From Candidatus Kapaibacterium sp. (lineage in GTDB: Bacteria > Bacteroidota > Ignavibacteria > Kapaibacteriales > UBA2268), in the NCBI GenBank assembly GCA_965140345.1, contig OZ223198.1, forward strand, positions 327,809 to 391,808: DNA of 64,000 nucleotides. The letters run 5' to 3'. Position numbers and translations under genes: made by a program. The notes beneath the pieces were generated by a model that was given only the letters and a program-made list of their open reading frames with translations, was not told where the DNA came from and did not search any database. How positions within the stretch are numbered: the stretch's first letter is position 1; each line of letters begins with the position of its first letter. This document shows positions 1 through 64,000 of this stretch, piece by piece.

Positions 1-1719
1 CCAAATCACTTGATCATAAAAACCAAACTCTGTCCCAAGTAACTTGGCTACTGCTTGCACCTCATTGCTTGATTTCTGGATCTTTATAATTGCCTCATTT
101 AATCCCAATACCTGGCCATAAATATCATAGCCTGAGTGGATTTCATCTAATGAACTCATAGATACTTGTAAATCTTCATAGTCAGTTAGACCCGTAGAAA
201 TTTTACATGTCTCATGAACTCGAACCATATCCGAAGTAAGTGCGGAATATGGAATATCCATCTCATTAACAGAAAGACTATCTTCAAAGTAGTACAACTT
301 AGAACAATCAAAATCAGTCTGACTTGATATAAAATAATTGTTGTTACAGTGTATAATTTTACAATCTTCAGGATCTGGCAAGGTATTAGGCATATTATTA
401 AATACAGGTTCAAATTCAAAGTTTGTATCTGTCAGAGATCCACGATTGGAGAAGATTACTTCTTCAACATCTTCATTGATTGCAGCTTTATTATTCCCAA
501 TAACTTCTTTCTTGTATTCGCCTCCTTCAGCAAGAGCATTAAACTGCTCGATACTATTTAAGAAAAAAGGATTTATAGGTGAATTACTGACATTAGTCTC
601 CCACATTTTAAGATACTTCATTTCAGCATTATAATCAGTAAACTGAAAAATACATTTCATAGCTTTTGCTTCAGTTATTGTACCAATAAAGTCCCAGGCA
701 TTTTTATACTCATAGATAGATGTGTTATTATTGTCCTCAGAATTTATCAAAAAGCCACCCTGCTGAGTATCTTCGAATACAGAGATAAAATTGCCTTGAG
801 CACCAACGTGATAAGCAGCAACAAAATATATTTCATCTGAGTTAAGGTCATGTCCTTTACCTCTATAGTTATTTATAAAGGCCTGTTTTCTATACAAAAT
901 CGAATCCAAAGGAGTGCCGGTAACAGAAAAAGAATAATCTGAGTTACGTAGCCAAATCTTATAATACCCATCTATTATGGAATTTATAACTCTAAATAGG
1001 TCTATTGCTTTTACAAAAACAGCATGTAAATCAAACTTTTTAGTTACCGGATTGAAGTATCCATGGGTTAAGAATCTTCTTAAAAATAGATCTTGATTCT
1101 TCTGATCTTTAACAAAATATGCGAAATCAATTACTCGGTTACTATATTTAACGTAAATTTTGCTTTGACGAATATTCTCAAATACAGCAGTTGATATTTG
1201 TTCCGGAGTTATTTGCGTTGTAATTAGTTTACTAATATGAAGTATTGTGAGCTTGCACCTGCAGGATGAAGAGCTTACTTCATAATTTCTTTCTATGGAT
1301 TCTTTTTGCGCACCAATAAAAATCGTTTTCCATTCGCCACCATCATCTTTACTTTTCAAAATGAAGATATTAGAAGGATACACCATCACTCTGGAAAAAA
1401 TGGCATCATCATCGACACTTGTATCTATACTTGCTTCCAATTTGTAGAAAGGAGTTGCAAGCAAAGCAACCAAATTGTCCGGTAACATCAACAGATCTAA
1501 TTCTAAATCATCAATTGAATCAGCAGAAACGATTCCTAAAGGGATCGGATCTTTAAATTTACTGCTAAGATTACTAACCGAGAGGACACCTTCCTCAGAG
1601 ATTTCTTCGTAAGTAGGAGACGTAAGCTCTGCACCTCCAGCAGGCATGATCTCTAGCCGGAAGTTTTTAAATTGTTCCCGGAATTCTACAAAGTAAATGA
1701 TCGTTCTATCTATTTCCAT
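1..1719 (-). CDS. phage tail protein, 3'-partial (continues past window start); distal-tail/baseplate-like by position
   Basis: Manual translation of the minus strand: ATG at 1719-1717 overlaps the TAA stop of the upstream ORF (TAATG), and the frame stays open to position 1 (>570 codons). It is absent from the ORF track because no stop lies in the window. It sits directly downstream of the tape measure in the tail module. Confidence 0.5.
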   Translation of the reverse strand, partial: MEIDRTIIYFVEFREQFKNFRLEIMPAGGAELTSPTYEEISEEGVLSVSNLSSKFKDPIPLGIVSADSIDDLELDLLMLPDNLVALLATPFYKLEASIDTSVDDDAIFSRVMVYPSNIFILKSKDDGGEWKTIFIGAQKESIERNYEVSSSSCRCKLTILHISKLITTQITPEQISTAVFENIRQSKIYVKYSNRVIDFAYFVKDQKNQDLFLRRFLTHGYFNPVTKKFDLHAVFVKAIDLFRVINSIIDGYYKIWLRNSDYSFSVTGTPLDSILYRKQAFINNYRGKGHDLNSDEIYFVAAYHVGAQGNFISVFEDTQQGGFLINSEDNNNTSIYEYKNAWDFIGTITEAKAMKCIFQFTDYNAEMKYLKMWETNVSNSPINPFFLNSIEQFNALAEGGEYKKEVIGNNKAAINEDVEEVIFSNRGSLTDTNFEFEPVFNNMPNTLPDPEDCKIIHCNNNYFISSQTDFDCSKLYYFEDSLSVNEMDIPYSALTSDMVRVHETCKISTGLTDYEDLQVSMSSLDEIHSGYDIYGQVLGLNEAIIKIQKSSNEVQAVAKLLGTEFGFYDQVIW

Positions 1720-2183
1720 TATCCATTCCAGAGTGTTTTTTTAACAATAGTTAAACTGTATTCGTCCGTTCCTTCCTCAAAATTGGGATTTATAGAATCT
1801 TCAATAACTTCGAAAAGCGTTTTACCGAGAAATTCTTTCCAGATATTATCTGAGCTACCTGCCCTGACAAGATTCGTATCTGAAAACCACAGATATTTTT
1901 TGCTTAGGATGTCATTTTGCAGTCTGAAGTAATCATAATAATCATTGTATTTGTCGCTAGTTTCTACCATGAAAGGCATAAATTGAATTTGCATTTGTAA
2001 CTCTTGACTTCTAGGCCTTGATCGTCCACCTCCAACATTTCTTCTAAGTTCATCAGTATATGAAATGATAGGGAGTATTCCGGTTACTCCCAAATTCATC
2101 ATTGTCTGAGGGTTTTCATCTTGAAAATCTGAGTAGAAATTAGATCCACCTAAACGAATCCATTTAACCATACCAGGTTTCAC
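1719..2183 (-). CDS. hypothetical tail-module protein (154 aa)
   Basis: ORF track. Translationally coupled between the tape measure (stop/start at 2183) and the downstream tail gene. No recognised motif. Confidence 0.4.
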   Translation of the reverse strand: MKPGMVKWIRLGGSNFYSDFQDENPQTMMNLGVTGILPIISYTDELRRNVGGGRSRPRSQELQMQIQFMPFMVETSDKYNDYYDYFRLQNDILSKKYLWFSDTNLVRAGSSDNIWKEFLGKTLFEVIEDSINPNFEEGTDEYSLTIVKKTLWNG

Positions 2184-5100
2184 TACATCCTCCTTAAAGC
2201 TGCTTGCTTAGATTTGTCTATTGTTCCGGTTACTGACCTGTTATCAGCAGTCATTGTTCCGGATACTTGTACATTGATTCTAGTTTTTATATATCCTTTA
2301 AGTCTTTTTGTTTCTTTGATGTTTTCTTTTAGAAGATCTCGAGTTTTTGCATTTTCTTCTTTTAGAATTCTATTTTGTTCTCGTAGTTCAGAAATTACTT
2401 CCTTATCTCGATCATTTACCAAGGATTGTACTATGACATTTTTTTGTAGCTGAACTAACTCATCACTCTCAAATACTGCTTGATGGGATATCTCTTTTGT
2501 AATATCAGTTCTGTATTTGAAAATATAATCTTTAAGTGGAAGATTTGTTCTGTTAAGGACTTCATAATCAGCTTCATTTGTTGAAGTTGATTTGTCATTC
2601 ATTACAAACTCTTCGCCTTCTTCATTAATAGTTATGCGTTTTTGACCTCCAGGAACCTTACCACCTTTTCGGAAACCTAGACTTGATTCAGCAACAGAAA
2701 CTAACCCTAAAACAGTAGCTGTAGCTCCTGCTGCAATGACAGCTCCTAATATTGGATTTTGAGCAAATGCCTTGGCCGTAATTTCTGCGATATAAACCGG
2801 AACGAGTGATTTTAAGGCAGATATAGCTGTTTTGGCAAATGCTTTTTGGAAACTTTCACCATTAGCAATCATGCTGGCAAACATCGTCCCTGTGGTGACA
2901 CCGAAATCAGCGTACATTTCGGACTTTTCTTCTACTCTTGCAATCTCAAGATCATGTTCTTCCTGTTTTAGTTTCGCAAGATCTTCTTCTAAAGTAGACT
3001 TGAGTTTAAAATCCTTTTTAGCTATTGCGGATTCAATTTGTGATTGTTTGCTTTTTAATCTCTGATCAGTTTTTGATTGTCGAGAGGTTAGAGCAATAAG
3101 CTTTTTAGATGAGGCTTTTGCTGCAGCTAAAGATTGTTTTGACGATTCTTCCAAAGCCTTAGCGATTGCTTTGCCTACATTGTTTGAAGACTTAGCTTCT
3201 AAGTCAGCTTTTTCCTTGGCTAATTTTTCTGATTCTTTATTATGCTCAGCTTGAAGTTTTTCAAGGTTTTTGTAATAGTCTTTTACAGAGATTTCTTTTG
3301 ATTTTAGTTGATCACGAAGAGCATCCCTTTCTTTCTCAAAATTGGAAAGAGAAGCTTTCAGCTGGTCATCTTTTTCTTGTATGGCTTCAGTTTCTGAATT
3401 AGACTGAGAAAAATCAAATTGTAGTGCAGATGTAAAAATGCTAGTATTACGATACAACCTACTGGTATTTAGTAGATACTTTTTGTCTGCTTCTTCTTTT
3501 GCAAGCTGCAACTCTTCAAAAGCTTGGAACTCAAGTGCATAATTACCTCTAGCTTGATTCAGTCTATCTTCAAAGATTTTCTCTGCATTAAATAATGCTA
3601 GCTGCCTTTCTCTTTCAGCAAAATCATTGATAGATTTAATGTCTTCTTCTCGAAGTTTTTTCTTTAAATCAGAACTAATTTGTACGAGTTCTAACTCCAA
3701 ATTTTGAAGCTCAATCTTTAATTCTGCAATTCGTTTCGGATCTGACTTTGCACCTAATGCAATTTCAGTATTAAGCTCTTCTGTTAAAGTAGTTATCTGC
3801 GACTCAACTGTATTTAAGTCATATTTTAGCTTATCTGACTCAGCTTTTAGTCCAATAGAGATCTTATATTCCAATTCAGTTTTTTCCATCTGCTGATAAA
3901 TCTTCTCAGCTTCCTTTCTAGCCTGATCCTCATCTAGTTTTAGCTGAACTTTGGTTTTGAGTTCTACAAGTTGAGCCTCTTTCAATTTATTTGAATACTC
4001 TGCTACTACTTTTTGAGCTTCTTCGTAGTCCTTTTTTGTATTTGCAGATACTTTACCTTTTCTACTCTCGATATCATACTGTTTTTTAGCAATGCTGTAC
4101 AGCTCTTGGTAAGCCTTCAATTGTCTTTCTGCTTCAACAGAAGCTTTAGTAACTTCCTCAACCTTATCTTCCTGGACTTCAATTTCAGTTTTGAGTCTTC
4201 CCAGTTTTAGTATCGCTAGCTCTTCATCCAATTTTGCTTCTTTATTAGCTTCCTCAGCTATTTGGTTGTTTAACTCAAATCGTTTTTTTGCAATTGCATA
4301 TTCTGATTCTTTTGATTCTTTCTTAACTTTTGCTTTCTTTTCTTCTTGTTTAATCTCAACAGCAGTAAGGTCAATACCGGATTTCTTAAGATCATGAATA
4401 CTTTGATTTACAATTTTAGCTTCGTCATTTGCAACTTTTAGTTGTTTTTGAGCTTCATTTACTTGTTTTGTATATTCCGCCTCGTCAATTATTCCTTTGT
4501 TATAATCCAACTGAGCCTTGAGAGCTTTCTCCTTGGCTTCTTTTTGAAGAGAACCTATAGAACTTAATGTATCTCCCCAGTTTTTAGCAGCTGCATCTGT
4601 TTTTTTGGTTTCCTCAGTAATTTTCTGCTGTTCATTCTTTATTTCTGTAGCTTTTGTTCTAGCAACTCCATATTTGTCAGCTAGTTTGTCCAATGTTTCC
4701 TGACTTATTTCTCCTTTTTTACTAATCTCCTCAAGTTCTTTGGCTAGTAGCATTTTCTTTGCTTCATCCGAAGTGATATTCAACTGTTTAGCAATTTTGG
4801 ATATTGCTTTTTCTGTTAGTAAACCTGCTTTACCTCCTTTTTCAAAAGAATCTACTAGAGCTTGTTTATTCGCATTAACTGCAGAAATTTCTTCTTGGTA
4901 TTTATCAATAAGCTTTTGTTTTATTTCCGGATCATTCGCTTTGTTAATTCGTGTCTTTAAATCATCCAGATGATCTTTTTGCTTATCAATTATTCGAACT
5001 TGTTCTTCTAGCGATTTAGAATATATCTTTGCCTGTTCTGCTAATTCCGAACCTGATTTATTAGCGTTAGCAAATTCTTTAGCTTTATTTATATTGATGT

Positions 5101-5827
5101 CATATACCTGTTTGAGATTACCCATTGAGTCTACAACAGTTTTGAAATTTTGTCGTGTCTCGGGCGCAATGTTCCCGATAGATGCAGCAGTTTGTTGTGC
5201 TTGTGTTTCTAATTGTTTGAGTTCCTTTTGCTCATCGGAAGTTAAACCTTCTTTTGTATTTTTCGATTGCAGAACAGATATTTTAGTTTGCAAGTCTTCA
5301 TAAGAGGATAAGTATTCTTTAAAGGATTCTTCTTTATCTATCCGAACTTTAACTTCCATTCCTTTTTCTAATGATTCAGTTAGTTTTTTACCTTCATCTT
5401 CAAAATTAGCAGCTGCAATTTCACTAGCAAATTTATCGTTAAATGCATCTGCTGCACCTTCACCTACATTCCCGAAACTTTCCATAGCTCCGCTAAAGTC
5501 TAAAGTTAGAAGTTTACCAATACCCTCAATTGCCGGTACTATGAAAGTTTTAATTGACTCATAAACTGCCGTAGCTCCAGAAGATATTACTTTCCAAGCC
5601 TTATTAAAAGCTTCACGAACAGGCTCTACATTTTGATAAAGAAGATACATTGCAGTGGCAATTCCAGCGACTCCCAAAGCTATCCAACCAAGCGGTGAAG
5701 CAAGAAATACTGCATTAAGAGCTGTTTGCGCTGCTGTTAATGCACCGGTTGCCAGCGTTGTTGCTCCGGTAGATAAAGCAACAACTTTTTGTGTTACTGA
5801 TTGTCTTAAATTTGCTAAAGAAAGTGC
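2183..5827 (-). CDS. tail tape measure protein, C-terminal portion (gene split by IS insertion)
   Basis: The ORF track gives a 1164-aa ORF from a TTG at 5677. The same frame is open up to 5854, and native phage sequence resumes at 5827, the IS boundary. The protein is very long, Lys/Glu-rich and coiled-coil, with a hydrophobic Gly/Ala-rich segment near its N end and a C-terminal region after the coiled coil. These are typical TMP features. Confidence 0.7.
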   Translation of the reverse strand, partial: ALSLANLRQSVTQKVVALSTGATTLATGALTAAQTALNAVFLASPLGWIALGVAGIATAMYLLYQNVEPVREAFNKAWKVISSGATAVYESIKTFIVPAIEGIGKLLTLDFSGAMESFGNVGEGAADAFNDKFASEIAAANFEDEGKKLTESLEKGMEVKVRIDKEESFKEYLSSYEDLQTKISVLQSKNTKEGLTSDEQKELKQLETQAQQTAASIGNIAPETRQNFKTVVDSMGNLKQVYDININKAKEFANANKSGSELAEQAKIYSKSLEEQVRIIDKQKDHLDDLKTRINKANDPEIKQKLIDKYQEEISAVNANKQALVDSFEKGGKAGLLTEKAISKIAKQLNITSDEAKKMLLAKELEEISKKGEISQETLDKLADKYGVARTKATEIKNEQQKITEETKKTDAAAKNWGDTLSSIGSLQKEAKEKALKAQLDYNKGIIDEAEYTKQVNEAQKQLKVANDEAKIVNQSIHDLKKSGIDLTAVEIKQEEKKAKVKKESKESEYAIAKKRFELNNQIAEEANKEAKLDEELAILKLGRLKTEIEVQEDKVEEVTKASVEAERQLKAYQELYSIAKKQYDIESRKGKVSANTKKDYEEAQKVVAEYSNKLKEAQLVELKTKVQLKLDEDQARKEAEKIYQQMEKTELEYKISIGLKAESDKLKYDLNTVESQITTLTEELNTEIALGAKSDPKRIAELKIELQNLELELVQISSDLKKKLREEDIKSINDFAERERQLALFNAEKIFEDRLNQARGNYALEFQAFEELQLAKEEADKKYLLNTSRLYRNTSIFTSALQFDFSQSNSETEAIQEKDDQLKASLSNFEKERDALRDQLKSKEISVKDYYKNLEKLQAEHNKESEKLAKEKADLEAKSSNNVGKAIAKALEESSKQSLAAAKASSKKLIALTSRQSKTDQRLKSKQSQIESAIAKKDFKLKSTLEEDLAKLKQEEHDLEIARVEEKSEMYADFGVTTGTMFASMIANGESFQKAFAKTAISALKSLVPVYIAEITAKAFAQNPILGAVIAAGATATVLGLVSVAESSLGFRKGGKVPGGQKRITINEEGEEFVMNDKSTSTNEADYEVLNRTNLPLKDYIFKYRTDITKEISHQAVFESDELVQLQKNVIVQSLVNDRDKEVISELREQNRILKEENAKTRDLLKENIKETKRLKGYIKTRINVQVSGTMTADNRSVTGTIDKSKQAALRRM
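5820..5827. repeat. target-site duplication GAAAGTGC (left copy) of the IS256-family element
   Basis: The identical 8-mer is found at 5820-5827 and 7346-7353, immediately outside the imperfect terminal inverted repeats. Confidence 0.6.
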
Positions 5828-7345
5828 GGCAGTGTAAAATAAACTCTGTCTGTTCTATTTCTATAGAAGAAAATTCTAGGATGTGATTGTTAAAGATACA
5901 AATTTTTTAAATCACATCCTTATTTTTTACATTCCTTATAGGCGCATTTTGCCCCACACTTCGGCAATTGCTCTTTTTTGAAGATATTCCTCGATTTTAG
6001 GCATAGACAAACAGTCCAAATTTTTTGCGTAACAAAGTGTGCTAAAAATTTGGGTGTGTAGTCGCTCCAATTTAAATATCTAAGTGTAACCTATCAGAGC
6101 CGAAGTGTATTGCCAGCTGCTGAATAATCAAGCCCCAGTTCTGCATTGGCTGAGTCCACTTTTTACTGATTTCCTGAGTGGCCAAATAAGCTAACTTCAT
6201 TAGTGCCATTTCACTTGTAAAAGCTCCTTTAGTTTTTGTCACCTTCCGAACCTGCCTGTGGTAGCCTTCTACTGTATTGGTGGTATATATTATTTTTCTG
6301 ATATAGGGTGAATATTGAAAATATGTCGATAATTTTTCCCAGTTATTTTGCCATGATTTTATCACTATTGGATATTTATTACCCCATTTAGTAGCTAAGT
6401 TTTCTAATTCCATTTCTGCGACTGCCTTGGTTTCAGCCTTATAGACGAGCTTTAAATCACTCATAAAGGATTTTTGTTCTTTACTTGCTACATATTTTAT
6501 TGAGTTACGTATTTGATGAATAATGCACGTTTGTACTTCACATGCTGGGTAAACACTGTTGATCGCTTCTGCAAATCCTTTCAGATTATCGATTGCGGCT
6601 ATTAAAATGTCCTCAACTCCTCGGTTTTGAAGCTCAGTTAATACCGATAACCAAAAATTTGCTCCTTCACTTTCGGAAAAATATAAACCTAAGATTTCCT
6701 TACGACCTGTCTTATTTATACCCAAAACGGTATATATAGCTTTGCTTTGAATCCGACCGTTATCTTTAACTTTGAAGTGCATCGCATCCATAAATACGAT
6801 TGGATATACCGACTCTAATGGACGATTTTGCCATTGATGAATATCCGGTATTACTTTATCTGTGATTTGAGATAAGGTAGCTGCTGATACATTCATGCCA
6901 TACATTTCTTCGATATACTCAGAAATATCGCGTAAACTTAGCCCCTTGCCATACAGTGCTATTATTTTATTACTGAGACTATCTAAAAGCACTCTTTCAC
7001 GCTTTTTGACTATCTGAGGCTCGAAAGTTGAATTGCGGTCTTGCGGAGTTTTTATCTCTACAGGACCATGATTAGTTTTAAGCGTTTTTTTGCCTTTACC
7101 ATTACGCTTATTCTTTTTTTGAGGTTGATCCTCTGAAAGATGCTCACTCATTTCTGCTTCGAGTGCGGCTTCTAAGAATTGCTGCAGTAAAGGGGCAAAT
7201 GCACCATCTTTGCCTAATAGTGATTTGCCCTCTTTAAATTGCTTAATCGCTTTGTCTTGAATCGATTTGTAATCTTGTTCGTTCATTGCTCTGTCCTTTT
7301 ATTTATTATTATAACTCTAATGGACAGAGTTTAGTTTACAGTCTC
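5828..7345 (-). mobile_element. IS256-family insertion sequence (about 1.5 kb) inserted in the tape-measure gene
   Basis: A Mutator/IS256-type transposase ORF lies inside. Imperfect ~23-bp terminal inverted repeats are present (5828-5850 versus the reverse complement of 7323-7345; 19/23 identical, core AAACTCTGTC). An 8-bp direct repeat GAAAGTGC flanks the element. Removing the element plus one repeat copy rejoins the two TMP fragments in the same codon phase. Confidence 0.75.
6072..7286 (-). CDS. IS256-family (Mutator-type) transposase
   Basis: The 404-aa ORF carries the motif LYGKGLSLRDISEYIEEMYG plus DAMHFKV and CIIHQIRN-like segments characteristic of IS256/Mutator transposases. It sits between inverted repeats. 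Confidence 0.85.
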   Translation of the reverse strand: MNEQDYKSIQDKAIKQFKEGKSLLGKDGAFAPLLQQFLEAALEAEMSEHLSEDQPQKKNKRNGKGKKTLKTNHGPVEIKTPQDRNSTFEPQIVKKRERVLLDSLSNKIIALYGKGLSLRDISEYIEEMYGMNVSAATLSQITDKVIPDIHQWQNRPLESVYPIVFMDAMHFKVKDNGRIQSKAIYTVLGINKTGRKEILGLYFSESEGANFWLSVLTELQNRGVEDILIAAIDNLKGFAEAINSVYPACEVQTCIIHQIRNSIKYVASKEQKSFMSDLKLVYKAETKAVAEMELENLATKWGNKYPIVIKSWQNNWEKLSTYFQYSPYIRKIIYTTNTVEGYHRQVRKVTKTKGAFTSEMALMKLAYLATQEISKKWTQPMQNWGLIIQQLAIHFGSDRLHLDI

Positions 7346-8886
7346 GAAAGTGCAGAGGTATTTAATATTGCCTTTTTAGTTTGAATATCGTGAGTAACTA
7401 ATCCAGGTACTAAGAAGTTTACAATCATAGAAGCATATTGTTTGACATTCCCTATTGCTCCATCAGGGATAATACTGCCAAGCCCTGCGAATGTCATTGC
7501 TAACGGTGCAATTTGATTGGCCGCACCTAGCAAGATAGTAACTCCATCTCCAACAGCTCCGAAAGCTTTGAATGCTACTGCTTCTATCTTATTCATGATG
7601 CCTTGTATTTGTACTCCAATCCCAGTATTTGCAACATCAAATGCTCTTTGTGTAGAACCTGCAGCATCAGTTAAGTATGTTGCAAGAATATCTGCATACC
7701 CTTTTGCATTTTCTCCGGACAAAGCAAGTACTGCATTGGCTGCTTCTACAGATCCAAATACTTGTGTAGCACTTTGTCCTGCATTAGCCATTGCAATACC
7801 AATCTTTTCTAGAGATACCTGGAAGCCTTCTTCTTTAATTGATTTGAGTGATACACCAGCTTTCTTCATAACATTAGCTAGCGTCTCACCTGGTTTTGAC
7901 AACTCAACCATAGCTTGACGAATCTGGGTTGTAGCCTGAGCTGTTGGGATACCCTGCTTAGTCATCGTGGCGATTGCAGCGGTTACTTCTTCAAAAGGTA
8001 TCTTCATACTAGCTGCTGTTGGTATTACATTCGCTAGTGAAGAGTTTAATTCCGGTATTGTAGTGACACCTTTATTCACAGTGTTAAATAGAATATCACT
8101 GTATTTTGATGCATTCTCAAAACTATCCCCGTAGGCCGAGATGTTGGCAGACAAAGATTTTACTGCGGAATTAGTATCTGTAAGACCGGCAACAGCAAGT
8201 TTAGATGAAGTCTCAATAAACTTCATACCACCTGCTACATCGGCAATACCATTGCTGTCAACATTGATTGCGCCTGCACTAATTGCATTGTAGACCGCCT
8301 CTGTAACACCTGCTACAGTATCCGGAACATCAGCAGCAAGCTCAATGGCTTTGCTTCTGAAGTCTTCAAAATTCTTTACACCAAGAGTCCCGATCTTTTT
8401 GAGCTGTTTGTCAAACTCTCTATATGGTCCGAGAAACTGCTCAAAGGCTCCGGTTACTAATTGAATAGATTGTACAATTTGATTGAAAGCAAAGGCTTTT
8501 TGTAAACCTTGAGCTGCAATTCCTGCACCTTTTATAGAGCCTTCAAAGTTTTTGGTGTCCTTTGTTGTCTCTGCCATTGCTTTTTTTAACTGCTGAAGAG
8601 TTTTTGCTTGTGTTCCTAACGACTCTTTAGCATTTGCATAAGCGGTTTCCTGCTCTTTTGTAAGAGCAGTCCCCACTTTCATTAGGTTATTTATGTCCTT
8701 GACGGTTTTAAGGTTTGTATTGTAGTCGTTCTTTAGTTGACTGTAATATTTTGTAGCTTCTGCTAGAGATTTTATATCTACATTTACAGCTCCTTTTGTT
8801 CCCTTCGCTATTTGATCAGTAATCGCCTTAAATTTAGATGCGTCAAAGACAGGATTCAACTTAAAGTTGATCGAGAAGCCGCTCAT
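7336..8886 (-). CDS. tail tape measure protein, N-terminal fragment (truncated by IS; its stop codon lies in the IS terminal repeat)
   Basis: The 516-aa ORF is Ala/Gly-rich and resembles TP901-type TMP N-terminal regions. The last two codons and the TAA (7336-7338) are IS sequence. The position before the large coiled-coil ORF is consistent with a single original TMP of roughly 1700 aa. Confidence 0.7.
   Translation of the reverse strand: MSGFSINFKLNPVFDASKFKAITDQIAKGTKGAVNVDIKSLAEATKYYSQLKNDYNTNLKTVKDINNLMKVGTALTKEQETAYANAKESLGTQAKTLQQLKKAMAETTKDTKNFEGSIKGAGIAAQGLQKAFAFNQIVQSIQLVTGAFEQFLGPYREFDKQLKKIGTLGVKNFEDFRSKAIELAADVPDTVAGVTEAVYNAISAGAINVDSNGIADVAGGMKFIETSSKLAVAGLTDTNSAVKSLSANISAYGDSFENASKYSDILFNTVNKGVTTIPELNSSLANVIPTAASMKIPFEEVTAAIATMTKQGIPTAQATTQIRQAMVELSKPGETLANVMKKAGVSLKSIKEEGFQVSLEKIGIAMANAGQSATQVFGSVEAANAVLALSGENAKGYADILATYLTDAAGSTQRAFDVANTGIGVQIQGIMNKIEAVAFKAFGAVGDGVTILLGAANQIAPLAMTFAGLGSIIPDGAIGNVKQYASMIVNFLVPGLVTHDIQTKKAILNTSALSRL
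7346..7353. repeat. target-site duplication GAAAGTGC (right copy)
   Basis: Exact 8-bp repeat of 5820-5827 abutting the IS right end. Confidence 0.6.
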
Positions 8887-8893
8887 TTTATTC

Positions 8894-9262
8894 CTACCAG
8901 TTAGCTGCCCTGTCCATTACTATTTGTTCCCACACCCTAACTAAAGAACATTCTTTATAAAACCTGTCCTGTAACTCTGAATCTCCTTTTGCAGCTATAT
9001 AGCATAGCATCTTGTATCTATATTCTGCTTCCTCTGATTTAGTATAACCATGTTCTTCAGTAGGGATTAAATTCCATATATTCCAATATACTTTTTCTTC
9101 TTCTTCCGTTCCAGTTTCATTCTTTCTCGATTTAACTAGCATGGCCGGTGTCTCCAACAACCATGCTATTTTATCATCTTCCGATTTTATAGTAGCTTCG
9201 AAAGGTGTTGTTTGTTTCAGTAATTGTATTGAAGTCAACATTACTCCAAAACTCACCGTCAA
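8894..9262 (-). CDS. putative tail assembly chaperone, downstream ORF (T-like)
   Basis: 122-aa ORF immediately upstream of the TMP. Its frame is open from 9313 and overlaps the preceding ORF by 89-139 nt. Confidence 0.45.
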   Translation of the reverse strand: MTVSFGVMLTSIQLLKQTTPFEATIKSEDDKIAWLLETPAMLVKSRKNETGTEEEEKVYWNIWNLIPTEEHGYTKSEEAEYRYKMLCYIAAKGDSELQDRFYKECSLVRVWEQIVMDRAANW

Positions 9263-9704
9263 AAGCTTGATTATAAAGATCTTTATCTTCTTCTGAAAGT
9301 TTACGAGTATCTGTTATAAGTTTGAACATCCTGATGTTTGATTCTTCCGCAAACTTCCAACTCATCTCTTCCACTTTTGCATTAGATTCATATTCTTCGT
9401 CACTTATACCTGCGAGTTTTTCACTTAAGAAAAGTTCTTTTTTAGAAGCTAGTTCCTCATCAGTTATGTCAGGATTTAATTCAACTTGAGATTCCATATA
9501 GTCAGCCACCTCAGTATCCCATCCGGAATGGTCTGTAATCATATCCTTAGTTTTCTCATGTAACTCTTTAAGAGCTTTTTGGGAATTAAGAGAATGATTG
9601 ATGATTCTTGTTCGAAGTAATGGAGTTAGGAACTTCAAACGAAGTTCCATTGTTTTTGTATCTCCATTGTTATCATAATAATTTAAGCTTACTTTGTTGT
9701 CCAT
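9174..9704 (-). CDS. putative tail assembly chaperone (G-like), acidic
   Basis: 176-aa acidic protein between the major tail protein and the TMP, overlapping the next ORF. The layout is syntenic with the G/GT chaperone pair. Confidence 0.5.
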   Translation of the reverse strand: MDNKVSLNYYDNNGDTKTMELRLKFLTPLLRTRIINHSLNSQKALKELHEKTKDMITDHSGWDTEVADYMESQVELNPDITDEELASKKELFLSEKLAGISDEEYESNAKVEEMSWKFAEESNIRMFKLITDTRKLSEEDKDLYNQAFDGEFWSNVDFNTITETNNTFRSYYKIGR

Positions 9705-9712
9705 TTCCTACC

Positions 9713-10330
9713 TTATGATGCTTTTGTTACAAATTTTCTTAAAAATCCTTGATTCTTCAATAATTCTGGCAATTTTGTCCCTACATCTGTTGCGCTAAGT
9801 TTGGTTGCGTCAAATATAGCCGAAGGAAGAGTTATTTTATAAACCGGCTTGATACCTTCAAATTCCAAAGTAGGTTTAGAATATTCTCCATATTTGGTTG
9901 AATGAGAACCGGAAGTTTTCTTTATCTTACCTAAAGCAACGAGCATCTTGATTTCGGTCTCATTCTCTGCACCATATTGAACCATAAGTACATTGAATTC
10001 ACTACTTGAACTACCTCCGATTTTGACACTGTTTTCTAAAACTATTTCTTTTAAATCACTGTTGCTGTCAACAGGCGGATTGAAAGCGTTAAGAAAATCA
10101 TTGAATTGAGGAGTATCTTCATATTGAGAAAAACTAATATTTACAGTTCCGCCTTCTTGAAATTGAGGCGGGGCTTCTTCGACTAATTTTAAGGTGTGCG
10201 CTACACCTTGTCTATCGGTAATTGCTGAGTCCCCTGTCAGTCCCGATAGTATGGAATATGTATCATCTTCATTCAGCTTTACTCTGAAGAAGTCAACCTG
10301 GTTTTGGCCGCCACTTAAATAATCTGCCAT
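9713..10330 (-). CDS. putative major tail (tube) protein
   Basis: 205-aa ORF directly upstream of the chaperone pair and the TMP. Size and position are typical of a siphovirus major tail protein. No motif confirmation. Confidence 0.45.
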   Translation of the reverse strand: MADYLSGGQNQVDFFRVKLNEDDTYSILSGLTGDSAITDRQGVAHTLKLVEEAPPQFQEGGTVNISFSQYEDTPQFNDFLNAFNPPVDSNSDLKEIVLENSVKIGGSSSSEFNVLMVQYGAENETEIKMLVALGKIKKTSGSHSTKYGEYSKPTLEFEGIKPVYKITLPSAIFDATKLSATDVGTKLPELLKNQGFLRKFVTKAS

Positions 10331-10369
10331 TTTGTCCTCGCTTTATGTTTAAGGTCTTACTTGTATTTT

Positions 10370-11665
10370 TTACCCGCTTTTTTCTATGGTATGCATGTAA
10401 ATTGTACTTGCATGATATATAACTGAATTAGATAACTTGTTTTTTACCTTGAGTTCTAATTCATGTGTAAGATTATTGATATTTACATCCCAATCAAATA
10501 CATCTCCTCCATCTGCCCTTGTGTCTACTGATCCTGCATTGTAGATATGATTCCCACCAGAAGTACTTCTGATCATGATTCTTAATTCGTTCGATTGTAT
10601 TGCTGCTTGAGTAGCATCTACACCAGTGATAACTATACTTAAATTATAATCGTGGTTTGACTTCAAGTTGAAATTGACACTGCCGGCTAAGGTTAAGAAA
10701 GTGTAGTTGATATTATCGTTAGTTACTGCTTGCCACACTAATAAGGAATTTTGTCTTCTTTCAGAGAATATATTGTATCCAAATACAACCTCACCAGGAT
10801 AGTCTGTATGTAGATTCTTGCCTGCAAGATTTACTGAGTTTTTAGCAGCAATAGTATTCTCAGTACCTCCAAGCATAACTGCATATTCTGATCCAGATAC
10901 CATTACATTCCTATATCCTGCAAGATATCCTGAATAGTCACAATCGCTTTGTACTGTTATGGATCGTCCACCAGTAGCACCTACATAATTACTATTGATG
11001 GTAATTTTATATCCACCTGAAGCTGAAGAATAATCCCCATTTATTATGAGCTCAAATCCTCCAATGCCACTTGAGTTATTACCTGTAATAACATGTGAAT
11101 TCCCTAGAGCTATAGCCAAAATCCCTAAGCTTTTACATGAATTACCAAATGCAAACGCCATTTGTCCGGTAGATTGACAGTCTGAACCTATAGTAACAGA
11201 ATACTGTCCACTAGCTACATGTGCAACATTAGTTCTGTAAGTTTGTAAGTCTATTGCTCCTGCACCTCTTGGATTGCCTGAGATCGAGCCTTCGTTTTTG
11301 GCTTGAATTGATAAGTTAGAATTTTGAATAGTTCCACCAAGTAATGAACTATTTCCTGTATGATTTTCTCTGTTTAAATAATAATCTCCATTTTGGCCAT
11401 CTAACAGCTCACTATTTTCTGAATTATCAACTTTGCCATTGTTATTACTATCGTAGATAGACTTTTCCATATCCGGATAGATATATTTTGCTTCTACAGA
11501 GTTGTAATAGCCAAATTTGTTCGAAGAAGTATTGTATATAACCTGCCCCATAACAGAAACTGTAGGTTCTGTTGATGTATTGTGGATGGCGACATCCTGT
11601 ATTTGATTTTTCTTTAAATACAGATTGCCGGAAATACTTACTTCATATTCAAATCTTATTGGCAT
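10370..11665 (-). CDS. tail fibre / receptor-binding protein
   Basis: N-terminal KVDNSENSELLDGQNGDYYL resembles the conserved VDNA..LDG motif of phage tail fibres. The middle is Gly/Ser-rich with beta-helix-like repeats (SGIGGFELIINGDYSSASGGYKITINSNYVGATGG). Confidence 0.6.
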   Translation of the reverse strand: MPIRFEYEVSISGNLYLKKNQIQDVAIHNTSTEPTVSVMGQVIYNTSSNKFGYYNSVEAKYIYPDMEKSIYDSNNNGKVDNSENSELLDGQNGDYYLNRENHTGNSSLLGGTIQNSNLSIQAKNEGSISGNPRGAGAIDLQTYRTNVAHVASGQYSVTIGSDCQSTGQMAFAFGNSCKSLGILAIALGNSHVITGNNSSGIGGFELIINGDYSSASGGYKITINSNYVGATGGRSITVQSDCDYSGYLAGYRNVMVSGSEYAVMLGGTENTIAAKNSVNLAGKNLHTDYPGEVVFGYNIFSERRQNSLLVWQAVTNDNINYTFLTLAGSVNFNLKSNHDYNLSIVITGVDATQAAIQSNELRIMIRSTSGGNHIYNAGSVDTRADGGDVFDWDVNINNLTHELELKVKNKLSNSVIYHASTIYMHTIEKSG

Positions 11666-11684
11666 ATCTTTGCTTTACTCATTA

Positions 11685-12089
11685 CTAGAAACTAATTTCA
11701 TAGTTTTTAACTGCTTCTATCGTTGTAAGTTCCTCAATCTCTGATTCCAGAACATTGGAGCGGTCTCTCTTTGCGTTGATGAAAGCCCACATAGCTGTTT
11801 TATCAGCTTCTGTGTAACCTTGAAGTTCATTTATATTTATCTGCTTATAAGTTGGATAATAAGCTTCTATCAAATTATTACATAATGCTTTAATCTCTGC
11901 TTTCTTAGAAAACTTTGAGTTTGATAGCATCGTTTCAGAATTGTTTTGATTCTCTTGATGTGTCAAGTGATAACTAATAGCTTCCTGATCAGTCTCTAGA
12001 CTATTTTCTTCTATACCATAGTAATGGTCACCAGTCACATCATCTTTAACTACAAAATGAGTTTCTGTTTGTACAACATCTATAATCAT
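11685..12089 (-). CDS. hypothetical protein (possible fibre assembly/chaperone)
   Basis: 134-aa ORF between two fibre-like genes. Confidence 0.35.
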   Translation of the reverse strand: MIIDVVQTETHFVVKDDVTGDHYYGIEENSLETDQEAISYHLTHQENQNNSETMLSNSKFSKKAEIKALCNNLIEAYYPTYKQININELQGYTEADKTAMWAFINAKRDRSNVLESEIEELTTIEAVKNYEISF

Positions 12090-13199
12090 TTAAACAACCT
12101 CCATTATTTCGTAATAAGCCATTGGATATAATCCAGAATATTGCTGACTTCCGAAGATTACCGTATCTTCAGGGGTGGCTATAGACTGTGCAAACTGGAT
12201 GTTTATATTCTGATTAAATGCACCATTGAATAAATCCATCTTAATAGCTATGGGTCTTGATGGGCTTGTTGTAATATGAACATCTGCTCCGGTCTTCTCG
12301 TAAAAAACAAATCCCCCAGATTGATCACTTGTTAAACCAGCAGTAAAATCTTGACTTGCGAATGAGTTTGTACAATAATGGGTTTCATGCCGTGCCGTAT
12401 AAGCCTGTGTGCCACTCATTGTAATTTTAATTCCGGATGTGGCGCGAGCATTAAAAGGCAATACGATAAAAAGTTTATACTTTTTATTTGCGATAACAGG
12501 AATACTAAATACGTCAACAAAAGTCGAACTGTTGTTAATTGTGATGTTGTTTGTAAGATATACTCTCTCAAGAGCACTAGAAACTGGTTTATCCGTTAAA
12601 CTGTTATAACTACCTGAAAGAGCAACAGCTGCAAAATTTGGTCTGTTTGTAAGTGAATAATAACTTTTTTCAGATAAATTTGCTAAGTTATGATTATGTG
12701 TATTATTTGCTTTACCATTGAGAATATCTTGTAGACTATTTATCTCAGACACATTATGAATGTGAGTTGCATTAGCTTTAGATGCTAATGCGTCATCTAC
12801 ATATGTTACATCAGCTTTACTAGCTACATCAGGAATCATAGGTTTATTACTTAAATCAATATAATCTCCGGAAATAGCAACCTCTGCCAAATCAGTTACG
12901 TTGACTTTTGTATTTAAATCAGGCTTATCTGTAAGAGAGTTATAACTCTTTTCTTCTAAGTCTGATAAGTTGTGATTATGGGAGGTGTCCGCTTTCCCAT
13001 CTAAAGTGGTATTCAAACCTGTAATATTTGAAACCGAATGATTGTGGTAAACACTAGCCTTCTCTGAAAGTTTAGTAGACAATCCTTCAATATCGGATTC
13101 TATATGCACATGATTTAACTCGGCCTTAGCTGCTAAAACATCATCCAGGCCTGTTATATTATCAATTGTTGCAGATTTTTCCGGTAATTCCTTAATCAT
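12090..13199 (-). CDS. tail fibre protein with His-rich tandem repeats
   Basis: Repeated units such as NHVHIESDIEGLSTKLSEKASVYHNHSVSNITGLNTTLDGKADTSHNHNLSDLEEKSY and ATHIHNVSEINSLQDILNGKANNTHNHNLANLSEKSY. This is the periodic H.H..S.I.GL pattern seen in phage fibres. Confidence 0.55.
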   Translation of the reverse strand: MIKELPEKSATIDNITGLDDVLAAKAELNHVHIESDIEGLSTKLSEKASVYHNHSVSNITGLNTTLDGKADTSHNHNLSDLEEKSYNSLTDKPDLNTKVNVTDLAEVAISGDYIDLSNKPMIPDVASKADVTYVDDALASKANATHIHNVSEINSLQDILNGKANNTHNHNLANLSEKSYYSLTNRPNFAAVALSGSYNSLTDKPVSSALERVYLTNNITINNSSTFVDVFSIPVIANKKYKLFIVLPFNARATSGIKITMSGTQAYTARHETHYCTNSFASQDFTAGLTSDQSGGFVFYEKTGADVHITTSPSRPIAIKMDLFNGAFNQNINIQFAQSIATPEDTVIFGSQQYSGLYPMAYYEIMEVV

Positions 13200-13522
13200 T
13201 ATCCAACCCTCAAAATAGTTGTCATTGCTACTCCGTTCGTATTTCCGTTAGCTTGATAACGGATTTGTAAACCGGCAATAGGAAAGTTAGTAAATCGAGT
13301 TTCTCTACCTGAAGGTGTATTAACAGGAATCGAACCTACAACATCAAAGGCTTCCGGGTTGTCTTTGTCAAAAAAAACTAAAATCTGGAATTGACCATTC
13401 ATTGATCCACTTGCTCCAGTCCAATAAATGTTGACAGAAGTTTGTTTTGTATATGTACCGTAATCATCTAGAGTAATTATTTCACTATTTTTGTCTGTAT
13501 CTAAATCAAATGTTTTTTTCAT
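13199..13522 (-). CDS. hypothetical virion protein
   Basis: 107-aa ORF, start overlapping the downstream gene (ATGA-type coupling). Confidence 0.35.
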   Translation of the reverse strand: MKKTFDLDTDKNSEIITLDDYGTYTKQTSVNIYWTGASGSMNGQFQILVFFDKDNPEAFDVVGSIPVNTPSGRETRFTNFPIAGLQIRYQANGNTNGVAMTTILRVG

Positions 13523-13530
13523 TTTGTATC

Positions 13531-13812
13531 CTAGTTGCAGTAAGCAAAACCTGTTAGAGCAGTACTAAATTGGATTTTGATTGTGTTGATATTTATTATT
13601 GAAACAGATCCAAATATGATCTCACCGGAATCATCAGTGATTACTACTGATGGAACCTTTTGTAATTGGTGATTTACATTCCAAATATTTGATCCTGAAG
13701 TTTGTTGATGTACATAGTTTTTGTCAAAAGAGCCATCAATTTCATCAGACTTGATTTTCTCGGCTACTTTATTTCCTGTTGCAAAATCATGTTTTAGTGG
13801 CATTTTAGACAT
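13531..13812 (-). CDS. hypothetical protein
   Basis: 93-aa ORF in the structural operon. Confidence 0.3.
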   Translation of the reverse strand: MSKMPLKHDFATGNKVAEKIKSDEIDGSFDKNYVHQQTSGSNIWNVNHQLQKVPSVVITDDSGEIIFGSVSIININTIKIQFSTALTGFAYCN

Positions 13813-14143
13813 ACGAATAAGCTACCGTCATTGAACCATTTTGTAAACTATTTTTTCTAAATTTTAATCTGTAAGCTTGAACCGGTGCAATTGTAAGATT
13901 CATTGCACAAGAACCTGCATTACTTTCAGAATCAATAACAAAAGATTCTGCTTCAGAGATGAGCTCACCATCAAGAGATACTTCAATTGATATTATGCCA
14001 TCGAAGATGTCAGAAATAGTTGTGACAGCTTCCCATTGAATCTGTATAGTTAAGTACAAAAACGGATTTCTATAGTTGTCTTTATAAATCCATTTGCTTA
14101 CGAAATCTTGATCTAATGGCTTATCTCTAAAAAGTGATTTCAT
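13805..14143 (-). CDS. hypothetical protein
   Basis: 112-aa ORF, coupled to its neighbours. Confidence 0.3.
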   Translation of the reverse strand: MKSLFRDKPLDQDFVSKWIYKDNYRNPFLYLTIQIQWEAVTTISDIFDGIISIEVSLDGELISEAESFVIDSESNAGSCAMNLTIAPVQAYRLKFRKNSLQNGSMTVAYSYV

Positions 14144-14460
14144 CGCTTATATATGTAAATCGTTGTGTCAAATTTAACTTCGTTTCTTCTGATCATATCA
14201 TTCTCCAAATACCAGACATGAACAGAACCTGAGTCAATATCATAGTCAGTATTTTCTTTAATTTTTTCAAGATCATCCAACCAGTAAAAACTTCTAGTGA
14301 TTCTTATCGAATCGATCGGTTCTGCCTCCGTAGCTTCATCTTTATCGTAAGTGATCTCAATTTTGCTAGCTTCTGAAACAAGGAAGTCGGTTACTGTTGA
14401 GCAACCAGTAATGAAAAGAAACACAAAGACAACAACAATTCTCATGCTCCTGAACTCCAT
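14140..14460 (-). CDS. small lipoprotein (possible spanin or exclusion lipoprotein)
   Basis: Signal peptide MRIVVVFVFLFITGCS with a lipobox Cys. 106 aa. Sits next to the lysis genes. Confidence 0.4.
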   Translation of the reverse strand: MEFRSMRIVVVFVFLFITGCSTVTDFLVSEASKIEITYDKDEATEAEPIDSIRITRSFYWLDDLEKIKENTDYDIDSGSVHVWYLENDMIRRNEVKFDTTIYIYKR

Positions 14461-14858
14461 ATTTTTCTTACTTCTCTTAGAATAATTATTATAATCAATT
14501 CGGCTTCATCCCAACTCAAGTCCTTTAGTTCATCTATAGATGGTTTAATGAGTTCCGCAATTTCTGAAACTGCTCCAATCAATTTTGCACCTTGAGGAAC
14601 ATCACCTAGATTAATTCTACCATCGGCTAGTGCTTCTATTATTGAATTTACAAGTCTTGAACCAGGCTCAGTAAGGAGTTTTGCAGTTTCTAAGATATTA
14701 TACTCTAATAATTTAGAAAGCTCTTTATTGACATTCTCCAACGCTAAAGCTTCTACATCACTCAACGCTGCGGTCTGTTTGGATGCAATTTCTGTTAATC
14801 CAAGTCCGATTTCTTCAAACCTTTCCCTGTCTGTTATTACAATTGGAATTTTGTTCAT
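14442..14858 (-). CDS. hypothetical protein
   Basis: 138-aa ORF downstream of the endolysin. Confidence 0.3.
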   Translation of the reverse strand: MNKIPIVITDRERFEEIGLGLTEIASKQTAALSDVEALALENVNKELSKLLEYNILETAKLLTEPGSRLVNSIIEALADGRINLGDVPQGAKLIGAVSEIAELIKPSIDELKDLSWDEAELIIIIILREVRKIWSSGA

Positions 14859-15770
14859 TTAATTCACCTTTTCTATTGTCACTTGACCTAATTTTAAATT
14901 CAAACTATCTGCTGCTGCTTTTGATAAGTCTATCACTCTATTATTCAGAAATGGTCCGCGATCATTAATTCTAACTACTACATTCTTATGATTACGCAGA
15001 TTTGTAACTTTAACTTTTGTACCAAATGGAAGTGATGAATGTGCGGCTGTTAGCTGAGTCATGTCGTAGAGCTCACCGGTTGCAGTAGCTTTATTGTGTA
15101 AAGAATTTGCATAGTATGATGCAATGCCTTTTTCATAGAATTTATAGCTTCCTTTGACTTTCACTACAAATGCAGCTTTACCTTGTCTTGCCTGACAAGC
15201 ACTCAATTTTATACTTTTTACTTCATCTGACCTATTGCCTCCTACAATTGTGAAATACCCATCTTTATATTTCTCAATAAAATCAATATGTCCTCGGCCT
15301 CCACCATAATCCCAAACTAAAAAGTCTCCTGCTGCAGGATTATACATTCCTAGTTGAATTTCTTTTATACTGTATTTTTGGATATTATCACCTCTTGCAA
15401 AATCTAATGCTAGAGGACTCCAAGTACGAGGCAATACTTTACCATCTCTGACCATATTAGAAGCAAAAGTAGCACACCATGGAGCTTTGTATAACCCAAA
15501 TGAAGAATTCCACTTATCTACATATTTACCACAATTACTACCTGTTGGGGACTCCTTTGTCCCCAGATACTCCAACATCTTGTTTAGGTGCATCGGATAC
15601 TTGCTGAATAGCTGATTTTGCTTCTCCATAGATAGAGTTGGCTGTGTACCCTTCTCCGATGAGAATGCCAATCCAAATGCTACCGGCAATAATAAAGAGA
15701 AGAGTAGAATGGTTATTTTTCTCATCAAATGTATCTCCAGGGATAAATAAATAGTCAAGAACAAAAACAA
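14859..15770 (-). CDS. endolysin: CHAP peptidase domain + RlpA-like double-psi beta-barrel domain, N-terminal signal/TM
   Basis: CHAP catalytic Cys in PWCATFASNM and His in AAGDFLVWDYGGGRGHIDFIEK. The C-terminal ASYYANSLHNKATATGELYDMTQLTAAHSSLPFGTKVKVTNLRNHKNVVVRINDRGPF matches the RlpA/DPBB consensus (ASwYG..TAnGE..TAAH..LP....V.N..NG..v.VRvNDRGP). The true start may be an internal Met, e.g. MRKIT or MEKQN. Confidence 0.75.
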   Translation of the reverse strand: MFLFLTIYLSLEIHLMRKITILLFSLLLPVAFGLAFSSEKGTQPTLSMEKQNQLFSKYPMHLNKMLEYLGTKESPTGSNCGKYVDKWNSSFGLYKAPWCATFASNMVRDGKVLPRTWSPLALDFARGDNIQKYSIKEIQLGMYNPAAGDFLVWDYGGGRGHIDFIEKYKDGYFTIVGGNRSDEVKSIKLSACQARQGKAAFVVKVKGSYKFYEKGIASYYANSLHNKATATGELYDMTQLTAAHSSLPFGTKVKVTNLRNHKNVVVRINDRGPFLNNRVIDLSKAAADSLNLKLGQVTIEKVN

Positions 15771-16044
15771 AAAGAAGGATTAACGTTGCGAACAAAAAAC
15801 CTAATGATACTCCATAAAAAGCTGAATTCAGTTGAAAAACTATCCAATGAACGCCAAAGCTCAGAAGTACTGATAGAAGTAGCCATAAGAATCTTTTTAG
15901 ATATGCTCTGTTATAAGTATCACTGCTATTCTTGTTCTCTCCCTTATGATCACCAGTTTCAACTATCCCTGCTACTAAATTTGTGAGATAGTCTATCTTT
16001 TCATTAGGAGTTAGATTATTGAGCTTTTCCATTGCAAGCACCAT
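15538..16044 (-). CDS. holin-like membrane protein (3 predicted TM helices)
   Basis: Hydrophobic segments FLWLLLSVLLSFGVHWIVF, LGFLFATLILLFVFVLDYLF and LLFIIAGSIWIGILIG. Immediately upstream of the endolysin. Its 3' end overlaps the endolysin ORF. Confidence 0.5.
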   Translation of the reverse strand: MVLAMEKLNNLTPNEKIDYLTNLVAGIVETGDHKGENKNSSDTYNRAYLKRFLWLLLSVLLSFGVHWIVFQLNSAFYGVSLGFLFATLILLFVFVLDYLFIPGDTFDEKNNHSTLLFIIAGSIWIGILIGEGYTANSIYGEAKSAIQQVSDAPKQDVGVSGDKGVPNR

Positions 16045-16258
16045 TGATCTTGTTTACTAACTCAAATCCCACTTTTAACTTCTGGGCATCTGTCATTTGC
16101 TGCCATTGAGCTTTTATTCTTCTTGCTTCATTAACAACATCTTTTGCGAATACAGATACATCAGCCATTTCAGCTGTATTTGCTAGTGAAATATCTGCAG
16201 TTCTGTTTGTTCCGTATTCAATTAGACCTGCTATTTTTAAAATCAAATTATCCATCAT
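16016..16258 (-). CDS. hypothetical protein (80 aa)
   Basis: ORF track; coupled within the operon. Confidence 0.3.
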   Translation of the reverse strand: MMDNLILKIAGLIEYGTNRTADISLANTAEMADVSVFAKDVVNEARRIKAQWQQMTDAQKLKVGFELVNKINGACNGKAQ

Positions 16259-16589
16259 TTTTCCTATTAGTATGAAAATCTACTACATGCTTCGATAAGC
16301 CTTCCTGCACTTGTTTTGTGATATTATCTAACTTGTCGAAGATGCGCTGTACAATTTCTGCATCTACTTTGTCAGAGTCCTCTAAAGCCTTTACTCTTTG
16401 CTTTAGTAGTTGTACCTGGCTATTCGTTTCAGTCCATTTACTTTGATCTTCTAATGCCGCTTGAACTGCTTTTTCAAGTAATTCAGCATTATCCTTTTTT
16501 ATTTGTTTTCTTACAGCAATAATACTAATCGCTAATGCAACAAAGGTTAGTATTGTTCCAATAAGTTGTATCCAGTTATCCGTTGTCAT
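16248..16589 (-). CDS. membrane-anchored coiled-coil protein (possible holin/antiholin partner)
   Basis: Single N-terminal TM (WIQLIGTILTFVALAISIIAV) followed by a coiled coil. Confidence 0.35.
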   Translation of the reverse strand: MTTDNWIQLIGTILTFVALAISIIAVRKQIKKDNAELLEKAVQAALEDQSKWTETNSQVQLLKQRVKALEDSDKVDAEIVQRIFDKLDNITKQVQEGLSKHVVDFHTNRKNDG

Positions 16590-17043
16590 TTATTTTGCCC
16601 TGTATTTCCCGGATTGGTATCTGAAATTTGCTGTTAGTTTCAAATACTACTTGTTTCCATGTGCTATTATCTCGACCTTTCTGTGTTTTGCTTACTTCAC
16701 GTGGTATCAATGGAGTATAATTATCTACTTTAGCATTAGTCATCCTCGTAAGAACTTCTTCTGTTAGTTTATCTAAGAAATTATCCTCATCAGTGATGTA
16801 TTTGCTTCCGATGGAAACAACAATTCTTATGGTTTTCCTATAAAACCCTTGATCAGTCATCCCTTTTTCGAACAGAGGGTGATTGTTGGTTATCGGGGAT
16901 GCTAACTCGTGCCAAACATAAATGCCTCCTTTGTCTGTCAAAAGTAGACAATCACGTAAGAATAGAGCTAGAGGAGAAGCTTTAATAGGTACTTCCTTGA
17001 TTAGCTCTTCCAAATCACTTGCTAATATGTCTGCTAGTATCAA
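16576..17043 (-). CDS. hypothetical head-tail joining protein
   Basis: 155 aa. Located between capsid and tail genes. Confidence 0.3.
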   Translation of the reverse strand: MILADILASDLEELIKEVPIKASPLALFLRDCLLLTDKGGIYVWHELASPITNNHPLFEKGMTDQGFYRKTIRIVVSIGSKYITDEDNFLDKLTEEVLTRMTNAKVDNYTPLIPREVSKTQKGRDNSTWKQVVFETNSKFQIPIREIQGKINDNG

Positions 17044-17468
17044 TATTGCTCCATCATATCATCAGTAAAATATCTTGTTCTCTGAGTGTGTTTGTAATGT
17101 CTTGGTTTCGTAGATGTTGATCCGGCATCAAGCTTAATAATTCCAGATTGTATGTTCTTGAGATCTTTTAAAGCGTTATTTTTTCTCAAAACAAGGGCAT
17201 CACTAATTTCATGCTGCATTCTTCTCTGATAAAGTTCACAAACAACTAAACTAACTGCGATTGGTTTCAGAATTTCAAGATCTCCTTCATCCGATATAGG
17301 AAGCGGATATCTCCCTTTCAAAAAAGCATTCATATACTGACTAATACTTCCGATTTTATTTTTTACCATGTCTGAATCATATCCAACAACATCACTGCTG
17401 TCATTAGTCAGTTCTATTAATATAGTTTCTGAGATATCCGCTAATATATCTTCAATAGTACAATACAT
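17040..17468 (-). CDS. DUF1320/Mu gp36-like head-tail connector protein (tentative)
   Basis: 142 aa. Pattern and position resemble Mu gp36-family proteins. Weak by-eye call. Confidence 0.35.
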   Translation of the reverse strand: MYCTIEDILADISETILIELTNDSSDVVGYDSDMVKNKIGSISQYMNAFLKGRYPLPISDEGDLEILKPIAVSLVVCELYQRRMQHEISDALVLRKNNALKDLKNIQSGIIKLDAGSTSTKPRHYKHTQRTRYFTDDMMEQY

Positions 17469-17469
17469 T

Positions 17470-17805
17470 TTATCTGATAACTATTCTGATTAAATCACCA
17501 TCTTGAGTTGCTTCATCCAAAGCGATCCCATTAGATTCCTCACCTGCTTCATAAGCTTTTGCTTTTCCTAATGATATACCTGATGATACTTTTGAACCTA
17601 CTGGTATTGCAGACTCAGCTTCAACTAAAACGACTCCATAAGTATTTACAGGCATCATGAAACCGCTATTAGTTTCGACATCGCTAGTTCCTACTGCAGC
17701 AGTTCCTTGAGCTGCATAATTTCCGTCTGTCCCTATAAATCTTTTAGCTAGTATATCTGCTGATGCTTTGATTGATATCGCTTGTAGCTTATTTTCCAGT
17801 TTCAT
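17470..17805 (-). CDS. small capsid-associated protein (DUF2190-like, tentative)
   Basis: 111 aa, Ala/Gly-rich, adjacent to the major capsid gene. Confidence 0.3.
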   Translation of the reverse strand: MKLENKLQAISIKASADILAKRFIGTDGNYAAQGTAAVGTSDVETNSGFMMPVNTYGVVLVEAESAIPVGSKVSSGISLGKAKAYEAGEESNGIALDEATQDGDLIRIVIR

Positions 17806-17956
17806 TTGTTTCGCCTTTTGCTGTTTTTACTTCTGAAATCAACCCTTTGCTGTTTTTGAATTTTTTAAGTTGATCATTACTTAATTCAATAATTGCTCCT
17901 GCTCCAATTCTTTTACCACCTAATCTTATAGGAGTTAGTGTTTTATATTTAGCCAT
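17796..17956 (-). CDS. small ORF (53 aa), not in ORF track
   Basis: Manual read: ATG at 17956 gives MAKYKTLTPIRLGGKRIGAGAIIELSNDQLKKFKNSKGLISEVKTAKGETNETGK. It fills the gap between the capsid and the 111-aa gene and overlaps the next start. Confidence 0.3.
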
Positions 17957-17965
17957 GACTTACTC

Positions 17966-18892
17966 CTATGATCTTGCTATTACGTCTTTTAGAAGATATG
18001 CTGATTCAGCACCTACAATCTTGATGTCATAGTTTGTGGTGCATCTAATTACTTTTATCTTGCCACCATTTGTATTATATGTATCTACAAATGGGTGACC
18101 TTTTTTACGAAGAGTATATCCAAAAGAAGGCTGATAAGGTGTTTTAGCCATACCGGAATTTGGTACTTTATAAAACAATACTAGATTGTTGCCCCAGATA
18201 TCTTTAAATGTTTTTTTATCTTCTGAGTAGATAGCTTCACCAACTAATATTTCATTTACTTCCAAGAGTCTTTTTAACAAATCTTTGGTAACTATACCTG
18301 TTTGTGAATACTTGATTTTTTCAATAATTAGTGGATGATTTACAAGTACATCATAAACAGCCGGCCCCATTACCAATGTATTTGCTCTTGCTCCAATAAT
18401 ATCTCGAAGTGCGTTCCTCTTTTCTCGAATCAAAATTGTTGGATCAATACCTGAATCATCCAATTGATTATCTACTAGTGTTTCTTTGTTGGAGTCAGCA
18501 TAATTATCCGCATCTTGCAGTAATTCCGCAGCTTTTAATTCATGGCCTAGAGATAAAACATCTTTTGTTCTTCGAGTAGCTAAAACTTTCTCGTTCATAA
18601 AAGATTCTTTTTCTTCTCTGTAGTCAATCCTACGTTCTATGTCATGTTCTTCAGTAGAATATTTAATTGTACTTAAAAAGTCTCCGTCCATCTGATTTGA
18701 ATCGGCTCTAATAGCTCTTTCTGTCTTGTATGACATAAAAGACTCTTTACCAAACTGAGGGATTTTGCCGGCTTCTTTTTCTACATCTACTGTTGGAAAT
18801 ATCTGTTCACCAATGAATGCAGAATTATGATAGCCTCTTGCAATATTAGTCAAAATTGGGTCTACGACTCTAGCTTTATCTAAATGTCCCAT
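17966..18892 (-). CDS. major capsid protein (Mu gpT-like)
   Basis: 308 aa. Directly downstream of the protease/scaffold gene (ATGA overlap at 18892). Size and context are those of Mu-like major head subunits. Confidence 0.55.
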   Translation of the reverse strand: MGHLDKARVVDPILTNIARGYHNSAFIGEQIFPTVDVEKEAGKIPQFGKESFMSYKTERAIRADSNQMDGDFLSTIKYSTEEHDIERRIDYREEKESFMNEKVLATRRTKDVLSLGHELKAAELLQDADNYADSNKETLVDNQLDDSGIDPTILIREKRNALRDIIGARANTLVMGPAVYDVLVNHPLIIEKIKYSQTGIVTKDLLKRLLEVNEILVGEAIYSEDKKTFKDIWGNNLVLFYKVPNSGMAKTPYQPSFGYTLRKKGHPFVDTYNTNGGKIKVIRCTTNYDIKIVGAESAYLLKDVIARS

Positions 18893-20079
18893 TACTTACC
18901 AGTCTCCATTACTTTGTACAGGGCTTCTTCATATGTCACACTATTTCCTTTGCTTTTTTCTGCAGCCATATAGTCTTTTACTTCTTTGTCCAATACCAAT
19001 GCATCTTCGTCTACTTCATGACCATTATAGTCTTCTAGTGAACCGGCTAGTTCCCTCTTAGCAACTCCCCTAGGAGTTTGTTCATGGTATTTAAATGCAA
19101 CCGGGAAGGATGTAATAAGATCTTTGATTAGTTCAATACCTGATTTTTTGACCTGTGAATCATTTTCCGAGAAAGATATTTCTCCATTCTGGTGTCCCAT
19201 CTCCATTGCTGCAATAAGTAAGTCTTGCTGTGCCGGAACTATTTTTCCTTCTCGAATCAAATCTTTTGCAAAAGAGTTGTATTCTGAAAGCCTGTTCCTT
19301 AATTCTAGTCTGTGTACTTGCTTTTCTAAAGCCAGTACCTCTTCTGATTTGACAGGTGGTTTTTCTTGAAAATCTATTTTGGGAATAAGACTTTCAAATA
19401 TACCTGCCATCTTACCTGCTATTTCCTCCGAGAAATCAGCTTTCACTTGTTTCGTAAGCTCAGCTATTATCTCTTTAGCGTTCATGTTGCCATCCTCTTT
19501 GTTTTTAATTTGATTTTGTATTTCTTCTAAGCGGGTATCGTTTTCAGATTTGTAGTTATTGATTCTACTCTCAATTGCTGTGTTGATAAGAGTTTGCACC
19601 TGTTGCTCGTTTAGAGTGCTTGATTCGTAATCGATGTAATTACCATTATTTTCACTTTCAAAACTTTGCATATTGGCAGGTTCTTCAGAGAAGTCAACAT
19701 CTTCAAGACCTTTTACAGCAGGAGCTGCTGCACCAAGGAAACCGATATGTCTTAAATTATAGTTGCCATCGAGTGATATTGATCTCTTTTTGTAGTGTCC
19801 TGCTTTTACCCATTCAACAAACTGAGGAGTCAGTTGTTTTAGTTTTGCTAGGAGAACATCTCCTTGGCGCTTCAGAGTTTCTACCCAACCAAATGCAGGA
19901 GCATTAGTTTCAGGATGACCAATTACGATTGGAGCCTCATGTTTTTTGTCTTTTGCTTGATTATTATAGTTTTCTACAATTTTATCAAGATCTGAATTTG
20001 TCCATTCTTTCGTATTCCCTGCCGAATCTGTTTGTTTTCCGGAGCGAAAAACTTCAATCCAACTGTTTTTTAATAGCAT
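18892..20079 (-). CDS. prohead protease / scaffold fusion (Mu gpI-like)
   Basis: N-terminal IVIGHPETNAPAFGWVETLKRQGDVLLAKLK...GHYKKRSISL resembles the Mu-like prophage I protease family. The C-terminal half is a charged coiled coil, i.e. scaffold-like. Confidence 0.5.
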   Translation of the reverse strand: MLLKNSWIEVFRSGKQTDSAGNTKEWTNSDLDKIVENYNNQAKDKKHEAPIVIGHPETNAPAFGWVETLKRQGDVLLAKLKQLTPQFVEWVKAGHYKKRSISLDGNYNLRHIGFLGAAAPAVKGLEDVDFSEEPANMQSFESENNGNYIDYESSTLNEQQVQTLINTAIESRINNYKSENDTRLEEIQNQIKNKEDGNMNAKEIIAELTKQVKADFSEEIAGKMAGIFESLIPKIDFQEKPPVKSEEVLALEKQVHRLELRNRLSEYNSFAKDLIREGKIVPAQQDLLIAAMEMGHQNGEISFSENDSQVKKSGIELIKDLITSFPVAFKYHEQTPRGVAKRELAGSLEDYNGHEVDEDALVLDKEVKDYMAAEKSKGNSVTYEEALYKVMETGK

Positions 20080-20267
20080 TGCCCAGTCCTTTTTGTCTTA
20101 CTTTACAGGAAATATATAAAAAGTCACTGTTTGCTTATAAAAAACTGATTATAATTTGATTTAAGAAAAGTCTTAGAGTTTTTTATAAATGCTTTGTTGA
20201 ATTTTGACAGGCAAATTTTGTTAATTCCTTTGATAAAGCCAGTTTTAAGAAACTTTAGGATGGAAGA

Positions 20268-21641
20268 ATGAGTACAAGTTTGCTGGATAACTTTAAAGTT
20301 ATACCTATTTCAAAACTAGTCAAAGCGGATTGGAATTATAAAACAGATGACCCTGTAAAAAAAGAAAAACTCAAAGAGAATATTAAACGAAATGGACAAA
20401 TAGAGAATGTTTTAGTTCGCTTGCTGGATACAGGATTCTACGAGATTGTCAATGGTAATCATCGACAAGATGTATTTGTAGAATTAGGATTCGAGGAAGT
20501 GGTAGCTTTTGATTTTGGGAAAATATCACTCGCAGCTGCACAGAGAATAGCTATTGAAACAAATGAAACTAAGTTTGATTCGGATACTGACAAATTAGCA
20601 AAGCTACTTCAAGAAATAAAACTTGAGTTTAACGAAGAAGATTTAAAGGCAACAATGCCATTTGACGAAGATGAGTTTTCGGAGATGATGTCAAGAGAAA
20701 TAACTGAGATTGATTTTGATCTTGACAACGATAAAGACTATTCAGAGATTGAAGAAGATAATTTTGATGAAGAGCTTCCGGAGAAGCCTAAAACTAAAAC
20801 AGGAGATCTATACGAACTAGGTATACATCGTCTTCTTTGCGGTGACTCTACAGACATCAATGACGTTAATTCTTTAATGGATGGTCAGACAGCCCACCTG
20901 CTTTATACAGATCCACCTTATAATATCGCTTACACTGAATTTAATAAGCTAAGAGGTTCGAGCAGAGAAGAACCAAAAGGAAAAGATTGGGGTGAAGAAT
21001 ATAACTCTTCATGGACTGATTATATGCCTGATGATCAATTCCAAAAATTCTTAATAGACTTCCTTGCATTAGCAAAGAAACATCTTATTCCTTACGGACA
21101 TTACTATGTCTGGCATGCTACAAATTATTACAGAGAAACCTTGAAGGCTTTTGAAGCAAATGAAATTCCTTACGATAAAGTACCAATTATCTGGAAAAAG
21201 AATGTTGCACCTCTTTCATGGGTTCATTATAAACGTATCCATGAGCCATGCATCTTTGGAGGGTTAGGAGCTGTTAACGGAGCTGGTAAAGCGGCAAGAT
21301 GGTTCGGACCAAATAATGAAACTACAGTATGGTGTATTGACAGAGATCCGAATAACAGTTATATCCATCCAACTCAAAAACCTGTAGCTTTGGCAGCCAG
21401 AGCCTTAAAGAATAGTTCGCAGCCTGGTGAAATTGTATTAGATATGTTTGCCGGTTCAGGTACTACTCTTATTTGTTCTGACAAGATGAGTAGAATCTGT
21501 TTTACCATGGAAAAAGAGCCTAAATTCTGTGATATGATTGTCAAAAGATATATAAAGCATTGTAAGGAATCAGATCAGTCCTGTGTAGTAAAAAGGAATG
21601 GTATAGAAATAGAAGAAAGCTTTTTTGAAGAAACTGAATAA
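20268..21641 (+). CDS. ParB-like nuclease domain fused to DNA N6-adenine/N4-cytosine methyltransferase
   Basis: N-terminus with FYEIVNGNHRQD (ParB/Srx fold). C-terminus with DPPY (motif IV) and HPTQKP...FAGSGTT (motif I), a beta-class amino-methyltransferase. Lies directly upstream of the terminase genes. Confidence 0.85.
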   Translation: MSTSLLDNFKVIPISKLVKADWNYKTDDPVKKEKLKENIKRNGQIENVLVRLLDTGFYEIVNGNHRQDVFVELGFEEVVAFDFGKISLAAAQRIAIETNETKFDSDTDKLAKLLQEIKLEFNEEDLKATMPFDEDEFSEMMSREITEIDFDLDNDKDYSEIEEDNFDEELPEKPKTKTGDLYELGIHRLLCGDSTDINDVNSLMDGQTAHLLYTDPPYNIAYTEFNKLRGSSREEPKGKDWGEEYNSSWTDYMPDDQFQKFLIDFLALAKKHLIPYGHYYVWHATNYYRETLKAFEANEIPYDKVPIIWKKNVAPLSWVHYKRIHEPCIFGGLGAVNGAGKAARWFGPNNETTVWCIDRDPNNSYIHPTQKPVALAARALKNSSQPGEIVLDMFAGSGTTLICSDKMSRICFTMEKEPKFCDMIVKRYIKHCKESDQSCVVKRNGIEIEESFFEETE

Positions 21642-22179
21642 ATATCAAATGAAACAAGAAACAATTAAACCTTGGGAAAGACAGCCAAAAGAGAGCATAA
21701 AAGCTTATGAAGCTTTTTGTAGATATAGAGATATGGGATATGGCAGAACACTAAAGAAGGTTGCGGTTGAACTTGGTAAATCGCAACAAAATATGAATAT
21801 GCTGTCTATGAAATGGGATTGGGTCAAAAGGACACAAGCCTGGATAGATGAATTAGAAAAAATAAAAGCTCAAGCTCAAAAGAAAGAAATAGAAGATATG
21901 GTAAAAAGACATTGCCAAGAATCTATGCTCTTTCAAAAGGTACTGACACTTCCTGCAGAGGCACTAATAAAAGAACTGAAGAAAGATCCTGAATCATTTA
22001 GTAAAATTCCTATACCGGCTTTATTTGAAAAAGCTCTTAAATCTGCAAATGTTCTTTCCAGTATCATTGACATAGAACGTAAGTCTCGAGGTGAACCTGA
22101 CTCGATCAGGCAAACAGATGTCACTTCGGGTGGTAAAGAGATTGTTGTAATTAAACCTGTATTCGAAGAAAAGAAATGA
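21625..22179 (+). CDS. terminase small subunit (putative)
   Basis: 184-aa ORF immediately upstream of TerL. HTH-like region (KAYEAFCRYRDMGYGRTLKKVAVELG) typical of small terminases. Confidence 0.5.
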   Translation: MKKLNKYQMKQETIKPWERQPKESIKAYEAFCRYRDMGYGRTLKKVAVELGKSQQNMNMLSMKWDWVKRTQAWIDELEKIKAQAQKKEIEDMVKRHCQESMLFQKVLTLPAEALIKELKKDPESFSKIPIPALFEKALKSANVLSSIIDIERKSRGEPDSIRQTDVTSGGKEIVVIKPVFEEKK

Positions 22180-23480
22180 CATTTGATTTTTCTAATAAAG
22201 ATTTATTTAACCATGTATATTTGCCACTTCTTTCTGACCAAAATCGAATTAATATTTTATATGGAAGTAGAGATAGTGGCAAATCGGATTTCATTGCTCA
22301 AAAGATTATAATATCATTGCTAGAAGAAGAGTTTATGAGACTAATACTTTTGAGGAAATATTATGCATCCATTAAATCTTCACAGTTTCAAACAATAATT
22401 GATTATATAAATATGTGGGGGCTTCAAGAGCATTTCAAATGGAATGTTAGCCCCCTTTTTATAGAGTGTAAACTAAACGGGAATCAGGTCTTAGCAAGAG
22501 GCCTCGATAAACCTGATAATACAAAGTCAATTAAAGACCCTACTGCTATATGGTATGAAGAAGCCGATCAAATAAGTGAAGAAGCCTTTACCGAAGCTTC
22601 TCTTTCTCTTCGATCCTCTCGTGCAGTAAATTTGAAAGAATATATTTCATTTAATCCAAGACGCGAACAATCATGGATAAATAGAAGATTCTTTCCGAAC
22701 AAAGCTAGTTATGAGAATCCTGAAGGAAGATTCCATTTTGTCAAGTCTATTCAACCTAACGTTACTATCCTCCATACGCATTATCGAGATAATAGATTTT
22801 GTTCTCCGGAAAGAGCCCTGAATTTAGAATTACTTCAAAATATAGATGAAAATCTCTATAAAGTTAATGCATTAGGACTTTGGGGAGGAGCTTTAAAAGG
22901 TCTTGTATATACTCATTGGAAGATTACTGATGAGTTTCCAAATGGAGATACTGTATTTGGTTTAGACTATGGTTATAACAATGCTACTGCTTTAGTCGAA
23001 GTTAGATACTGTGATAAAGAGCTATACATCAAACAACATATTTATCAGACAAAACTTACTCATGCTGATGTTATTCATCAAATAAGTAATGAGTTTCGCA
23101 GCATAATAGGAAGCCATCCAATCTATGTAGATTCAGCTGAACCGGCTCTAATCAAGGAGTTAAAGAAAGCAGGATTTATTGCCAAACCTGCGGTGAAAGG
23201 TTCTAATAGTGTATACGAAGGCATTATCAAATGTAAGGAATTAGCCTGGAATATTCATTCTGATTCTATCAATATACTTGAAGAAGTTGAAAGTTATATA
23301 TGGAAACGGGATTCGGATGATAATGCAACTGATCAACCAGTGAAGATTGATGATCATGCTATGGATGCTATTCGGTATGTAGTTCACACTTACGGTACAA
23401 AGTATTGGCTAAGAAGTCAAGGAAAAACAAGTAAGAGATTAAGACAAAAAAGAGAAAGAACATCATTTTCAAATTTTTAG
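22176..23480 (+). CDS. terminase large subunit
   Basis: Walker A-like ILYGSRDSGKS. C-terminal RNaseH-like nuclease motif DDHAMDAIRY. 434 aa. Confidence 0.85.
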   Translation: MTFDFSNKDLFNHVYLPLLSDQNRINILYGSRDSGKSDFIAQKIIISLLEEEFMRLILLRKYYASIKSSQFQTIIDYINMWGLQEHFKWNVSPLFIECKLNGNQVLARGLDKPDNTKSIKDPTAIWYEEADQISEEAFTEASLSLRSSRAVNLKEYISFNPRREQSWINRRFFPNKASYENPEGRFHFVKSIQPNVTILHTHYRDNRFCSPERALNLELLQNIDENLYKVNALGLWGGALKGLVYTHWKITDEFPNGDTVFGLDYGYNNATALVEVRYCDKELYIKQHIYQTKLTHADVIHQISNEFRSIIGSHPIYVDSAEPALIKELKKAGFIAKPAVKGSNSVYEGIIKCKELAWNIHSDSINILEEVESYIWKRDSDDNATDQPVKIDDHAMDAIRYVVHTYGTKYWLRSQGKTSKRLRQKRERTSFSNF

Positions 23481-23489
23481 GATTGAGAT

Positions 23490-24959
23490 ATGAAAGATAG
23501 TCTTAAAGCAATTGCAACTAGAAACAAAGTGTATTTTCAAGCACTTTTTGATGCATTGCCAAATCCCAATAAACTATTAGTTTCCGGAGGAGGAAGAATT
23601 GCCACTGTTGAAGATATCAAACTAGATCCTCATGTATCTAGTTATATACAGTCACGTACTTCGGGTGTAACATCCCAATTATGGGAAGTTCAAAGTACTG
23701 ATGATGACAAGCAAATTTTAGAATTAGTCCAAATGGTATTTGATAATTTGCCTATAAGAAAAATTATTGAAGATATTGTCAATGCACCATTATATGGATA
23801 CCAACCTCTGGAAGTTATGTATGTCGAGCAGGAAGTCAACGGTAAACTTCTAATTTTACCTACAGATGTAGTTGCAAAACCATTTAGCTGGTTTCTTTTT
23901 GATAAAGATAATATTCTCAAGCTTAGGACTCTAGAGAATCAAGAAGGAGAAGACTTACCTCCGATGAAGTTCCTGTGTCCTCAAAACAAAGCTAGTTATA
24001 ATAATCCGTATGGAGAATCAGTTCTTTCAAAATGTTTATGGAGTATCATCTTTAAGAAAGGTGGACTAACCTTTTGGGTTAAATTTACTGAAAAGTTTGG
24101 GATGCCTCATTTTGTTGGTAAGACTGATAAACTAGCTGATAGTGATGATTTTGATGAGTTTGTTGATATGTTAGATGAACTTGTTCAAGATGGCTCTGCT
24201 GTAATTTCTACAGAGGATGAGATTGAAGTACTAAGTGGTGCATCATCAATTTCGGTAAATGTATACAAAGAATTGTTGTCTTTCTGTAATGCAGAAATTT
24301 CAAAAGCAATATTGTCTCAAACACTAACCACTGATATAGGGAATACCGGTAGCTACGCAGCTGCTCAAACTCACGATGCGGTTCGTATGGAAGTAGTTGA
24401 TGCTGACAAGAGTTTGGTTCAAGATACATTTAACTTGCTCATCCGCTGGATAGTTGATATAAACTTTGGCAAAAATATTAAAGCTCCAAAGTTTGTTATT
24501 TACCAGGAAGAAGATGTTGATGCACCTCTTGCGGATGTGGTTCAAAAACTAGCATCTACAAATCAAATTCAATTTACGGAGCAGTTCTTTACTTCCAGGT
24601 TCGGATTTAAAAAAGAAGAGTTCAGAATTGTTAATCCTAAAACTGAGACTAGCAAAACTAATCAACCTGAATACTCTGCTTTTAATGAGAATAATAGTAA
24701 ATTGATTGATCAGATGGTTATTGATAACTTTGTCGACCAGTCTGCAAAAATGAGTAGAAGTACTCTAAATCAGACGACACAATATGTCGTGGATTACCTA
24801 AAAAAGAAGAGTTCACTTAAATCTGCTCTTTCCGGTATAAATAAATTACTTCCAAAAATGGATAGTGAAGATATCGAAACCAAGCTCATCAACATGATGT
24901 TTATGGCTGATGTGATAGGTAGACTTTCAGTTAAAGAGGAGCTTGAGAATGCCAAATAA
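23490..24959 (+). CDS. portal protein (DUF935 / Mu gp29-like)
   Basis: 489 aa, directly after TerL and before the Mu F-like gene. Confidence 0.6.
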   Translation: MKDSLKAIATRNKVYFQALFDALPNPNKLLVSGGGRIATVEDIKLDPHVSSYIQSRTSGVTSQLWEVQSTDDDKQILELVQMVFDNLPIRKIIEDIVNAPLYGYQPLEVMYVEQEVNGKLLILPTDVVAKPFSWFLFDKDNILKLRTLENQEGEDLPPMKFLCPQNKASYNNPYGESVLSKCLWSIIFKKGGLTFWVKFTEKFGMPHFVGKTDKLADSDDFDEFVDMLDELVQDGSAVISTEDEIEVLSGASSISVNVYKELLSFCNAEISKAILSQTLTTDIGNTGSYAAAQTHDAVRMEVVDADKSLVQDTFNLLIRWIVDINFGKNIKAPKFVIYQEEDVDAPLADVVQKLASTNQIQFTEQFFTSRFGFKKEEFRIVNPKTETSKTNQPEYSAFNENNSKLIDQMVIDNFVDQSAKMSRSTLNQTTQYVVDYLKKKSSLKSALSGINKLLPKMDSEDIETKLINMMFMADVIGRLSVKEELENAK

Positions 24960-25653
24960 AAATAAATGGAATCATATTATTCAATGTTTCGGAAAAACTC
25001 CTGAAGAGGCTATAAACTATCTACAATCAAAAGGAATAAAGATCACCTGGGATTGGAAGGAACAACTTGAAGCAATTAAAGAACATGCTTTTACAGTATC
25101 AAAAATTACGTCTGCAGATATACTTGAGTTAGTACATGAAAATCTTGTATCTGCTATTAAAGAAGGTAAAACTAAGACAGAATTTATTGATGAAATAAAA
25201 CCTCAACTCCAATCACAAGGCTTCGCAACAAAAGAAGACGGCAGTAATTGGCGTTTAGATACTATCTTTAGAACAAATCTTCAAAGTGCTTTTATGGCAG
25301 GAAGATTCAAACAAATGACTGAAGTTAAAAACGAATTCCCATATTGGGAGCTCCTTGTTGTTCAAGATGATAGAACTACTGATGGTTGTAGGGATTTAGC
25401 CGGAACTACTTTACATGCTGATGATACTTTTTGGGATACGAATTATCCTCCGAGGCACTATAATTGTCGAGATCGAGTAAGGGCTTTGAATGATGCTCTA
25501 CTCAAAAAATATAACATAAAAATATCTGACTCGGCTAAACTGAAAAATGTACAACCGGCTCAAGAATTCGCACACTCACCGGTTGAAAGTTGGAAGCCAG
25601 ATTTATCTAAATACAATGCTGAACTTCAAAATGTTATTCAGGAGCTTATATAA
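24943..25653 (+). CDS. head morphogenesis protein (Phage_Mu_F / SPP1 gp7 family)
   Basis: The C-terminal WELLVVQDDRTTDGCRDLAGTT...PPRHYNCRDRV matches the Mu F domain consensus (..PplHpnCRC..). Confidence 0.6.
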   Translation: MRMPNKNKWNHIIQCFGKTPEEAINYLQSKGIKITWDWKEQLEAIKEHAFTVSKITSADILELVHENLVSAIKEGKTKTEFIDEIKPQLQSQGFATKEDGSNWRLDTIFRTNLQSAFMAGRFKQMTEVKNEFPYWELLVVQDDRTTDGCRDLAGTTLHADDTFWDTNYPPRHYNCRDRVRALNDALLKKYNIKISDSAKLKNVQPAQEFAHSPVESWKPDLSKYNAELQNVIQELI

Positions 25654-26207
25654 TGGATTCTGGCCTCACCGAACAAATTGAATTAGTATTTGAACAAATA
25701 AAAGATTCACTTACTCACATTGATTATTCACCTCTTTTTGGCTCAATTAGAGAGATAGTTCGCAGCTCCATAGAAGAAAATTTCAAAGTAGGAGGACGCT
25801 ACGGTGATGGATTATTTGGAGGTGGGACTAAGAAATGGGATAAAAGTAAAAGGGCTCTTAAACAAGGAGGTAGTGTACTTCAGGATTCTGGTCAGTTGGC
25901 TGCTTCAATCGAAATAGATATCATCCAAAATGCGGATGGGATATTTATTGAAATAGGTTCCAACAAGCCTTACGCAGCTGCTCACAACTTCGGTTCTAAA
26001 CATTCAGTTCCCGTAACCGATAAATCAAGATCATTTTTTAAAGCTATGTATTTAAAAACAAATGAACCACAGTGGTTAGCTATGGCTCATTCAAAAAAAG
26101 ACAAGTTTGAAATTAATCTCCTTGAGCGTCCTTATCTTGTTCTACAGGATGAGGATATTGAGGAGATTTTGGATCTAATATTAACTTTTTCCCTTCAGCA
26201 TGAATAA
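25653..26207 (+). CDS. virion morphogenesis protein (Mu gpG-like)
   Basis: LQDSGQLAASIEIDI...IEIGSNKPYAAAHNFG matches the phage virion morphogenesis (Mu G) family motif. Its 3' end is overlapped convergently by the next gene. Confidence 0.6.
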   Translation: MDSGLTEQIELVFEQIKDSLTHIDYSPLFGSIREIVRSSIEENFKVGGRYGDGLFGGGTKKWDKSKRALKQGGSVLQDSGQLAASIEIDIIQNADGIFIEIGSNKPYAAAHNFGSKHSVPVTDKSRSFFKAMYLKTNEPQWLAMAHSKKDKFEINLLERPYLVLQDEDIEEILDLILTFSLQHE

Positions 26208-27954
26208 AATTGTCTGGAATTTTTTCATAAATCAATCTCTTTAAAGTTGCTGAAAAAACTTGTTCGTGTGATGTAGAGCTATTTGCTTTTCGAAGAGTAA
26301 AAACTAAATTTATTTTATTGGATGTGTATCCATCTCCGCGTTTATATTGAGCGGTATCCATTTGATGCATAAGTTTTAGTTCAATATCAACTTTTTTTTC
26401 ACCATCTGTAAAATATTTTTCAATATCATTAATTTCTAAAGTGCTTATCTTTAAATCATCTTGATTTTTATTTAAGAACTCAACTTTCACAAAAGTCCAG
26501 TCTCGTTTAATAGAGACTGTGGAAAATTTTAAGTTCAATGTCTCATAACAGAGTACACCATCAACCATTTTTGTGGAAACAACCCACGTTTGTCCTAAAT
26601 TACATGAAACTTGAGGAAATAAACTTATATTATGTACCGATTTCCCTTTTACATAAAATTCTTCACTAGGCATCAATTGACTAGTATCGAATATTATCTT
26701 CCATTCTACTTCAAGTGGTTTATCGTTTTCATGTGTTTGTCCAGATTTATATTTTGCGTCTACAACTATATCATCTCCTTCCCACCTATGATTATAACAT
26801 TTAAACGGTTCTCCAGAAGAAATACATTTAACTTCTTTTATATTTAATTCATCATTATTTATTCTAATACCAGGCAAATTAAATCTTAAAGCAATATCGT
26901 CATGAGTTTCTAGTGCTGGCAGTTTGGTAGTGTTTGCTATTATTTTAGACCTGAAATAATCCTTTACTTTTTGAAATGAAGGCAAAATCTTAAAATTATT
27001 ACCTAATGTTAATTTACTTGTTAAAAGAAAATAAGCATCTGTGTTTTTAAAAATAACATCTCGAACAAAAGATTGGTTGTGCTTGTAAAGTATTGCTATA
27101 TTGTCATCTAAAAAGCTTGGATTTAATACAAAATCTAAACTATTATTAGTAGCAGATTTCCCTTCTGAAGTACTAGCAACATAGTAACCCTCAAATTCCT
27201 TAAACATATATAGCTTTTCTTGTTGTAGTTTTGGGTGAAGCAAATAAAATTTCAACAAATTATAATAATAATTATTAATTCGGTGAGCCTCAGAACCTAT
27301 TTCTTTATAACAATCCAACCTAAATACATTGGAAAGTAAAAAACAAGAAGCATTAGTTTTCTGTTGCTTTGCTTTATTATATTCTCCTATAATTGCATCG
27401 CTAAATAGCTTAACATCTAAATTAAACAAATTGGATAATACATTATCACATTTACTTAATATGTACCTTCCGTCTGACGTAACCAATATGTCTTTTTCGG
27501 TTAAATCCAGATTATCCAATACACCTTTACTATTTATTTTTGTATCTGTAGAACTGATAAATTTATCAATATCTTTCTGGGTATAAATACTTGAAAATAA
27601 AGTCTTAGCATTGAGTTGAATTTTGTGTTGTATAATGTCCGTTTTAAGTCTTGAGAAACTATTTGAGAATGGAATAAAATCACCAAATTCATTTATTTCC
27701 ATGTCTGATGACAAACATGACTTGCAATGATCTTTGAATGTATTATTTATAGTTTCCCCAACAGTTCGTTTACCATAATGAATGCTGTCTTTCGTTGGAA
27801 AGTTGTTTTTTATCTTTGTCTTATGTTCAGAAGTGATATAATCACTAATGTCTTGTTCAGGTACAAGCGGAAGCATCCAACTACAAGAACATATTATGTA
27901 GCTAAGACAGACTATTATTAAATATTTCATTTTCACACCTTTATTACAAATCAA
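26113..27954 (-). CDS. large lipoprotein of unknown function (613 aa), likely moron
   Basis: Signal peptide plus lipobox (MKYLIIVCLSYIICSCS). Very AT-rich. No recognisable domain. Overlaps the end of the gpG-like gene by 95 nt. Confidence 0.5.
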   Translation of the reverse strand: MICNKGVKMKYLIIVCLSYIICSCSWMLPLVPEQDISDYITSEHKTKIKNNFPTKDSIHYGKRTVGETINNTFKDHCKSCLSSDMEINEFGDFIPFSNSFSRLKTDIIQHKIQLNAKTLFSSIYTQKDIDKFISSTDTKINSKGVLDNLDLTEKDILVTSDGRYILSKCDNVLSNLFNLDVKLFSDAIIGEYNKAKQQKTNASCFLLSNVFRLDCYKEIGSEAHRINNYYYNLLKFYLLHPKLQQEKLYMFKEFEGYYVASTSEGKSATNNSLDFVLNPSFLDDNIAILYKHNQSFVRDVIFKNTDAYFLLTSKLTLGNNFKILPSFQKVKDYFRSKIIANTTKLPALETHDDIALRFNLPGIRINNDELNIKEVKCISSGEPFKCYNHRWEGDDIVVDAKYKSGQTHENDKPLEVEWKIIFDTSQLMPSEEFYVKGKSVHNISLFPQVSCNLGQTWVVSTKMVDGVLCYETLNLKFSTVSIKRDWTFVKVEFLNKNQDDLKISTLEINDIEKYFTDGEKKVDIELKLMHQMDTAQYKRGDGYTSNKINLVFTLRKANSSTSHEQVFSATLKRLIYEKIPDNFIHAEGKKLILDPKSPQYPHPVEQDKDAQGD

Positions 27955-28072
27955 ACATAATTATGAAAATAAAATAAATTATATTAATAAACAATAGCAT
28001 TAACTACGTATTATTGAAATAAGTATTTATACTAGATATGGAGGGGGAGGTATCCCCCCATAATTTCAGATA

Positions 28073-28312
28073 CTAAGCTTTTGATATCAAACCTGATTCT
28101 AATAATCCAGTTAAAAATCCCTCGTCAGAAGTCTTTGAAATTATTATTCCAGTTTGAAGTTTAATCCTTTCTGCACTTTTTTGCATAAATTCTTCAGTTG
28201 TTTCCGCTTCACCAAACATAGAATTTTTATTTAAAATTGAGATTGCTTCTTCAGCATTATTGGCCTCAAACTCAAAGCCATCGCTGGTTACATATTTTGT
28301 TTTTTCTATCAT
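28073..28312 (-). CDS. hypothetical protein (79 aa)
   Basis: ORF track; downstream of the amidoligase gene. Confidence 0.35.
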   Translation of the reverse strand: MIEKTKYVTSDGFEFEANNAEEAISILNKNSMFGEAETTEEFMQKSAERIKLQTGIIISKTSDEGFLTGLLESGLISKA

Positions 28313-28383
28313 TGAATATCTCCTTAAGAGTAATATAAATATCTTTACTGAATTATAAAAGAAATCGAGCTTAATAGAAGAGC

Positions 28384-29361
28384 CTATGATAGCTCTTCTC
28401 GTCTTCTAAGGAAGTAACTTATAAGCTCGTCTGGCAAGAAATTTTTCAAAGTTTGTTCGTTTTCTGTTCTAAAATATTCGTGTTTAGAATATTCTATCAA
28501 GCGAGCCAAGAAAATAATCCAATTAGAAATTTTTTCAAAACTGGTTGTTCCTGCGTGTTGCCTAAATTCCACAGAACCATGTCTCCAAAAAGCTCGGCTA
28601 TTTAATTTGTAATATCTATTTCTATGTGTAATTGAATTTTCTAGTCTTTCTAATCCGTCTTGCATCGAAGCTGTGTGGCCAACCGCATCTATCAATTCTT
28701 CAAAATTTGTTACTCTCATTGATTTACAATACCTATTGCTGGAGCCTCTTCTACTTTGTGGCATAAAAGAATCTATTAAATATTCAAGCTTAGCATAATT
28801 TTTGTACAAGTTTTTCCAAGTCTCAAGTTGAAAGTCAGAAGCATCAAAATGAATATGTAAGCCACAAGAGCGGTTTATCTTTGCACCTAAGCCTCGCAAA
28901 ATCAAGGTTACCGTTTTAAGTTGTCTCAAACCTGCCTCTCCAGTAAGTTTAGGACTAACCAATTCAAAAGTATTTGTTCCATTAAGTGAACCGTCTGTTG
29001 TGACTTTCCAATGATTTCTGGTTCGGTGATTATATCTTTCATGTTCCGTTGTGATACCTGCTGCAGTTAATTCAGTAACAAGTTCGTCTCTTGTTATTCC
29101 GAAGGCTTCAATCTCAACCCCAAAAGTGTGATTGAAAGTAAAATGTGTTAGGTTATAAGTTGCTTCTTCAACTACCTCTCTTAAGTTCCTTCTTCTTGAC
29201 CTCACCCTATCAGGATAAGATCGAGCAAAAACATTTTGTACGAAACCATAGCTACATCCCAATGCAACAGTTACTTCAGTTCTTGTTAATCCTAACTCTA
29301 GAAGTTGTTTTATTTTCCAAGTTTTGTTTTGATTTGCGTTTAAAATCTCTTGCCTTGTCAT
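28384..29361 (-). CDS. HTH domain fused to amidoligase (Amidoligase_2 / GCS2-like carboxylate-amine ligase)
   Basis: N-terminal HTH (KIKQLLELGLTRTEVTVALGCSYGFVQNVF). Ligase motifs FGVEIEAFG (G.E.E), ELVSP, GLHIHFD (H.H) and GSVEFRQHAGT (E.R) in the order seen in Amidoligase_2 / GCS2 enzymes. Confidence 0.55.
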   Translation of the reverse strand: MTRQEILNANQNKTWKIKQLLELGLTRTEVTVALGCSYGFVQNVFARSYPDRVRSRRRNLREVVEEATYNLTHFTFNHTFGVEIEAFGITRDELVTELTAAGITTEHERYNHRTRNHWKVTTDGSLNGTNTFELVSPKLTGEAGLRQLKTVTLILRGLGAKINRSCGLHIHFDASDFQLETWKNLYKNYAKLEYLIDSFMPQSRRGSSNRYCKSMRVTNFEELIDAVGHTASMQDGLERLENSITHRNRYYKLNSRAFWRHGSVEFRQHAGTTSFEKISNWIIFLARLIEYSKHEYFRTENEQTLKNFLPDELISYFLRRREELS

Positions 29362-29704
29362 GCTGTAACTCCATGTAATTCAATTACTTAACTAATTTCC
29401 TGTATCTAACTTAAGCTTATTTATGGAGTATATCAAGTTACTTTATAGTATGTATTGGGTAGTTTTCCTACTTGCATAATTATGGTATTTAGCTGATATT
29501 AAAGCTTGTTACATGCAAATAACTATACAATCTAGAATAAGAATATTGTAGTATATAATGTTACTATCTGTCAATATTGTTTGCAATGCAATTAACTTAC
29601 ATGGAGTATTTAAGTCTAAAGATTAACTTGGATTACGCAGCTATCCATGGCATATTGGAGTCATAAAAACAACATAACATATTTAATCATAAGGACTTAG
29701 AGAA

Positions 29705-30010
29705 ATGACAACAACAGAAATGACAAACCGATACGCAGAATTGACAAACCAATTGAGCGATTTTGAAAGTAAAGGATTGTGGGATTTAACTCCTCAACTT
29801 AAAGAAGAAATTGAAAAGCTTGAAGCTCTGCTAATTAGCCAGAAAGAACAACTTGAAATTGAGTGTGAGGATTTAGAAAGGAAATGGGATCTTCTACAAT
29901 ATGTAGATAGATTTACGAGCGCAGATAGAGCTTACAATGATAAACTTATTTATGAAAAACGTCAACGGATATTGGGAATTCAGGCAATTGAGGAGGTTTT
30001 AGCGGCTTAA
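29705..30010 (+). CDS. hypothetical coiled-coil protein
   Basis: 101 aa. Diverges from the amidoligase gene. Confidence 0.4.
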   Translation: MTTTEMTNRYAELTNQLSDFESKGLWDLTPQLKEEIEKLEALLISQKEQLEIECEDLERKWDLLQYVDRFTSADRAYNDKLIYEKRQRILGIQAIEEVLAA

Positions 30011-30410
30011 TTTTTTTCTTACCTTTGAAGCAATGCCTAATATAGTTAGGCTATTGCTCGTTGTGACAATGCTGTGCCCTGTTAATTAATGTCATATCTG
30101 TTACTTGCCTAAACTCCTTCACATAGCTAACTTAAGAAATTAGTCTCGCAAAGTCAAGTTAAAAAAGTTGCAAATAGCATCTTAAAGTACTTGTATTAAA
30201 GGACTTACTATTGCACATTAGACAATAAGTATTTTAACGTTTGTGGAGATACATGATTATGGAAAGCAATCAAAATATATCATCTTTGCTGCGAGAATTG
30301 GATAGAAAATTACACGAGATTATGGAGATACAACGCAAACAAGCCAACCAAAACGCAAAGGCTTGGCTGGCCGCTCCTATTGTTGTTAAGCACTCAATGA
30401 AGTTATAAAA

Positions 30411-30692
30411 TCAATGTTTCAACTCAGCTATCATTTCTTTTATCCGCCTTATAGGGAGTCCCGTAAGCTCTTCTAGCTTGTGACAAGAAAGAGTTTTATA
30501 ATTCTCTTTTATGACATCACGCATAAGAGCATTGTTCCTCTGTAGAGTTGGTACATAAATCGTTAGTGTCTCATGGTTCTTGAGTAAAGTTTTTACCGTT
30601 TCCAAACCGCTCTCTTCTACTATCTCCTGTAAAGAACCGTATCCTTGCATGTGTTCTTCTTTCAAATGTTTGAGGATGAAATCTTTATTCAT
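30411..30692 (-). CDS. hypothetical protein (93 aa)
   Basis: ORF track. First gene of the minus-strand replication operon. Confidence 0.35.
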   Translation of the reverse strand: MNKDFILKHLKEEHMQGYGSLQEIVEESGLETVKTLLKNHETLTIYVPTLQRNNALMRDVIKENYKTLSCHKLEELTGLPIRRIKEMIAELKH

Positions 30693-30733
30693 GGTAACTC
30701 CCTTATTTATTATAGTTTTGTTCTATCTTGCTG

Positions 30734-31021
30734 TCAATTGATGTATAATAATCTGGATTCAAAAAGCTGCGTATAATCAGCGAAATTATCTACCCAAAAT
30801 GCTACGCCATTAGCTTCATTTATCTTATCGATATTATATTTTTGTAGTGTAGTTGGTACCTTTCCCGGAGCTTTTACTTCTATTGCAAAGTACTTACCTT
30901 TAAAACAACCGTCAATATCCGGGATGCCACTCCTATTGCTGAGAACATTCTTCTTAACATAAGCACCTCTCTTTTTGAGATCCTTTATTATTCTAGCTTG
31001 CAATTGAGATTCTTGAGCCAT
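30734..31021 (-). CDS. VRR-NUC domain nuclease
   Basis: GIPDIDGCFKGKYFAIEVK carries the PD-(D/E)XK signature of VRR-NUC. Typical partner of phage SNF2 helicases. Confidence 0.7.
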   Translation of the reverse strand: MAQESQLQARIIKDLKKRGAYVKKNVLSNRSGIPDIDGCFKGKYFAIEVKAPGKVPTTLQKYNIDKINEANGVAFWVDNFADYTQLFESRLLYIN

Positions 31022-32249
31022 TTAAGTAGTCCCTTCTGAAGTAATACAATGTGTAACTTTTCTTTTTCTGAACAGCCTCTAGAACATTATCTTCAATTCC
31101 ATTCTTGGCAAATATCCAATGAACATAAACCGGTGCTTCTCTATCTTGAGTTTGAAGTCGAGCTCTTACCTGCCAGTATATTGTTGATGAAAAATCTATG
31201 TTATAGAGGACTAAATAATCCGCAGTTGATAGATTAGTTCCCATTGAACCGGATTGCATCTGGGAAATAAATACTTTATCCGAGGATTGATTGAATTCTT
31301 CAGGAGATTCAGTGTGATTTGTAAATATCTTTTTAAGAGTCATGCCTTCGGCAATGAATTTGTAAAAGATTGCAATTTTTTTCCCTTTGTATTTCTCTTG
31401 AATAAACTTTGCTTTTGAAGTGTCTAGTATCAAATATTCACCGGATTCGGACTTGACTGTCCCGGAAGAAAGCTGATGTAATTTGTTTTGAAGCTTAACA
31501 GGTGTATCGCATACAACCTCTTCATCCTGGCGTTTAAATTTGTAGTACTTGTTTTTAACCAGGTGATCCATTAGGAGATATATTTGTCTGTCCATTTCAA
31601 CATAAAAGACTTCTTCTTGCAAGTCTGCAGTTTTAAAACCGGCTTCTTTTTGCGTAAAGCTGATTAAATAAGGAGATATCACTTCAGAAATTTCCTCTTT
31701 TTTTGCAGCTGCGTAATCGTTAATAGAGTAGCCATTGATTATTCTTTCTTTGACATTCACGAACTCTTTTGCCCATTTATAAAAGTTTTTATGCTTGAAT
31801 GGAGAGTTGTCAGAAATCCAAAATTGGTGATATATTTGAGAATGTGTTTCAGGTGAAGGAGTTCCACTTAGTAAAACAAGTGGTTTATTTTTTACAATCT
31901 CTTTTAGTTGCTTTGTTCTCTTTGACGGTTTCGGGAACGCACTAATACTATGAGCTTCATCGACAATAATAAAATCGTATGATTCTAGATCTTCAAGCTT
32001 ATGTATGCTTTCAAAGTTAATGATTTTGATTTGATAGTCATGTCCTTCGTCATCATAGTCTGCCTGGATAGATTTGATTGCTTTTTTCTTGGTAACAAAA
32101 AGTACCTTCTTAGCTTTATACATGTTGGCAAGCTCTAGAGCTATTCTTGATTTACCAACACGCATTTCGATAGCAAGGTAAACAATCAATAGCTCATTTA
32201 GTATTTGGAAAGCTTGATTAGCAATATTTCTTTGGTAATCTCTTAGCAT
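30993..32249 (-). CDS. SNF2-family DEAD/DEAH helicase
   Basis: DEAH box (FIIVDEAHSI) and motif III LLSGTP. Directly upstream of VRR-NUC. Confidence 0.7.
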   Translation of the reverse strand: MLRDYQRNIANQAFQILNELLIVYLAIEMRVGKSRIALELANMYKAKKVLFVTKKKAIKSIQADYDDEGHDYQIKIINFESIHKLEDLESYDFIIVDEAHSISAFPKPSKRTKQLKEIVKNKPLVLLSGTPSPETHSQIYHQFWISDNSPFKHKNFYKWAKEFVNVKERIINGYSINDYAAAKKEEISEVISPYLISFTQKEAGFKTADLQEEVFYVEMDRQIYLLMDHLVKNKYYKFKRQDEEVVCDTPVKLQNKLHQLSSGTVKSESGEYLILDTSKAKFIQEKYKGKKIAIFYKFIAEGMTLKKIFTNHTESPEEFNQSSDKVFISQMQSGSMGTNLSTADYLVLYNIDFSSTIYWQVRARLQTQDREAPVYVHWIFAKNGIEDNVLEAVQKKKSYTLYYFRRDYLNGSRISIAS

Positions 32250-32941
32250 CTTTCTTTGGCCTTGTATGGTTCTTGAAAAGCTTGATCAGGATGCTCAATC
32301 AATTTGAAAGTTGATTTTAGCGTATGAGTAAAACTTACAATATCCCGGTCATTTATTTCTTCTAGTTCAAGCACTTCCTTCTCTGAATAGACTGCACCTT
32401 TTTCGAACTGAATCATCTTAGTTTCAGGATTCCATGTAAAGTGCTCTTGAAATGTGTCTGAAAAGTATCTTTTAGCATAGCTAGCATACTTTTGAGCTTC
32501 TAGTTTAGATATTTGTTCCTGATAAGCCAGGATATGTAATTCAAGAGCAGGATATTGCTGTACTAGAGGTTCAAGTTTTAACATTTCAGTGTAAATTCTA
32601 GCTATCTCAGCTTGTATATCTCCTTTAAATTTAGTATCTTGCGTAGTTTCTACTGCTGATTTAAAGGTGGTATTTACTTCGTTCTTAAAAAAACTTGTCT
32701 CAACTTGATTGTTACTTTTGCCTTTATTATCATGTTGAGGCGTCCGGAAATTTGAATCGCTATCTTGGGTTGATTTTTGGCTCTGATTTTCAGCAATTTT
32801 GAAATTTGACAATTCAGCTTGAATCTTACCAATTCGCTGGTTACAGACATTTTTGTCGGCTTCTGTTGTTGCTTCTTTCAGCTTCAGTTGCCATTTTTCA
32901 AGATTTTTGCTTAACTGTTCTGCACGCTCCATTGGGGTCAC
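32243..32941 (-). CDS. hypothetical coiled-coil protein
   Basis: 232 aa, coupled to the helicase. Confidence 0.35.
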   Translation of the reverse strand: MTPMERAEQLSKNLEKWQLKLKEATTEADKNVCNQRIGKIQAELSNFKIAENQSQKSTQDSDSNFRTPQHDNKGKSNNQVETSFFKNEVNTTFKSAVETTQDTKFKGDIQAEIARIYTEMLKLEPLVQQYPALELHILAYQEQISKLEAQKYASYAKRYFSDTFQEHFTWNPETKMIQFEKGAVYSEKEVLELEEINDRDIVSFTHTLKSTFKLIEHPDQAFQEPYKAKERC

Positions 32942-33019
32942 CCTAAAAAGTGTCTAATATTAACCATAATGATAGAGAAATAATAATAACATTTAGATAA
33001 AAACTTTATCATAAATTAG

Positions 33020-33262
33020 CGTTTCATTTTCCCCATTTTCCCTAAATCGAAAAAAAATAATATTCATAATTATTGACATTTCCTTTGATTTTTATAAAAT
33101 ATAGCCTATTTAAAATTAAAGAGGGAAAACGGGGAAAACGGGGAATAATATCCGGAAAGTTGCCCTACGAGGAACATAGGAATTTTCATTATAGGGAGAA
33201 AACCCCAGAGCCTACCCCATTTTCCCCTTTTTCCCTTATTAAAGTCTGTTAATCGAAAAACA
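33020..33262. promoter_or_regulatory. iteron cluster / candidate replication origin
   Basis: GGGGAAAAC-type repeats: GGGAAAACGGGGAAAACGGGG at 33123-33143, GGGAGAAAACCCC at 33194-33206, and inverted copies CATTTTCCCCATTTTCCC at 33025-33042 and CCCCATTTTCCCCTTTTTCCC at 33215-33237. They flank an AT-rich spacer. AATCGAAAAA occurs at both edges. The cluster lies just downstream of the primase-helicase gene. Confidence 0.45.
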
Positions 33263-33268
33263 CCTGTA

Positions 33269-35602
33269 TCAAAATGCTGATTGTTGGTCTGCATGTCTTA
33301 CTCCTATACCAATAAAATGTTTCTTTTTTCCGTTACGTATTTCACTCTTTATGAAATCTTTTTCCTCAATACAAGCATAGAATTTTTTCTTGCCTAGAGG
33401 ATACTCTTTATTCTCATCGCAGAATTCTGCATATTTTTTATACAAATCAATTGCAACAACATATTTTGTAGATGCTATTTCGCAGCACTCATTCATAAAT
33501 TCGAGAACCTTGTCTTGTTCTTCCCGGTATTCCTGAGTAGCTTTAAGAACAGATTTGGGAGGTTTAAGACCATTTTTTTGATAATCCACCCATCCTTCTA
33601 TCACCCAGTTGAGGATACCACTCTTTTCTCGCTCGAAATCGGCCATTAATTCCTGTTGTGGGCGTCTTTCTGCCTCAGGTATGGTTACGGTGAAGGGAAT
33701 CATACAAATACGCCTCCAGATGCCTGCATCTGTCCCTTTGATGTTTGGTTTATGATTGCCATAAATCCAAAGAGTGTGCGTAGGTATAAATTCAAAGAAT
33801 TCCTTATGCAAGAATCTTCCTAGAATAGGGTCACCACCTGTAAGATCTTTTACTTTATTTTCGTTGAATGCCTTGTTCTCAGGAAGCTCTGCAGCAGTTA
33901 CCAAACGTGCAGCAGGAAGACGAGCTATGTCGTTCGGAATAGAATCATTTTGATTTACCATTAGCATTTCAGTAGGAGCTTTTTGGAAATAAGTTCCGAA
34001 TATCATTTTCAGGACATTGAAGAAAACAGATTTACCATTCTTACCCGTGCCGTAACAGAAGAAAAGTACTTCTTCAAGATGAGCTCCGCACATTGTAAGT
34101 CCTAGGGCTCTCTGGACAAACTTGATAAGTTCTATATCCTGGTTAAATATTGTTTCCATTGAGTCTTCAAAAGAATAACATTTTGCTTCAGGATCATAGA
34201 AAGCTTCACTTACTTTAGAGAGCATTCTAGTTGATTTGTGAGGTAGAAACTCATTAGTTTTTAGGTTGTAAGTACCATTTTGAGTGTTGAATAAATAGTT
34301 ATTCTGGTCAAAATCAGTTTGAAGGCAAGCGACATTACTTTCTTTAGAGGCTAAATCCAGTAATGCACTTATTGAGTTTCTGGACTCTGATTTAGAAGCA
34401 TGCTTAAAAAGATTTTGCTTCTTCTCTTCGCTATGAAGTCTGGTAAGTTCATCATACATATTCCGTACACAGCTTTTTGCATAAGCATAAACTTCACCTT
34501 TAAGAGCTGCATCCCAATATTTCCCATTCCAAATGTGCCATTTACCGGAAGTATGATTAAAGCGAAGGACATTTTTATACGCATCAACAAAACGTTCAGC
34601 ATTACCCATATCAGTATTCTGATATTCTTTTTCCTGAGTAAGCTTATTAATAAGAGAACCGTTATTCGTAACCTCGTACTTTGAGTAATGGCTGTCTGGG
34701 AAAAGTATGGATGTATCAAAACCATAGTTCTTAGCATGATAAACAACAGTACCTATCCCAAATTTTTCCCCACGGTTTTGTATTCGGTACTTCGTTCCTC
34801 TTTCAGTATCCGGACTCCATTCGTCTATAAGAGAAATAGCAGTAGCCTCATCAAAGTAATTTCCTACTGCGGAGACAATACCAAACCACTCGATGTATTC
34901 CATTTGCGCAGGGATATGAGAAAGCATTTCTGCAACTTGTTCTTTTGTTAGATTGCCATTTAAGCCACGCTGTTTATATTCTTTCTGTTCAGTTTCTCTT
35001 TTATCTTTTTCGATTTTGATAGCATCAACCATAGCTTGGCTGAGAGTATTATCTCCGTAAATATGATATTTACAATCTTTATTACCGTAAGAAATCCTTT
35101 CAATGTTTTTGCAAGAAGGATCAGCACCATATTTATCTATGAGACCGGCAGCGATATTGAAATATTCATTTGCATCAGTAACTCTGTTAGTAAAAGCGAA
35201 AACTATTCTCAAGCGATGATGATCTTCTGTGTGAGAAGGTGTTGTATAAATAAACAAAGCATTTTTACGAAGCCAGGAGTCGTTTATACAGTTTTCCCAG
35301 GATAGGTAACCGTTACTTTCAGTCTTCTTAGATTTATCGTACTTTTTTGTATCTTTGTTATAGTGAGAAACGGTATTATCAATGTCTATAGCTATTAGAT
35401 CAGCCCCCACGATATCACTCGTAGAGGGCTTTTTAACAGACGCTTTGGGTTTGAGAACACCGCCGGTGAAGGCGATCCCTTGAGATACGTGATTGAGAAT
35501 AGACTGAGCGTCCAACTTAACCTTTACCCATCCCGGACTTCTTGGGTCACCTTTACCGATAATATTTTTATTTATACTAAGTTCGAATTCTAAATTCTTC
35601 AT
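33269..35602 (-). CDS. DNA primase-helicase (PrimPol/D5_N + P4-type C-terminal helicase)
   Basis: 777 aa. Walker A CYGTGKNGKS in the C-terminal NTPase typical of the phage/plasmid primase P4 family. Confidence 0.8.
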   Translation of the reverse strand: MKNLEFELSINKNIIGKGDPRSPGWVKVKLDAQSILNHVSQGIAFTGGVLKPKASVKKPSTSDIVGADLIAIDIDNTVSHYNKDTKKYDKSKKTESNGYLSWENCINDSWLRKNALFIYTTPSHTEDHHRLRIVFAFTNRVTDANEYFNIAAGLIDKYGADPSCKNIERISYGNKDCKYHIYGDNTLSQAMVDAIKIEKDKRETEQKEYKQRGLNGNLTKEQVAEMLSHIPAQMEYIEWFGIVSAVGNYFDEATAISLIDEWSPDTERGTKYRIQNRGEKFGIGTVVYHAKNYGFDTSILFPDSHYSKYEVTNNGSLINKLTQEKEYQNTDMGNAERFVDAYKNVLRFNHTSGKWHIWNGKYWDAALKGEVYAYAKSCVRNMYDELTRLHSEEKKQNLFKHASKSESRNSISALLDLASKESNVACLQTDFDQNNYLFNTQNGTYNLKTNEFLPHKSTRMLSKVSEAFYDPEAKCYSFEDSMETIFNQDIELIKFVQRALGLTMCGAHLEEVLFFCYGTGKNGKSVFFNVLKMIFGTYFQKAPTEMLMVNQNDSIPNDIARLPAARLVTAAELPENKAFNENKVKDLTGGDPILGRFLHKEFFEFIPTHTLWIYGNHKPNIKGTDAGIWRRICMIPFTVTIPEAERRPQQELMADFEREKSGILNWVIEGWVDYQKNGLKPPKSVLKATQEYREEQDKVLEFMNECCEIASTKYVVAIDLYKKYAEFCDENKEYPLGKKKFYACIEEKDFIKSEIRNGKKKHFIGIGVRHADQQSAF

Positions 35603-35605
35603 ATG

Positions 35606-36097
35606 TTAGCTCCATAGCAATTCTTGAGCTGCCTTGGTTAAGTTATTTCTCTGTATAAATTTCTTTTTGATGTTTTCAGGGAAGTCTTGGATATCGACAT
35701 TATCTAAATACCAGTCGTATTCCTTAGCTGTTACCTTCCGTTTCTTCTCTTTCCTTTTTTTTGCCTCTAAATCTCTCACAGCGTTTTCCAGCATGCTAAT
35801 CGACTCATCAGTCATCTTCGCCTTAAAAAGCTTGGCAAACTTCTTTTTGAGAGCAATTGAGGACATCTTTTCAATACCATGATCTATAATGACTACTTCT
35901 CCTCTCGGACTTCGCCAACATTCCTTACCTGCTTGTAGATGTTTGATGTAAGGCTTGAGATTCATTCTGTCGTCAAACTTCTTTTCAATAGTTGAAAGGT
36001 AGACATTAGTCATAGTCATTAGTAATTCTTTGGCCATTACAATTCTTTGATATTCAGAGATTTGTTCGGCAGTCGGTTCGAATATTGTTCCTTGCAT
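35606..36097 (-). CDS. hypothetical protein
   Basis: 163 aa, basic C-terminus. Confidence 0.35.
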   Translation of the reverse strand: MQGTIFEPTAEQISEYQRIVMAKELLMTMTNVYLSTIEKKFDDRMNLKPYIKHLQAGKECWRSPRGEVVIIDHGIEKMSSIALKKKFAKLFKAKMTDESISMLENAVRDLEAKKRKEKKRKVTAKEYDWYLDNVDIQDFPENIKKKFIQRNNLTKAAQELLWS

Positions 36098-36109
36098 TTT
36101 GGATCATCC

Positions 36110-36559
36110 TTAGTATTCAATTTCTTCTTCTTCATTGTACTCTATTTCGTTACTAGGCAGAAGTTGATAAACTACCTCTTCAGCTTCTTCTTCTTGATCA
36201 GATGATTCATCATCCTCATCAAACATGCTTCTTTGTTCTCCTACTGGAATAGGGCATTGTTTAATCAATTCATTAGTTTCAGCATTGTAGAAATAGCGAA
36301 TATTGTTTTCTTCATCATCTTCTACTTTGCATTCAATTTCCCTCATCTCATAACCGAGTTGAATTTTGAGAGATATTTCTGATATGTTTTTTTCTTTCTC
36401 TTTAATTTGAGAGCTGAGGTAGCTATTAGAGTTTTTCTTTTCTGATTCGAGTTGAGTTCTTTCTTTTATCTCGTCACTTATTTTATGAGCGAGTTCATTG
36501 ATTTCTTCTTGAGAATATTCATATTTATGATCAATAGTAGTTCTCATTATCATCCTCAT
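36110..36559 (-). CDS. hypothetical acidic protein
   Basis: 149 aa, highly acidic C-terminus. Confidence 0.35.
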   Translation of the reverse strand: MRMIMRTTIDHKYEYSQEEINELAHKISDEIKERTQLESEKKNSNSYLSSQIKEKEKNISEISLKIQLGYEMREIECKVEDDEENNIRYFYNAETNELIKQCPIPVGEQRSMFDEDDESSDQEEEAEEVVYQLLPSNEIEYNEEEEIEY

Positions 36560-36582
36560 TTAGATTTGGTAAAAAGCTAGAT

Positions 36583-36960
36583 TTAGTTTTGTCTATGAGA
36601 GATAGAAACTAGTGAAATATCAGTCGGAACATTTTGCTCTGTATCATTGATAAGATCCGCTACTAAACAGATTGCTTTTTTAAATTCCGGAGAATCAGTA
36701 GCCATTACTGCAAGGAGGAAACATAGATCTTCAATAGATCCATGGTATGTGCCTTTATAAGTATTCTTTGTTCTTCCATTCTCTTTTAGAATTTTAGCAT
36801 TTTCCAGATTGATAAAAATTTTGTCTGCCATGTTATCCCTCATAATGTATTGGTAGATTAATAGCCACTGCAATAGCGTGTTCAGCAGTCGCACCTTTTG
36901 ATTGTTCCCAGCCTTTAAGCATGTAAATAGCATCAGCTTTGAACAGATGTTTAATATCAA
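36583..36960 (-). CDS. hypothetical protein (true start probably internal MADK, about 80 aa)
   Basis: The ORF-track N-terminus overlaps the upstream gene in another frame. Confidence 0.3.
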   Translation of the reverse strand: MILNICSKLMLFTCLKAGNNQKVRLLNTLLQWLLIYQYIMRDNMADKIFINLENAKILKENGRTKNTYKGTYHGSIEDLCFLLAVMATDSPEFKKAICLVADLINDTEQNVPTDISLVSISHRQN

Positions 36961-37138
36961 ATTTGAAATATTGGTAATAGCTTGGTGTTTTCTTCATTTT
37001 GGCAGCCAAGCATTCTCCAAGTTTGACAGGATTTATGACATTCCAATCTCCTTCAAGTAGGCTCTCTGCCTTGTTAAACATTTCTATATAATTTTCTGAT
37101 CCGGTGATTCGTCCGGATAAGTATATAGTTCTGAGCAT
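36833..37138 (-). CDS. DUF4406-like protein (nucleoside 2-deoxyribosyltransferase-like fold, tentative)
   Basis: N-terminal IYLSGRITG...NPV pattern resembles DUF4406 family members common in phages. Confidence 0.35.
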   Translation of the reverse strand: MLRTIYLSGRITGSENYIEMFNKAESLLEGDWNVINPVKLGECLAAKMKKTPSYYQYFKFDIKHLFKADAIYMLKGWEQSKGATAEHAIAVAINLPIHYEG

Positions 37139-37197
37139 AGTTATTCCTTTAGGTTATTTAATGCCCTGAGCTGTTGGTTACCCAGGGCATTATCTTT

Positions 37198-37866
37198 TTA
37201 GAAATTTATTTCGTCCTCGGCGGTACATTCTTCTAACTCTACTGGTCCGGTTTCATTTCCGAAAGCAACTTTAGTTTGCATTTTAGAAGCAAGATCTTCA
37301 ACCCAAGCCATTCTTTCTGTATTGTTGTACACAGGTTGTCCATTATTATGGAAATGAACTTCACCTCCTTTGCCATCTGGAACCATAACTGGTATAACTT
37401 TTGGGATCTCTTCGATTTGATACTTCCAAGAAAGTTTTTCGTTATTGTGGTAAACAACAATTCCTGTTTTATTTTTGCCGTTGGTATAAGCTCCTATCTT
37501 AATTTTTCCAATATTACCTTCAATAGATGCTAAGCAGTTAAGAAATGCTTGGAAAGAATAGCTTTCGTAGCCACAAGACCATACAAACTGTTTTTCTTCC
37601 TCATCTACAAAGTCAATGTTCCAAGTCTTGAACTTTTTACCATTGAACTCTGCTTCGGATTGCGAAATAGAAGTGACATTGCCTTCAAGGAAATTGAAAC
37701 AGATATCCACTTTCTTTTGTTGATTTTTATCAACTCTCTCTATTACGGCTCTTGCTTGTTCCAGAAGATTAGAATATTTGTCCTGATCTCCCGGTTTGAT
37801 TGAGATAACAATTGCACCATTTGCAACTTTGAAATATGTTTTAGGTGAATAATTTCCGAATCCCAT
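37198..37866 (-). CDS. putative ssDNA-binding protein (DUF669-like) with acidic C-terminal tail
   Basis: 222 aa ending ...EECTAEDEINF, reminiscent of SSB acidic tips. Positioned beside the nuclease gene as in phage recombination/replication modules. Confidence 0.35.
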   Translation of the reverse strand: MGFGNYSPKTYFKVANGAIVISIKPGDQDKYSNLLEQARAVIERVDKNQQKKVDICFNFLEGNVTSISQSEAEFNGKKFKTWNIDFVDEEEKQFVWSCGYESYSFQAFLNCLASIEGNIGKIKIGAYTNGKNKTGIVVYHNNEKLSWKYQIEEIPKVIPVMVPDGKGGEVHFHNNGQPVYNNTERMAWVEDLASKMQTKVAFGNETGPVELEECTAEDEINF

Positions 37867-37868
37867 GA

Positions 37869-39032
37869 TTAGGCTCCTATGTTTTTAAAGAATTCTTTTT
37901 GTTCCATCTTATTAAGTATGTAATCTGCAGCAGGTTGTCTTTTAAGAAGATTATCCATTGCACCAGTACCATTGACCTTTCCTGACATGCGCATAAAGTC
38001 TTTAGGTTCTTCCCATTCGAGATTAAAAAGATTTAAAAGGTAAGGTATCTTTTTAGCTGCAGTAGAATCCGTTTGATCTTTCAAACTGTATGTTGGTGCA
38101 GAATGCCAGTCCTTTGGAGCAACATTGAATACCTTTTCTGCTTCAATGCCGAGAGATTCTTGTATCATTTGCTTATACATGTGAAGTTGAATCTCATGAG
38201 TTTCGAAGAATCCTGATTTACCGGATTTGAAATCGACAATCGCAGTAGTTCGTCTGATTTGCTTTGTTTCCTTTGGCTGGCCTTTCTTTTCTCCGGATTT
38301 GTAGACTTCTCCAAAGAATCCCTTCTCTTCGATATCCATTTCGCAAATAAGATCAACCGCACCTGCATATTTGTGTTCATCTTTTTTATAGAAGCCAACA
38401 GCTTCGATTGAAATTGGATCTACATTGTAGTCCCAGATAAACTGGATAAGAGAAGCCAGGTCTTTTTTGATTTGCCATTCCCAGCCGGCAGTATCAAAGT
38501 CAAGTTTCTGCTCTTCTGTATAGAGCTCAATTCTTTTTTTGATAGTATCAAAATCAAAACTCCTTTCTTTCTTGGTGTTCCCACTTCTGAGGTAGTCAGA
38601 AATTAAAGTATGAAGGAGTGTTCCGTAAGAAGCTTTTTCTCTAAGCATTTTGTAGTAACCTTTCATTCCAAGATCTGCAATTAGCTTTTTGATGGAATAA
38701 GGAGTCGGCATTGTTTTATCAATGATAGTAGTGACACTAGGGTAAAAAGTAACAAGTCCTGATGCGTTAGTAAACTTCTCACCGCTTTCCATAGGTTTTT
38801 CAATTAGCTGAGGAATACCATCCACGGTGTAATAATAACGCATCCCTTTTTGATTGAAACGGTAAATTTTAGGGAAAGAGATTTTAGCTTCAAATGCCGG
38901 ATTAATATATTCCGGTGTCATAGATTGGATTTCGTCATCCGAATCATCTTTAAATACTTCAGCCGTTTGAGTAAGCATGTTTTGAATTAAAGCCTGAAGT
39001 TGGGCTTGAGTTTGGGCAAGTGATTTAGCCAT
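37869..39032 (-). CDS. PD-(D/E)XK family nuclease (RecB-like/DUF2800-like, tentative)
   Basis: AGAVDLICEMD ... IVDFKSGKS...ETHEIQL arranged like D...E.K nuclease motifs. 387 aa. Confidence 0.4.
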   Translation of the reverse strand: MAKSLAQTQAQLQALIQNMLTQTAEVFKDDSDDEIQSMTPEYINPAFEAKISFPKIYRFNQKGMRYYYTVDGIPQLIEKPMESGEKFTNASGLVTFYPSVTTIIDKTMPTPYSIKKLIADLGMKGYYKMLREKASYGTLLHTLISDYLRSGNTKKERSFDFDTIKKRIELYTEEQKLDFDTAGWEWQIKKDLASLIQFIWDYNVDPISIEAVGFYKKDEHKYAGAVDLICEMDIEEKGFFGEVYKSGEKKGQPKETKQIRRTTAIVDFKSGKSGFFETHEIQLHMYKQMIQESLGIEAEKVFNVAPKDWHSAPTYSLKDQTDSTAAKKIPYLLNLFNLEWEEPKDFMRMSGKVNGTGAMDNLLKRQPAADYILNKMEQKEFFKNIGA

Positions 39033-39049
39033 GGTAATATCTCCAATAT

Positions 39050-39259
39050 TTATTTTAAGAGTAAAAGAATTGCTCCAATAATTGCGAGTAATGAGCCGAA
39101 AGCAGCTATTGCAGTGAAAGTGACATTTTTATATTGATCAGCTTTTCTGATGATGATTTTAGTTTCCTTCATGATCCCTCCTAAAAAAGCAAGCGTGACA
39201 GAAATCATTAATTCTGTTTGTCTAATAAAGAGGCATCTCTTGAGAAGAAGTTCTGCCAC
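39050..39259 (-). CDS. small membrane protein
   Basis: 69 aa with two hydrophobic helices. Confidence 0.35.
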   Translation of the reverse strand: MAELLLKRCLFIRQTELMISVTLAFLGGIMKETKIIIRKADQYKNVTFTAIAAFGSLLAIIGAILLLLK

Positions 39260-39277
39260 GCTTATGAAAAAATTGAA

Positions 39278-39580
39278 TTATAATTTGGTAATAGTTGTTC
39301 GATTTCGTTTTTGTCTCCATTCTTCAATCAGTCTATCGTAGACCTCATTTTCTTTATGCAGCTCTTTTTCTAAAAGACTAATTGCTGCTCCTGTAGTGGT
39401 GTCTTTAATGCTTGCGAGCAAGTCAGAGAAGCCAATTTCGAGGTATTCTTGTTCCATAGCGGGTGCAAGTACACCATCTTCTTTTATTGACTGGATGGCT
39501 TTGGATAGAAAGTTTAAGCGTTGCGACTGATGTGCTAATTGGTCAACTATATCAGTCATTGAAATGTTTTCATTTGGCAT
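39278..39580 (-). CDS. hypothetical protein (about 100 aa; start revised to the ATG at 39580 with an upstream AGGAGG)
   Basis: The ORF track extends to 39673, but an ATG preceded by AGGAGG lies at 39580. The upstream extension would read through a strong hairpin. Confidence 0.4.
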   Translation of the reverse strand: MPNENISMTDIVDQLAHQSQRLNFLSKAIQSIKEDGVLAPAMEQEYLEIGFSDLLASIKDTTTGAAISLLEKELHKENEVYDRLIEEWRQKRNRTTITKL

Positions 39581-39623
39581 TTTTGTGCCTCCTGTATATA
39601 TTTGAACATGGTTTTTAAGCCTA

Positions 39624-39670
39624 TGCTCCTGCACAAAGTATTGCAAGTACAAGCAGGAGCATTTTTTTTG
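39624..39670 (+). terminator. intrinsic-terminator-like hairpin (plus orientation)
   Basis: GCTCCTGC-(20 nt)-GCAGGAGC followed by ATTTTTTTTG. Perfect 8-bp stem plus a T8 run. Confidence 0.45.
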
Positions 39671-39744
39671 CAAAAAGTACAGCGTAACAGTTTGGGTTTG
39701 GATAGTAGAGTTAAGCAGTATAAAGGCACTGCTACGCTGCTTAG

Positions 39745-39789
39745 TAGATGGATAAGGATTCGAACCTATACATACCTTCTAATCCATCT
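39745..39789 (-). other. tRNA-like minihelix (acceptor-like stem + T-arm-like GGTTCGAATCC); not a complete tRNA
   Basis: Minus strand reads AGATGGA ttagaaggtatgtata GGTTCGAATCC tta TCCATCT a. It has a 7-bp acceptor-like stem and the T-loop consensus, but only 15 nt where the D and anticodon arms should be. Confidence 0.3.
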
Positions 39790-39806
39790 TGGCATTTTAC
39801 TCATGA

Positions 39807-40139
39807 CTAATTCCTTGCTTGAGCCAGGACTTCACTTTTCTTAAAATATGGGAATGCTTTACCTTCGAGTCTTACATCTTTGATAGTTCCTTTTTTTCTC
39901 AATTTGAGTAGTGTTTGCCTGCTTATCTTTAGAATTTTCATAACTTCTTTTTGAGTTAGTAATTCCTCTTCTCCTGGCTGTTCCTTGATTTCTTTTATTA
40001 CTGTATCAAAAGCATTCTTCAGTTTGATCTCTAATTTGCGGTCAAAATCACCTAAAAGAAGTTTATGGTATTCCAGAAAAGCTTCTTTGAATTCTTCGTC
40101 TTTTAGCATGACAGCTAACATTTCCGATTTTATATTCAT
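39807..40139 (-). CDS. excisionase/AlpA-like HTH DNA-binding protein
   Basis: LTQKEVMKILKISRQTLLKLRKKGTI is an HTH_17/excisionase-type helix-turn-helix. Confidence 0.55.
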   Translation of the reverse strand: MNIKSEMLAVMLKDEEFKEAFLEYHKLLLGDFDRKLEIKLKNAFDTVIKEIKEQPGEEELLTQKEVMKILKISRQTLLKLRKKGTIKDVRLEGKAFPYFKKSEVLAQARN

Positions 40140-40170
40140 GTCTATACCTGTGGAATTCTATATACATTTG

Positions 40171-40229
40171 TCGATGGTAGAGGAATCGAACCCCTGGATT
40201 TGCCGGCTTCCTGACAACCAGTCCCATCG
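40171..40229 (-). other. second tRNA-like minihelix with T-loop GGTTCGATTCC
   Basis: Minus strand reads CGATGGG-27 nt-AGGGG TTCGATT CCTCT ACCATCG a. It has a 5-bp T-stem and a 6/7 acceptor-like pairing. The central region cannot form D/anticodon arms. Confidence 0.3.
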
Positions 40230-40259
40230 ATATCGGTTTTCAAAGAACAATGCATCAAT

Positions 40260-40595
40260 CTAGTCTGAATTGATATCAGCTACATATCTTGAATTTTTTT
40301 GAGTTTTTTTTAGTTTCAGCATAACCTCAGCTGTAAAAAACACTGAGATTGGTTGTCCTGATTTATCAGCTTTCCCGGAAAGCTTGTCCATAAGGAGTTC
40401 AACACATTCATCCCAAAGTTGGAATGGAACTTCTGTTTCAATTTTCCCGGCTAGTTCTTCAATAGCTTTGCAAATTCCTTTTGGTATTGGATCAGCAGTC
40501 ATTTTCTTCAGCTCCATCAATGTCGGACAAAGTTGAGTAATAGACCTGTTGTTCTTTGATGCTTCTTCCTTGCTCTTCGATAAAAATGTTTCCAT
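40260..40595 (-). CDS. hypothetical protein (start uncertain; may be fused with the overlapping upstream ORF)
   Basis: The 111-aa ORF overlaps 40492..40779 in a different frame. Confidence 0.35.
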   Translation of the reverse strand: METFLSKSKEEASKNNRSITQLCPTLMELKKMTADPIPKGICKAIEELAGKIETEVPFQLWDECVELLMDKLSGKADKSGQPISVFFTAEVMLKLKKTQKNSRYVADINSD

Positions 40596-40779
40596 CCATC
40601 ATTGCTCTAAAGGCACCTATTGACTTTTTCATTCTAGTAAGCTGAGCTGTTTCTTTGGATGTAAGTCCGTAATGCTTGCTTACTAAAAGAAGAAGCTGAT
40701 TCATATCTGCATTCAAGCGTTTTGTTAGTCTTGCAGCTTCTAAATGTTTTTCGTATCCAAAATTTTTCTTGCCAGTCAT
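40492..40779 (-). CDS. hypothetical protein (95 aa)
   Basis: ORF track. Overlaps the downstream ORF by 104 nt. Confidence 0.35.
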   Translation of the reverse strand: MTGKKNFGYEKHLEAARLTKRLNADMNQLLLLVSKHYGLTSKETAQLTRMKKSIGAFRAMMDGNIFIEEQGRSIKEQQVYYSTLSDIDGAEENDC

Positions 40780-40852
40780 TGGATTTTCTCGTATATTTTA
40801 TTTGACATAATGTTTCTTTAGCCTGTTCTATGTGCGAGTGGAGCAGGCTAAT

Positions 40853-41041
40853 CTAATTTTTAGAGTCGAATTCCTGCGAATAATAGGATCTTATTAGATC
40901 TCTCACATATGAAGTCCGTGTTTTATAATTGTATTTCTTCATTACAGCATCCAGTTTTTGCATATCTTCGGAATCTAGCTTCAAATGGATCGAACCTTCT
41001 TCATTTGATTTTCCAAGTTTTTTATCAAGTTTGGGTAACAT
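40853..41041 (-). CDS. small regulatory protein (ribbon-helix-helix-like, tentative)
   Basis: 62 aa, basic. Sits in the lysogeny-control region with direct repeats immediately upstream. Confidence 0.35.
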   Translation of the reverse strand: MLPKLDKKLGKSNEEGSIHLKLDSEDMQKLDAVMKKYNYKTRTSYVRDLIRSYYSQEFDSKN

Positions 41042-41053
41042 TTATAAAAACCG

Positions 41054-41121
41054 TTTGTATGTGTTATAAAAAATGTATATATTTTTGTATGTTTTTATGT
41101 ACTTATTTTTGTATGTTTTTT
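41054..41121. promoter_or_regulatory. operator-like direct repeats (TATTTTTGTATGTTTTT x2, plus a third TTTGTATGT)
   Basis: TTTGTATGT occurs at 41054, 41084 and 41108. The two longer copies share about 17 bp. Located in the promoter region of the 62-aa gene. Confidence 0.4.
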
Positions 41122-41132
41122 ATGCATTTGTT

Positions 41133-41339
41133 TTATGAGTTTATCATATCTAAAAACTTTGAAGGATTTGACTTGAAGACTTTGTAGGCAACTTTGATGG
41201 CATTCCTTGCTGCAATTGCTGCTTTGTCATAGCTGTAATGAGTCGTGATTTCTCGAATTAACAATGCATCTTCTTCAGGAAATTGCACAAATAGCCTTTT
41301 ATTAGGCATGTGTGTAGATTGATTACGTTGCGGTTGCAT
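41133..41339 (-). CDS. small regulatory protein (tentative)
   Basis: 68 aa. Divergent from the plus-strand HTH gene. Confidence 0.35.
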   Translation of the reverse strand: MQPQRNQSTHMPNKRLFVQFPEEDALLIREITTHYSYDKAAIAARNAIKVAYKVFKSNPSKFLDMINS

Positions 41340-41384
41340 AATATACCTATAAAAATATGTTTAATATGTTTCTGTTGTTGTTGA

Positions 41385-41828
41385 ATGCAATATAAAATAT
41401 TGTTTTATACAATGCAAATTATTTTTACAAATATTCAAAAATATTTTATGACACAGTTCGAAAGATTAGAAAAAGTGGCTAAGTTGCATTTTGGCTCATT
41501 AGCTGGTGTGGCTAGATTGTTAGATAAAAAACCTCAATCATTTTATTCTTATAAAAGCAGAGATAAATTTGGTGAATTACTAATTCTACAATTGGCTGAG
41601 ATTGGTATAAACCCCAAATATATCACTGATGGCGAAGAACCGATGCTTCTCGAAAGCAATAAATCTCCAAAGAAGAAACCCGAACCGAATGTAGCATCAG
41701 TAGACTATGTAGAAATGATAGAGCTTCCTGACATAACAAAGATGAGCCCGGAACAGATGCGCAAATGGCGGGAAGCAGCTTTAAAAACGATTGATAAAAT
41801 AGATAAGATTTTGGAGGTTTTGGGGTGA
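41385..41828 (+). CDS. HTH transcriptional regulator (cI/Cro-like); likely start at ATG 41448
   Basis: LEKVAKLHFGSLAGVARLLDKKPQSFYSY is an XRE-type HTH. Divergent from the minus-strand regulatory genes. Its stop overlaps the next start. Confidence 0.5.
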   Translation: MQYKILFYTMQIIFTNIQKYFMTQFERLEKVAKLHFGSLAGVARLLDKKPQSFYSYKSRDKFGELLILQLAEIGINPKYITDGEEPMLLESNKSPKKKPEPNVASVDYVEMIELPDITKMSPEQMRKWREAALKTIDKIDKILEVLG

Positions 41829-42688
41829 GTAAAAAAACATTAGAATCAGATGGAATGAATTATGTTAGCATTGAGTTCGTTTGCCCAATATGCAATTATA
41901 AGAATATTGAGTCTTATATAAACATTCCAGCTGCTAAAACAATTGATGGGGGGACATCGCAAAATTTTACTGAAATGCTTTGTTCTAATTGCTTATCTTG
42001 TTACGGAATCAATATTATTTTATCTGAACATGGTGAAACTATTTTAGATATTGATCCTGATGTCGAAGGGCTCACAATTCTTGCTTATCACAGTGATATT
42101 ATCAATACATTTAGTAAAACCAATCAAACTTCAAGAATCTTTATCTATGAAGATTCTATAGAAAATCTGGAAAAGTTGAAAGAAATTGCTAATGTTACTT
42201 TGGAAGATGAATTAAATTTCGTGATTCTTCAGATGACTTTTGCACAATCCTTGACAACTCTTGAAAGTTATCTGTATAAGACTATCTCCTATAATATTAA
42301 CAGTCATGCTGTATTTCTTAAACGATTTGTTGCATCATATCAGTTCCCAAATAACAATCAACACAAGCTTAGCTTTAACAAAATATTTGAAGCGCAGAAA
42401 TGGATGCAGGGCATAATTGATGGCTTGCTTCAGAACCAGATATATCATAGACTTGATCAAGTCAACAAATTGTATGAGGCAGCTTTTGGCTTTAAACTTC
42501 CTGAGTATAGCAAAATTGACGACATCATCAAACTAAGACATGATATAGTCCATCGTAATGGAGAAACTAAAGACGGAGAAAAGATCAATATCACTCCGGA
42601 TGAACTCAAATCAGCAATAGACAGCATAGAAGAATTCATTAAGGCCACTGAAGTAAAGGTGCAGAAAGCTGTTAAAGATCTAGCATAA
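41825..42688 (+). CDS. zinc-ribbon protein with C-terminal HEPN-like R-x4-H motif (candidate toxin/abortive-infection effector)
   Basis: N-terminal CPICNYKN...CSNCLSC (4 Cys). C-terminal KLRHDIVHRNG fits an Rx4H motif. Translationally coupled to the HTH regulator. Confidence 0.4.
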   Translation: MSKKTLESDGMNYVSIEFVCPICNYKNIESYINIPAAKTIDGGTSQNFTEMLCSNCLSCYGINIILSEHGETILDIDPDVEGLTILAYHSDIINTFSKTNQTSRIFIYEDSIENLEKLKEIANVTLEDELNFVILQMTFAQSLTTLESYLYKTISYNINSHAVFLKRFVASYQFPNNNQHKLSFNKIFEAQKWMQGIIDGLLQNQIYHRLDQVNKLYEAAFGFKLPEYSKIDDIIKLRHDIVHRNGETKDGEKINITPDELKSAIDSIEEFIKATEVKVQKAVKDLA

Positions 42689-42856
42689 GATAACTTATTA
42701 GAAATTGTCAACTCGTTTAGATTAGCTCTATCTTAAATTTATAGTTAATACTATCCCTCTACTTGCAAAATATACTTGCAAATTCTTTCTAAAATACCTA
42801 ATATTATAAAAATGAACATGATATTATAAATTCTTGTCACAACTGACAAGAATTTA

Positions 42857-43111
42857 TTGCTGTTTTGGACAATTATTATATCATCCACTTTGATAAGGCA
42901 TAAAACTTTGAAATATCTAAAAACTTTACTTTTAGTCCTTTTGTTCGGTATAATTAGCTTTTCTTGTGAAAGTAGCACATCAAATGAAGACAATTCAAAT
43001 AATGTCAAAACAGGGACAACATCTACTCAGTGCTTAGGGATAACTGAAGATGGAACACGGTGTGAGCGCAAAACCACAGATCCTAGTGGTTACTGTTGGC
43101 AACATAAATAG
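42857..43111 (+). CDS. small lipoprotein with C-terminal Cys/His tail motif (...C-x6-C-x-R-x-T-x-DPSGYCWQHK)
   Basis: Lipoprotein signal (LLFGIISFSC), an S/T/N-rich linker, and a terminal CLGITEDGTRCERKTTDPSGYCWQHK nearly identical to the C-terminus of the nuclease at 44184..45125. Confidence 0.55.
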   Translation: MLFWTIIISSTLIRHKTLKYLKTLLLVLLFGIISFSCESSTSNEDNSNNVKTGTTSTQCLGITEDGTRCERKTTDPSGYCWQHK

Positions 43112-43128
43112 AAATCTTACATAAACAT

Positions 43129-44181
43129 GTGGATCAACTGATGAAGATCAAAAAATATGCTGTAATATTTCTGAGCTTAATTTCTTTCTATGCAATTCTT
43201 AACCTGTTAGTATTTTTTGAACATGAGCAAAATGAAGCTTTAGAGACTATATGGGATGCCATATGGTATTTCATAATAACTATTTCTACAGTTGGGTATG
43301 GAGATGCTTATCCTGTGACATTAGGAGGTAAAATCATTGGAACTATCATAGTTCTATTGAGTGCTGGATTTCTAAGTGTTATCATTGGTAAAATATCTTA
43401 TAGTTTATCAGAAATTGGGAAAAAAAAGAAAATGGGATATTACGGAACAAAGTTTGAAGATCATGTGGTAATAATTGGTTGGAATAATTTTACCAAAATG
43501 ATAGCAGAAGAATTGTTAGAGGCAAATCAACGAATTGCGATCGTAATAGATGAAAAGAGCCATATAGATAGTATCTATCAAAAGTATAAGAGTTTTGAAA
43601 AGAACTTATTTTTACTATGTGCAGAATATGATGACTATGAGACTTTTGAAAAAGTTAATATTAGTAAAGCAAAGATTGTACATCTAGGTCTAGAATCGGA
43701 TTCTGCTGAATTGGTAGCCATAATAAATCTAAAAAATATTTATGGAGATCTCAAATTTGTTGTAATCCTGGAAGACAAGTCCTTATCCCAAACTTTTAAA
43801 GCTGCCGGGGTAACTTACGTATTGTCGAAAAATGAGCTATCATCTAAGTTGTTAGCTAGCTATATATTTGAACCTGAAGTTGCAGATTTCACAGTTGATT
43901 TATTATCCAAGGCAGTAGACGATGATGACTTTGATATCCAGCAATTCAGAGTTATAGAATCTAACCCTATGATAGGTAAATCTTTATCTGATTTAGTAAA
44001 TTTAGCTACTTCTGAAGGTGTAAAAACTTCAGTGATAGCACTTAAAAGGAAAGATCGCGATATCGATAAACTTCCATTACTTACTTCAGAGATCAAGTTA
44101 GGTGATATCATATTATTTATCAATAATTATTCAGCTCAAGAATTTATAACAAATTTGTTTAGAATTGAGCAGGGAATCTAA
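43129..44181 (+). CDS. K+ channel with RCK/TrkA domains (MthK-like)
   Basis: Two TM helices flank the selectivity-filter signature TVGYGD. A cytoplasmic Rossmann-like RCK region (HVVIIGWNNFTKMIAEEL) and a TrkA-C-like C-terminus follow. Confidence 0.85.
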   Translation: MDQLMKIKKYAVIFLSLISFYAILNLLVFFEHEQNEALETIWDAIWYFIITISTVGYGDAYPVTLGGKIIGTIIVLLSAGFLSVIIGKISYSLSEIGKKKKMGYYGTKFEDHVVIIGWNNFTKMIAEELLEANQRIAIVIDEKSHIDSIYQKYKSFEKNLFLLCAEYDDYETFEKVNISKAKIVHLGLESDSAELVAIINLKNIYGDLKFVVILEDKSLSQTFKAAGVTYVLSKNELSSKLLASYIFEPEVADFTVDLLSKAVDDDDFDIQQFRVIESNPMIGKSLSDLVNLATSEGVKTSVIALKRKDRDIDKLPLLTSEIKLGDIILFINNYSAQEFITNLFRIEQGI

Positions 44182-44183
44182 TA

Positions 44184-45125
44184 ATGCTTAGATATTTACT
44201 TTTTATAAAGATTCTATTTTTACTACTCTTTCTTCCCAATAGCTATTCTTCAGAGCTCATAGGAATTAATTCAAATACTGAATTCGGAATTCCAAAAGAT
44301 AAAGATTCTACGGATGATTTTATAATAGTAAGACCTCAATACACGCTGTCATACAATCATATTAAAGGAGTACCCAATTGGGTTTCCTATAATCTAGATA
44401 TGCATTGGATAGGCGATCAAGAAAGATATGATGGAAAATTCGTAAAGGATACAGTGCTACCTTTAGAGTGGCAAATCAGTCATGATGACTACACTAATTC
44501 TGGTTATGACCGTGGACATATGGTTATGAGTAAACAAAGGACTAAAAATGAAGAAGATAATTACTCAACATTCTACATGACCAATGTAATCCCTCAAACG
44601 CCAGATTTGAATAGAATCTTATGGCTTAGCCTAGAGAAATACTGCAATAAACTAGCTGTCGTTAATGATAAAGAACTTTACGTTATTACTGGAGGAATCT
44701 TCCATTCAGACACTACATTAAACAATGCCCGAAAAGTTGCAATTCCAGACAGTTGTTTCAAAATCATAATAGTTATGAATAAAGACGAAGGTTTAGATCA
44801 GATAAATGAAACAACAGAAACAATATCAGTAGTAATGCCGAATGCTTTTGAAATCAATGATAAAAATTGGAAGAATTACTCGACAAGTATCGATGCCATA
44901 GAATATTCCACAGGTTATGATTTTTTATCTAATATTCCTGATGAATTAGAAAACAAGATAGAATCAAAAGTTACTTATCAAAAAGAGATTCCGATTGAAA
45001 AGAAATCAGAAGTGAAGAAGGAAGTTCCATCGAAAACTGTAAGATGTAAAGGAAGAACAAAATCAGGAAGACAATGTAAAAGAATGACTAAAGATCCCAG
45101 TGGCTATTGTTGGCAGCATAAATAA
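44184..45125 (+). CDS. secreted DNA/RNA non-specific endonuclease (DRGH family) with C-terminal Cys/His tail
   Basis: Signal peptide. Catalytic SGYDRGHMV and flanking conserved blocks (NWVSYNL, NVIPQTP). Ends in RCKGRTKSGRQCKRMTKDPSGYCWQHK. Its start overlaps the channel stop (TAATG). Confidence 0.8.
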   Translation: MLRYLLFIKILFLLLFLPNSYSSELIGINSNTEFGIPKDKDSTDDFIIVRPQYTLSYNHIKGVPNWVSYNLDMHWIGDQERYDGKFVKDTVLPLEWQISHDDYTNSGYDRGHMVMSKQRTKNEEDNYSTFYMTNVIPQTPDLNRILWLSLEKYCNKLAVVNDKELYVITGGIFHSDTTLNNARKVAIPDSCFKIIIVMNKDEGLDQINETTETISVVMPNAFEINDKNWKNYSTSIDAIEYSTGYDFLSNIPDELENKIESKVTYQKEIPIEKKSEVKKEVPSKTVRCKGRTKSGRQCKRMTKDPSGYCWQHK

Positions 45126-45158
45126 TTATTCAGTTTTTTAATTACAAATGGAGATAAT

Positions 45159-46607
45159 ATGTTAATCCTTAAGCTCATTACCTGGTTCGCAGTAATTGTG
45201 ACCATTGTTTCTTTTATTGTGTTACTATTAGAACAAAAAGGCAGAAATCCAATTAAACAACTTGGTTCAGCGCAATTGATATTTATTACAATTTTCAGTG
45301 CAATTATTGGGAGTGTTTTAGGGTATATCGAATATCGGAGTGACCCTGCATATAAAGTATTTTCTAACAGAGAAATCCAAGCTTCGAAGTTAATTTACGG
45401 AGAGATTGGTATAGAACTAGCTAAATATCATACACTCGTTGCAGACCTAAAAGAATATGCTGAGTTGTACTCTTTATCAATGCAAGATTCTATACTTGCA
45501 AGCATTGATATATTAAACCACATTCATCATAACCTGGCGAAATTATCAAATACAAAGTATATAAGGAATAATTTAGAACAACAATTCAGCTTGCTTTCTA
45601 ATACTACTATACCTGTTTCAGAAATAAATTTGTTTTATAAGGCACTTGAAACAAATACATCAGAAATAAAAGATTACTACGAATTAGCTCAAAGATGGAC
45701 TCCTGAAAATCTCGGAGTTGATTTGAGCCGTAAGCTAAATCATCTCTATTTTGAAACTTTATCTTCTAGTTCAGCTATGCTATATTATGACTATTTAGGT
45801 TTATTAGCACAAGCTCCCAGTGAAATTCAAGATCAATTCAATTTAGAATTATCTCCAATGTTAACAAGCTTCCCATCTACCAAAGTCTTGACATTAACTG
45901 AAGCAGAGGCATTATCCACAAAGGAATATAACAAACAAATAGAACTTATGAATGATTTAGCAGGATTAATTGCACTTGGCGATGCTAAACAAAGGGAGAT
46001 TGAAGAAAATTTTGAGAGTATAGTTTTGAAACAAGAAAAAAATGAACTATTGAAATCAGAATTAGATATAAAAAAACAGCAGCTAAAAGACGCTTATTCC
46101 AGAATTTATGAGAAAAACAAAATTAGTAAAGAAGAAGACCAGTGGACTATGTTTGGCAAAATCACGAAAATATCGGCTCTAAAAATGTACAAAGAAGCAA
46201 TCGGAGAATTGGACAAGTTTATACTTTACAATAAGGACAAGGATCCAAATGTAGAAGAATATTCAAGATCTATTCAACAGTATTATGCATTTTTGGACAC
46301 ATACAAACAAAACAATGAACCATATCCAACTATATTAGATATGCCGATCAATAAACTTGGACTAATTGCTATGATGATGAAAGATAACAAACAACATAGC
46401 TGTTTGAAAGTTGGTGATATTATTATTACAAAAAATAAGACACCAATATATGATCAAGATCAATTTTTTGCTCTTAAAACAGGAGAAGAAGTTGAATATA
46501 CAATCTTTAGAGCTAGTAATTTGCCCGAAAATCCGTTTATGGAACTTAAAAGTAAAAAGGGAGATCCTTTAATTTTATTAGCAAACGTGTTTCAAAAAAT
46601 CGATTAA
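45159..46607 (+). CDS. membrane-anchored coiled-coil protein (2 N-terminal TM helices)
   Basis: 482 aa. N-terminal TM helices and a long helical region. No known domain recognised. Confidence 0.45.
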   Translation: MLILKLITWFAVIVTIVSFIVLLLEQKGRNPIKQLGSAQLIFITIFSAIIGSVLGYIEYRSDPAYKVFSNREIQASKLIYGEIGIELAKYHTLVADLKEYAELYSLSMQDSILASIDILNHIHHNLAKLSNTKYIRNNLEQQFSLLSNTTIPVSEINLFYKALETNTSEIKDYYELAQRWTPENLGVDLSRKLNHLYFETLSSSSAMLYYDYLGLLAQAPSEIQDQFNLELSPMLTSFPSTKVLTLTEAEALSTKEYNKQIELMNDLAGLIALGDAKQREIEENFESIVLKQEKNELLKSELDIKKQQLKDAYSRIYEKNKISKEEDQWTMFGKITKISALKMYKEAIGELDKFILYNKDKDPNVEEYSRSIQQYYAFLDTYKQNNEPYPTILDMPINKLGLIAMMMKDNKQHSCLKVGDIIITKNKTPIYDQDQFFALKTGEEVEYTIFRASNLPENPFMELKSKKGDPLILLANVFQKID

Positions 46608-46726
46608 GCATTACATATTAAAAATATACGATATTATTTTTTTAGCTCTCAAATGAACTTATTTCGAAGTACTTTGACAGCAATAGACTTAATTTTACAA
46701 GAAAGAAACTAACGTAAGGTGCAGTC

Positions 46727-47569
46727 ATGAAATTATTATTTTCTTCTGTTTTTATCATTTGTATCCTTTTGACTTACAACACTCACTTGGTTGCTACGGA
46801 TTTAAAATTTCACGGAAGTTGTGGGTATTCTTTGGATATAGAGAAACAAGCTATTACTATCTCGATTGATACAATCACGAACAGCTCTAACAACACATCC
46901 GGTAGTATAAAAGTGAGCGTATGTCTTACATATAGCCCGTTTAATGGGGAGACACAAACCGCCTTCAATCTAGCAGAATATCAGTTTAGCGAAGTACTTG
47001 AAACTAATTATTGTTATGCTGGTGTTCAACGTACTCTGCAAACTCAAAATCCAAAACAAGATGAATATCATATTGTATTTCTATTATGGGAATATACTGA
47101 GGAAGGATGGGTCGTTAGAGATTACAGGAATTTCAAAGACAGAATTACATTTAAAAAATATGACACGTGGGCAGACTTTCAGAAAACGCAAAGAAGAATG
47201 GAGCTAAAAGCACTACAAGCTACAAATAATTTTTTAGCTACTGGCGATTTTGAAGAGTATATGAAGCAGCATAAAGAGGTTTTTGAAACTTTTTATGAAG
47301 CAGCCAAAAGGCTTGATCCTCAAACTTTACAATTCTATTGTTCAATCTATTGTAATTCTAGTAACAATACCAAAACTACTAGATCCAAAGAAGATTTGGA
47401 ATGGAGTATCAATAGGACTAAAGAGTTATTAAAAGATGTAGAAGATCAGAAAGAAGCTGATTCAAAGAATCGATCCGGTGTTGTAACTGAAGCCTACAGA
47501 AATCAACTAATTGTAAAATTAAGAAGTCAGTTAGATGATTACAAAACCCAATTGATATATGCAAAATAA
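46727..47569 (+). CDS. secreted hypothetical protein
   Basis: Signal peptide, 280 aa, Cys-containing. Confidence 0.45.
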   Translation: MKLLFSSVFIICILLTYNTHLVATDLKFHGSCGYSLDIEKQAITISIDTITNSSNNTSGSIKVSVCLTYSPFNGETQTAFNLAEYQFSEVLETNYCYAGVQRTLQTQNPKQDEYHIVFLLWEYTEEGWVVRDYRNFKDRITFKKYDTWADFQKTQRRMELKALQATNNFLATGDFEEYMKQHKEVFETFYEAAKRLDPQTLQFYCSIYCNSSNNTKTTRSKEDLEWSINRTKELLKDVEDQKEADSKNRSGVVTEAYRNQLIVKLRSQLDDYKTQLIYAK

Positions 47570-47745
47570 TAGAATAACTTAAAGAATTGAGTAAGTAGTT
47601 CATCTATAATATCTGTTCAAACACAGTCTTACTAAGAGTTTATTCTGCAAATAATACTCTGGTGATATAAATGAGATACTGACTGAACTGTACAAAATCA
47701 AAGAATTAAATGCAAAACACATGAAATTAAACTAGGATTTCTAGA

Positions 47746-48795
47746 ATGAAACAGACTTTGTATATTTTCATTTTATTAATATTTATTGGAATTGCCAGCG
47801 CTCAAGACCATAATTACGATTGGGTAAAAAGCGTGCATACAAGCTTAGGCGTGCCGGTGGATTCGGATACAACAGATGACTATATCATTGTTAGACCTCA
47901 ATACGTTGTATCATATAACCATACGAAAGGAGTTCCCAATTGGGTAGCTTGGGAGTTAAACTCGAGCTGGTATGGAGATGTAGAGAGACATACAGGAAAT
48001 TTTATTACAGATAAATCTTTGCCTGAAAATTGGCAAATAAAGCATAGCGATTATACCAATTCAGGATATGATCGGGGGCATATGGTGCGTTCTGAAGAAA
48101 GAACTGCAACAGAAGAAGACAATATATCAACATTCCTTTTAACAAATATTATTCCTCAAAGACCTAACCTTAACAGAAAAGTATGGTTGAAGTTCGAATA
48201 TTATTGCGAAGACCTTTGCAAAGAACAAAACAAAGAGTTATTTGTCTATTCTGGAGGTATTTATTTCGCAGATAGTACTTTGAAATCTGAAGGGAAAGTT
48301 GCAGTACCTGAATCATGTTTTAAGATTGTAGTTGTTCTTGAAGCAGATCAAAGCATAAATGATATTACAAAAGACACAGAAGTAATTGCTGTATTAATGC
48401 CTAATGATGACGAAGTAGGCGCTAACTGGGAAGACTATCAGACTACGGTTGACCAAATTGAGAGTCTAACTGGGTATGATTTTATGAGTTCAGTCTCAGA
48501 TGATGTTGAGAATGCTTTAGAAAGTGCTTCTACTTATATTGAAGAAACAGAGATCACAGATTTACTTAAAGTTTTTCCTAATCCAGTTCAAGATATAGCT
48601 ATTATTAATCTGCCTGTTGGGGAATACAAAAAAATTAAACTATGTGATTTAGCTGGACGCACTTACTCAATTTCTAATCTAATAATATCAGATGATTCAA
48701 TAAGCATTGACATTTCTAATCTTCCATCAGGGAAGTACTTTATAACATTTGATATCGGAAAAGAGGTGTACAGAGCTGAATTTTTGAAGGAATAA
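47746..48795 (+). CDS. secreted DNA/RNA non-specific endonuclease (DRGH family) with T9SS C-terminal sorting domain
   Basis: Paralogue of 44184..45125 (same SGYDRGHMV, NWVAWEL, NIIPQRP blocks). The C-terminus KVFPNPVQDIAIINLP...YRAEFLKE matches the Por/T9SS C-terminal-domain consensus. Confidence 0.8.
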   Translation: MKQTLYIFILLIFIGIASAQDHNYDWVKSVHTSLGVPVDSDTTDDYIIVRPQYVVSYNHTKGVPNWVAWELNSSWYGDVERHTGNFITDKSLPENWQIKHSDYTNSGYDRGHMVRSEERTATEEDNISTFLLTNIIPQRPNLNRKVWLKFEYYCEDLCKEQNKELFVYSGGIYFADSTLKSEGKVAVPESCFKIVVVLEADQSINDITKDTEVIAVLMPNDDEVGANWEDYQTTVDQIESLTGYDFMSSVSDDVENALESASTYIEETEITDLLKVFPNPVQDIAIINLPVGEYKKIKLCDLAGRTYSISNLIISDDSISIDISNLPSGKYFITFDIGKEVYRAEFLKE

Positions 48796-49100
48796 GAAAA
48801 AGTTTCATGTCCACTAAACAACCACAATTATAAAGTTTAAAACTATTGAAAATTCAAATACACAAAAAAAAGATAATAAAAATCAAAAGCAAACAAGGAA
48901 ACAGTTAAATGAGTAAAAAGACAAATTGACTAGTTCCTCTCATTAAATACCTGATGCAATTAACAACAAGTATTTTACCCTGAATACAACTCAATGGTCG
49001 AGTGATAAAGTGTTTTGGTATTTATATAGTTGAAAATATATTTAGCCTTCTTTAAAGCACAGAGTAGCGAATTTTAGAATAAGATATGAATGAAGAAAAT

Positions 49101-50078
49101 TTAAAACATCGATTCATTATACGAGCTATAACCGACTTTTGTCATAATCTCAGCTAATACATCAGAGTCAATTGGCCATTCAAGGCTTAAAGTGTAATTA
49201 GCTGAATTCAAAGAATAGAGGATATATAGTATTATTGGTTGCTTAGAGAGATAAGAGTTGTTTTCATAGAAATATTCATCTAACTCTTCAGAATTTTCTT
49301 TTACATATGACTCTATTTTATCAATATCTAGCGGAATCTTTTCTTCAAGCTTGAAGAAAAGATCTGTTAGTTCGATATCTAAGCTATCTTTATCATAACT
49401 TGGGAATCTAGTTTGATAAAGCTTTGTTAGCTGAAGTAATATATTATTGTATTTTCTGTTTTTATTGCTCATCATAGTTTTAATTGAACAAAAATAATCA
49501 TCAGTAGCTTCTAAAAGGGCTATAGATTTTGAAAGATTCCTCAATATTTCTGGATCATTTCTAAATGGACCTTTATAAGTAGTGTCATGACTTACTTCTG
49601 CAAGTGCATGTTGTAAAACAGTCCTTATCTGTATTTCACAAGTAATGAGATCCTTATTGCTTCTATCATCCTTTGGTTTTACAACGATATGCACAGATTG
49701 GTAATCAAAATTTTTAGGATTTACAAATGCCTCTTCTTGATAGTTTCTACTTACCTGTATGTCGATTTTATCGCATGATTTGAGACAATTTAACAAATTA
49801 ATAACTGAAACAGAATGTAGAAAAATGACTCTAACGCCAACTTTATCTTCAATATCCTTAATGGGATCCACATAATCTTTACGTCTGTATAAAGCCTTCT
49901 TTATGAATGAGTCGATATCCTTAATTCTTGGTTTAGATACAAGTTTTATATCAGCACTCAATTCAGAATCTGCCGAAATAATCTCACAAAGCACATTAGA
50001 AACATAGTTTCCCCATTTTTCTAATTCGTTCTTTATTGAGTCAAATTCACTGACTAACTGACTGATCTTGTCCTTCAT
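49101..50078 (-). CDS. RelA/SpoT-domain nucleotide pyrophosphokinase, synthetase-only (SAS/toxSAS-like) with a roughly 120-aa C-terminal extension
   Basis: Motifs in canonical order: KPRIKDIDSFIKKALYRR, IEDKVGVRVIFLH, DYQSVHIVV, CEIQIRTVLQHALAEVSHDTTYK. No HD hydrolase domain. Confidence 0.75.
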   Translation of the reverse strand: MKDKISQLVSEFDSIKNELEKWGNYVSNVLCEIISADSELSADIKLVSKPRIKDIDSFIKKALYRRKDYVDPIKDIEDKVGVRVIFLHSVSVINLLNCLKSCDKIDIQVSRNYQEEAFVNPKNFDYQSVHIVVKPKDDRSNKDLITCEIQIRTVLQHALAEVSHDTTYKGPFRNDPEILRNLSKSIALLEATDDYFCSIKTMMSNKNRKYNNILLQLTKLYQTRFPSYDKDSLDIELTDLFFKLEEKIPLDIDKIESYVKENSEELDEYFYENNSYLSKQPIILYILYSLNSANYTLSLEWPIDSDVLAEIMTKVGYSSYNESMF

Positions 50079-51133
50079 CCTCTTTTTGGCTTACCTTTAA
50101 TTTTTAAAACTGTATAATTTGGATTATCTATATCCAAAGTCTCTAATTCATCTTTTGTTGAAATGACGTTGACATTTAGATTGAAATTGTTATTAGGTCC
50201 TGAAATTACAACATTGTCGTTAAATTTCATACTGTCTTTTTCAATTTTCTTTTTGAGAAGTGTTGAATCCTTGGTAAAAGACAAAGGAAATTTTTTCAGT
50301 ATTTCCTCATGATATTGATCTAAGACTTCGATTTCGTCAGAGAAACACTTCTCTCCAAAAAGTTTGGGATTAAGTATATTTTGTTGATTATCTAGCATTT
50401 CTGCTTTTAATAAATTTGAGGCACTTGTTTTTTTTTCCCAACTACTTAACTGAGTATCAATGAAATTAGAAGTGCTATTATAAAACTCTTGAGATAATAA
50501 TTTTGAATTTTGAGAAGCATCAAAACCCAAGAAATCTTTATAGAAATAAGTAGCTGGAAAAGAATCTAGTCGAAATTGATCATCAAATAAATATGCACTA
50601 TATTCTGTTTCTATTTCTGTCTGCCTTTTTGATAATATACCAATTTTGTATAGCTTTTGGGATGGACTTAAGAATATGTCGCTTATCTTTTTAAGGTGCA
50701 ACTCTCCTTCCTTAGCTAAAGCGGTATGTAATTCAGCTTTAATAACAATGTATAATAATTGTAAACTCAATGGGTGCTTCGCTTCAATAATTATTAGATA
50801 ACCTCCAGGGATATTGCTTTTTGTTTGACTACTTGCTAATAACTCTGCAATATCTTTAGAAGATTCAATAAAATCATTATCTTCTAACTGTTCCAGTTTG
50901 TGACATATATCAAAAAAGCTCCCATCTTCTTTTTCCTCGATCTCTAGTTCAAAGGCTCTTGAATGCTTCCCAGCTGCATCAACTAGCCTTGTTTTAATTA
51001 AATCTTCAACATCATTCTCCATTAAAATTAAAGATTCAGAGGTGATTGTTTTTGCATGCTGTTCATTTGGTTCCTTCTTGAGTATCTCATGCATTATTGC
51101 TCTTGAAATTTTGATGTTTTTGTAATTGGTCAT
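50075..51133 (-). CDS. nucleoid-associated protein NdpA/YejK (NA37) family homologue
   Basis: N-terminal ISRAIMHEILKKEPN matches the YejK pattern INQIALHQLIKRDEQN. Further resemblances are GGYLIII (cf. GGFVLF), DFLGF (cf. DFLGA) and C-terminal TVLKIKGKPKRG (cf. TLTIKGTPPN). The comparison is against YejK recalled from memory. Confidence 0.55.
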   Translation of the reverse strand: MTNYKNIKISRAIMHEILKKEPNEQHAKTITSESLILMENDVEDLIKTRLVDAAGKHSRAFELEIEEKEDGSFFDICHKLEQLEDNDFIESSKDIAELLASSQTKSNIPGGYLIIIEAKHPLSLQLLYIVIKAELHTALAKEGELHLKKISDIFLSPSQKLYKIGILSKRQTEIETEYSAYLFDDQFRLDSFPATYFYKDFLGFDASQNSKLLSQEFYNSTSNFIDTQLSSWEKKTSASNLLKAEMLDNQQNILNPKLFGEKCFSDEIEVLDQYHEEILKKFPLSFTKDSTLLKKKIEKDSMKFNDNVVISGPNNNFNLNVNVISTKDELETLDIDNPNYTVLKIKGKPKRG

Positions 51134-51549
51134 AATATTTTACCCCATAAAAAATCAGTCATATATATTTTTCAAAATAACAAGCTAGATTAATATTGCT
51201 ATTTTCGACAATAAAGTATTGTTATAAATGACAAACAATAGTTAAAATGTATAGTACTAATATAAATATAGTATTATAATATTAATTTAATACAAGTATT
51301 TAAAAATATTTTATAGACATTAAAAACAACACATCCCTGAACTTACAATAGGCATATCTTTAGAGTATATTTAAAATTTATACTTAAAATAATCAAATTG
51401 CTATAAAATTACTAGTTGTTTAATTACATAACTTGTGCTATCATAAAGTATAATTAATATAAAATATGCAATACTTGTCATAATTGACAAATAATTATTG
51501 CATAAAAATACAAATGTTATTTAATACACGGTCTTAAAAGGGGTATACT

Positions 51550-52425
51550 ATGAGACTTTTTCTAATCTTACTATTCTTTGTTTTTATTTGCGGGTCTTAT
51601 GACTCATATGCAGGGCAATATTATCGAAATGTAAATCACGATGCGACTTTTATCTTAACTGCTGATGGACTATTGCAGAAACAATTGACTTCGGAAGAAT
51701 CTATCATGCCGGTAGCAGGTGATATTGGATTTGATTTGTTAGGTTCTGCTACTCTTTTTTCATTTAAATATAGAGTACAAAATAATTATGAAACACTTGA
51801 ATCATCTGAATCCAAGGACTTTGGTTCTTCAATTTTACTTCCAAGTTCTGCAGGTAAAAGATATTTTGAAATAGGTTTTACATATCTTCCGTACTCAGCT
51901 ACAGCAGTTTCTCCTGGTAAGATCTCTTTAATTGAAGAAGGATGGAATGGTCTTAAGAGTTTATTTGGAGCTGGGAATTCAACACCTAATGTAGGTTTTT
52001 TTCAAACGTTAGGTTTCGAAGCTGGGCTTAAATTAAAACAAATGGAATGGAACTATACATCTAATAAAGTAGAAGAAGCTATCCATATTGACCAACTACA
52101 TCAAATTCTTATTGATGCAAATATTATTATCCCTATACATTATGTCAATACAAATGCCGATAATGAAATTTCCATATTGTTCAATATAGGTTATACTTCG
52201 AGAGGCATTCAATATGACGATGATTACATTGAAAAAGCTCAGTACTTATTAAACACTACAAAAAAATGGTTTCATGGTATAAATCTAGGGATGGATTTAC
52301 ATATAAATGATACAAAGATATCTATTTTTTATCCTTTTTTATTTGGGAGTAAAAACATTCCTGGTTTTGAAACTGTGATTCCTATTTTGAATGTCGAGTT
52401 AAATGGTTCTCTATTTAATATTTAA
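51550..52425 (+). CDS. secreted beta-rich protein (possible outer-membrane protein)
   Basis: Signal peptide MRLFLILLFFVFICGSYDSYAGQ. 291 aa, ending with Phe-containing beta-strand-like segments. Confidence 0.45.
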   Translation: MRLFLILLFFVFICGSYDSYAGQYYRNVNHDATFILTADGLLQKQLTSEESIMPVAGDIGFDLLGSATLFSFKYRVQNNYETLESSESKDFGSSILLPSSAGKRYFEIGFTYLPYSATAVSPGKISLIEEGWNGLKSLFGAGNSTPNVGFFQTLGFEAGLKLKQMEWNYTSNKVEEAIHIDQLHQILIDANIIIPIHYVNTNADNEISILFNIGYTSRGIQYDDDYIEKAQYLLNTTKKWFHGINLGMDLHINDTKISIFYPFLFGSKNIPGFETVIPILNVELNGSLFNI

Positions 52426-52431
52426 ACAAAT

Positions 52432-52469
52432 GTCAAAGAGCTATTTTTTTAAAATAATAGCTCTTTGAC
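52432..52469. terminator. perfect 14-bp palindromic hairpin (bidirectional terminator-like)
   Basis: GTCAAAGAGCTATT-tttttaaaat-AATAGCTCTTTGAC immediately after the stop at 52425. Confidence 0.45.
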
Positions 52470-52798
52470 TTCTATATCATGTATTATGTACACATAGATG
52501 AACAGAGATATAAAAATTTGATGGCTCATAAAAGAAAAATTCAACTTTCTTCGAAACTAAGGCATGTATTAGCGATGTGTATTCTATTTAGAGTCATTAG
52601 TTATTGCTATAATTATTTAAATTATTCTTTAGAATTTCGTCTAATATGATACATTACTTTATCTTACCATGTCATACCTCTCTAAAAAACAATAAAAAAT
52701 CAAAACATTACAGACACTATGTGTCATAAGTCAAAGTATCTTATAAACAGCAACGGGGGGAAATTTTATTTTGTAAAATTTCTATTTGGAGCAAATGT

Positions 52799-53236
52799 AT
52801 GGCTAGAGGACAATACTCTCCCAATTTATCAGATGTGTTCGAAACGACAGAGCTAGAATTAAACAAATTCCTTACTTCCTATACTGCCGGACCAGGTATT
52901 AATGATATGGATGGTATGGAAAAAGTAACAGTTCCATTAATTGAAGGAATTAGAAAAGACAGAACTTATGTTCTCAAAGTTAATGGTGACTCAATGTCTC
53001 CGAAAATACAGGATAATGATACTCTACTTATTGATATAAACCCTTGCAAATATCAAACTGGTGACATTGTAGCAGTTTGTTTGAATGGAGATTATATGGT
53101 AAAAGTATATGATCCTGGATCTTACTGTTTATATCTTACTTCTATTAATCCAGAGTATGAACCTATAAGGGTATACGAAGAAGAGGACTCTTTGCAAATT
53201 CTAGGTAAAGTTATCAAAATTATTAGGGATGTATAA
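52799..53236 (+). CDS. standalone S24 (LexA/UmuD-type) peptidase domain protein
   Basis: VNGDSMSP (Ser nucleophile) and MVKVY (Lys) dyad with S24 spacing. 145 aa. No N-terminal HTH. Confidence 0.65.
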   Translation: MARGQYSPNLSDVFETTELELNKFLTSYTAGPGINDMDGMEKVTVPLIEGIRKDRTYVLKVNGDSMSPKIQDNDTLLIDINPCKYQTGDIVAVCLNGDYMVKVYDPGSYCLYLTSINPEYEPIRVYEEEDSLQILGKVIKIIRDV

Positions 53237-53490
53237 TACATCCCTTTTTATTATCAATATTGCCTTAGAAAGAAACATTTGTATTTTATGACAAACTTTC
53301 AAATACAGTTAAATATGAACTCACCCTAACAAAATCAATCTATTTCTTGTTTTTATTAAATAAAAGGCTACTTTTTTCAAAAAAAAATTAGTAACATTGT
53401 TATTAAATATCCTAATTTCAGAGAATATTGTTATTTGTGACAATATTTTCTTGCCATTTAGTGCAAAAAAGCATGTGATTATAATAAAAG

Positions 53491-54132
53491 ATGGAATATA
53501 AAATGAAAGAGACGGCAACAGAAAGACTAGATTTATTTATAAAAGTATTACTGAGAGATTATACTAAAACAAAAATTGCTGAAATGATAGGCATAGATTT
53601 GCCTATGCTGTCAAGATTTACAAAAGGTAACAAAGTTCCCGGAGCAGATAATCTTAAAAAAATTACCCAGCTTGGTGTGTCGATTAATTGGTTGTTGAAT
53701 GGAAAAGGTGCTGTTTTGAGTAACGATGAATATGGAGTAAGAGCAAGAAATATATTTATAGATGATTTGCGTAATACAAAAGCGTCACTTGGAAAGAAAG
53801 AAATATCTCATAGCAAAATTATAGAAACCATCAATAAACATTATGGTAGCGAAGAAAAATTTTGCAAATATTTAGATGATAATAATATAAAGTACAACAA
53901 AGAGCATTTGGAAGAATTCTTTCTAGGAGACCAATCAATTCGTTTAGGTATAGAAGAAATATTTTATAAAACTAATATTTACCTCTACATTAATTACGAA
54001 GATCAAGAATTACTATCTGGGATTAAATACGTAATTGAAAATATTCAGCAATATCAAGAATGTTATTTAAAGACTAATAGTAGAGCTGATGAGATATTGA
54101 AAAAGATTAAAGACATTATTAGTGAGTATTAG
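53491..54132 (+). CDS. XRE-type HTH protein with unknown C-terminal domain
   Basis: KIAEMIGIDLPMLSRFTKGNK...LGVSINWLLNG is an HTH_3-like motif. Its stop is 3 nt before the next start. Confidence 0.55.
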   Translation: MEYKMKETATERLDLFIKVLLRDYTKTKIAEMIGIDLPMLSRFTKGNKVPGADNLKKITQLGVSINWLLNGKGAVLSNDEYGVRARNIFIDDLRNTKASLGKKEISHSKIIETINKHYGSEEKFCKYLDDNNIKYNKEHLEEFFLGDQSIRLGIEEIFYKTNIYLYINYEDQELLSGIKYVIENIQQYQECYLKTNSRADEILKKIKDIISEY

Positions 54133-54134
54133 CA

Positions 54135-55667
54135 TTGAAACTTATTATCATATATCTATTTGTGTGTTTATCTGTGTCTAGTTTAATAGGGATGGATTTG
54201 TACACAAATAAACAAAAAGATCCTGTGGTTGATAAATATTTGTATCATTCCGAAAGAATATTTGAAGCTATTCCAGACTCAGGAAAATATTATGCTCTGA
54301 TGGCATTAAACGATTCTGAGAATTCCTATGATAGTGCTTATTCATTTGAACAATTAGGCAAGTCTTATGTCGAATTGGGACATATAGACAGCGGGTTTGT
54401 TTATTTAAACTATGCACGAGCCCTTTTTAAGGATATAGATTATTCTCCCGGTTTAATCAATGTCTTTACTGATTTAGGACAAACATCATTACAATATGGA
54501 ATTTATGAAAAATCAAAAGAATACTATCAGAAAGCGTTAGCAATTAAATCTAAGGAGCTAAAAGAAGATTTAGTCTTAATGGATATCTTCTACCATTTAG
54601 CTATCCTAGAATCGGTTCTAGGGCATTTTGAATCTAGTTTTGCCTACTATGAAAAGATAATGCAATATTACAAATCTCGTGATTACAAAAAGCGATATAT
54701 CAATACTACTATCGAATATGCTAAAACACTTACCAACAATGGGCAATACAAGAAATCATCGAAAATTTTACTTACTACAGTAAATGATGATGATAATGAA
54801 TATAAAAATGATGTATTTTCTCAATTAGCGATAAATCAGTACTACCTAGACAACTTAGACAGTGCTGTTTATTTTTCTAAACGAGAACTCAAACACTGTA
54901 TCACCAAAGAAGACAGTTTAGAATGTTTAAGTAACTTATCAGCATACTATATTTTCCAAAATAATTTCATAGATGCAGATAAGTGTTACCAACAAGCAAT
55001 GCACTTACATATACCAGAGCACAGCAAAGTCCATATTAACTTGAATCAAATAGAAGTCCTGAGTAAGCTTAAGAAAAAAGAAGAAGCGGTTACTCTATTC
55101 AATAGCACGGCCAACTTAATACTTGATTCTAATATGACAAAATTTTACGAAAACCTTATTGATTTAAAAGACACACTACTTAGCAATGGGATTATTCTTA
55201 GTTTCAATTCAGACAGGATGTGTAGAGCATTGCTTAGGGCTAAATCCTCAGAATCACATCTCGATGTTACACTTTCTCAAAACTTAATAAATACAATAGA
55301 TAAAGCTGATTACGAGATCAAAATTAGAGATAAAGAAATCAAGCTAAAGCATAGTTATAACATAGCTTTATCAATACTCGTATTACTGCTAATATTTTCA
55401 CTTGTTTTAGTTTTTTACAAGCATGCTAAACTGAAGCAGTATTTGAATAGTCTAAAAGAAAGCTATTCGATAGTATCTGTGAAAGTAAATAATGACCTAA
55501 GAACTCTATTACATAATTTTTTAGCCCTAGAGGAAGAAATAGGTTCTGTATTTAGTGTAAAAGATCGGTTAGAAAAAGACATAATACCTTTATTAGATGA
55601 TATTAAGAGCTTACTAGATGTACTGAGTAAGCAGTTGTTAAAAAAACACAAAAGCAAGGAGAAATGA
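54135..55667 (+). CDS. TPR-repeat membrane protein (signal/TM N-terminus, TM near C-terminus)
   Basis: Multiple TPR-like units (YYQKALAIKSK..., AYYEKIMQYYKS...). C-terminal TM ALSILVLLLIFSLVLVFY. Architecture typical of Bacteroidetes TPR-TM sensors but without a kinase or LuxR output. Confidence 0.6.
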   Translation: MKLIIIYLFVCLSVSSLIGMDLYTNKQKDPVVDKYLYHSERIFEAIPDSGKYYALMALNDSENSYDSAYSFEQLGKSYVELGHIDSGFVYLNYARALFKDIDYSPGLINVFTDLGQTSLQYGIYEKSKEYYQKALAIKSKELKEDLVLMDIFYHLAILESVLGHFESSFAYYEKIMQYYKSRDYKKRYINTTIEYAKTLTNNGQYKKSSKILLTTVNDDDNEYKNDVFSQLAINQYYLDNLDSAVYFSKRELKHCITKEDSLECLSNLSAYYIFQNNFIDADKCYQQAMHLHIPEHSKVHINLNQIEVLSKLKKKEEAVTLFNSTANLILDSNMTKFYENLIDLKDTLLSNGIILSFNSDRMCRALLRAKSSESHLDVTLSQNLINTIDKADYEIKIRDKEIKLKHSYNIALSILVLLLIFSLVLVFYKHAKLKQYLNSLKESYSIVSVKVNNDLRTLLHNFLALEEEIGSVFSVKDRLEKDIIPLLDDIKSLLDVLSKQLLKKHKSKEK

Positions 55668-55668
55668 C

Positions 55669-55908
55669 ATGGTAACAGCAATTAAGTATGATGCTGAGCA
55701 GAAGAGATTATTTTGGGAAATCGATGGCGATTTACTTGATTTCGAAGTAGATCTGAAAGAAGGTGATAACTTACCTCGAGTTATCTACAAAGGTTCTGAG
55801 ATGAGTTGTCCTTTGGATATTACAGATTTTGGTTCACCACTCGAAGCAGTAGTAAAACAAAAATCTGAGAATGGCAAATGGCTACCACTTGGCAAAAAAT
55901 TGAAATAA
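55669..55908 (+). CDS. hypothetical protein (79 aa), coupled to the TPR gene
   Basis: ORF track. Starts 2 nt after the TPR gene stop. No signal peptide. Confidence 0.4.
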   Translation: MVTAIKYDAEQKRLFWEIDGDLLDFEVDLKEGDNLPRVIYKGSEMSCPLDITDFGSPLEAVVKQKSENGKWLPLGKKLK

Positions 55909-56297
55909 CAACCTAACACTTCAATTTCAGGGGAAGGATTAACCTTCCCCTTTTTTTTATCCTGATCAGTTCTGATTACATTCCCATCGAATGGCACAAA
56001 ACACCTAATAATATCTATTATAAAAGATGAATATTTGAATGCATGACTAATAAATATTTTAAAAATATCAAAAAATAATTTGGTTGGTATTCAAATATTG
56101 ATTAATATAGTTATAGATGAATTAAATATGACAAAGGTTTGCCAAATATGACAAACAAATATTGCGGTTTTCGACAATATATTAAACTGAAGAAGCAAAA
56201 CCATCATAAATGCTTAATTAGATACAATTAGTTTGGTATTGGAATATTTGATACTGTATATAACATAATATATACCATATATAAGAAGGATAAAATA

Positions 56298-56996
56298 ATG
56301 AAATTTCTGTGCATAATAGTCATACAGACGATATTTTTGGGTTTCCTAAGCAATATCGAAGCCAGTTTAGTTTCCACTCAAGGAACAAATATCAATTTAG
56401 GTAAACAACCTGCAGACATAATGCAAGTAGAAGTTCCTCTAAAGAATACTGGGGATCACGATATAAAAATACAATATATACATCCATCTTGTAATTGTAC
56501 AAGCGTAGAAATACTTGACAGTATCTTAGCTCCAAACAGTGAAACTGTTTTAATGGTTGAATTTGATCTTCAAAAAGGTAATGGTTACAAGAACACAATA
56601 ATTAATGTGTACTACAATGACAAAGAAGACACTAAAGAAACTCAGAACATGCATTGCAATTTAATTGCAGATGTTCAGCAAGTAATAGAGCTGACTCCGA
56701 TTGGAAATTCAATTCTTCGTAAATTTCCTAAAAACAACTGGTATTATGGCAATTTCAATCTTAAGAACAATTCTGAAGAAGAATTAAAAGTAAAAATATT
56801 ACCACATTATAACAAAGAGTATTGTTCTTTCCAGTTGTATTTAAGTGAAGAAATCGTACTAAAACCGCACGAGAGTATTAGTGTTGATTTCCAATTTAAA
56901 ATCAACTATCTGTACAATAATGAAGTACTCAGTTTTCAAGTCTCAGAATTAAACTCTGATAAAATATATAACAAAACATTTACATTTAGTAGGTAG
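56298..56996 (+). CDS. secreted DUF1573-like protein (tentative)
   Basis: Signal peptide. IQYIHPSCNCTSVEILDSILAPNSETVLMVEFDL resembles the DUF1573 C.C-containing core common in Bacteroidetes. Confidence 0.45.
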   Translation: MKFLCIIVIQTIFLGFLSNIEASLVSTQGTNINLGKQPADIMQVEVPLKNTGDHDIKIQYIHPSCNCTSVEILDSILAPNSETVLMVEFDLQKGNGYKNTIINVYYNDKEDTKETQNMHCNLIADVQQVIELTPIGNSILRKFPKNNWYYGNFNLKNNSEEELKVKILPHYNKEYCSFQLYLSEEIVLKPHESISVDFQFKINYLYNNEVLSFQVSELNSDKIYNKTFTFSR

Positions 56997-57036
56997 ACAG
57001 TCTACCATATTTTTAATTACTTATAGGAGTTTTCAA

Positions 57037-57843
57037 ATGAAAACGTTAAATTCTTTTCTAACTCTCGTTCTCTTTACACTATTTTTATCATTAGGCTCTG
57101 CAAAGGCAGATTTTGGGCAATGTGACAATGATCCTAGATGGCCTTGGGAACCAGTAAACAAAATAGCTACTCTAGATATCGAATTAGATTGTGGTTTAAC
57201 TGCTAAGGTTGAATACAAACATAGAGTATCTTATGGCTATTATCATGATATTTGGATGGGTGATATCCAATTAGGGAATGATCCGTCAGATATCCAAGCT
57301 TTAAAAGAATGTTTGGAATATTATCAAGATAAGTATCCAGGTCAAGCTATCGATGTTAACTTCTTGATTGAACGAATTAAAGAGAAATTTTTAGCTGCAG
57401 CTTATGATAATGGTCTAATTCAGCCACTAAATCCAGAAAATTTAGATACATGTATAACATCTTATCGTTTACAATCAGCTTCTTGTTATCAAGCGACTTG
57501 GACAGCTAATCCAGGTAATTTATTAGATTTTTGGGGTGTATTGCCAGCTGACGGTATAATTGGTATTATTTATCACGAAGATTATACAGATCCTTTTGAC
57601 CTAAAAGTGAAATATGAAGGTGGTGATGAACTTCAAGCAATCTGGAGAAATTTACTCTTACCTTGTAATAATCAAGTATGCTGTGAAGAAATGTGGCAAG
57701 CATGCAATAGACCAAACCCTCAAGACAAATTTCATCCAATTATTGAATGGACTTTATTAGATAAAAGAATTACTCAAACTGGACATGTTTGCGATTTAAA
57801 TAACTTGATCAATCCTCATTGTCAAAATACTTGCGAAGACTAA
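57037..57843 (+). CDS. secreted Cys-rich protein
   Basis: Signal peptide, 268 aa, many Cys. Confidence 0.45.
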   Translation: MKTLNSFLTLVLFTLFLSLGSAKADFGQCDNDPRWPWEPVNKIATLDIELDCGLTAKVEYKHRVSYGYYHDIWMGDIQLGNDPSDIQALKECLEYYQDKYPGQAIDVNFLIERIKEKFLAAAYDNGLIQPLNPENLDTCITSYRLQSASCYQATWTANPGNLLDFWGVLPADGIIGIIYHEDYTDPFDLKVKYEGGDELQAIWRNLLLPCNNQVCCEEMWQACNRPNPQDKFHPIIEWTLLDKRITQTGHVCDLNNLINPHCQNTCED

Positions 57844-57858
57844 AAGGAGCATTGCTAT

Positions 57859-58344
57859 ATGTTTAAGATATCAAAAAAACTTAGCATGTTGTTATTTGTA
57901 CTTTCAACCTCATGTTTGTTTTCAAATACTATCCATGAGTTTAAAAATTCAACTTCGACTAAGCATGAATTTAACTACCTAAACAAAACTATTGGAAATG
58001 AACACGAATTTGTGTATCCCAACTTTAGTAATAAAGATGAAGGTAGAATCCATGTGTTCGGTAAATTAGAAAAACCCGACACAGAAATAACAACATCAAT
58101 TAATACACCAGTTTTGAAAATCAAAGAAAATCCTTGTATAGATAAAATAGTTGATTTTCAAGTCAATTTAAAGGAAAGGTCTACTATCAGCTTATATACT
58201 TTAGATGGGCGTTTGATACAAACTATGGAAGCAGAAGGATGTAAAGATCTGTCGATAGACATGAAAGGATCAGTTTCAGGCGTCTATTTATTAACCCTTA
58301 CATCCATTGGTTATAATCAAGCAATAAAAATAGTAATTTTGTAA
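57859..58344 (+). CDS. small secreted protein with T9SS C-terminal sorting domain
   Basis: Signal peptide. C-terminal ...ISLYTLDGRLIQTMEAEG...VSGVYLLTLTSIGYNQAIKIVIL is T9SS CTD-like. Confidence 0.5.
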   Translation: MFKISKKLSMLLFVLSTSCLFSNTIHEFKNSTSTKHEFNYLNKTIGNEHEFVYPNFSNKDEGRIHVFGKLEKPDTEITTSINTPVLKIKENPCIDKIVDFQVNLKERSTISLYTLDGRLIQTMEAEGCKDLSIDMKGSVSGVYLLTLTSIGYNQAIKIVIL

Positions 58345-58411
58345 TACATATCCAAATTATTATGGATAGAGGGGAAGACACTCTTCCCCTCATTTTATTT
58401 TAGAGGTAGAC

Positions 58412-60595
58412 ATGAATCGATTATCATTTATTTCGTTACTCATATTGTGTGCATTATTTGCATCAACTAAAAGTCAGATAGTAACTGATTCCATTACTAT
58501 ATGGGAATATTCAAAACCCGATAGGATTAATGATACAAGAATTTTCAGTCAATACATAATTTCCCTTGGAGACAATGGCTTTATTGAATATGCTGATACG
58601 AGCACTTCTGAAGGCATCCAAAGTTTAAAACTGGCAGATAACTATGAATCATTAAATTCAATTTCAAAAAACGGAATGCCTGCTTATATCTGCGGTAATG
58701 ATGGAATTGTTTTCTGTGTGAATAGTATAGATGATATTCAGCCACGCGAAATAAAAAATATCCATTCAAATCTGATAGATGTTGAGGTCTGTGGTAATAT
58801 TGTATTTTTCTCAGATAACGAAAAAAATATTTATTCTACTTCTGATTTTAGCTCTTTTAAAACTTTTAAAGCAGAAGCTGTTATTAATGATATTGCGTAT
58901 ATCAGTGGAGTCATCTATCTAGCCTGTGACGAAGGCATTGCATACTCCAGCAATGACAATGGTGAGACATGGATAAAAAGCCAATTGGAGGAAGATCATA
59001 AGAAGCTAATGTCAATATCAAAATACCAAGACAAAATATTATTCTCTGGAGAAGCTATAATCCTGTGCAATTCTGATCTTTCAGGAGCTCAATCGGTTGG
59101 ACCAAATTTTGAAGAAAACAGTATAAAAAGTGTATCTCAATTAATCTGGATTGGTGGAACTTCTGTGATAGGTATTGTATATAATCATCTGAATTCAACT
59201 TTCTTTTCTAATCTGAATCTTGATACAGATAGTATTTATACAATTTTTAGAAAAGATATGTACAAATACCTTCTATTTGCAAATTCAGAAAGCAGAGGAG
59301 TGCTTGCCTATCCTGGTGAGATGAGATACTTTAACGCTTCATATATAGAAACTTCAATTTCTGGGTATAAAGATTATCATGATTTAACGGTTTCTGATAA
59401 TATTACATCTCAGCTTTATTACGCTGACAATGATAAGTTTGTTTTGTCATATTCAGTACTTAGTAAAAATTATAGTAATATAGTTAAATATAATAATAAC
59501 TCTAATGATACCATAATATACCTAACAGCAGAAGGATGCAGTGATCTTTTCCCTGTTTGCAAACGTGAAGCAAACAATACTTTTGTACATAATGATTCTA
59601 CATTTTGCATCTTTATAGATAGCTCTGACGCGAAAGGAACAATAGATTATTCTAAAGCAACAAGGTGTTTTTCTAGTGATGCCGGCAAAACTTGGCGCAT
59701 TGAACAAAATGAATTTGGTTATCATCTATTTACGAAATGTAACAATGTAATTGCAGGAGTAGTTTCTGATACTACGTATGAATGCAGTACAGATGGCGGA
59801 AATACATGGTTCACTATAAGAGAACCTGAAGATATAGAAGGATCTACCTTTACAATTGCACCTATAAATTCCAATACATTTCTAACAACCTCATATCCTA
59901 ATGGCAAATATTTGCTAACATCAGACCGTGGGGAATCATGGAAAGAAATAAAACATGAGTATTTATCTACTGCTACTTTAAATAATTCTATATTCCTTGA
60001 TGATGACCATATTGTTTACGATTATGTAAATCAATTTTCAAAATTTCATAAGCTCTATATGACCAATTCAAAGTTAGAATTTGAAGAAATGCAAGTTTTT
60101 GGGAATGCTCTCTTAACAGGGAGAAGAATAAATAACGATATAGTATATTTAATAGGATTATCATATATTTATTTATCCAAAGATAACATGCAAACATTTG
60201 ACAGTATCGCTTTCAATGCTGATTATTATTATGGCTATCCAAATAACATGAATAGTACTTTGAATAAAAGTCTTGAACAATTTGAAGTAATCCACAATAA
60301 TCATCTATATAGATTCAAACTTGATGCACTTCTTAGTGTCGCTTATTCAGAAGAAACAGAATATCAGGAATTGAAAACTTTCCCTAATCCTGCAATAGAT
60401 TATATTGATATCAGCAAATCAGATATTGAATTCAATATCGGTATGATTGTGGACATCAACGGGAAAGAGAGAGCTATTGTATCAGAGTTGAACAGATCTA
60501 TAGACATATCAAATTTGGAATCCGGAGTCTATTTCTTAATTGTAGTTGACAATCAAGGAAATCCTTACCGCTCTAAATTTATTGTAGAAAGATAA
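58412..60595 (+). CDS. BNR/Asp-box repeat protein with T9SS C-terminal sorting domain
   Basis: Signal peptide. Four S-x-D-x-G-x-T-W boxes (SNDNGETW, SSDAGKTW, STDGGNTW, TSDRGESW). C-terminal LKTFPNPAIDYIDIS...GVYFLIVVDNQGNPYRSKFIVER matches the T9SS CTD consensus. Confidence 0.75.
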   Translation: MNRLSFISLLILCALFASTKSQIVTDSITIWEYSKPDRINDTRIFSQYIISLGDNGFIEYADTSTSEGIQSLKLADNYESLNSISKNGMPAYICGNDGIVFCVNSIDDIQPREIKNIHSNLIDVEVCGNIVFFSDNEKNIYSTSDFSSFKTFKAEAVINDIAYISGVIYLACDEGIAYSSNDNGETWIKSQLEEDHKKLMSISKYQDKILFSGEAIILCNSDLSGAQSVGPNFEENSIKSVSQLIWIGGTSVIGIVYNHLNSTFFSNLNLDTDSIYTIFRKDMYKYLLFANSESRGVLAYPGEMRYFNASYIETSISGYKDYHDLTVSDNITSQLYYADNDKFVLSYSVLSKNYSNIVKYNNNSNDTIIYLTAEGCSDLFPVCKREANNTFVHNDSTFCIFIDSSDAKGTIDYSKATRCFSSDAGKTWRIEQNEFGYHLFTKCNNVIAGVVSDTTYECSTDGGNTWFTIREPEDIEGSTFTIAPINSNTFLTTSYPNGKYLLTSDRGESWKEIKHEYLSTATLNNSIFLDDDHIVYDYVNQFSKFHKLYMTNSKLEFEEMQVFGNALLTGRRINNDIVYLIGLSYIYLSKDNMQTFDSIAFNADYYYGYPNNMNSTLNKSLEQFEVIHNNHLYRFKLDALLSVAYSEETEYQELKTFPNPAIDYIDISKSDIEFNIGMIVDINGKERAIVSELNRSIDISNLESGVYFLIVVDNQGNPYRSKFIVER

Positions 60596-60742
60596 AATTT
60601 TATCATAAGCTAAGATTGAGAACCATCAGAATAGAGTTCCTACCTCCATGTGTTTTATCAATCTTAGCTTGTGTCAATAATATTTTCAAAATCGCTTTTA
60701 ACCTAATAAATATTACAAAACTATCAAGAAAAGACCACACTT

Positions 60743-61966
60743 CTAATCCCAAGCCTTAAAAGCTTCTTTTACATCACTCTCAGCAATTTTAACATATTTT
60801 TGAAAAGATTGTCTCGATTTATGACCGGTAACTTTCATCACCGTTTCGGGAAGTATACCTAACTTCAAACTCAAAGTGATGAATGTTCGCCTAGCAGTAT
60901 GAGACGAAACTAGTTCATACTTTGGAATAATCTCTTCCTTTTTTGCACCGGCAATATACTTAGTTATTTTTATATCCTCACTTATACCTGCCAGTTGACA
61001 AAGTTTCTTGATATTTAGATGATATCTGGCTTTTGATCTGAATTGTATTGACTCAATAGGATGTTTCAAAAATATCTTGAAGAGTTTGCTAACTATTGGA
61101 ATAGTTACTTCTTCAGATGTTTTTTGAGTAGTCAATCTTATTTCTCTATTCTCCATATCTACATTCATTGGGCTAAGCTTCATAATATCTGATTGTCTTA
61201 AACCTGTATAGCATTGAATTAAAAAATAATACTTGCTCCAAAGCAATTTTTCAGTTTTTCCGGATAGTTCAAGCTCTTCTAATTTTTCTAATTCTTGGGT
61301 AGTCAATACTATCTTCGATGCAACTTTGTTTTCAAAAGAGAAGAATTTGTAATCCATGGATGTATTAATCTTTTCAATATAAGCGTAACTACAAATAGTC
61401 TTTATAAACTTAATATGTGAATGTATATATCCTGTGCTTAGATTTAGAGTATTTAAATATCTAATTAGAGACAAGAAAAATGGCTCATTGATATCATTGA
61501 ACAAAATTTGAATTTGTTGATCCTTCTCGAATCCTACAAGATTTTGATAAAGTTGATTATAAGTTTTAAGTGTATTGGAATTAAACCGATTGCCTCTTTG
61601 AGTCAATGCCTCTCCAGTTGCAAATCTTTTCAATAAATTTTCTGTATACTCTATAAAAGTAGTAAAATCACTCTGCTTTTTATTTAAAAAAGTCTTTAAT
61701 TGATGTCTTGACAGACTACCTATACCATGTTCCTCTTCCACCCTATTTACAAATCGCGTTATAGAACTAATCTTTTTATCTATCTGAGCATTCTTTTCAA
61801 AATGATTTTTTTCTCTCGTAGAAATCCTTTTGGTTCGTTTGCTAAAGTTTGCTGGATTAATACTAACACCAGAAGAAATCTGAATCCTAAACCCATTCAT
61901 CGCTATATTAAGCATTATAACCGCTTTGTTGTTTTTGACAGATAAATATGGAGATATTCTAACCAT
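60743..61966 (-). CDS. tyrosine site-specific integrase (Bacteroidetes phage/CTn type)
   Basis: C-terminal catalytic region with HTARRTF, GHKS and terminal Tyr-containing block. 407 aa. Last gene before host mla genes. Confidence 0.8.
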   Translation of the reverse strand: MVRISPYLSVKNNKAVIMLNIAMNGFRIQISSGVSINPANFSKRTKRISTREKNHFEKNAQIDKKISSITRFVNRVEEEHGIGSLSRHQLKTFLNKKQSDFTTFIEYTENLLKRFATGEALTQRGNRFNSNTLKTYNQLYQNLVGFEKDQQIQILFNDINEPFFLSLIRYLNTLNLSTGYIHSHIKFIKTICSYAYIEKINTSMDYKFFSFENKVASKIVLTTQELEKLEELELSGKTEKLLWSKYYFLIQCYTGLRQSDIMKLSPMNVDMENREIRLTTQKTSEEVTIPIVSKLFKIFLKHPIESIQFRSKARYHLNIKKLCQLAGISEDIKITKYIAGAKKEEIIPKYELVSSHTARRTFITLSLKLGILPETVMKVTGHKSRQSFQKYVKIAESDVKEAFKAWD

Positions 61967-62460
61967 AAGACTCGTGTGTTGATCTAAATTACTAACTATA
62001 TACTAACGCTTTTTGCCATATGAAAGCAAATAAAAGTATATAAGATTTAGCAAACAAAAAAATAATAATTTGGAATCACCCTTCTAAAGGTGCTTTTATA
62101 ACTAAGATTTGATAACAAAATATATTATATTATATAAAGAATTTATGGAATATTATCGACTTACGATAATCTCTTTTTTTTCTGTATTGCAATAATTCTA
62201 ATTTTGCTATTATTAAGTTTCTTGATCAAACATTGTAGACTATGTGCTGAGCCTAGTTTATGCCATTTGGAATACAAATGAAAGAATAAAATCTCTTGGC
62301 CTATAAATATCTTATATCCCAGCAGAAATGCTACGAATATAATTATATACCACACCCCATAGAATATTGATGATTATATGCATAATCATGAAAACAATTT
62401 TATCTCTTAGAAAATTATATTATCTTAGTGGAAAGCAAACTTTAAACGTGCGGCTTAGAA

Positions 62461-63622
62461 TTGCAGATTAAGTTAAGGGCTGCTCAGATGGCAGAAAACA
62501 TATCTAAAATAAAAGCTAATTTCGAAAAAGATAATGATATACTTTTTATAGAACTGGAAGGTAAAATTTCCATCTATGAGAGTAAAAAAATATATCCTTC
62601 TAAAGAGTACTTCAAAGGCATTAAAGCTGTTTCCGTAGATTTTTCTAAAGTGCATGACTTTGACTCTTATATAGTTGTCTATCTGGAAAAGCTAAAAGAA
62701 ATATCTGATTCAAATAGTGCTGACTTCAAAGTTCGTGGTTTGAATCCTAAAATGGAAAGCTTCATTGCAGCTTTATCTAAAACAGATAATCAATCTGATA
62801 TATCAACAGATAAAATAGGCTTCCTCAGAAGTCACATAATTCAAATTGGTGAAAACTTTAAACAGCAGGCAAAAGATACTTTTTCCTTTATTGAGCTTTT
62901 GGGTGAAATAATTATTGGGATTTTCAAGCTCTTTATACGCCCGGGAAGTATACGCTGGAAGGACTTTCCGCATCACTTTTCTAAAGCAGGCGTATTTGCT
63001 GTTCCGATTTACAATTTTGATCGTATTTCTGATTGGCCTTATTTCAGGTTATCAGGGAGCGGTTCAGCTATCGCAATTTGGAGCGGATATATTCATAGCT
63101 GATCTGGTTGGAATTTCAATTACCAGAGAGCTCTCCCCTCTTATGGTTGCTATACTTGTCGCAGGCAGGTCAGGTTCAGCTTTTGCTGCGGAAATAGGTA
63201 CTATGAAGGTTGCAGAAGAAGTAGATGCACTTGACTCTATGGGTTATAACATAGTATCATTTTTAGTGCTCCCTAGAGTTCTGGCTGTTACATTAGCTAT
63301 GCCATTACTTACTATGCTTTGCAATATTGCAGGAGTTGGTGGTGGTCTTATAGCTGCTCTTACCACTTTGGATATTACTATTTCAGGCTACTTAAATGAG
63401 TTACAACTTGCCGTAAGTATGGGAGACATATTTAGTGGACTTTTTAAATCTTTAATTTTTGGATTTCTGGTTGCAACCATAGGCTGTTTCCGTGGTCTGC
63501 AGGTTCGAGGCGGTGCAGAAAGTGTAGGGCGCTTTACAACAGCTTCAGTAGTAACCGGTGTCTTCATGATCATTTTCACTGATGCAATATTTACTTTCAT
63601 TTTCCAGGTACTGAATATATGA
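62461..63622 (+). pseudogene. mlaE: STAS-domain/MlaE-family ABC transporter permease, apparently frameshifted (two overlapping ORFs)
   Basis: ORF 62461..63102 carries a STAS-like N-terminus and the MlaE start (PGSIRWKDF...KAGVFAVPI). The MlaE sequence then continues in the +1 frame as ORF 62915..63622 (TILIVFLIGLISGYQGAVQLSQFGA...RELSPLMVAILVAGRSGSAFAAEIGTMKV). The frames switch near 63000 at a T-run. Confidence 0.6.
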
Positions 63623-64000
63623 GCAAGATAATTGAAGTAAATAATCTTTCTAAAGTCTACGATGGCAGAGTTATTCTGGATGATGTAAATTTCTCTATCA
63701 ACCAGGGTGAGATATTTGTGATTGTAGGGGGAAGTGGCTGTGGTAAAAGTACTTTGCTCAGGCAATTAATCGGACTGGAAAAACCAACTAACGGAGACAT
63801 TACCGTAGCAGGAATGGACTTTGTAAACGCACGCGGAAAAGAAAAGCAAAAGATTCTAAGGGAAATACGGAGTTTTGTTCCAGTTTTCAGGTCTTTTTGC
63901 ATCAATGACTATTGAAGAAAACATCGCACTCCAGCTAGAAACTTATACTGACTTAGGGAAAGAGGACATTAAAGAATTAGTCAGAATGAAGCTGGCTGCA
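63619..64000 (+). CDS. mlaF: ABC transporter ATP-binding protein MlaF-like, partial at window end, with an apparent frameshift near 63870
   Basis: Walker A GGSGCGKSTLL. After ...ILREIR the expected GVLFQFSGLFASMTIEENIALQ continues in another frame to the window end, while the annotated ORF stops at 63915. Confidence 0.6.

What the first reader, a model, noticed from the sequence alone, without database searches (positions are those of the whole stretch)
5820..7353. IS256-family element inserted, in codon phase, into the prophage tape-measure gene
A 1518-bp element (Mutator/IS256-type transposase, imperfect ~23-bp terminal inverted repeats, 8-bp target duplication GAAAGTGC) separates a 516-aa TMP N-terminal ORF from an ~1.2-kb-codon TMP C-terminal ORF. 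Deleting the IS plus one repeat copy rejoins the two parts in the same frame (...NTS-ALS-LANLRQS...), giving a single ~1700-aa TMP. This is a clean, probably recent transposition that should inactivate tail assembly and turn the prophage into a cryptic/defective element or trap it. The N-terminal fragment's stop codon is supplied by the IS terminal repeat.
Basis: seen in the sequence. Interest (0 to 1): 0.6.

Follow-up and report, generated by a model that had tools for sequence, protein, structure and literature searches.

The report
IS256-family element splitting prophage tape-measure gene
A 1.5-kb jumping gene of the IS256 family has landed in the tail-length (tape-measure) gene of an integrated phage in an uncultured Kapabacteria-like bacterium, almost certainly stopping the phage from building tails; this is a clean but ordinary kind of event.

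Summary

- **The element.** Window 5828-7345 is a 1518-bp insertion sequence. It has 19/23-matching terminal inverted repeats and a perfect 8-bp target duplication, GAAAGTGC, at 5820-5827 and 7346-7353.
- **The transposase.** It carries one intact 404-aa IS256/Mutator-type DDE transposase (Pfam PF00872 E 1e-104; NCBIfam IS256 equivalog 405 bits against a cutoff of 150). D167, D233, E340 and the CxxH motif are all conserved against the solved ISCth4 transposase.
- **Other copies.** Three further copies, 93.5-96.6% identical, lie in two related genomes. They end at exactly the same bases, and each has its own 8-bp duplication.
- **The target gene.** Removing the element plus one repeat gives a single 1725-aa ORF. 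It aligns continuously across the junction with uninterrupted 1300-2100-aa tape-measure proteins. The junction sits in an invariant N-T-x-A-L-x-L motif.
- **The host element.** It is a real integrated phage with terminase, Mu-type portal, protease, major head protein and an integrase. It is absent from a sister genome that is 98.8% identical in the flanking DNA.

Loss of tail assembly is inferred, not shown. "Recent" is supported only by the perfect repeats and the undecayed gene halves. "In codon phase" is a trivial consequence of excising an insertion. Low novelty and low interest.

The parts
5820..5827 (.). Target-site duplication copy 1 (GAAAGTGC; GCACTTTC on the gene strand)
   Evidence: It abuts the IS end defined by comparison with three other copies.
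5828..7345 (-). IS256-family insertion sequence, 1518 bp, transposase in the same orientation as the tape-measure gene
   Evidence: The ends coincide with loss of similarity to copies L001 (95.0%), L002 (96.6%) and L003 (93.5%). There is no second copy in the window.
7323..7345 (-). Terminal inverted repeat at the transposase 5' end (GAGACTGTAAACTAAACTCTGTC). It contains the TAA (7336-7338) that terminates the N-terminal tape-measure fragment.
   Evidence: This end is conserved in relatives whose transposases are 69-75% identical (L006, L010).
6072..7286 (-). Transposase gene, 404 aa, intact; DDE residues D167/D233/E340 and C254-x-x-H257
   Evidence: PF00872 E 1.2e-104. NCBIfam NF033543 IS256 family, 404.8 bits against cutoff 150. 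PDB 6xg8 (ISCth4) E 4.4e-115, with catalytic residues aligned (residue identities from PMC7780238).
5828..6071 (-). 244-bp non-coding 3' tail of the IS. It includes the terminal inverted repeat (5828-5850) and two hairpins.
   Evidence: Nearly invariant among the four copies except for a 20-nt block. It folds somewhat better than shuffles, z -2.6. It is not shared with the 75%-identical relative beyond the terminal repeat. No Rfam match.
7346..7353 (.). Target-site duplication copy 2 (GAAAGTGC)
7336..8886 (-). Tape-measure gene, N-terminal fragment: 514 native codons plus Arg-Leu-stop from the IS
   Evidence: PF10145 PhageMin_Tail E 2e-26. TIGR01760 tape_meas_TP901 E 7.5e-26..
2183..5827 (-). 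Tape-measure gene, C-terminal part: 1211 codons with no stop. There is no in-frame start codon before TTG 5677 / ATG 5650.
   Evidence: Continuous alignment of the rejoined protein with P0122, P0121 and P0128. Chance of an open frame this long is about 8e-44 at this base composition.
8894..9704 (-). Two overlapping ORFs directly upstream of the tape-measure gene, at the position usual for tail assembly chaperones. The second is in the +1 frame, and there is no canonical slippery heptamer.
   Evidence: No family match. The assignment rests on position only.
60743..61966 (-). Tyrosine integrase next to the right-hand junction (about 62152) of the integrated element that contains the phage
   Evidence: PF00589, PF13102 and PF17293. 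Synteny with the sister genome L004 starts at 62152.

Best explanation
**What it is.** A 1518-bp IS256-family insertion sequence, encoding an apparently functional DDE transposase, transposed into codon 514 of a 1725-codon tape-measure gene. The gene belongs to a temperate phage integrated in the chromosome of an uncultured Kapabacteria-like (FCB-group) bacterium. The insertion made the family's usual 8-bp target duplication. By family analogy the route was copy-out/paste-in through a circular intermediate.

**Effect on the gene.**
- Translation of the tape-measure gene now ends two codons into the IS terminal repeat. This gives a 516-aa N-terminal stub.
- The 1211-codon remainder has no start codon near the junction.
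- No full-length tape-measure protein can be made.

**Expected consequence.** This protein templates and initiates tail-tube assembly in long-tailed phages. The prophage should therefore still be able to excise, replicate and package DNA, but it should yield tail-less, non-infectious particles. It is a freshly grounded prophage.

**Shown here:** the anatomy of the IS, its family, the exact insertion point, the integrity of both gene halves, and the integrated state of the phage.

**Inferred:** the transposition pathway, the activity of the transposase, and the loss of tail assembly.
For: - **IS anatomy and ends:**. Four independent insertions, each with its own 8-bp duplication. A fifth, in a 75%-identical relative, has TATTATTT.
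- **Family:**, with catalytic residues taken from PMC7780238.
- **Closest annotated relatives:** IS256-family transposases of Bacteroidota plasmids at 58-64% identity.
- **Rejoined 1725-aa ORF:**
- **Homology across the junction to intact tape-measure proteins:**
- **Tape-measure domain hits:**
- **No usable start for the C-terminal part:**
- **Phage genes:** terminase, Mu-type portal, Mu F, head protease, major head protein, tail-repeat protein, D5 primase-helicase.
- **Integration:** integrase plus a synteny break against a 98.8%-identical genome that lacks the element.
- **IS present in the same species:** at least two full copies in the 3.65-Mb sister genome.
Against: - No IS-free allele of this phage was found in viral or metagenome contigs. 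The polymorphism, and hence the recency, is not shown directly.
- The nearest IS copies are 3.4-6.5% divergent in DNA. No donor copy is identified.
- The left end of the integrated element lies outside the window. Completeness of the prophage cannot be judged.
- The nearby mlaE gene carries a 1-bp frameshift. The assembly may therefore contain indel errors, or the genome may carry other pseudogenes.
- Loss of tail assembly is not tested.
Confidence: 0.9

Rival explanations
1. Assembly artefact: a repeated IS was wrongly placed in the tape-measure gene when the metagenome or genome was assembled.
For: The IS is multicopy in this species. The source appears to be a large assembled contig of 1.35 Mb. 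One nearby gene has a 1-bp indel.
Against: Both flanks are the two halves of one gene and meet exactly. They are bracketed by a perfect 8-bp duplication of the length this IS makes at its other sites. A mis-join would not create a target duplication. This copy's sequence is also distinct from the other known copies.
Confidence: 0.03
2. The insertion is tolerated. The two tape-measure pieces are both made, the second from an IS-borne outward promoter and an internal start, and they still support tail assembly.
For: The IS lies in the same orientation as the gene, so read-through transcription into the C-terminal part is possible. No strong terminator was detected in the IS. Both halves are still open.
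Against: The first in-frame start codons are 50-59 codons past the junction, inside a hydrophobic segment. All 120 listed homologues are single polypeptides of about 970-2300 aa. The junction cuts an invariant motif. The open frames are equally expected if the event is simply young.
Confidence: 0.03
3. Reversible switch: the IS is occasionally lost by precise excision between the 8-bp repeats. This restores the gene, so a subpopulation keeps an infectious prophage.
For: The perfect 8-bp repeats are the substrate needed. Precise, transposase-independent excision of IS256 is reported in Staphylococcus epidermidis (Hennig and Ziebuhr 2008, as cited in PMC13640169).
Against: The same source states that excision is orders of magnitude rarer than insertion. 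No IS-free allele was found. Nothing suggests selection for switching.
Confidence: 0.04

Closest known systems
IS256 family insertion sequences (IS256 of Staphylococcus/Enterococcus; ISCth4 of Clostridium thermocellum, PDB 6xg8)
   Same: Single Mutator-type DDE transposase with a CxxH insertion domain, imperfect terminal inverted repeats and an 8-bp target duplication. Size is about 1.3-1.5 kb.
   Different: Only about 58-64% protein identity to the nearest annotated transposases, those of Bacteroidota plasmids. The 244-bp non-coding 3' tail is unusually long; related elements examined here have 30-190 bp. The host is an uncultured Kapabacteria-like lineage.
IS1201 insertion in a tail-protein gene of prophage PhiM247 of Lactobacillus crispatus (PMC10763512)
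   Same: An IS with a roughly 400-aa transposase disrupts a tail structural gene of an otherwise complete prophage. From my own knowledge, not tested here, IS1201 belongs to the IS256 family.
   Different: Different host phylum and a different tail gene: a baseplate or tail protein rather than the tape measure.
IS256-family element carried by the induced Phocaeicola phage PV4-TP1 (PQ571302.1)
   Same: A Bacteroidota temperate phage carrying an IS256-family transposase that is 61.6% identical, located a few kb from its tape-measure gene.
   Different: There the annotated transposase gene lies between annotated genes, and the record is from phage obtained by antibiotic induction. Here it splits an essential gene.
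TP901-type phage tail tape-measure proteins (PF10145 / TIGR01760)
   Same: N-terminal domain hits, great length and continuous homology to 1300-2100-aa tape-measure proteins of Kapabacteria and Ignavibacteria prophages.
   Different: Interrupted. The best full-length relative is only 37% identical (P0122).

Membership tests
IS256 family insertion sequence | Mutator/IS256-type DDE transposase | tested here: met
   PF00872 E 1.2e-104 over 10-378 of 379 profile positions. NCBIfam NF033543 'IS256 family transposase' equivalog, 404.8 bits against cutoff 150.
IS256 family insertion sequence | Catalytic D-D-E triad and C/DxxH motif in the helical insertion domain | tested here: met
   The alignment to ISCth4 (6xg8) places D167, D233, E340 and C254/H257 opposite D175, D241, E348 and C262/H265 (PMC7780238). 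The chain numbering is offset by 3.
IS256 family insertion sequence | Imperfect terminal inverted repeats | tested here: met
   19 of the first 23 positions match. The ends are identical in four copies and conserved in 69-75% relatives.
IS256 family insertion sequence | 8-9-bp target-site duplication | tested here: met
   8 bp at five independent insertions: window, L001, L002, L003, L006.
IS256 family insertion sequence | Copy-out/paste-in transposition through a circular intermediate | not testable with these tools
   Needs circle-junction PCR or in vitro assays. It is inferred from the family (PMC7780238).
IS256 family insertion sequence | Identity to a named ISfinder entry | not testable with these tools
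   ISfinder is not available. There was no near-identical DNA in the phage or plasmid collections.
Phage tail tape-measure protein | Tape-measure domain (PF10145 / TIGR01760) | tested here: met
   E 2e-26 and 7.5e-26 in the N-terminal fragment.
Phage tail tape-measure protein | One continuous long polypeptide, homologous end to end with intact tape-measure proteins | tested here: met
   Met only after in-silico excision: 1725 aa. P0122 gives one alignment over residues 60-1617, and P0123 over 6-574. The junction lies in an invariant motif.
Phage tail tape-measure protein | Position in the tail module: after the chaperone ORF pair, before the distal tail genes | tested here: inconclusive
   An overlapping ORF pair lies upstream, and a long ORF downstream runs off the window. 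Neither has a family match.
Integrated prophage | Phage packaging, head and tail genes | tested here: met
   Terminase, Mu-type portal, Mu F, morphogenesis protein, protease, major head protein, tail-repeat protein.
Integrated prophage | Integrase, and absence of the element from a closely related genome at the same site | tested here: met
   Integrase at 60743-61966. Window 62152-64000 is 98.8% identical to L004, and similarity stops at 62152.
Integrated prophage | Both ends with attachment-site repeats | not testable with these tools
   The left end is outside the window. No convincing repeat of the right junction was found inside it.

The most novel reading that the evidence does not exclude
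The insertion couples two mobile elements. The IS lies in sense orientation inside the phage late operon. Prophage induction would therefore drive transcription through the transposase gene and mobilise the IS. Rare repeat-mediated precise excision could in turn re-arm the prophage. Together these would make a reversible, population-level switch of phage infectivity. Nothing here tests either step.
Probability: 0.04. Interest if true: 0.5.

Novelty: new member of a known kind. Interest (0 to 1): 0.13.

Why it matters
It is a textbook-clean example of how insertion sequences ground prophages. It documents an apparently active IS256-family element and a long-tailed temperate phage in the poorly studied Kapabacteria-like lineage. 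For annotation, the two ORFs at 7336-8886 and 2183-5827 should be treated as one disrupted tape-measure gene. The prophage should be scored as probably defective for transmission, though possibly still able to excise and lyse. No new mechanism is implied.

Tried and rejected
- **Near-identical DNA of the IS** in the plasmid and phage collections: none.
- **Exact look-ups** of the window's transposase, tape-measure fragment and major head protein in the contig index: not on record. P0274 and P0362 were also not retrievable, although both are listed on a 1.35-Mb contig. The source contig therefore could not be read, and the IS copy number in the source genome is unknown.
- **Empty-site search** with a wobble-degenerate junction pattern in metagenome contigs, and tape-measure relatives in viral contigs: nothing.
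- **IS-tail pattern:**
  - viral contigs: nothing;
  - metagenome contigs: nothing;
  - species-representative genomes: one further copy, L003.
- **Rfam on the whole window:** no match.
- **A 22-codon ORF in the IS tail** was considered as a possible small gene and rejected. In copy L003 a 23-bp insertion plus an indel changes its frame and length. The tail is also unrelated in the 75%-identical relative.
- **Canonical -1 slippery heptamer** in the ORF pair upstream of the tape-measure gene: none; the second ORF is in the +1 frame.
- **Attachment-site repeat** of the right junction inside the window: only 12-13-mers, which I judge to be at chance level (no shuffle control was run).
Full report
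**Observation.**
- The 8-mer GAAAGTGC lies at 5820-5827 and again at 7346-7353.
- Between the two copies are 1518 bp. The ends are inverted repeats matching at 19 of the first 23 positions.
- This stretch holds a single 404-aa ORF on the - strand, 6072-7286.
- The ORF to its right, 7336-8886 (-), is 516 aa. The frame to its left stays open for 1211 codons down to 2183.
- Deleting 5820-7345 gives one uninterrupted 1725-aa ORF reading ...NTSALSLANLRQS....
- The stop codon of the 516-aa fragment (TAA, 7336-7338) is indeed inside the IS terminal repeat. The fragment ends ...NTSALS-RL*, with the last two residues encoded by the IS.

**Independent definition of the element.**
- The transposase has a 99%-identical relative and a 97%-identical one in a single 3.65-Mb contig (ERZ21831251 ctg13067l). 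A scan of species-representative genomes found one more copy, in MAG CALNXW01.
- DNA identity to the window copy is 95.0%, 96.6% and 93.5% respectively. In all three, similarity stops at exactly the bases that correspond to 5828 and 7345.
- Each copy is flanked by its own 8-bp direct repeat: GAAAATGC, TTACTATC and GTAGCACC. A 75%-identical relative, 1471 bp long, has TATTATTT.
- The element boundaries and the 8-bp duplication are therefore properties of the element and not a chance match in the window.

**Family.**
- The protein matches Pfam Transposase_mut over almost the whole model, E 1.2e-104.
- It matches the NCBIfam IS256-family equivalog at 404.8 bits against a cutoff of 150.
- It matches the solved ISCth4 transposase (6xg8) at E 4.4e-115.
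- In that alignment D167, D233, E340 and C254/H257 stand opposite the ISCth4 catalytic residues D175, D241, E348 and C262/H265 (PMC7780238).
- The gene is full length and shows no lesion, so the element looks transposition-competent. This is inferred.
- The nearest annotated relatives are IS256-family transposases on Bacteroidota plasmids, at 58-64% identity.

**The interrupted gene.**
- The N-terminal fragment carries the tape-measure domain: PF10145 E 2e-26 and TIGR01760 E 7.5e-26.
- A search with the rejoined protein listed single-polypeptide tape-measure proteins, mostly 1300-2100 aa. Many come from Kapabacteria, Ignavibacteria or Chlorobi MAGs.
- P0122 aligns in one piece with residues 60-1617 of the rejoined protein. 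P0123 aligns with 6-574 and P0121 with 5-522. All three cross the junction at residue 514.
- In a local alignment the junction lies inside the only run of invariant columns, N-T-x-A-L-x-L.
- The C-terminal part has no in-frame start codon until TTG 5677 or ATG 5650. These lie 50-59 codons past the junction, within a hydrophobic stretch. It is unlikely to be made on its own.

**Context.**
- *Phage genes.* On the - strand are a major head protein (PHROG 1005, E 5e-97), a head protease, a tail-repeat protein and a CHAP/lytic transglycosylase protein. On the + strand are a ParB-methylase, the large terminase, a Mu-type portal, a Mu F-like protein and a virion morphogenesis protein. A D5-type primase-helicase lies further on.
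- *Left edge.* Downstream of the tape-measure gene an ORF of more than 560 codons runs off the left edge. The phage therefore extends beyond the window.
- *Right edge.* Window 62152-64000 is 98.8% identical to a stretch of the 3.65-Mb genome. Similarity stops abruptly at 62152, just outside a tyrosine integrase gene at 60743-61966. Everything from the left edge to 62151 is thus integrated DNA absent from a genome of the same or a very close species.
- *Host.* T9SS sorting domains in neighbouring genes, and the names attached to MlaE and tape-measure relatives, place the host among Kapabacteria-like members of the FCB group.
- *Source.* The window's exact transposase sequence is on record from one 1,352,570-bp contig. 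That contig could not be retrieved.

**Mechanism and consequences.**
- *Shown:* an IS256-family element sits inside codon 514 of the tape-measure gene with an 8-bp duplication. Neither gene half has decayed; an open frame of 1211 codons has a chance probability of about 8e-44 at this composition.
- *Inferred from the family:* insertion by copy-out/paste-in (PMC7780238).
- *Inferred from established knowledge of long-tailed phages:* without a full-length tape-measure protein no tail is initiated. Induction would give DNA-filled heads that cannot infect. Excision, replication and lysis need not be affected.
- *Precedents.* IS-disrupted tail genes in prophages are already documented, for example IS1201 in PhiM247 (PMC10763512). 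IS256-family elements also occur in phage records, including an induced Phocaeicola phage.

**Limits.**
- *"Recent".* This rests on the perfect repeats and the intact halves. No IS-free allele of this phage was found. No near-identical donor copy is known, since the nearest copies differ by 3.4-6.5%.
- *"In codon phase".* This is not a finding. The insertion adds 1526 bp and splits a codon, and any clean insertion rejoins in frame when removed with one repeat.
- *Reversion.* It is possible in principle. Precise excision of IS256 between its repeats is reported but rare.

**Verdict.**
- It is an ordinary event of a well-known kind, involving an apparently unnamed member of the IS256 family in an under-studied lineage.
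- Interest is low.

Noticed in passing
window 62461-63622 (about 63009): The mlaE permease gene is split into two overlapping ORFs by a 1-bp insertion (ATTT against ATT), relative to the intact 377-aa gene of the 98.8%-identical sister genome. This is either a real pseudogene or an indel error in the assembly.
   Followed up: partly
window 42000-62151: Between the phage genes and the integrase lies a 20-kb stretch of lower G+C (0.29-0.32). It holds a HEPN (RiboL-PSP) protein, a K+ channel, two NS-type endonucleases (one with a T9SS sorting domain), a RelA/SpoT-like small synthetase next to an NA37 nucleoid protein, an S24 peptidase, an HTH protein and TPR and BNR proteins. It may be phage cargo or a second island in tandem. 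The boundary with the phage was not resolved.
   Followed up: partly
window 5828-6071: The IS has an unusually long 244-bp non-coding tail after the transposase stop. It is almost invariant among four copies whose coding regions differ by 3-7%. The exception is a 20-nt block in the loop of an A/T-rich hairpin, where the window copy differs at 8 positions. The tail is unrelated in a 75%-identical relative, and there is no Rfam match.
   Followed up: partly
L002 2885-2941: Directly beside one IS copy in the sister genome is a miniature remnant of about 50 bp. It consists of both IS terminal repeats back to back (GACAGTGTAAAATAAACTCT-ATT-GGACAGAGTTTAGTTTAC). The full-length copy has inserted into its tip. 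It could be a MITE-like or internally deleted derivative.
   Followed up: no
window 8894-9704: Two overlapping ORFs lie just upstream of the tape-measure gene, where tail assembly chaperones with a programmed frameshift usually sit. The second ORF is in the +1 frame, and the overlap has no XXXYYYZ heptamer.
   Followed up: partly
window 17966-26207: The packaging genes (methylase, terminase, portal, Mu F, morphogenesis protein; + strand, 20268-26207) are transcribed divergently from the head and tail genes (- strand, from 20079 downwards). They are not in one co-directional late operon.
   Followed up: no
window 26113-29361: Inside the phage, a 613-aa ORF with no family match lies in the lowest-G+C segment (0.288). 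Next to it is an Amidoligase_2 protein (E 1e-43).
   Followed up: no
L007 310-3215: A 75%-identical relative of the IS lies between two adjacent genes that both hit AAA_15-type ATPase families. It may have split a single gene, which would be another gene-disrupting insertion by this IS group.
   Followed up: no

What the first reader, a model, noticed from the sequence alone, without database searches (positions are those of the whole stretch)
33020..33262. Inverted iteron cluster (GGGGAAAAC units) downstream of the primase-helicase gene, a candidate replication origin
Two tandem GGGRAAAAC copies lie at 33123-33143. Two tandem inverted copies lie at 33025-33042 and two more at 33215-33237. A palindromic GGGAGAAAACCCC sits at 33194-33206. 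AATCGAAAAA occurs at both edges, and a ~65-bp AT-rich spacer lies in the middle. This symmetric iteron plus AT-rich layout next to a P4-type primase-helicase is what phage/plasmid origins look like. The 62-aa ORF called across it (33106..33294) is probably spurious.
Basis: seen in the sequence. Interest (0 to 1): 0.55.

Follow-up and report, generated by a model that had tools for sequence, protein, structure and literature searches.

The report
Prophage replication origin with inverted iterons
The repeat cluster is real and is most likely the replication origin that this prophage's own primase-helicase recognises and opens, a layout already known from staphylococcal pathogenicity islands and related elements, so it is a well-supported but ordinary find.

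Summary
Three 9-bp-period arrays of GGGRAAAAY sit at 33025-33043 (-), 33122-33146 (+) and 33215-33237 (-). A lone degenerate unit lies at 33195-33203. The arrays begin 31 bp after the stop codon of a 777-aa primase-helicase. They form the two best spaced inverted repeats in the 64-kb window. A 78-bp spacer with 15% G+C lies between the left and central arrays.

The protein's best solved relative is PriRep5 of SaPI5. PriRep5 is a self-loading helicase whose C-terminal winged helix binds iterons placed immediately 3' of its gene, on both sides of an AT-rich centre.

I examined 74 loci encoding relatives of the protein. In 30 of them the best spaced inverted repeat of the whole locus starts within 150 bp of the stop codon; about 2 are expected by chance. 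The arms usually have a 9-bp internal period and the spacers are AT-enriched. The unit sequence differs between loci, and the downstream genes are unrelated.

So this is a PICI/SaPI-type origin inside a complete prophage of an FCB-group bacterium: a new member of a known kind. The likely iteron-binding part is the C-terminal domain, not the primase N-domain. The 'palindrome' is only a degenerate unit. The 62-aa ORF looks spurious. A strong sigma-70-like promoter inside the spacer is not shared by relatives and remains unexplained.

The parts
33269..35602 (-). Primase-helicase gene (777 aa), the presumed origin-binding initiator and self-loading SF3 helicase. The C-terminal residues ~683-768 are predicted to be winged-helix-like.
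   Evidence: Pfam matches PriCT_2, D5_N, DUF5906 and Pox_D5. The best PDB sequence match is 7OLA, PriRep5 of SaPI5, E 1.6e-14 over residues 433-746. The AF2 model has pLDDT 84, and the C-terminal domain reads H-H-strand-H-H-hairpin. Foldseek matches the ASFV PrimPol and poxvirus D5/E5 primase-helicases.
33215..33237 (-). Right iteron array, about 2.3 units (GGGAAAAAG GGGAAAATG GGG on the - strand). It is the first array after the stop codon, 31 bp away.
   Evidence: (D1, I1)
33195..33203 (+). Single degenerate unit GGAGAAAAC.
   Evidence: (D3)
33144..33214 (.). Spacer B: 71 bp, 41% G+C, not AT-rich. It lies between the convergent central and right arrays.
33122..33146 (+). Central iteron array, 2.6 units (AGGGAAAAC GGGGAAAAC GGGGAAT). 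It is shared by both inverted repeats.
   Evidence: (D3, I1, I2)
33044..33121 (.). Spacer A: 78 bp, 15.4% G+C. This is the presumed DNA-unwinding element.
   Evidence: Its G+C is in the lowest 0.26% of 78-bp windows. By nearest-neighbour duplex stability, only 0.1% of 78-bp windows in the prophage part are as unstable.
33073..33100 (+). Sigma-70-like promoter-like site TTGACA-16-TAAAAT inside spacer A. It points antisense to the genes, across the central and right arrays. Its role is unknown and it is not a family feature.
   Evidence: It matches 11 of 12 consensus positions. It is one of only 4 sites in the window with at least 11 of 12. No comparable site lies inside the modules of 27 relatives.
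33025..33043 (-). Left iteron array, 2 units (AGGGAAAAT GGGGAAAAT on the - strand).
   Evidence: (D1, I2)
33045..33054 (.). AATCGAAAAA, copy 1. It lies 1 bp from the left array.
   Evidence: D6
33251..33260 (.). AATCGAAAAA, copy 2. It lies 14 bp from the right array. Together with D1 this makes the left and right arrays direct repeats of each other.
   Evidence: D1, D6
33106..33294 (-). 62-aa ORF across the repeats, probably not a gene.
   Evidence: It has no Pfam match. An exhaustive phmmer search of 1.84 billion representatives gave only four weak multi-stretch matches, all to long proteins of 516-2551 aa. Its sequence includes SPFSPFS, translated from the repeats.

Best explanation
The 33025-33260 segment is the vegetative replication origin of this prophage, of the type described for SaPI/PICI elements.

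Proposed mechanism (all steps inferred by homology):
1. The primase-helicase encoded just upstream binds the 9-bp GGGRAAAAY iterons through its C-terminal winged-helix domain.
2. It assembles hexamers on the oppositely oriented iteron sets.
3. It melts the 78-bp, 15% G+C spacer (33044-33121) without a separate loader.
4. It primes DNA synthesis with its own N-terminal primase. Replication then proceeds outward.

What is shown here: the repeat anatomy, its statistical exceptionality, the homology of the protein to PriRep5, and the recurrence of the same architecture at the same place in relatives.

What is inferred: binding, melting and origin activity.
For: Anatomy:
- There are three 9-bp-period arrays in opposite orientations, beginning 31 bp after the stop codon.
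- They form the top two spaced inverted repeats of the 64-kb window.
- All exact unit matches in the window lie here.
- The spacer is among the least stable duplex stretches of the prophage.

Initiator homology:
- The best solved relative is 7OLA, PriRep5 of SaPI5 (E 1.6e-14, residues 433-746).
- PMC9371898 states that SaPI Reps bind iterons through a C-terminal winged helix. It places 6-12 iterons immediately downstream of rep, with an AT-rich centre and at least two iterons on each side in opposite directions. It also describes Reps as self-loading.
- PMC6092414 shows the same pri-rep-ori organisation driving plasmid replication for an E. coli PICI.
- PMC4234260 maps the pRN1 origin to a 100-nt stem-loop just 3' of its primase-helicase gene. 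It notes a similar stem-loop 3' of the replication gene of phage BIP-1.

Comparative evidence:
- Five of the six closest relatives I could read (42-52% identity) have two or three tandem 9-bp units, an AT-rich spacer of about 50-70 bp and inverted units starting at or within about 20 bp of the stop codon. In the sixth (L004, 54%) the module follows inserted ORFs. The unit differs in each.
- In 30 of 74 related loci the best spaced inverted repeat of the whole locus starts within -30 to +150 bp of the stop codon. About 2.0 are expected; binomial P 1.6e-27.
- Such repeats are 20-34 times denser there than elsewhere in the loci.
- The arm-internal period is 9 bp in 16 of 21 loci.
- Spacers are AT-richer than their locus in 24 of 27 loci, Wilcoxon P 2e-7, including in hosts with 55-68% G+C.
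- Downstream genes are mutually unrelated, so the module tracks the primase-helicase gene.

C-terminal domain:
- It is the least conserved folded part of the protein. That fits a specificity domain.
- It is predicted to be winged-helix-like.
- A relative carries a faint RFX winged-helix Pfam hit.
Against: - There is no experimental evidence for this element.
- The array nearest the stop codon flanks a spacer that is not AT-rich (41% G+C). The AT-rich spacer is flanked by divergently oriented units. The closest relative with a similar unit (L004) has convergent units around its AT-rich spacer. The exact melting site is therefore uncertain.
- My test for co-variation between C-terminal-domain similarity and iteron similarity was inconclusive (Spearman 0.10, P 0.07).
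- Only 27-31 of 74 related loci show a clear module. Two 40%-identical relatives (L009, L010) do not.
- The units are 9 bp, against the penta- or hexanucleotide iterons reported for SaPIs.
Confidence: 0.8

Rival explanations
1. The cluster is a transcriptional control region. The repeats would be operators for a phage regulator, for example the unknown 232-aa product of the downstream gene. They would control the promoter-like site in the spacer or expression of the downstream genes.
For: A near-consensus sigma-70-like site (TTGACA-16-TAAAAT, 11 of 12) sits between two repeat arrays. The cluster fills the gap before the next gene.
Against: - The promoter-like site points away from the downstream genes.
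- None of 27 relatives has a site matching at least 10 of 12 positions inside its module.
- The module stays at the primase-helicase stop codon while the downstream genes are unrelated between loci.
- The region lies in the middle of a co-oriented replication operon, not at the divergent switch region near 40-41 kb.
- The downstream protein has no detectable DNA-binding domain.
Confidence: 0.08
2. The inverted repeats encode a structured RNA. On the + strand it would be an antisense or origin RNA driven by the spacer promoter. On the - strand it would be a 3' UTR or processing hairpin of the primase-helicase mRNA.
For: Both strands fold better than shuffled sequence: + strand -44.1 kcal/mol, z -2.8; - strand -53.8 kcal/mol, z -3.4. 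A strong promoter-like site would start a + strand transcript near 33107.
Against: - No Rfam family matches; the best hits are far below gathering score.
- No terminator-like site was found.
- Each arm is itself a tandem 9-bp repeat, here and in relatives. A protein-binding array requires that; an RNA stem does not.
- Among 28 arm mismatches in relatives, only 5 are G-U compatible on the sense strand, 12 on the antisense strand and 11 on neither.
- The promoter is not conserved.
Confidence: 0.06
3. The cluster is another kind of cis site built from repeats: a packaging (pac) site, a partition centromere or a recombination site.
For: Such sites are also often repeat arrays. A ParB-like/methyltransferase fusion is encoded at 20268-21641.
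Against: - The terminase and portal genes lie 10 kb away.
- The only integrase in the window is 27 kb away, beyond host genes.
- In relatives the module is linked to the primase-helicase stop codon, not to packaging or partition genes.
Confidence: 0.03

Closest known systems
SaPI/PICI replication origins (SaPIbov1, SaPI1, SaPI5, EcCICFT073), served by Rep or PriRep self-loading helicases
   Same: - The origin lies immediately 3' of the initiator-helicase gene.
- Two or more short iterons sit on each side of an AT-rich region, in opposite orientations.
- The initiator is an SF3 helicase with a C-terminal winged helix. In SaPI5 it is fused to a primase, and that protein (PriRep5, 7OLA) is detectably homologous to this one.
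- The iteron sequence is specific to each element.
   Different: - The host element is a complete prophage with large terminase and portal genes, not a satellite.
- The host belongs to the FCB group, not to the Gram-positive cocci or Gram-negative species in which PICIs were described.
- The units have a 9-bp period, against the reported 5-6-nt iterons.
- There are three arrays and two spacers, only one of them AT-rich.
pRN1 (Sulfolobus plasmid) origin, and the predicted origin of Bordetella phages BIP-1/BPP-1
   Same: The replication protein combines a primase, an SF3 helicase and a C-terminal winged helix. In the BIP-1 protein a PriCT_2 domain takes the place of pRN1's helical domain, as in the protein here. 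The origin is a roughly 100-nt inverted-repeat (stem-loop) element directly 3' of the gene. The modules here are 110-125 bp from arm to arm.
   Different: The pRN1 authors stress that their origin lacks iteron structure. Here, and in most relatives, each arm is a tandem 9-bp repeat.
Satellite phage P4 ori/crr with the alpha protein
   Same: One multifunctional primase-helicase binds short repeats through a C-terminal winged helix (quoting Ziegelin and Lanka 1995 and Yeo et al. 2002). Sources name relatives of this protein 'P4 family phage/plasmid primase'.
   Different: - The P4 alpha primase is of the Toprim type. The N-terminal half here carries PriCT_2 and aligns structurally with archaeo-eukaryotic-type viral primase-helicases.
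- From my own knowledge, P4 needs two separated repeat clusters, ori and crr. No second cluster exists in this window.
- phmmer against the PDB returned only primase-helicase and phosphohistidine-phosphatase chains at E up to 1. From my own knowledge the solved P4 origin-binding domain is entry 1KA8, and it is not among them.
Classical iteron plasmid origins (pSC101, R6K, P1, F)
   Same: Repeated initiator-binding sites lie next to an AT-rich unwinding element.
   Different: From general knowledge, those origins use about 17-22-bp direct repeats spaced at helical periodicity. They use a dedicated non-helicase Rep protein, DnaA boxes and host DnaB loading. Here the units are 9 bp and inverted, there is no DnaA box within the region, and the initiator is itself the helicase.

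Membership tests
SaPI/PICI-type origin (Rep/PriRep self-loading helicase origin) | The origin lies immediately 3' of the initiator-helicase ORF. | tested here: met
   The first array starts 31 bp after the stop codon at 33269. The same placement holds in 30 of 74 relatives.
SaPI/PICI-type origin (Rep/PriRep self-loading helicase origin) | Two sets of short iterons flank an AT-rich region, with at least two on each side in opposite orientation. | tested here: met
   Two units at 33026-33043 (-) and 2.6 units at 33122-33146 (+) flank a 78-bp spacer of 15% G+C.
SaPI/PICI-type origin (Rep/PriRep self-loading helicase origin) | The initiator is homologous to SaPI Rep/PriRep: an SF3 helicase with a C-terminal winged-helix domain. 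| tested here: met
   phmmer gives E 1.6e-14 to 7OLA (PriRep5), with the alignment running through residue 746. The predicted C-terminal fold is H-H-strand-H-H-hairpin at pLDDT about 80-89. I did not run a separate structural search on the domain alone.
SaPI/PICI-type origin (Rep/PriRep self-loading helicase origin) | The initiator binds its own iterons specifically, and the rep-ori segment replicates autonomously. | not testable with these tools
   This needs EMSA or footprinting and a plasmid maintenance assay.
Phage-inducible chromosomal island (PICI) as an element | The element is a small satellite that lacks its own full set of structural and packaging genes. | tested here: not met
   The window carries large terminase, portal and exonuclease genes, plus a long run of co-oriented ORFs in the same roughly 42-kb block. 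The origin is PICI-like but the element is a prophage.
P4 ori/crr system | A second cis-acting repeat cluster (crr) lies at a distance from ori. | tested here: not met
   The window has no other cluster of the unit. The remaining one-mismatch matches are scattered and at chance frequency.
P4 ori/crr system | The initiator shares P4 alpha's Toprim primase and its origin-binding domain. | tested here: inconclusive
   No Toprim Pfam hit was found. PriCT_2 and D5_N are present instead. phmmer against the PDB returned only primase-helicase and phosphohistidine-phosphatase chains at E up to 1; from my own knowledge the solved P4 origin-binding domain is entry 1KA8, and it is not among them. I did not run a fold-level comparison of the C-terminal domain alone.
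pRN1-type stem-loop origin | A roughly 100-nt inverted repeat lies directly 3' of a primase-SF3 helicase-winged-helix gene. | tested here: met
   I1 spans 127 bp (33116-33242) and I2 spans 112 bp (33027-33138). The domain order of the protein matches. The iteron substructure of the arms is a difference.
Known RNA families (Rfam 15) | The sequence matches a curated covariance model at its gathering score. | tested here: not met
   The best hit scores 33.9 bits against a gathering score of 139.7, to a plant microRNA model.

The most novel reading that the evidence does not exclude
The module is two or three tandem 9-bp units, an AT-rich spacer of about 60 bp, and the same units inverted, placed at the stop codon of the primase-helicase gene. 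[quoted passage not shown] The novel reading is that it is instead the general origin design of D5_N/SF3 primase-helicases in tailed (pro)phages. I saw it in loci from Kapabacteria, Ignavibacteria, Chloroflexota, Planctomycetota, Verrucomicrobiota, Saccharibacteria and Proteobacteria. On this reading the window's three-array version, with a strong internal antisense promoter, would be a variant in which transcription from inside the unwinding element helps melting or supplies an origin RNA.
Probability: 0.35. Interest if true: 0.45.

Novelty: new member of a known kind. Interest (0 to 1): 0.3.

Why it matters
It gives a concrete, testable origin and initiator pair for an uncultured FCB-group prophage lineage that has no close relatives: the nearest protein is 54% identical.

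The comparison with 74 loci suggests a simple rule for annotating origins next to this widespread primase-helicase family: look for 9-bp-phased inverted arrays at the stop codon.

It also shows that the 'PICI-type' origin layout is not a safe marker for telling satellites from prophages. Beyond that, the mechanism is the one already worked out for SaPI Reps.

Tried and rejected
- DNA similarity search of 32000-36000 against the phage collection found nothing.
- Single-protein scans for close relatives in viral and genome contigs found none. Alignment-based scans were needed.
- Rfam search at a permissive E-value gave only sub-threshold microRNA-type noise.
- The terminator scan found none.
- The DnaA-box search found none in the region.
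- I tested co-variation of C-terminal-domain identity with iteron similarity across 27 loci. The result was weak and inconclusive, Spearman 0.10. The relative with the most similar unit (L004/P0003) does not have a notably closer C-terminal domain.
- Conservation of the + strand promoter was rejected: no site inside 27 related modules.
- I tested for a strand bias of G-U-compatible mismatches as a sign of an RNA stem. There was no sense-strand bias.
- The whole-protein fold search confirmed the primase-helicase class but did not resolve the C-terminal domain on its own.
- The exact-sequence look-up did not give accessions or the organism name. The host is placed only to the FCB group, from T9SS sorting domains.
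- The Ubeda 2007 and 2012 papers on SaPI origins are not held in the library. I cite them through PMC9371898.
- P0002's contig has no DNA on file.

Full report
OBSERVATION

The gap between the primase-helicase gene (33269-35602, - strand) and the next gene (32243-32941, - strand) is 327 bp. Tandem Repeats Finder reports three arrays with a 9-bp period:
- 33025-33042: 2.0 copies, 100% matches.
- 33123-33145: 2.6 copies, 100% matches.
- 33215-33235: 2.3 copies, 91% matches.

The unit is GGGRAAAAY. It reads on the - strand in the outer arrays and on the + strand in the central array. The central array therefore forms an inverted repeat with each outer array:
- I1: 33116-33143 / 33215-33242, 28 nt, 86% complementary, 71 nt apart.
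- I2: 33027-33043 / 33122-33138, 17 nt, 94% complementary, 78 nt apart.

A further degenerate unit (GGAGAAAAC) lies at 33195-33203. AATCGAAAAA occurs beside both outer arrays, at 33045-33054 and 33251-33260.

The cluster is not chance:
- All three exact GGGGAAAAY matches in the window are here.
- Six of the 26 one-mismatch matches fall within 212 bp.
- I1 and I2 are the two best inverted repeats with a 20-140-bp spacer in the whole 64 kb.

The spacer between the left and central arrays (33044-33121) has 15.4% G+C, in the lowest 0.26% of 78-bp windows. By nearest-neighbour stability, only 0.1% of 78-bp windows in the prophage part are as easy to melt. The other spacer (33144-33214) has 41% G+C.

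The 'palindrome' at 33194-33206 is only a degenerate unit followed by CCC. The AT-rich spacer is 78 bp and off-centre.

CONTEXT

The genes around the cluster are all on the - strand and form a replication module:
- exonuclease (37869-39032)
- DUF4406
- a 777-aa protein with PriCT_2, D5_N, DUF5906 and Pox_D5 matches
- [the repeat cluster]
- a 232-aa protein with no family match
- an SNF2/DEAD-like helicase
- a VRR-NUC nuclease

Large terminase, portal, amidoligase and a ParB-like/methyltransferase fusion lie at 20-29 kb. The element is therefore a complete prophage, not a satellite.

Flanking host proteins carry T9SS C-terminal sorting domains. Related loci come from Kapabacteria, Ignavibacteria and other phyla. 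The host is therefore an FCB-group bacterium.

THE PROTEIN

The best solved relative by sequence is 7OLA (E 1.6e-14, residues 433-746). 7OLA is PriRep5 of the staphylococcal island SaPI5. According to PMC9371898:
- SaPI Reps are self-loading SF3 helicases.
- They also act as initiators, through a C-terminal winged helix that recognises short iterons.
- Six to twelve iterons lie immediately downstream of the rep ORF.
- An AT-rich region sits at the centre, with at least two iterons on each side pointing in opposite directions.
- PriRep5 and Rep1 bind their own origins specifically and without ATP.

An AlphaFold2 model of the window protein (pLDDT 84) matches the ASFV PrimPol and poxvirus D5/E5 primase-helicases over its length. 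It ends in helix-helix-strand-helix-helix-hairpin (residues 683-768), which is a winged-helix-like topology.

This C-terminal part is the least conserved folded region among relatives. Mean column identity is 0.20-0.39, against 0.6-0.75 in the helicase core. Across 27 more distant loci it is 26% against 50%. That is the expected pattern for a specificity domain. One relative carries a faint RFX winged-helix Pfam hit.

RELATIVES

The protein is rare. The nearest sequence among 5.8 billion clusters is 54% identical.

I read the region after the stop codon in six full-length relatives of 42-54% identity. All six have the same design with a different unit:

| Locus | Unit and layout |
|---|---|
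| L001 | TAGTTACTT x3 / spacer / inverted x3 |
| L002 | GTTGAAAAA x3 / spacer / inverted x3 |
| L003 | GTCGGTCAT x2 / spacer / inverted x2, then a second module with GTTAGTCAY |
| L005 | GTTAATTTT / GTTGAAAAT |
| L006 | GTTAAnnnn x3 |
| L004 | GGGGAAAAT / GATGAAAAT; partly shares the window's unit; the module follows inserted ORFs |

I then collected 74 loci with enough downstream sequence from genome and viral contigs. I scored every spaced inverted repeat in each roughly 7-kb locus. Results:
- The best repeat of the whole locus starts between -30 and +150 bp of the primase-helicase stop codon in 30 of 74 loci. About 2.0 are expected; binomial P 1.6e-27.
- Repeats of score 14 or more are 34 times denser there than elsewhere. 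They are still 3.4 times denser if every other such repeat is assumed to lie in the 10% of noncoding DNA.
- The dominant internal period of the arms is 9 bp in 16 of 21 loci.
- The median spacer is 58 bp. The spacer is AT-richer than its locus in 24 of 27 cases (Wilcoxon P 2e-7). Examples are 66-69% A+T in loci that are 39-41% A+T overall.
- The first downstream ORFs share no detectable similarity between loci. The module goes with the primase-helicase gene, not with its neighbour.

The architecture is not universal. L009 and L010, both 40% identical, lack a clear module.

INTERPRETATION

- PMC6092414 shows the same organisation for Gram-negative PICIs. It demonstrates rep- and ori-dependent plasmid replication for EcCICFT073. 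[quoted passage not shown]
- PMC4234260 maps the pRN1 origin to a 100-nt stem-loop just 3' of its primase-SF3 helicase-winged-helix gene. It had already noted a similar stem-loop 3' of the replication gene of Bordetella phage BIP-1.

The window therefore adds a prophage from a new host group to a known kind of origin.

The most likely mechanism, inferred by homology and not shown:
1. The C-terminal winged helices bind the 9-bp units.
2. Hexamers assemble on oppositely oriented arrays.
3. The 15% G+C spacer melts.
4. The N-terminal primase starts synthesis.

DIFFERENCES AND OPEN POINTS

1. There are three arrays rather than two. The array pair that occupies the usual position next to the stop codon encloses a spacer that is not AT-rich. 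The AT-rich spacer is enclosed by divergently oriented units, whereas L004 has convergent units around its AT-rich spacer. I cannot say which pair loads the helicase.
2. A near-consensus sigma-70-like site (TTGACA-16-TAAAAT, 33073-33100, + strand) lies inside the AT-rich spacer and points antisense to the genes. It is one of only four sites in the window with at least 11 of 12 matches. Two of the others lie on the - strand, the coding strand of this module, so this consensus may be in use here. None of 27 related modules has such a site, so it is not part of the family design. It could be chance in AT-rich DNA, or a lineage-specific transcriptional aid to melting.
3. My co-variation test between C-terminal domain and iteron sequence was inconclusive.

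RIVALS

- An operator array is unlikely. The module follows the primase-helicase gene across unrelated downstream genes. It also sits inside a co-oriented operon rather than at the switch region.
- A structured RNA is not excluded by folding energies (z -2.8 and -3.4). But no Rfam family matches, there is no terminator, and the arms are internally periodic. Arm mismatches in relatives show no sense-strand G-U bias (5 sense, 12 antisense, 11 neither).
- Packaging, partition or recombination sites are not supported by gene linkage.

THE 62-aa ORF

The ORF at 33106-33294 overlaps the end of the primase-helicase gene and translates the repeats, giving ...SPFSPFS.... It has no Pfam match. An exhaustive search gave only four weak multi-stretch matches to long proteins of 516-2551 aa.

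VERDICT

The feature is real and statistically exceptional, and it is very probably the prophage's replication origin (confidence 0.8). It is a new member of a known kind. Interest is modest.

Noticed in passing
window 33073-33100 (+): A near-consensus sigma-70-like promoter (TTGACA-16-TAAAAT) lies inside the AT-rich origin spacer and points antisense into the 3' end of the primase-helicase gene. It is one of four sites in the window with at least 11 of 12 matches. It is absent from 27 related modules.
   Followed up: partly
window 30737-30709 (-) and 29574-29545 (-): There is a perfect TTGACA-17-TATAAT and an 11-of-12 site on the - strand, the coding strand of this module. This suggests that a sigma-70-type consensus is used in this FCB-group prophage.
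   Followed up: no
L003 7398-7721: Two tandem origin-like modules carry different 9-bp units (GTCGGTCAT and GTTAGTCAY). Each is followed by the ribosome-binding site and GTG start of the downstream gene, and the first copy is cut short by a stop codon. This looks like a duplicated origin whose iterons have diverged.
   Followed up: partly
L118 74-2350 and 2607-2958 (IMGVR_UViG_3300025121_000075): A 758-aa protein with a DUF927 domain is followed by inverted clusters of GGGGAAAAT / GGGGAAT. This is the same unit as in the window, although the two proteins show no BLASTP similarity. It is either convergence or a shared small DNA-binding module.
   Followed up: partly
L004 4102-4115 and 4180-4193: TTGCAGAGAAAAAA occurs twice, 78 bp apart, in the AT-rich stretch just after that relative's iteron module. 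In this locus the module lies about 450 bp from the primase-helicase stop codon, after inserted ORFs.
   Followed up: no
L009, L010, L011 (Kapabacteria chromosome OY762428.1): One chromosome carries three separate loci encoding 39-40% identical full-length relatives of the primase-helicase. Only L011 has a clear inverted repeat at the stop codon.
   Followed up: partly
window 28384-29361 (-); L001 10060-11674; L003 9672-11245: An Amidoligase_2 gene lies downstream of the replication module in the window. In L001 and L003 it is accompanied by a GGACT-domain gene. The pairing looks like a conserved accessory cassette of this phage group.
   Followed up: no
window 41825-42688 (+) and 60743-61966 (-): A HEPN RiboL-PSP protein sits next to the presumed prophage end. 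A tyrosine integrase with an Arm-DNA-binding domain lies 19 kb further on, beyond host T9SS-sorted proteins, and may belong to another element.
   Followed up: no
window 20268-21641 (+): A ParB-like nuclease domain is fused to a DNA methyltransferase, just upstream of the terminase genes.
   Followed up: no

Follow-up and report, generated by a model that had tools for sequence, protein, structure and literature searches.

A zinc-ribbon and RiboL-PSP-type HEPN protein encoded behind the putative repressor gene of a Kapaibacterium prophage is a candidate abortive-infection RNase

We propose, with moderate confidence, that a 287-residue protein encoded in the window, a stretch of 64,000 nucleotides from Candidatus Kapaibacterium sp., is a stand-alone RNase for abortive infection or superinfection exclusion, carried as prophage cargo and expressed together with the gene found at the repressor position of the lysogeny switch. 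A structural model of the protein places a zinc-ribbon-like β-domain at the N terminus, followed by a linker and a helical HEPN domain, and its gene overlaps the preceding gene in the same orientation (Table 1).

Table 1 Features of the gene pair and the adjoining control region, in window coordinates
Feature	Position	Strand	Basis or remark
Ribbon-helix-helix-like gene of the leftward early operon, 62 aa	40853..41041	-	Weak Pfam matches to RHH_1/RHH_8; kept in L005
First gene of the leftward (early) operon, 68 aa, divergent from the upstream gene	41133..41339	-	Open reading frame
AT-rich divergent control region, 108 bp, presumed lysogeny switch	41340..41447	.	Strong conservation with L005
Upstream gene (putative prophage repressor-like regulator)	41448..41828	+	126 aa; longest ORF, from 41385, is 147 aa
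GGAGG, Shine-Dalgarno-like element	41813..41817	+	Inside the upstream gene, 7 nt before the GTG of the HEPN gene
Gene for the zinc-ribbon and RiboL-PSP-type HEPN protein	41825..42688	+	GTG start, 287 aa; PF18735, relatives, structural model
β-rich zinc-ribbon-like domain, aa 4-89	41834..42091	+	Cys conservation, model, profile matches
CxxC knuckle C20/C23 (CPIC, aa 20-23)	41882-41893	+	
CxxC knuckle C53/C56 (CSNC, aa 53-56)	41981-41992	+	
HEPN domain, aa 104-287	42134..42685	+	Pfam match, helix order of the model
Invariant E147	42263-42265	+	Within the HEPN domain
Invariant H208	42446-42448	+	Within the HEPN domain
Catalytic signature RHDIVHRNG (R238-x4-H243)	42536..42562	+	Invariance in 97 sequences
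Hairpin, 14-bp stem and U-rich tail	42826..42867	+	Terminator scan; likely terminator of the repressor-HEPN transcript

Assignment of the C-terminal domain to the RiboL-PSP family of HEPN domains is supported by both sequence comparison and modelling. The protein matches the Pfam family PF18735 (HEPN_RiboL-PSP) with an E-value of 1.9e-10 and a score of 41.4 bits against a gathering cut-off of 28.4, residues 109-276 aligning with profile positions 4-186 of 191, and many of its relatives carry the same assignment in precomputed annotation. An exhaustive homologue search with an E-value limit of 1e-3 returned 1311 cluster representatives, of which 392 had E ≤ 1e-10 (the family's more than 1300 clusters being clusters at 50% identity), and the reading frame is therefore not a chance one; the nearest relative is only ~29% identical. 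The segment KLRHDIVHRNG spans residues 236-246. Within an alignment of 97 relatives (A5), residues E147, H208, R238, H239, H243 and R244 are invariant, R238 and H243 being so in two further alignments (A1 and A2) as well. Among 149 representatives from the exhaustive search, the pattern RH[DHN]x[VIA]HR occurs in 142, and all but one (148/149) have an Rx4H motif in the C-terminal part.

The AlphaFold model (m05ee974f6022) was built on the 97-sequence alignment, an earlier 12-sequence alignment having left the N terminus unmodelled, and has a pLDDT of 82.7, with values of 85-97 in the helical core. Helices are predicted at residues 104-122, 128-160 (with E147), 229-243 (with the motif at its C-terminal end) and 258-286, and an insert lies at 162-221. 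In the published definition of the HEPN domain (PMC3710099), an all-α four-helix core carries a conserved acidic residue in its second helix and the motif where the third helix ends, and these two helices are separated by a variable insert; the model agrees with this topology, as judged on the order of secondary-structure elements. A phage protein annotated as 'MAE-28990/MAE-18760-like HEPN' was matched in BFVD with a probability of 1.00 and a TM-score of 0.58. Foldseek searches of the PDB with either model gave chiefly generic helical bundles, the only coherent matches being MNT-HEPN proteins at non-significant E-values of 0.2-0.7, and we read these PDB results neither as support nor as an objection. 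The C-terminal HEPN domain of the original prediction is upheld, and checks for a model lacking the HEPN fold and for a motif unconserved among homologues found the expected helix order and the motif both in place.

The N-terminal four-cysteine ribbon, likewise proposed at the outset, stands as a predicted ribbon. In the 97 sequences of A5, conservation of C20, C23, C53 and C56 is 90% or more; the four residues are also invariant in A2, though its sequences were chosen for having cysteine pairs, and both pairs are present in 66 of the 149 unselected representatives. In the AlphaFold model the CxxC pairs sit at the hairpin turns of strands 13-19/26-33 and 45-52/59-66. A profile of the ribbon domain gave marginal matches in the PDB, every one of them to a zinc ribbon (TFIIE-alpha, eL42, RPA12, Rpb9 and RpoP). 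The window protein lacks two features that typify the ribbon subfamily, the 'SPDF' segment and the acidic linker, and its sensing properties may therefore differ.

Both open reading frames of the gene pair were confirmed with the overlap originally described, in shared orientation at the lysogeny switch: the GTG at 41825-41827 overlaps the TGA at 41826-41828 in a 4-nt GTGA. The GTG start is supported by the register of the first cysteine (position 20), which agrees with the family consensus. For the upstream gene, the ATG at 41448 is the most likely start, since it is kept in the only homologous locus (L005, in a related genome) and the ATG at 41385 is not. Together with the GGAGG element, the overlap is compatible with translational coupling of the two genes. 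Downstream, the 201-nt region that includes the hairpin folds with a z-score of -3.4, and the hairpin is part of the minimum free energy structure. An Rfam search for an RNA antitoxin or small RNA gave a single sub-threshold match, to the Bacteroides sRNA BTnc201, which scored 23.9 bits where the cut-off is 105. By GC and GC3 the HEPN gene cannot be told apart from the genes of phage or host.

The identity of the upstream gene is a different matter, and its earlier description as an XRE-type HTH gene was not borne out. Searches of Pfam with the full-length protein and with its N-terminal 69 residues gave Terminase_5 as the best match, at E-values of 0.03-0.07 and below that family's cut-off; NCBIfam gave no match; and matches to PHROG repressor families at E-values of 0.013-0.08 were not reproduced with its homologue. 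Comparison by hhalign with the CI repressors of lambda and 186 gave probabilities below 1%, and neither a phmmer search of the PDB nor a search of phage genomes returned a match. A single homologue (P0168, 73% identity) was found among 5.8 billion proteins. It is the gene's position, divergent from the phage early operon, that suggests a repressor: it diverges from two small genes, beyond which lie the replication genes. The first of these, the 68-residue product of which is ~73% identical to its L005 counterpart (tblastx), has no family match in Pfam or PHROGs and, from its position, is a possible Cro-like regulator. The second matches phrog_876, 'transcriptional repressor', with an E-value of 3e-4. 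The intervening control region contains several imperfect inverted repeats of 15-20 nt (e.g., 41348-41367/41390-41409 and 41392-41409/41432-41449) and would serve as the operator.

The location of the HEPN gene is best explained as the right edge of a tailed prophage, a placement that forms part of the overall proposal. Primase, helicase, exonuclease, terminase, portal and protease genes lie to the left of the gene pair, and channel and nuclease genes of lower GC to its right. The left end of the prophage is probably outside the window, and a search for flanking att repeats returned only chance matches of 13-15 nt, which do not fix the right boundary. A Mu-like transposable prophage, suggested by the orientation of the repressor-like gene towards the nearby end, was rejected, as the large early gene encodes a D5-type primase and not a transposase.

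The window and L005 have the switch module in common, at 74% DNA identity, and the homology ends exactly at the stop codon of the upstream gene, after which L005 has a hairpin terminator and then a convergent gene with an HSDR_N nuclease domain. L005 also carries a Por_Secre_tail gene. The upstream gene therefore stands alone in L005, with its own terminator and without a HEPN gene, and the end of homology at the stop codon, with a terminator there, indicates that the HEPN gene has been swapped in. At the level of sequence, this comparison establishes the gene as accessory cargo (a 'moron'). It also reveals a cargo slot behind the repressor gene, filled by the HEPN gene here and by a nuclease-domain gene in the related genome, which could be mined for further candidates.

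These observations bear directly on a rival reading of the two genes as a toxin-antitoxin pair of type II, with the HEPN protein as the toxin and the 126-residue protein as a DNA-binding antitoxin that would both neutralise it and control its own operon. Type II modules typically have such a 4-nt overlap and place the antitoxin first, HEPN domains are common among the toxins of toxin-antitoxin systems, and MNT-HEPN proteins gave the only coherent PDB matches. However, the upstream gene does without a HEPN gene in L005, no comparable upstream partner was found among 33 viral and 80 genomic loci of the relatives, and the single homologue of the upstream protein is set against a HEPN family of more than 1300 clusters. 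We consider a toxin-antitoxin pair very improbable, and the two genes are not a conserved pair: the upstream gene is found without the HEPN gene, and the HEPN relatives without such a partner.

A role in the life cycle of the phage itself, be it processing of the immunity transcript, degradation of host RNA after induction or stabilisation of the prophage, appears distinctly improbable. The gene does lie in the immunity region, in what seems to be a common transcription unit with the switch gene, and some family members occur in records of apparently virulent or non-integrated phages such as Pseudomonas phage LKA5. Against this, the related switch module of L005 works without a HEPN gene, and the relatives turn up at unrelated positions in phages, in integron cassettes, on a conjugative transposon and in defence islands, a distribution that fits portable conflict genes and not a core phage function.

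The neighbourhoods of the relatives are consistent with the abortive-infection or exclusion RNase proposed here. Zinc-ribbon and RiboL-PSP-HEPN proteins of ~285 residues are common in Bacteroidota, including gut taxa, and the relatives demonstrably lack a fixed partner gene. Their neighbours include SIR2, AbiEii, AbiTii and STAND-like genes: on phage contigs AbiTii, Ref nuclease, SegE, antiterminator Q and others, and in genomes AbiEii (four times), DndE (twice) and SIR2_2 (twice). One ribbon-type relative has an AAA_35-TPR ATPase gene upstream, and the non-ribbon relatives are cassettes of Vibrio superintegrons. Relatives also lie near prophage ends; of 27 on viral contigs, 13 are no more than 4 kb from a contig end, where 5.2 would be expected (p = 6e-4), a figure that counts related phages in and depends on predicted prophage borders. 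As far as genome context can indicate, the defence-type neighbours and this enrichment support an anti-phage role.

The same neighbourhoods raise the question of whether the protein serves another conflict, with plasmids or conjugative elements, or depends on an unlinked nucleotidyltransferase or SIR2 partner and is inactive here. Some ribbon-type relatives are indeed tightly linked to such genes, overlapping SIR2_2 by 23 nt at one locus and lying 7 nt from it at another, or lying +1 and +35 nt from AbiEii nucleotidyltransferase genes, and one adjoins TraQ of a conjugative transposon. Yet the window protein keeps every catalytic and cysteine residue, many relatives are solitary, and there is no nucleotidyltransferase or SIR2 gene nearby within the window; we regard this explanation as unlikely.

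If the HEPN protein is an abortive-infection or exclusion RNase, its action may be envisaged as follows. Being joined by 4 nt to the gene in the repressor position of the switch, the HEPN gene would be co-transcribed with it, and the protein would probably be produced throughout lysogeny from the maintenance transcript, much as lambda makes rexAB along with cI. The product would be a single-chain sensor-effector, with the zinc-ribbon-like domain at its N terminus and the RiboL-PSP HEPN domain at its C terminus. By analogy with characterised HEPN enzymes it is expected to dimerise, the R238-x4-H243 motifs of the two chains combining with E147, H208, H239 and R244 in a single RNase centre. The enzyme would remain silent until a cue of infection is sensed, presumably through the ribbon domain. 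Once activated, it would cleave RNA of the host or the phage (mRNA or tRNA), and the superinfecting phage would be aborted or excluded. More speculatively, ribbon-HEPN proteins in general could represent an uncatalogued, widespread class of single-gene anti-phage sensor-effectors, in which the ribbon senses the cue and releases the RNase, with the window copy a divergent exclusion version placed on the repressor transcript; this wider view we advance tentatively.

Should the protein prove to be an anti-phage RNase, it would provide a first function for a large HEPN family of so far computational definition, and add a compact single-gene defence for the Bacteroidota, in which defence systems and exclusion by prophages have received less attention than in E. 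coli. The concept itself would not be new, HEPN abortive-infection genes and repressor-linked defence genes both being well-known themes.

The closest relationship is to the RiboL-PSP-HEPN family itself, described computationally by Anantharaman et al. 2013 as having a conserved Rx4-6H, as distant kin of AbiF/AbiD and as predicted to target mRNA (PMC3710099). The C-terminal domain shares the family signature RHDxVHRNG at a score above the gathering cut-off; the 2013 description mentions an endoRNase L-PSP fusion and ParB-containing operons, but neither an N-terminal zinc ribbon nor a position behind a repressor (PMC3710099). No experimental characterisation of any member of the family was found in the literature. 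On the matter of a named family the original prediction holds in part: a named family, RiboL-PSP-HEPN, does take in the protein, but no named Abi or defence model in PADLOC accounts for it. PADLOC 2.0 matched the window protein to no system model, the sole hit being RTasHEPN at E = 0.035, and for the 97 relatives returned no Abi, ApeA or PD-T model, only marginal RTasHEPN, Cas13d and Csx1.

Several characterised systems display individual features of the window protein. Lactococcal AbiD, AbiD1 and AbiF and PD-T4-5 of E. coli are likewise stand-alone HEPN proteins on mobile elements, and RNase-based abortive infection would be expected of all of them; the window protein differs in its N-terminal domain and matches none of their PADLOC models. 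The MNT-HEPN type VII toxin-antitoxin systems (e.g., PDB 7ae8) would have the HEPN fold and Rx4H centre in common with it, but the window lacks a nucleotidyltransferase partner, and the protein encoded there has roughly double the length, with the ribbon domain added. Prophage-encoded, constitutively expressed and stand-alone, the HEPN defence protein gp57r of mycobacteriophage Butters carries an Rx4-6H motif and blocks heterotypic phages, although it is unrelated in sequence, has no zinc ribbon and occupies a different genome position. In gene layout there is a counterpart in cI-rexA-rexB of lambda, in which an exclusion or abortive-infection function lies directly downstream of the repressor, in the same direction and divergent from the early lytic operon. 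The window's gene pair, with its putative repressor, is arranged alike, and the two are unrelated in sequence. Rex, made up of two proteins, depolarises the membrane and is not a nuclease. The best-characterised working model for a protein of this kind is DARNA (PD-T7-3), a single polypeptide that combines a HEPN RNase with a sensor, is active only on infection and cuts tRNA anticodon loops. Its domain order is reversed, with the HEPN domain (R117x4H122) at the N terminus and a different sensor at the C terminus, and it has no sequence match to the window protein; the union of HEPN RNase and sensor in one chain is the feature that the two would share.

The two ORFs considered here, seen in both the ORF list and the sequence, lie on the same strand and share the tetranucleotide GTGA, in which the start codon of the HEPN gene overlaps the stop codon of the upstream gene; GGAGG stands 7 nt before this GTG. 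The 287-residue product contains CPIC (residues 20–23), CSNC (53–56) and KLRHDIVHRNG (236–246), and the original prediction of a four-cysteine ribbon protein overlapping the preceding gene is borne out. The GTG start is supported by the first cysteine at about position 20, as in the family consensus. For the upstream gene, sequence conservation makes ATG 41448 the most likely start, since this codon and the sequence before it are kept in the single related locus, L005, and ATG 41385 is not. The layout of the pair points to co-transcription and translational coupling.

Searched exhaustively with HMMER, 1.84 billion cluster representatives yielded 1311 relatives of the 287-residue protein at E ≤ 1e-3 (392 at E ≤ 1e-10), which argues that the ORF is a real gene; the closest non-identical relative shares 29% identity. 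Pfam assigns residues 109–276 to HEPN_RiboL-PSP (PF18735, profile positions 4–186 of 191) at E = 1.9e-10; the match scores 41.4 bits, where 28.4 is the gathering score. PHROG 29321, of unknown function, matches at 6e-11. Across a 12-sequence alignment R238, H239, I241, V242, H243, R244, N245, G246, T144, E147 and H208 are invariant, and E147, H208, R238, H239, H243 and R244 remain so across 97 sequences, where each of C20, C23, C53 and C56 reaches 90% conservation or more. Among unselected representatives, RH[DHN]x[VIA]HR occurs in 142 of 149, so that the suspected HEPN motif is both genuine and conserved among homologues. Two CxxC pairs, 25–45 residues apart near the N terminus, are found in 66 of the 149, and these counts mark the ribbon plus HEPN architecture of about 285 residues as a recurrent subfamily. 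Other family members have different N termini, for example Vibrio proteins without cysteines and one HEPN/Toprim-associated fusion. In most ribbon-type relatives of alignment A8, a segment reading ‘VPSPDFSAETxxDS’ is conserved between the knuckles, and the linker that leads into the HEPN domain is strongly acidic and rich in Glu, Asp and Tyr. The window protein (41825–42124 region) has a four-residue deletion in that segment, without ‘SPDF’ after the conserved Pro35, and the acidic linker is absent; it is an atypical member of the ribbon-type subfamily.

A shallow alignment gave a confident structural model of the C-terminal half only; the 97-sequence alignment gave a model with a pLDDT of 82.7. 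Here residues 4–89 are predicted to form a β-rich domain, with the CxxC pairs at the turns between strands 13–19/26–33 and 45–52/59–66 in a zinc-ribbon arrangement, followed by a low-confidence linker (92–101) and a helical domain. The latter runs through helices 104–122 and 128–160 (with E147), an insert, helix 229–243, a loop and helix 258–286; the insert, between 162 and 221, comprises three helices, the second and third joined by a short loop that contains H208, and R238–H243 sits at the C-terminal end of helix 229–243. By the definition of Anantharaman et al. 2013 (PMC3710099), the HEPN core has four helices: Rx4-6H lies at the end of helix 3, helix 2 bears a conserved acidic residue, and the inserts between these two helices vary. 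The model fits this definition in motif position, acidic residue and insert position, in line with the fold originally anticipated. Foldseek found no significant PDB match to the model, the only coherent matches being MNT-associated HEPN toxins (E 0.2–0.7). Among predicted viral structures (BFVD), three phage proteins match with probability 1.00, one of them an annotated MAE-28990/MAE-18760-like HEPN protein (TM 0.58 normalised to the target). The N-terminal domain profile gave only marginal PDB matches (E 0.014–0.5), nearly all to classical zinc ribbons (TFIIE-alpha, eL42, RPA12, Rpb9). Uncharacterised proteins of about 145–153 residues from the Pseudomonas jumbo phages KTN4, 201phi2-1, Phabio and Psa21, also in BFVD, align with the model over 84–102 columns (probability 0.94–1.00).

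The upstream gene had been described as an XRE-type HTH gene, a call that our searches did not confirm. Pfam gave nothing but a sub-threshold Terminase_5 match (E 0.03–0.07) and NCBIfam no match; weak PHROG matches to repressor families (E 0.013–0.08) were not reproduced with the homologue or the N-terminal segment. Neither sequence searches of the PDB nor hhalign comparisons with the authentic CI repressors of lambda and 186 gave a positive result. By eye, residues 4–65 resemble a CI-type helix pattern. Among 5.8 billion proteins the upstream protein has a single homologue (73% identity, in L005), which makes it nearly an orphan. A regulatory role is suggested by its position. Two small ribbon-helix-helix-like genes, one matching phrog_876 ‘transcriptional repressor’ (3e-4), run divergently from it and head an early operon of exonuclease, D5-type primase and helicase genes; the AT-rich stretch of 108 bp that separates it from them is conserved, with imperfect inverted repeats. 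Between the 62-aa ribbon-helix-helix gene and a 68-aa gene, a 12/24-nt unit, ATGTAYWTATTTTTGTATGTTTTT, occurs two to five times in tandem, and these repeats may be regulator-binding iterons.

Coordinates of the gene pair, its surroundings and the compared loci
Locus	Position	Strand	Feature
Window	1 to ~42,700		Tailed phage: terminase, portal, protease, primase, helicase, exonuclease, methyltransferase/ParB genes
Window	26113–27954	−	613-aa ORF, lowest GC in prophage (0.29), no PHROG match
Window	28384–29361	−	Amidoligase-like gene (phrog_2443, E = 1.6e-56)
Window	40255–41825		Switch module common to L005
Window	41073–41137		Tandem 12/24-nt units
Window	41385–41828	+	Upstream ORF; 126 aa from ATG 41448
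Window	41825–42688	+	HEPN gene, GTG start, 287 aa
Window	140 nt after HEPN stop codon		Hairpin, 14-bp stem and U-rich tail; plausible terminator of the two-gene transcript
Window	42816–42899	−	Sub-threshold BTnc201 match
Window	42857–43111	+	84-aa lipoprotein-like ORF
Window	from 43,129		K+ channel gene, non-specific endonuclease gene, others; lower GC
Window	44184–45125	+	Non-specific endonuclease (PF01223)
L005	10424–11639		Slot after upstream-gene homologue: hairpin terminator, then convergent HSDR_N/HSDR_N_2 gene
L035	3035–3943		AbiTii-domain gene (PF18864, E = 8e-38), apparently 18 nt upstream of HEPN gene (placement inferred)
L041	2024–3280		SIR2_2 gene, 23-nt overlap with HEPN gene
L048	1359–2663		SIR2_2 gene, 7 nt from HEPN gene
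L069	803–1762		AbiEii nucleotidyltransferase gene, +1 nt
L065	2865–3935		AbiEii nucleotidyltransferase gene, +35 nt
L080	804–1874		Upstream gene equal in length and spacing to that of L065

The prophage border is approximate, as searches for a tRNA gene and for att repeats found none. The switch module is about 74% identical in DNA to that of L005, whose genome also encodes a Por_Secre_tail protein, which suggests that it belongs to Bacteroidota. Similarity goes no further than the upstream gene's stop codon. Immediately after it, L005 has a hairpin terminator, AAAGCCACTT-TTAA-GTGGCTTT, and then, in convergent orientation, a gene of 360 codons whose product has HSDR_N/HSDR_N_2 nuclease-type domains; further on, host synteny returns with an S24 peptidase gene and neighbours corresponding to window 52.7–55.9 kb. 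Because homology ends at this stop codon and other genes follow, the HEPN gene is an exchangeable insertion joined to the end of the gene in the repressor position, and the terminator and nuclease-domain gene of L005 suggest that this slot is a variable cargo hotspot. The 613-aa ORF and the adjoining amidoligase-like gene may be a further cargo region inside the prophage. An Rfam match to the Bacteroides sRNA BTnc201 that overlaps the hairpin behind the HEPN gene scores 23.9 bits (E = 0.3), below the gathering score of 105, and is probably due to chance. To the right of the HEPN gene, the lipoprotein-like ORF and the non-specific endonuclease have near-identical Cys-rich tails (C-x7-C-xRxTxDPSGYCWQHK), which may be a C-terminal zinc-binding or sorting module.

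We sampled 33 viral-contig loci and 80 genomic loci from many phyla. None of the viral loci has an HTH partner upstream of the HEPN relative; the neighbours there include SegE-type GIY-YIG, Ref nuclease, SRAP peptidase, FRG protein, Mu gp45, antiterminator Q and AbiTii. The apparent AbiTii arrangement of L035, next to a ribbon-type gene, parallels noted AbiTii–HEPN fusions (PMC3710099). When viral contigs of 25 kb or more are considered, 13 of the 27 relatives are found no further than 4 kb from an end, where 5.2 would be expected (binomial p = 6e-4), with some of the phages related and predicted prophage borders imprecise. Full-length ribbon-type matches in genomes come mostly from Bacteroidota and some Firmicutes. 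The 63 upstream neighbours scanned in genomic loci include AbiEii (four) and DndE, SIR2_2 and T5orf172 (two each). In ten ribbon-type loci, checked individually, the genes upstream include SIR2-like and AbiEii genes, an AAA_35–TPR ATPase gene and TraQ of a conjugative transposon; the SIR2_2 and AbiEii linkages may be two-gene defence systems reminiscent of NTase–HEPN pairs. One ribbon-type relative stands alone in a polysaccharide locus. Non-ribbon Vibrio relatives (L003/L004, from Vibrio vulnificus and another Vibrio assembly) share RHDIVHRNG and are surrounded by numerous short ORFs and by acetyltransferase genes, a setting typical of chromosomal superintegron cassette arrays. This distribution is that expected of a portable, self-sufficient conflict gene and not of half of an obligate pair. 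The idea of the two genes as a conserved cassette does not hold, since L005 has the upstream gene without the HEPN gene and the neighbours of relatives vary; the same observations contradict a toxin–antitoxin pair with the upstream protein as antitoxin, which is very unlikely. That the HEPN protein serves the phage's own cycle is quite unlikely, and a part in some other kind of conflict, or reliance on an unlinked partner, is unlikely.

Our analysis establishes family membership, invariant catalytic residues, a conserved ribbon, cargo status, the lack of a fixed partner and defence-type neighbours for the HEPN gene, which is likely an exclusion or abortive-infection effector behind the switch gene. 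We lean towards the following more specific model, that of a single-chain sensor–effector RNase. The lysogen would express the HEPN gene along with the switch gene. By analogy with known HEPN enzymes, its product would dimerise to form a composite active site, stay latent until triggered, with the ribbon as the obvious candidate sensor, and then cleave RNA, so that a superinfecting phage would be excluded or its infection aborted. The protein is divergent, and its kind is a widespread candidate for single-gene defence in Bacteroidota.

The RiboL-PSP-HEPN family goes back to a computational definition of 2013 (PMC3710099), in which its members carry the motif, occur as fusions to endoRNase L-PSP or share operons with ParB, and are distant relatives of AbiF/AbiD; we found no experimental study of the family in the literature. 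A 2023 review gives PF18735 as the HEPN domain of PD-T4-2, PD-T4-5, PD-T7-3 and ApeA. PADLOC models for these systems match neither the window protein nor any of 97 relatives, and any kinship is therefore at superfamily level. The earlier remark that no named Abi family obviously applies stands as far as PADLOC is concerned, but the HEPN domain does fall in the named RiboL-PSP-HEPN family. The best mechanistic analogue is DARNA (PD-T7-3), a stand-alone HEPN plus sensor protein, which cuts tRNAs once phage SSB presents ssDNA, although its domain order is reversed and its sensor unrelated. Close comparators are the single-protein HEPN abortive-infection genes PD-T4-5 and lactococcal AbiD/AbiF, and Butters gp57r, a HEPN defence protein expressed from a prophage, while the genomic layout of the pair resembles that of lambda cI–rexA–rexB.
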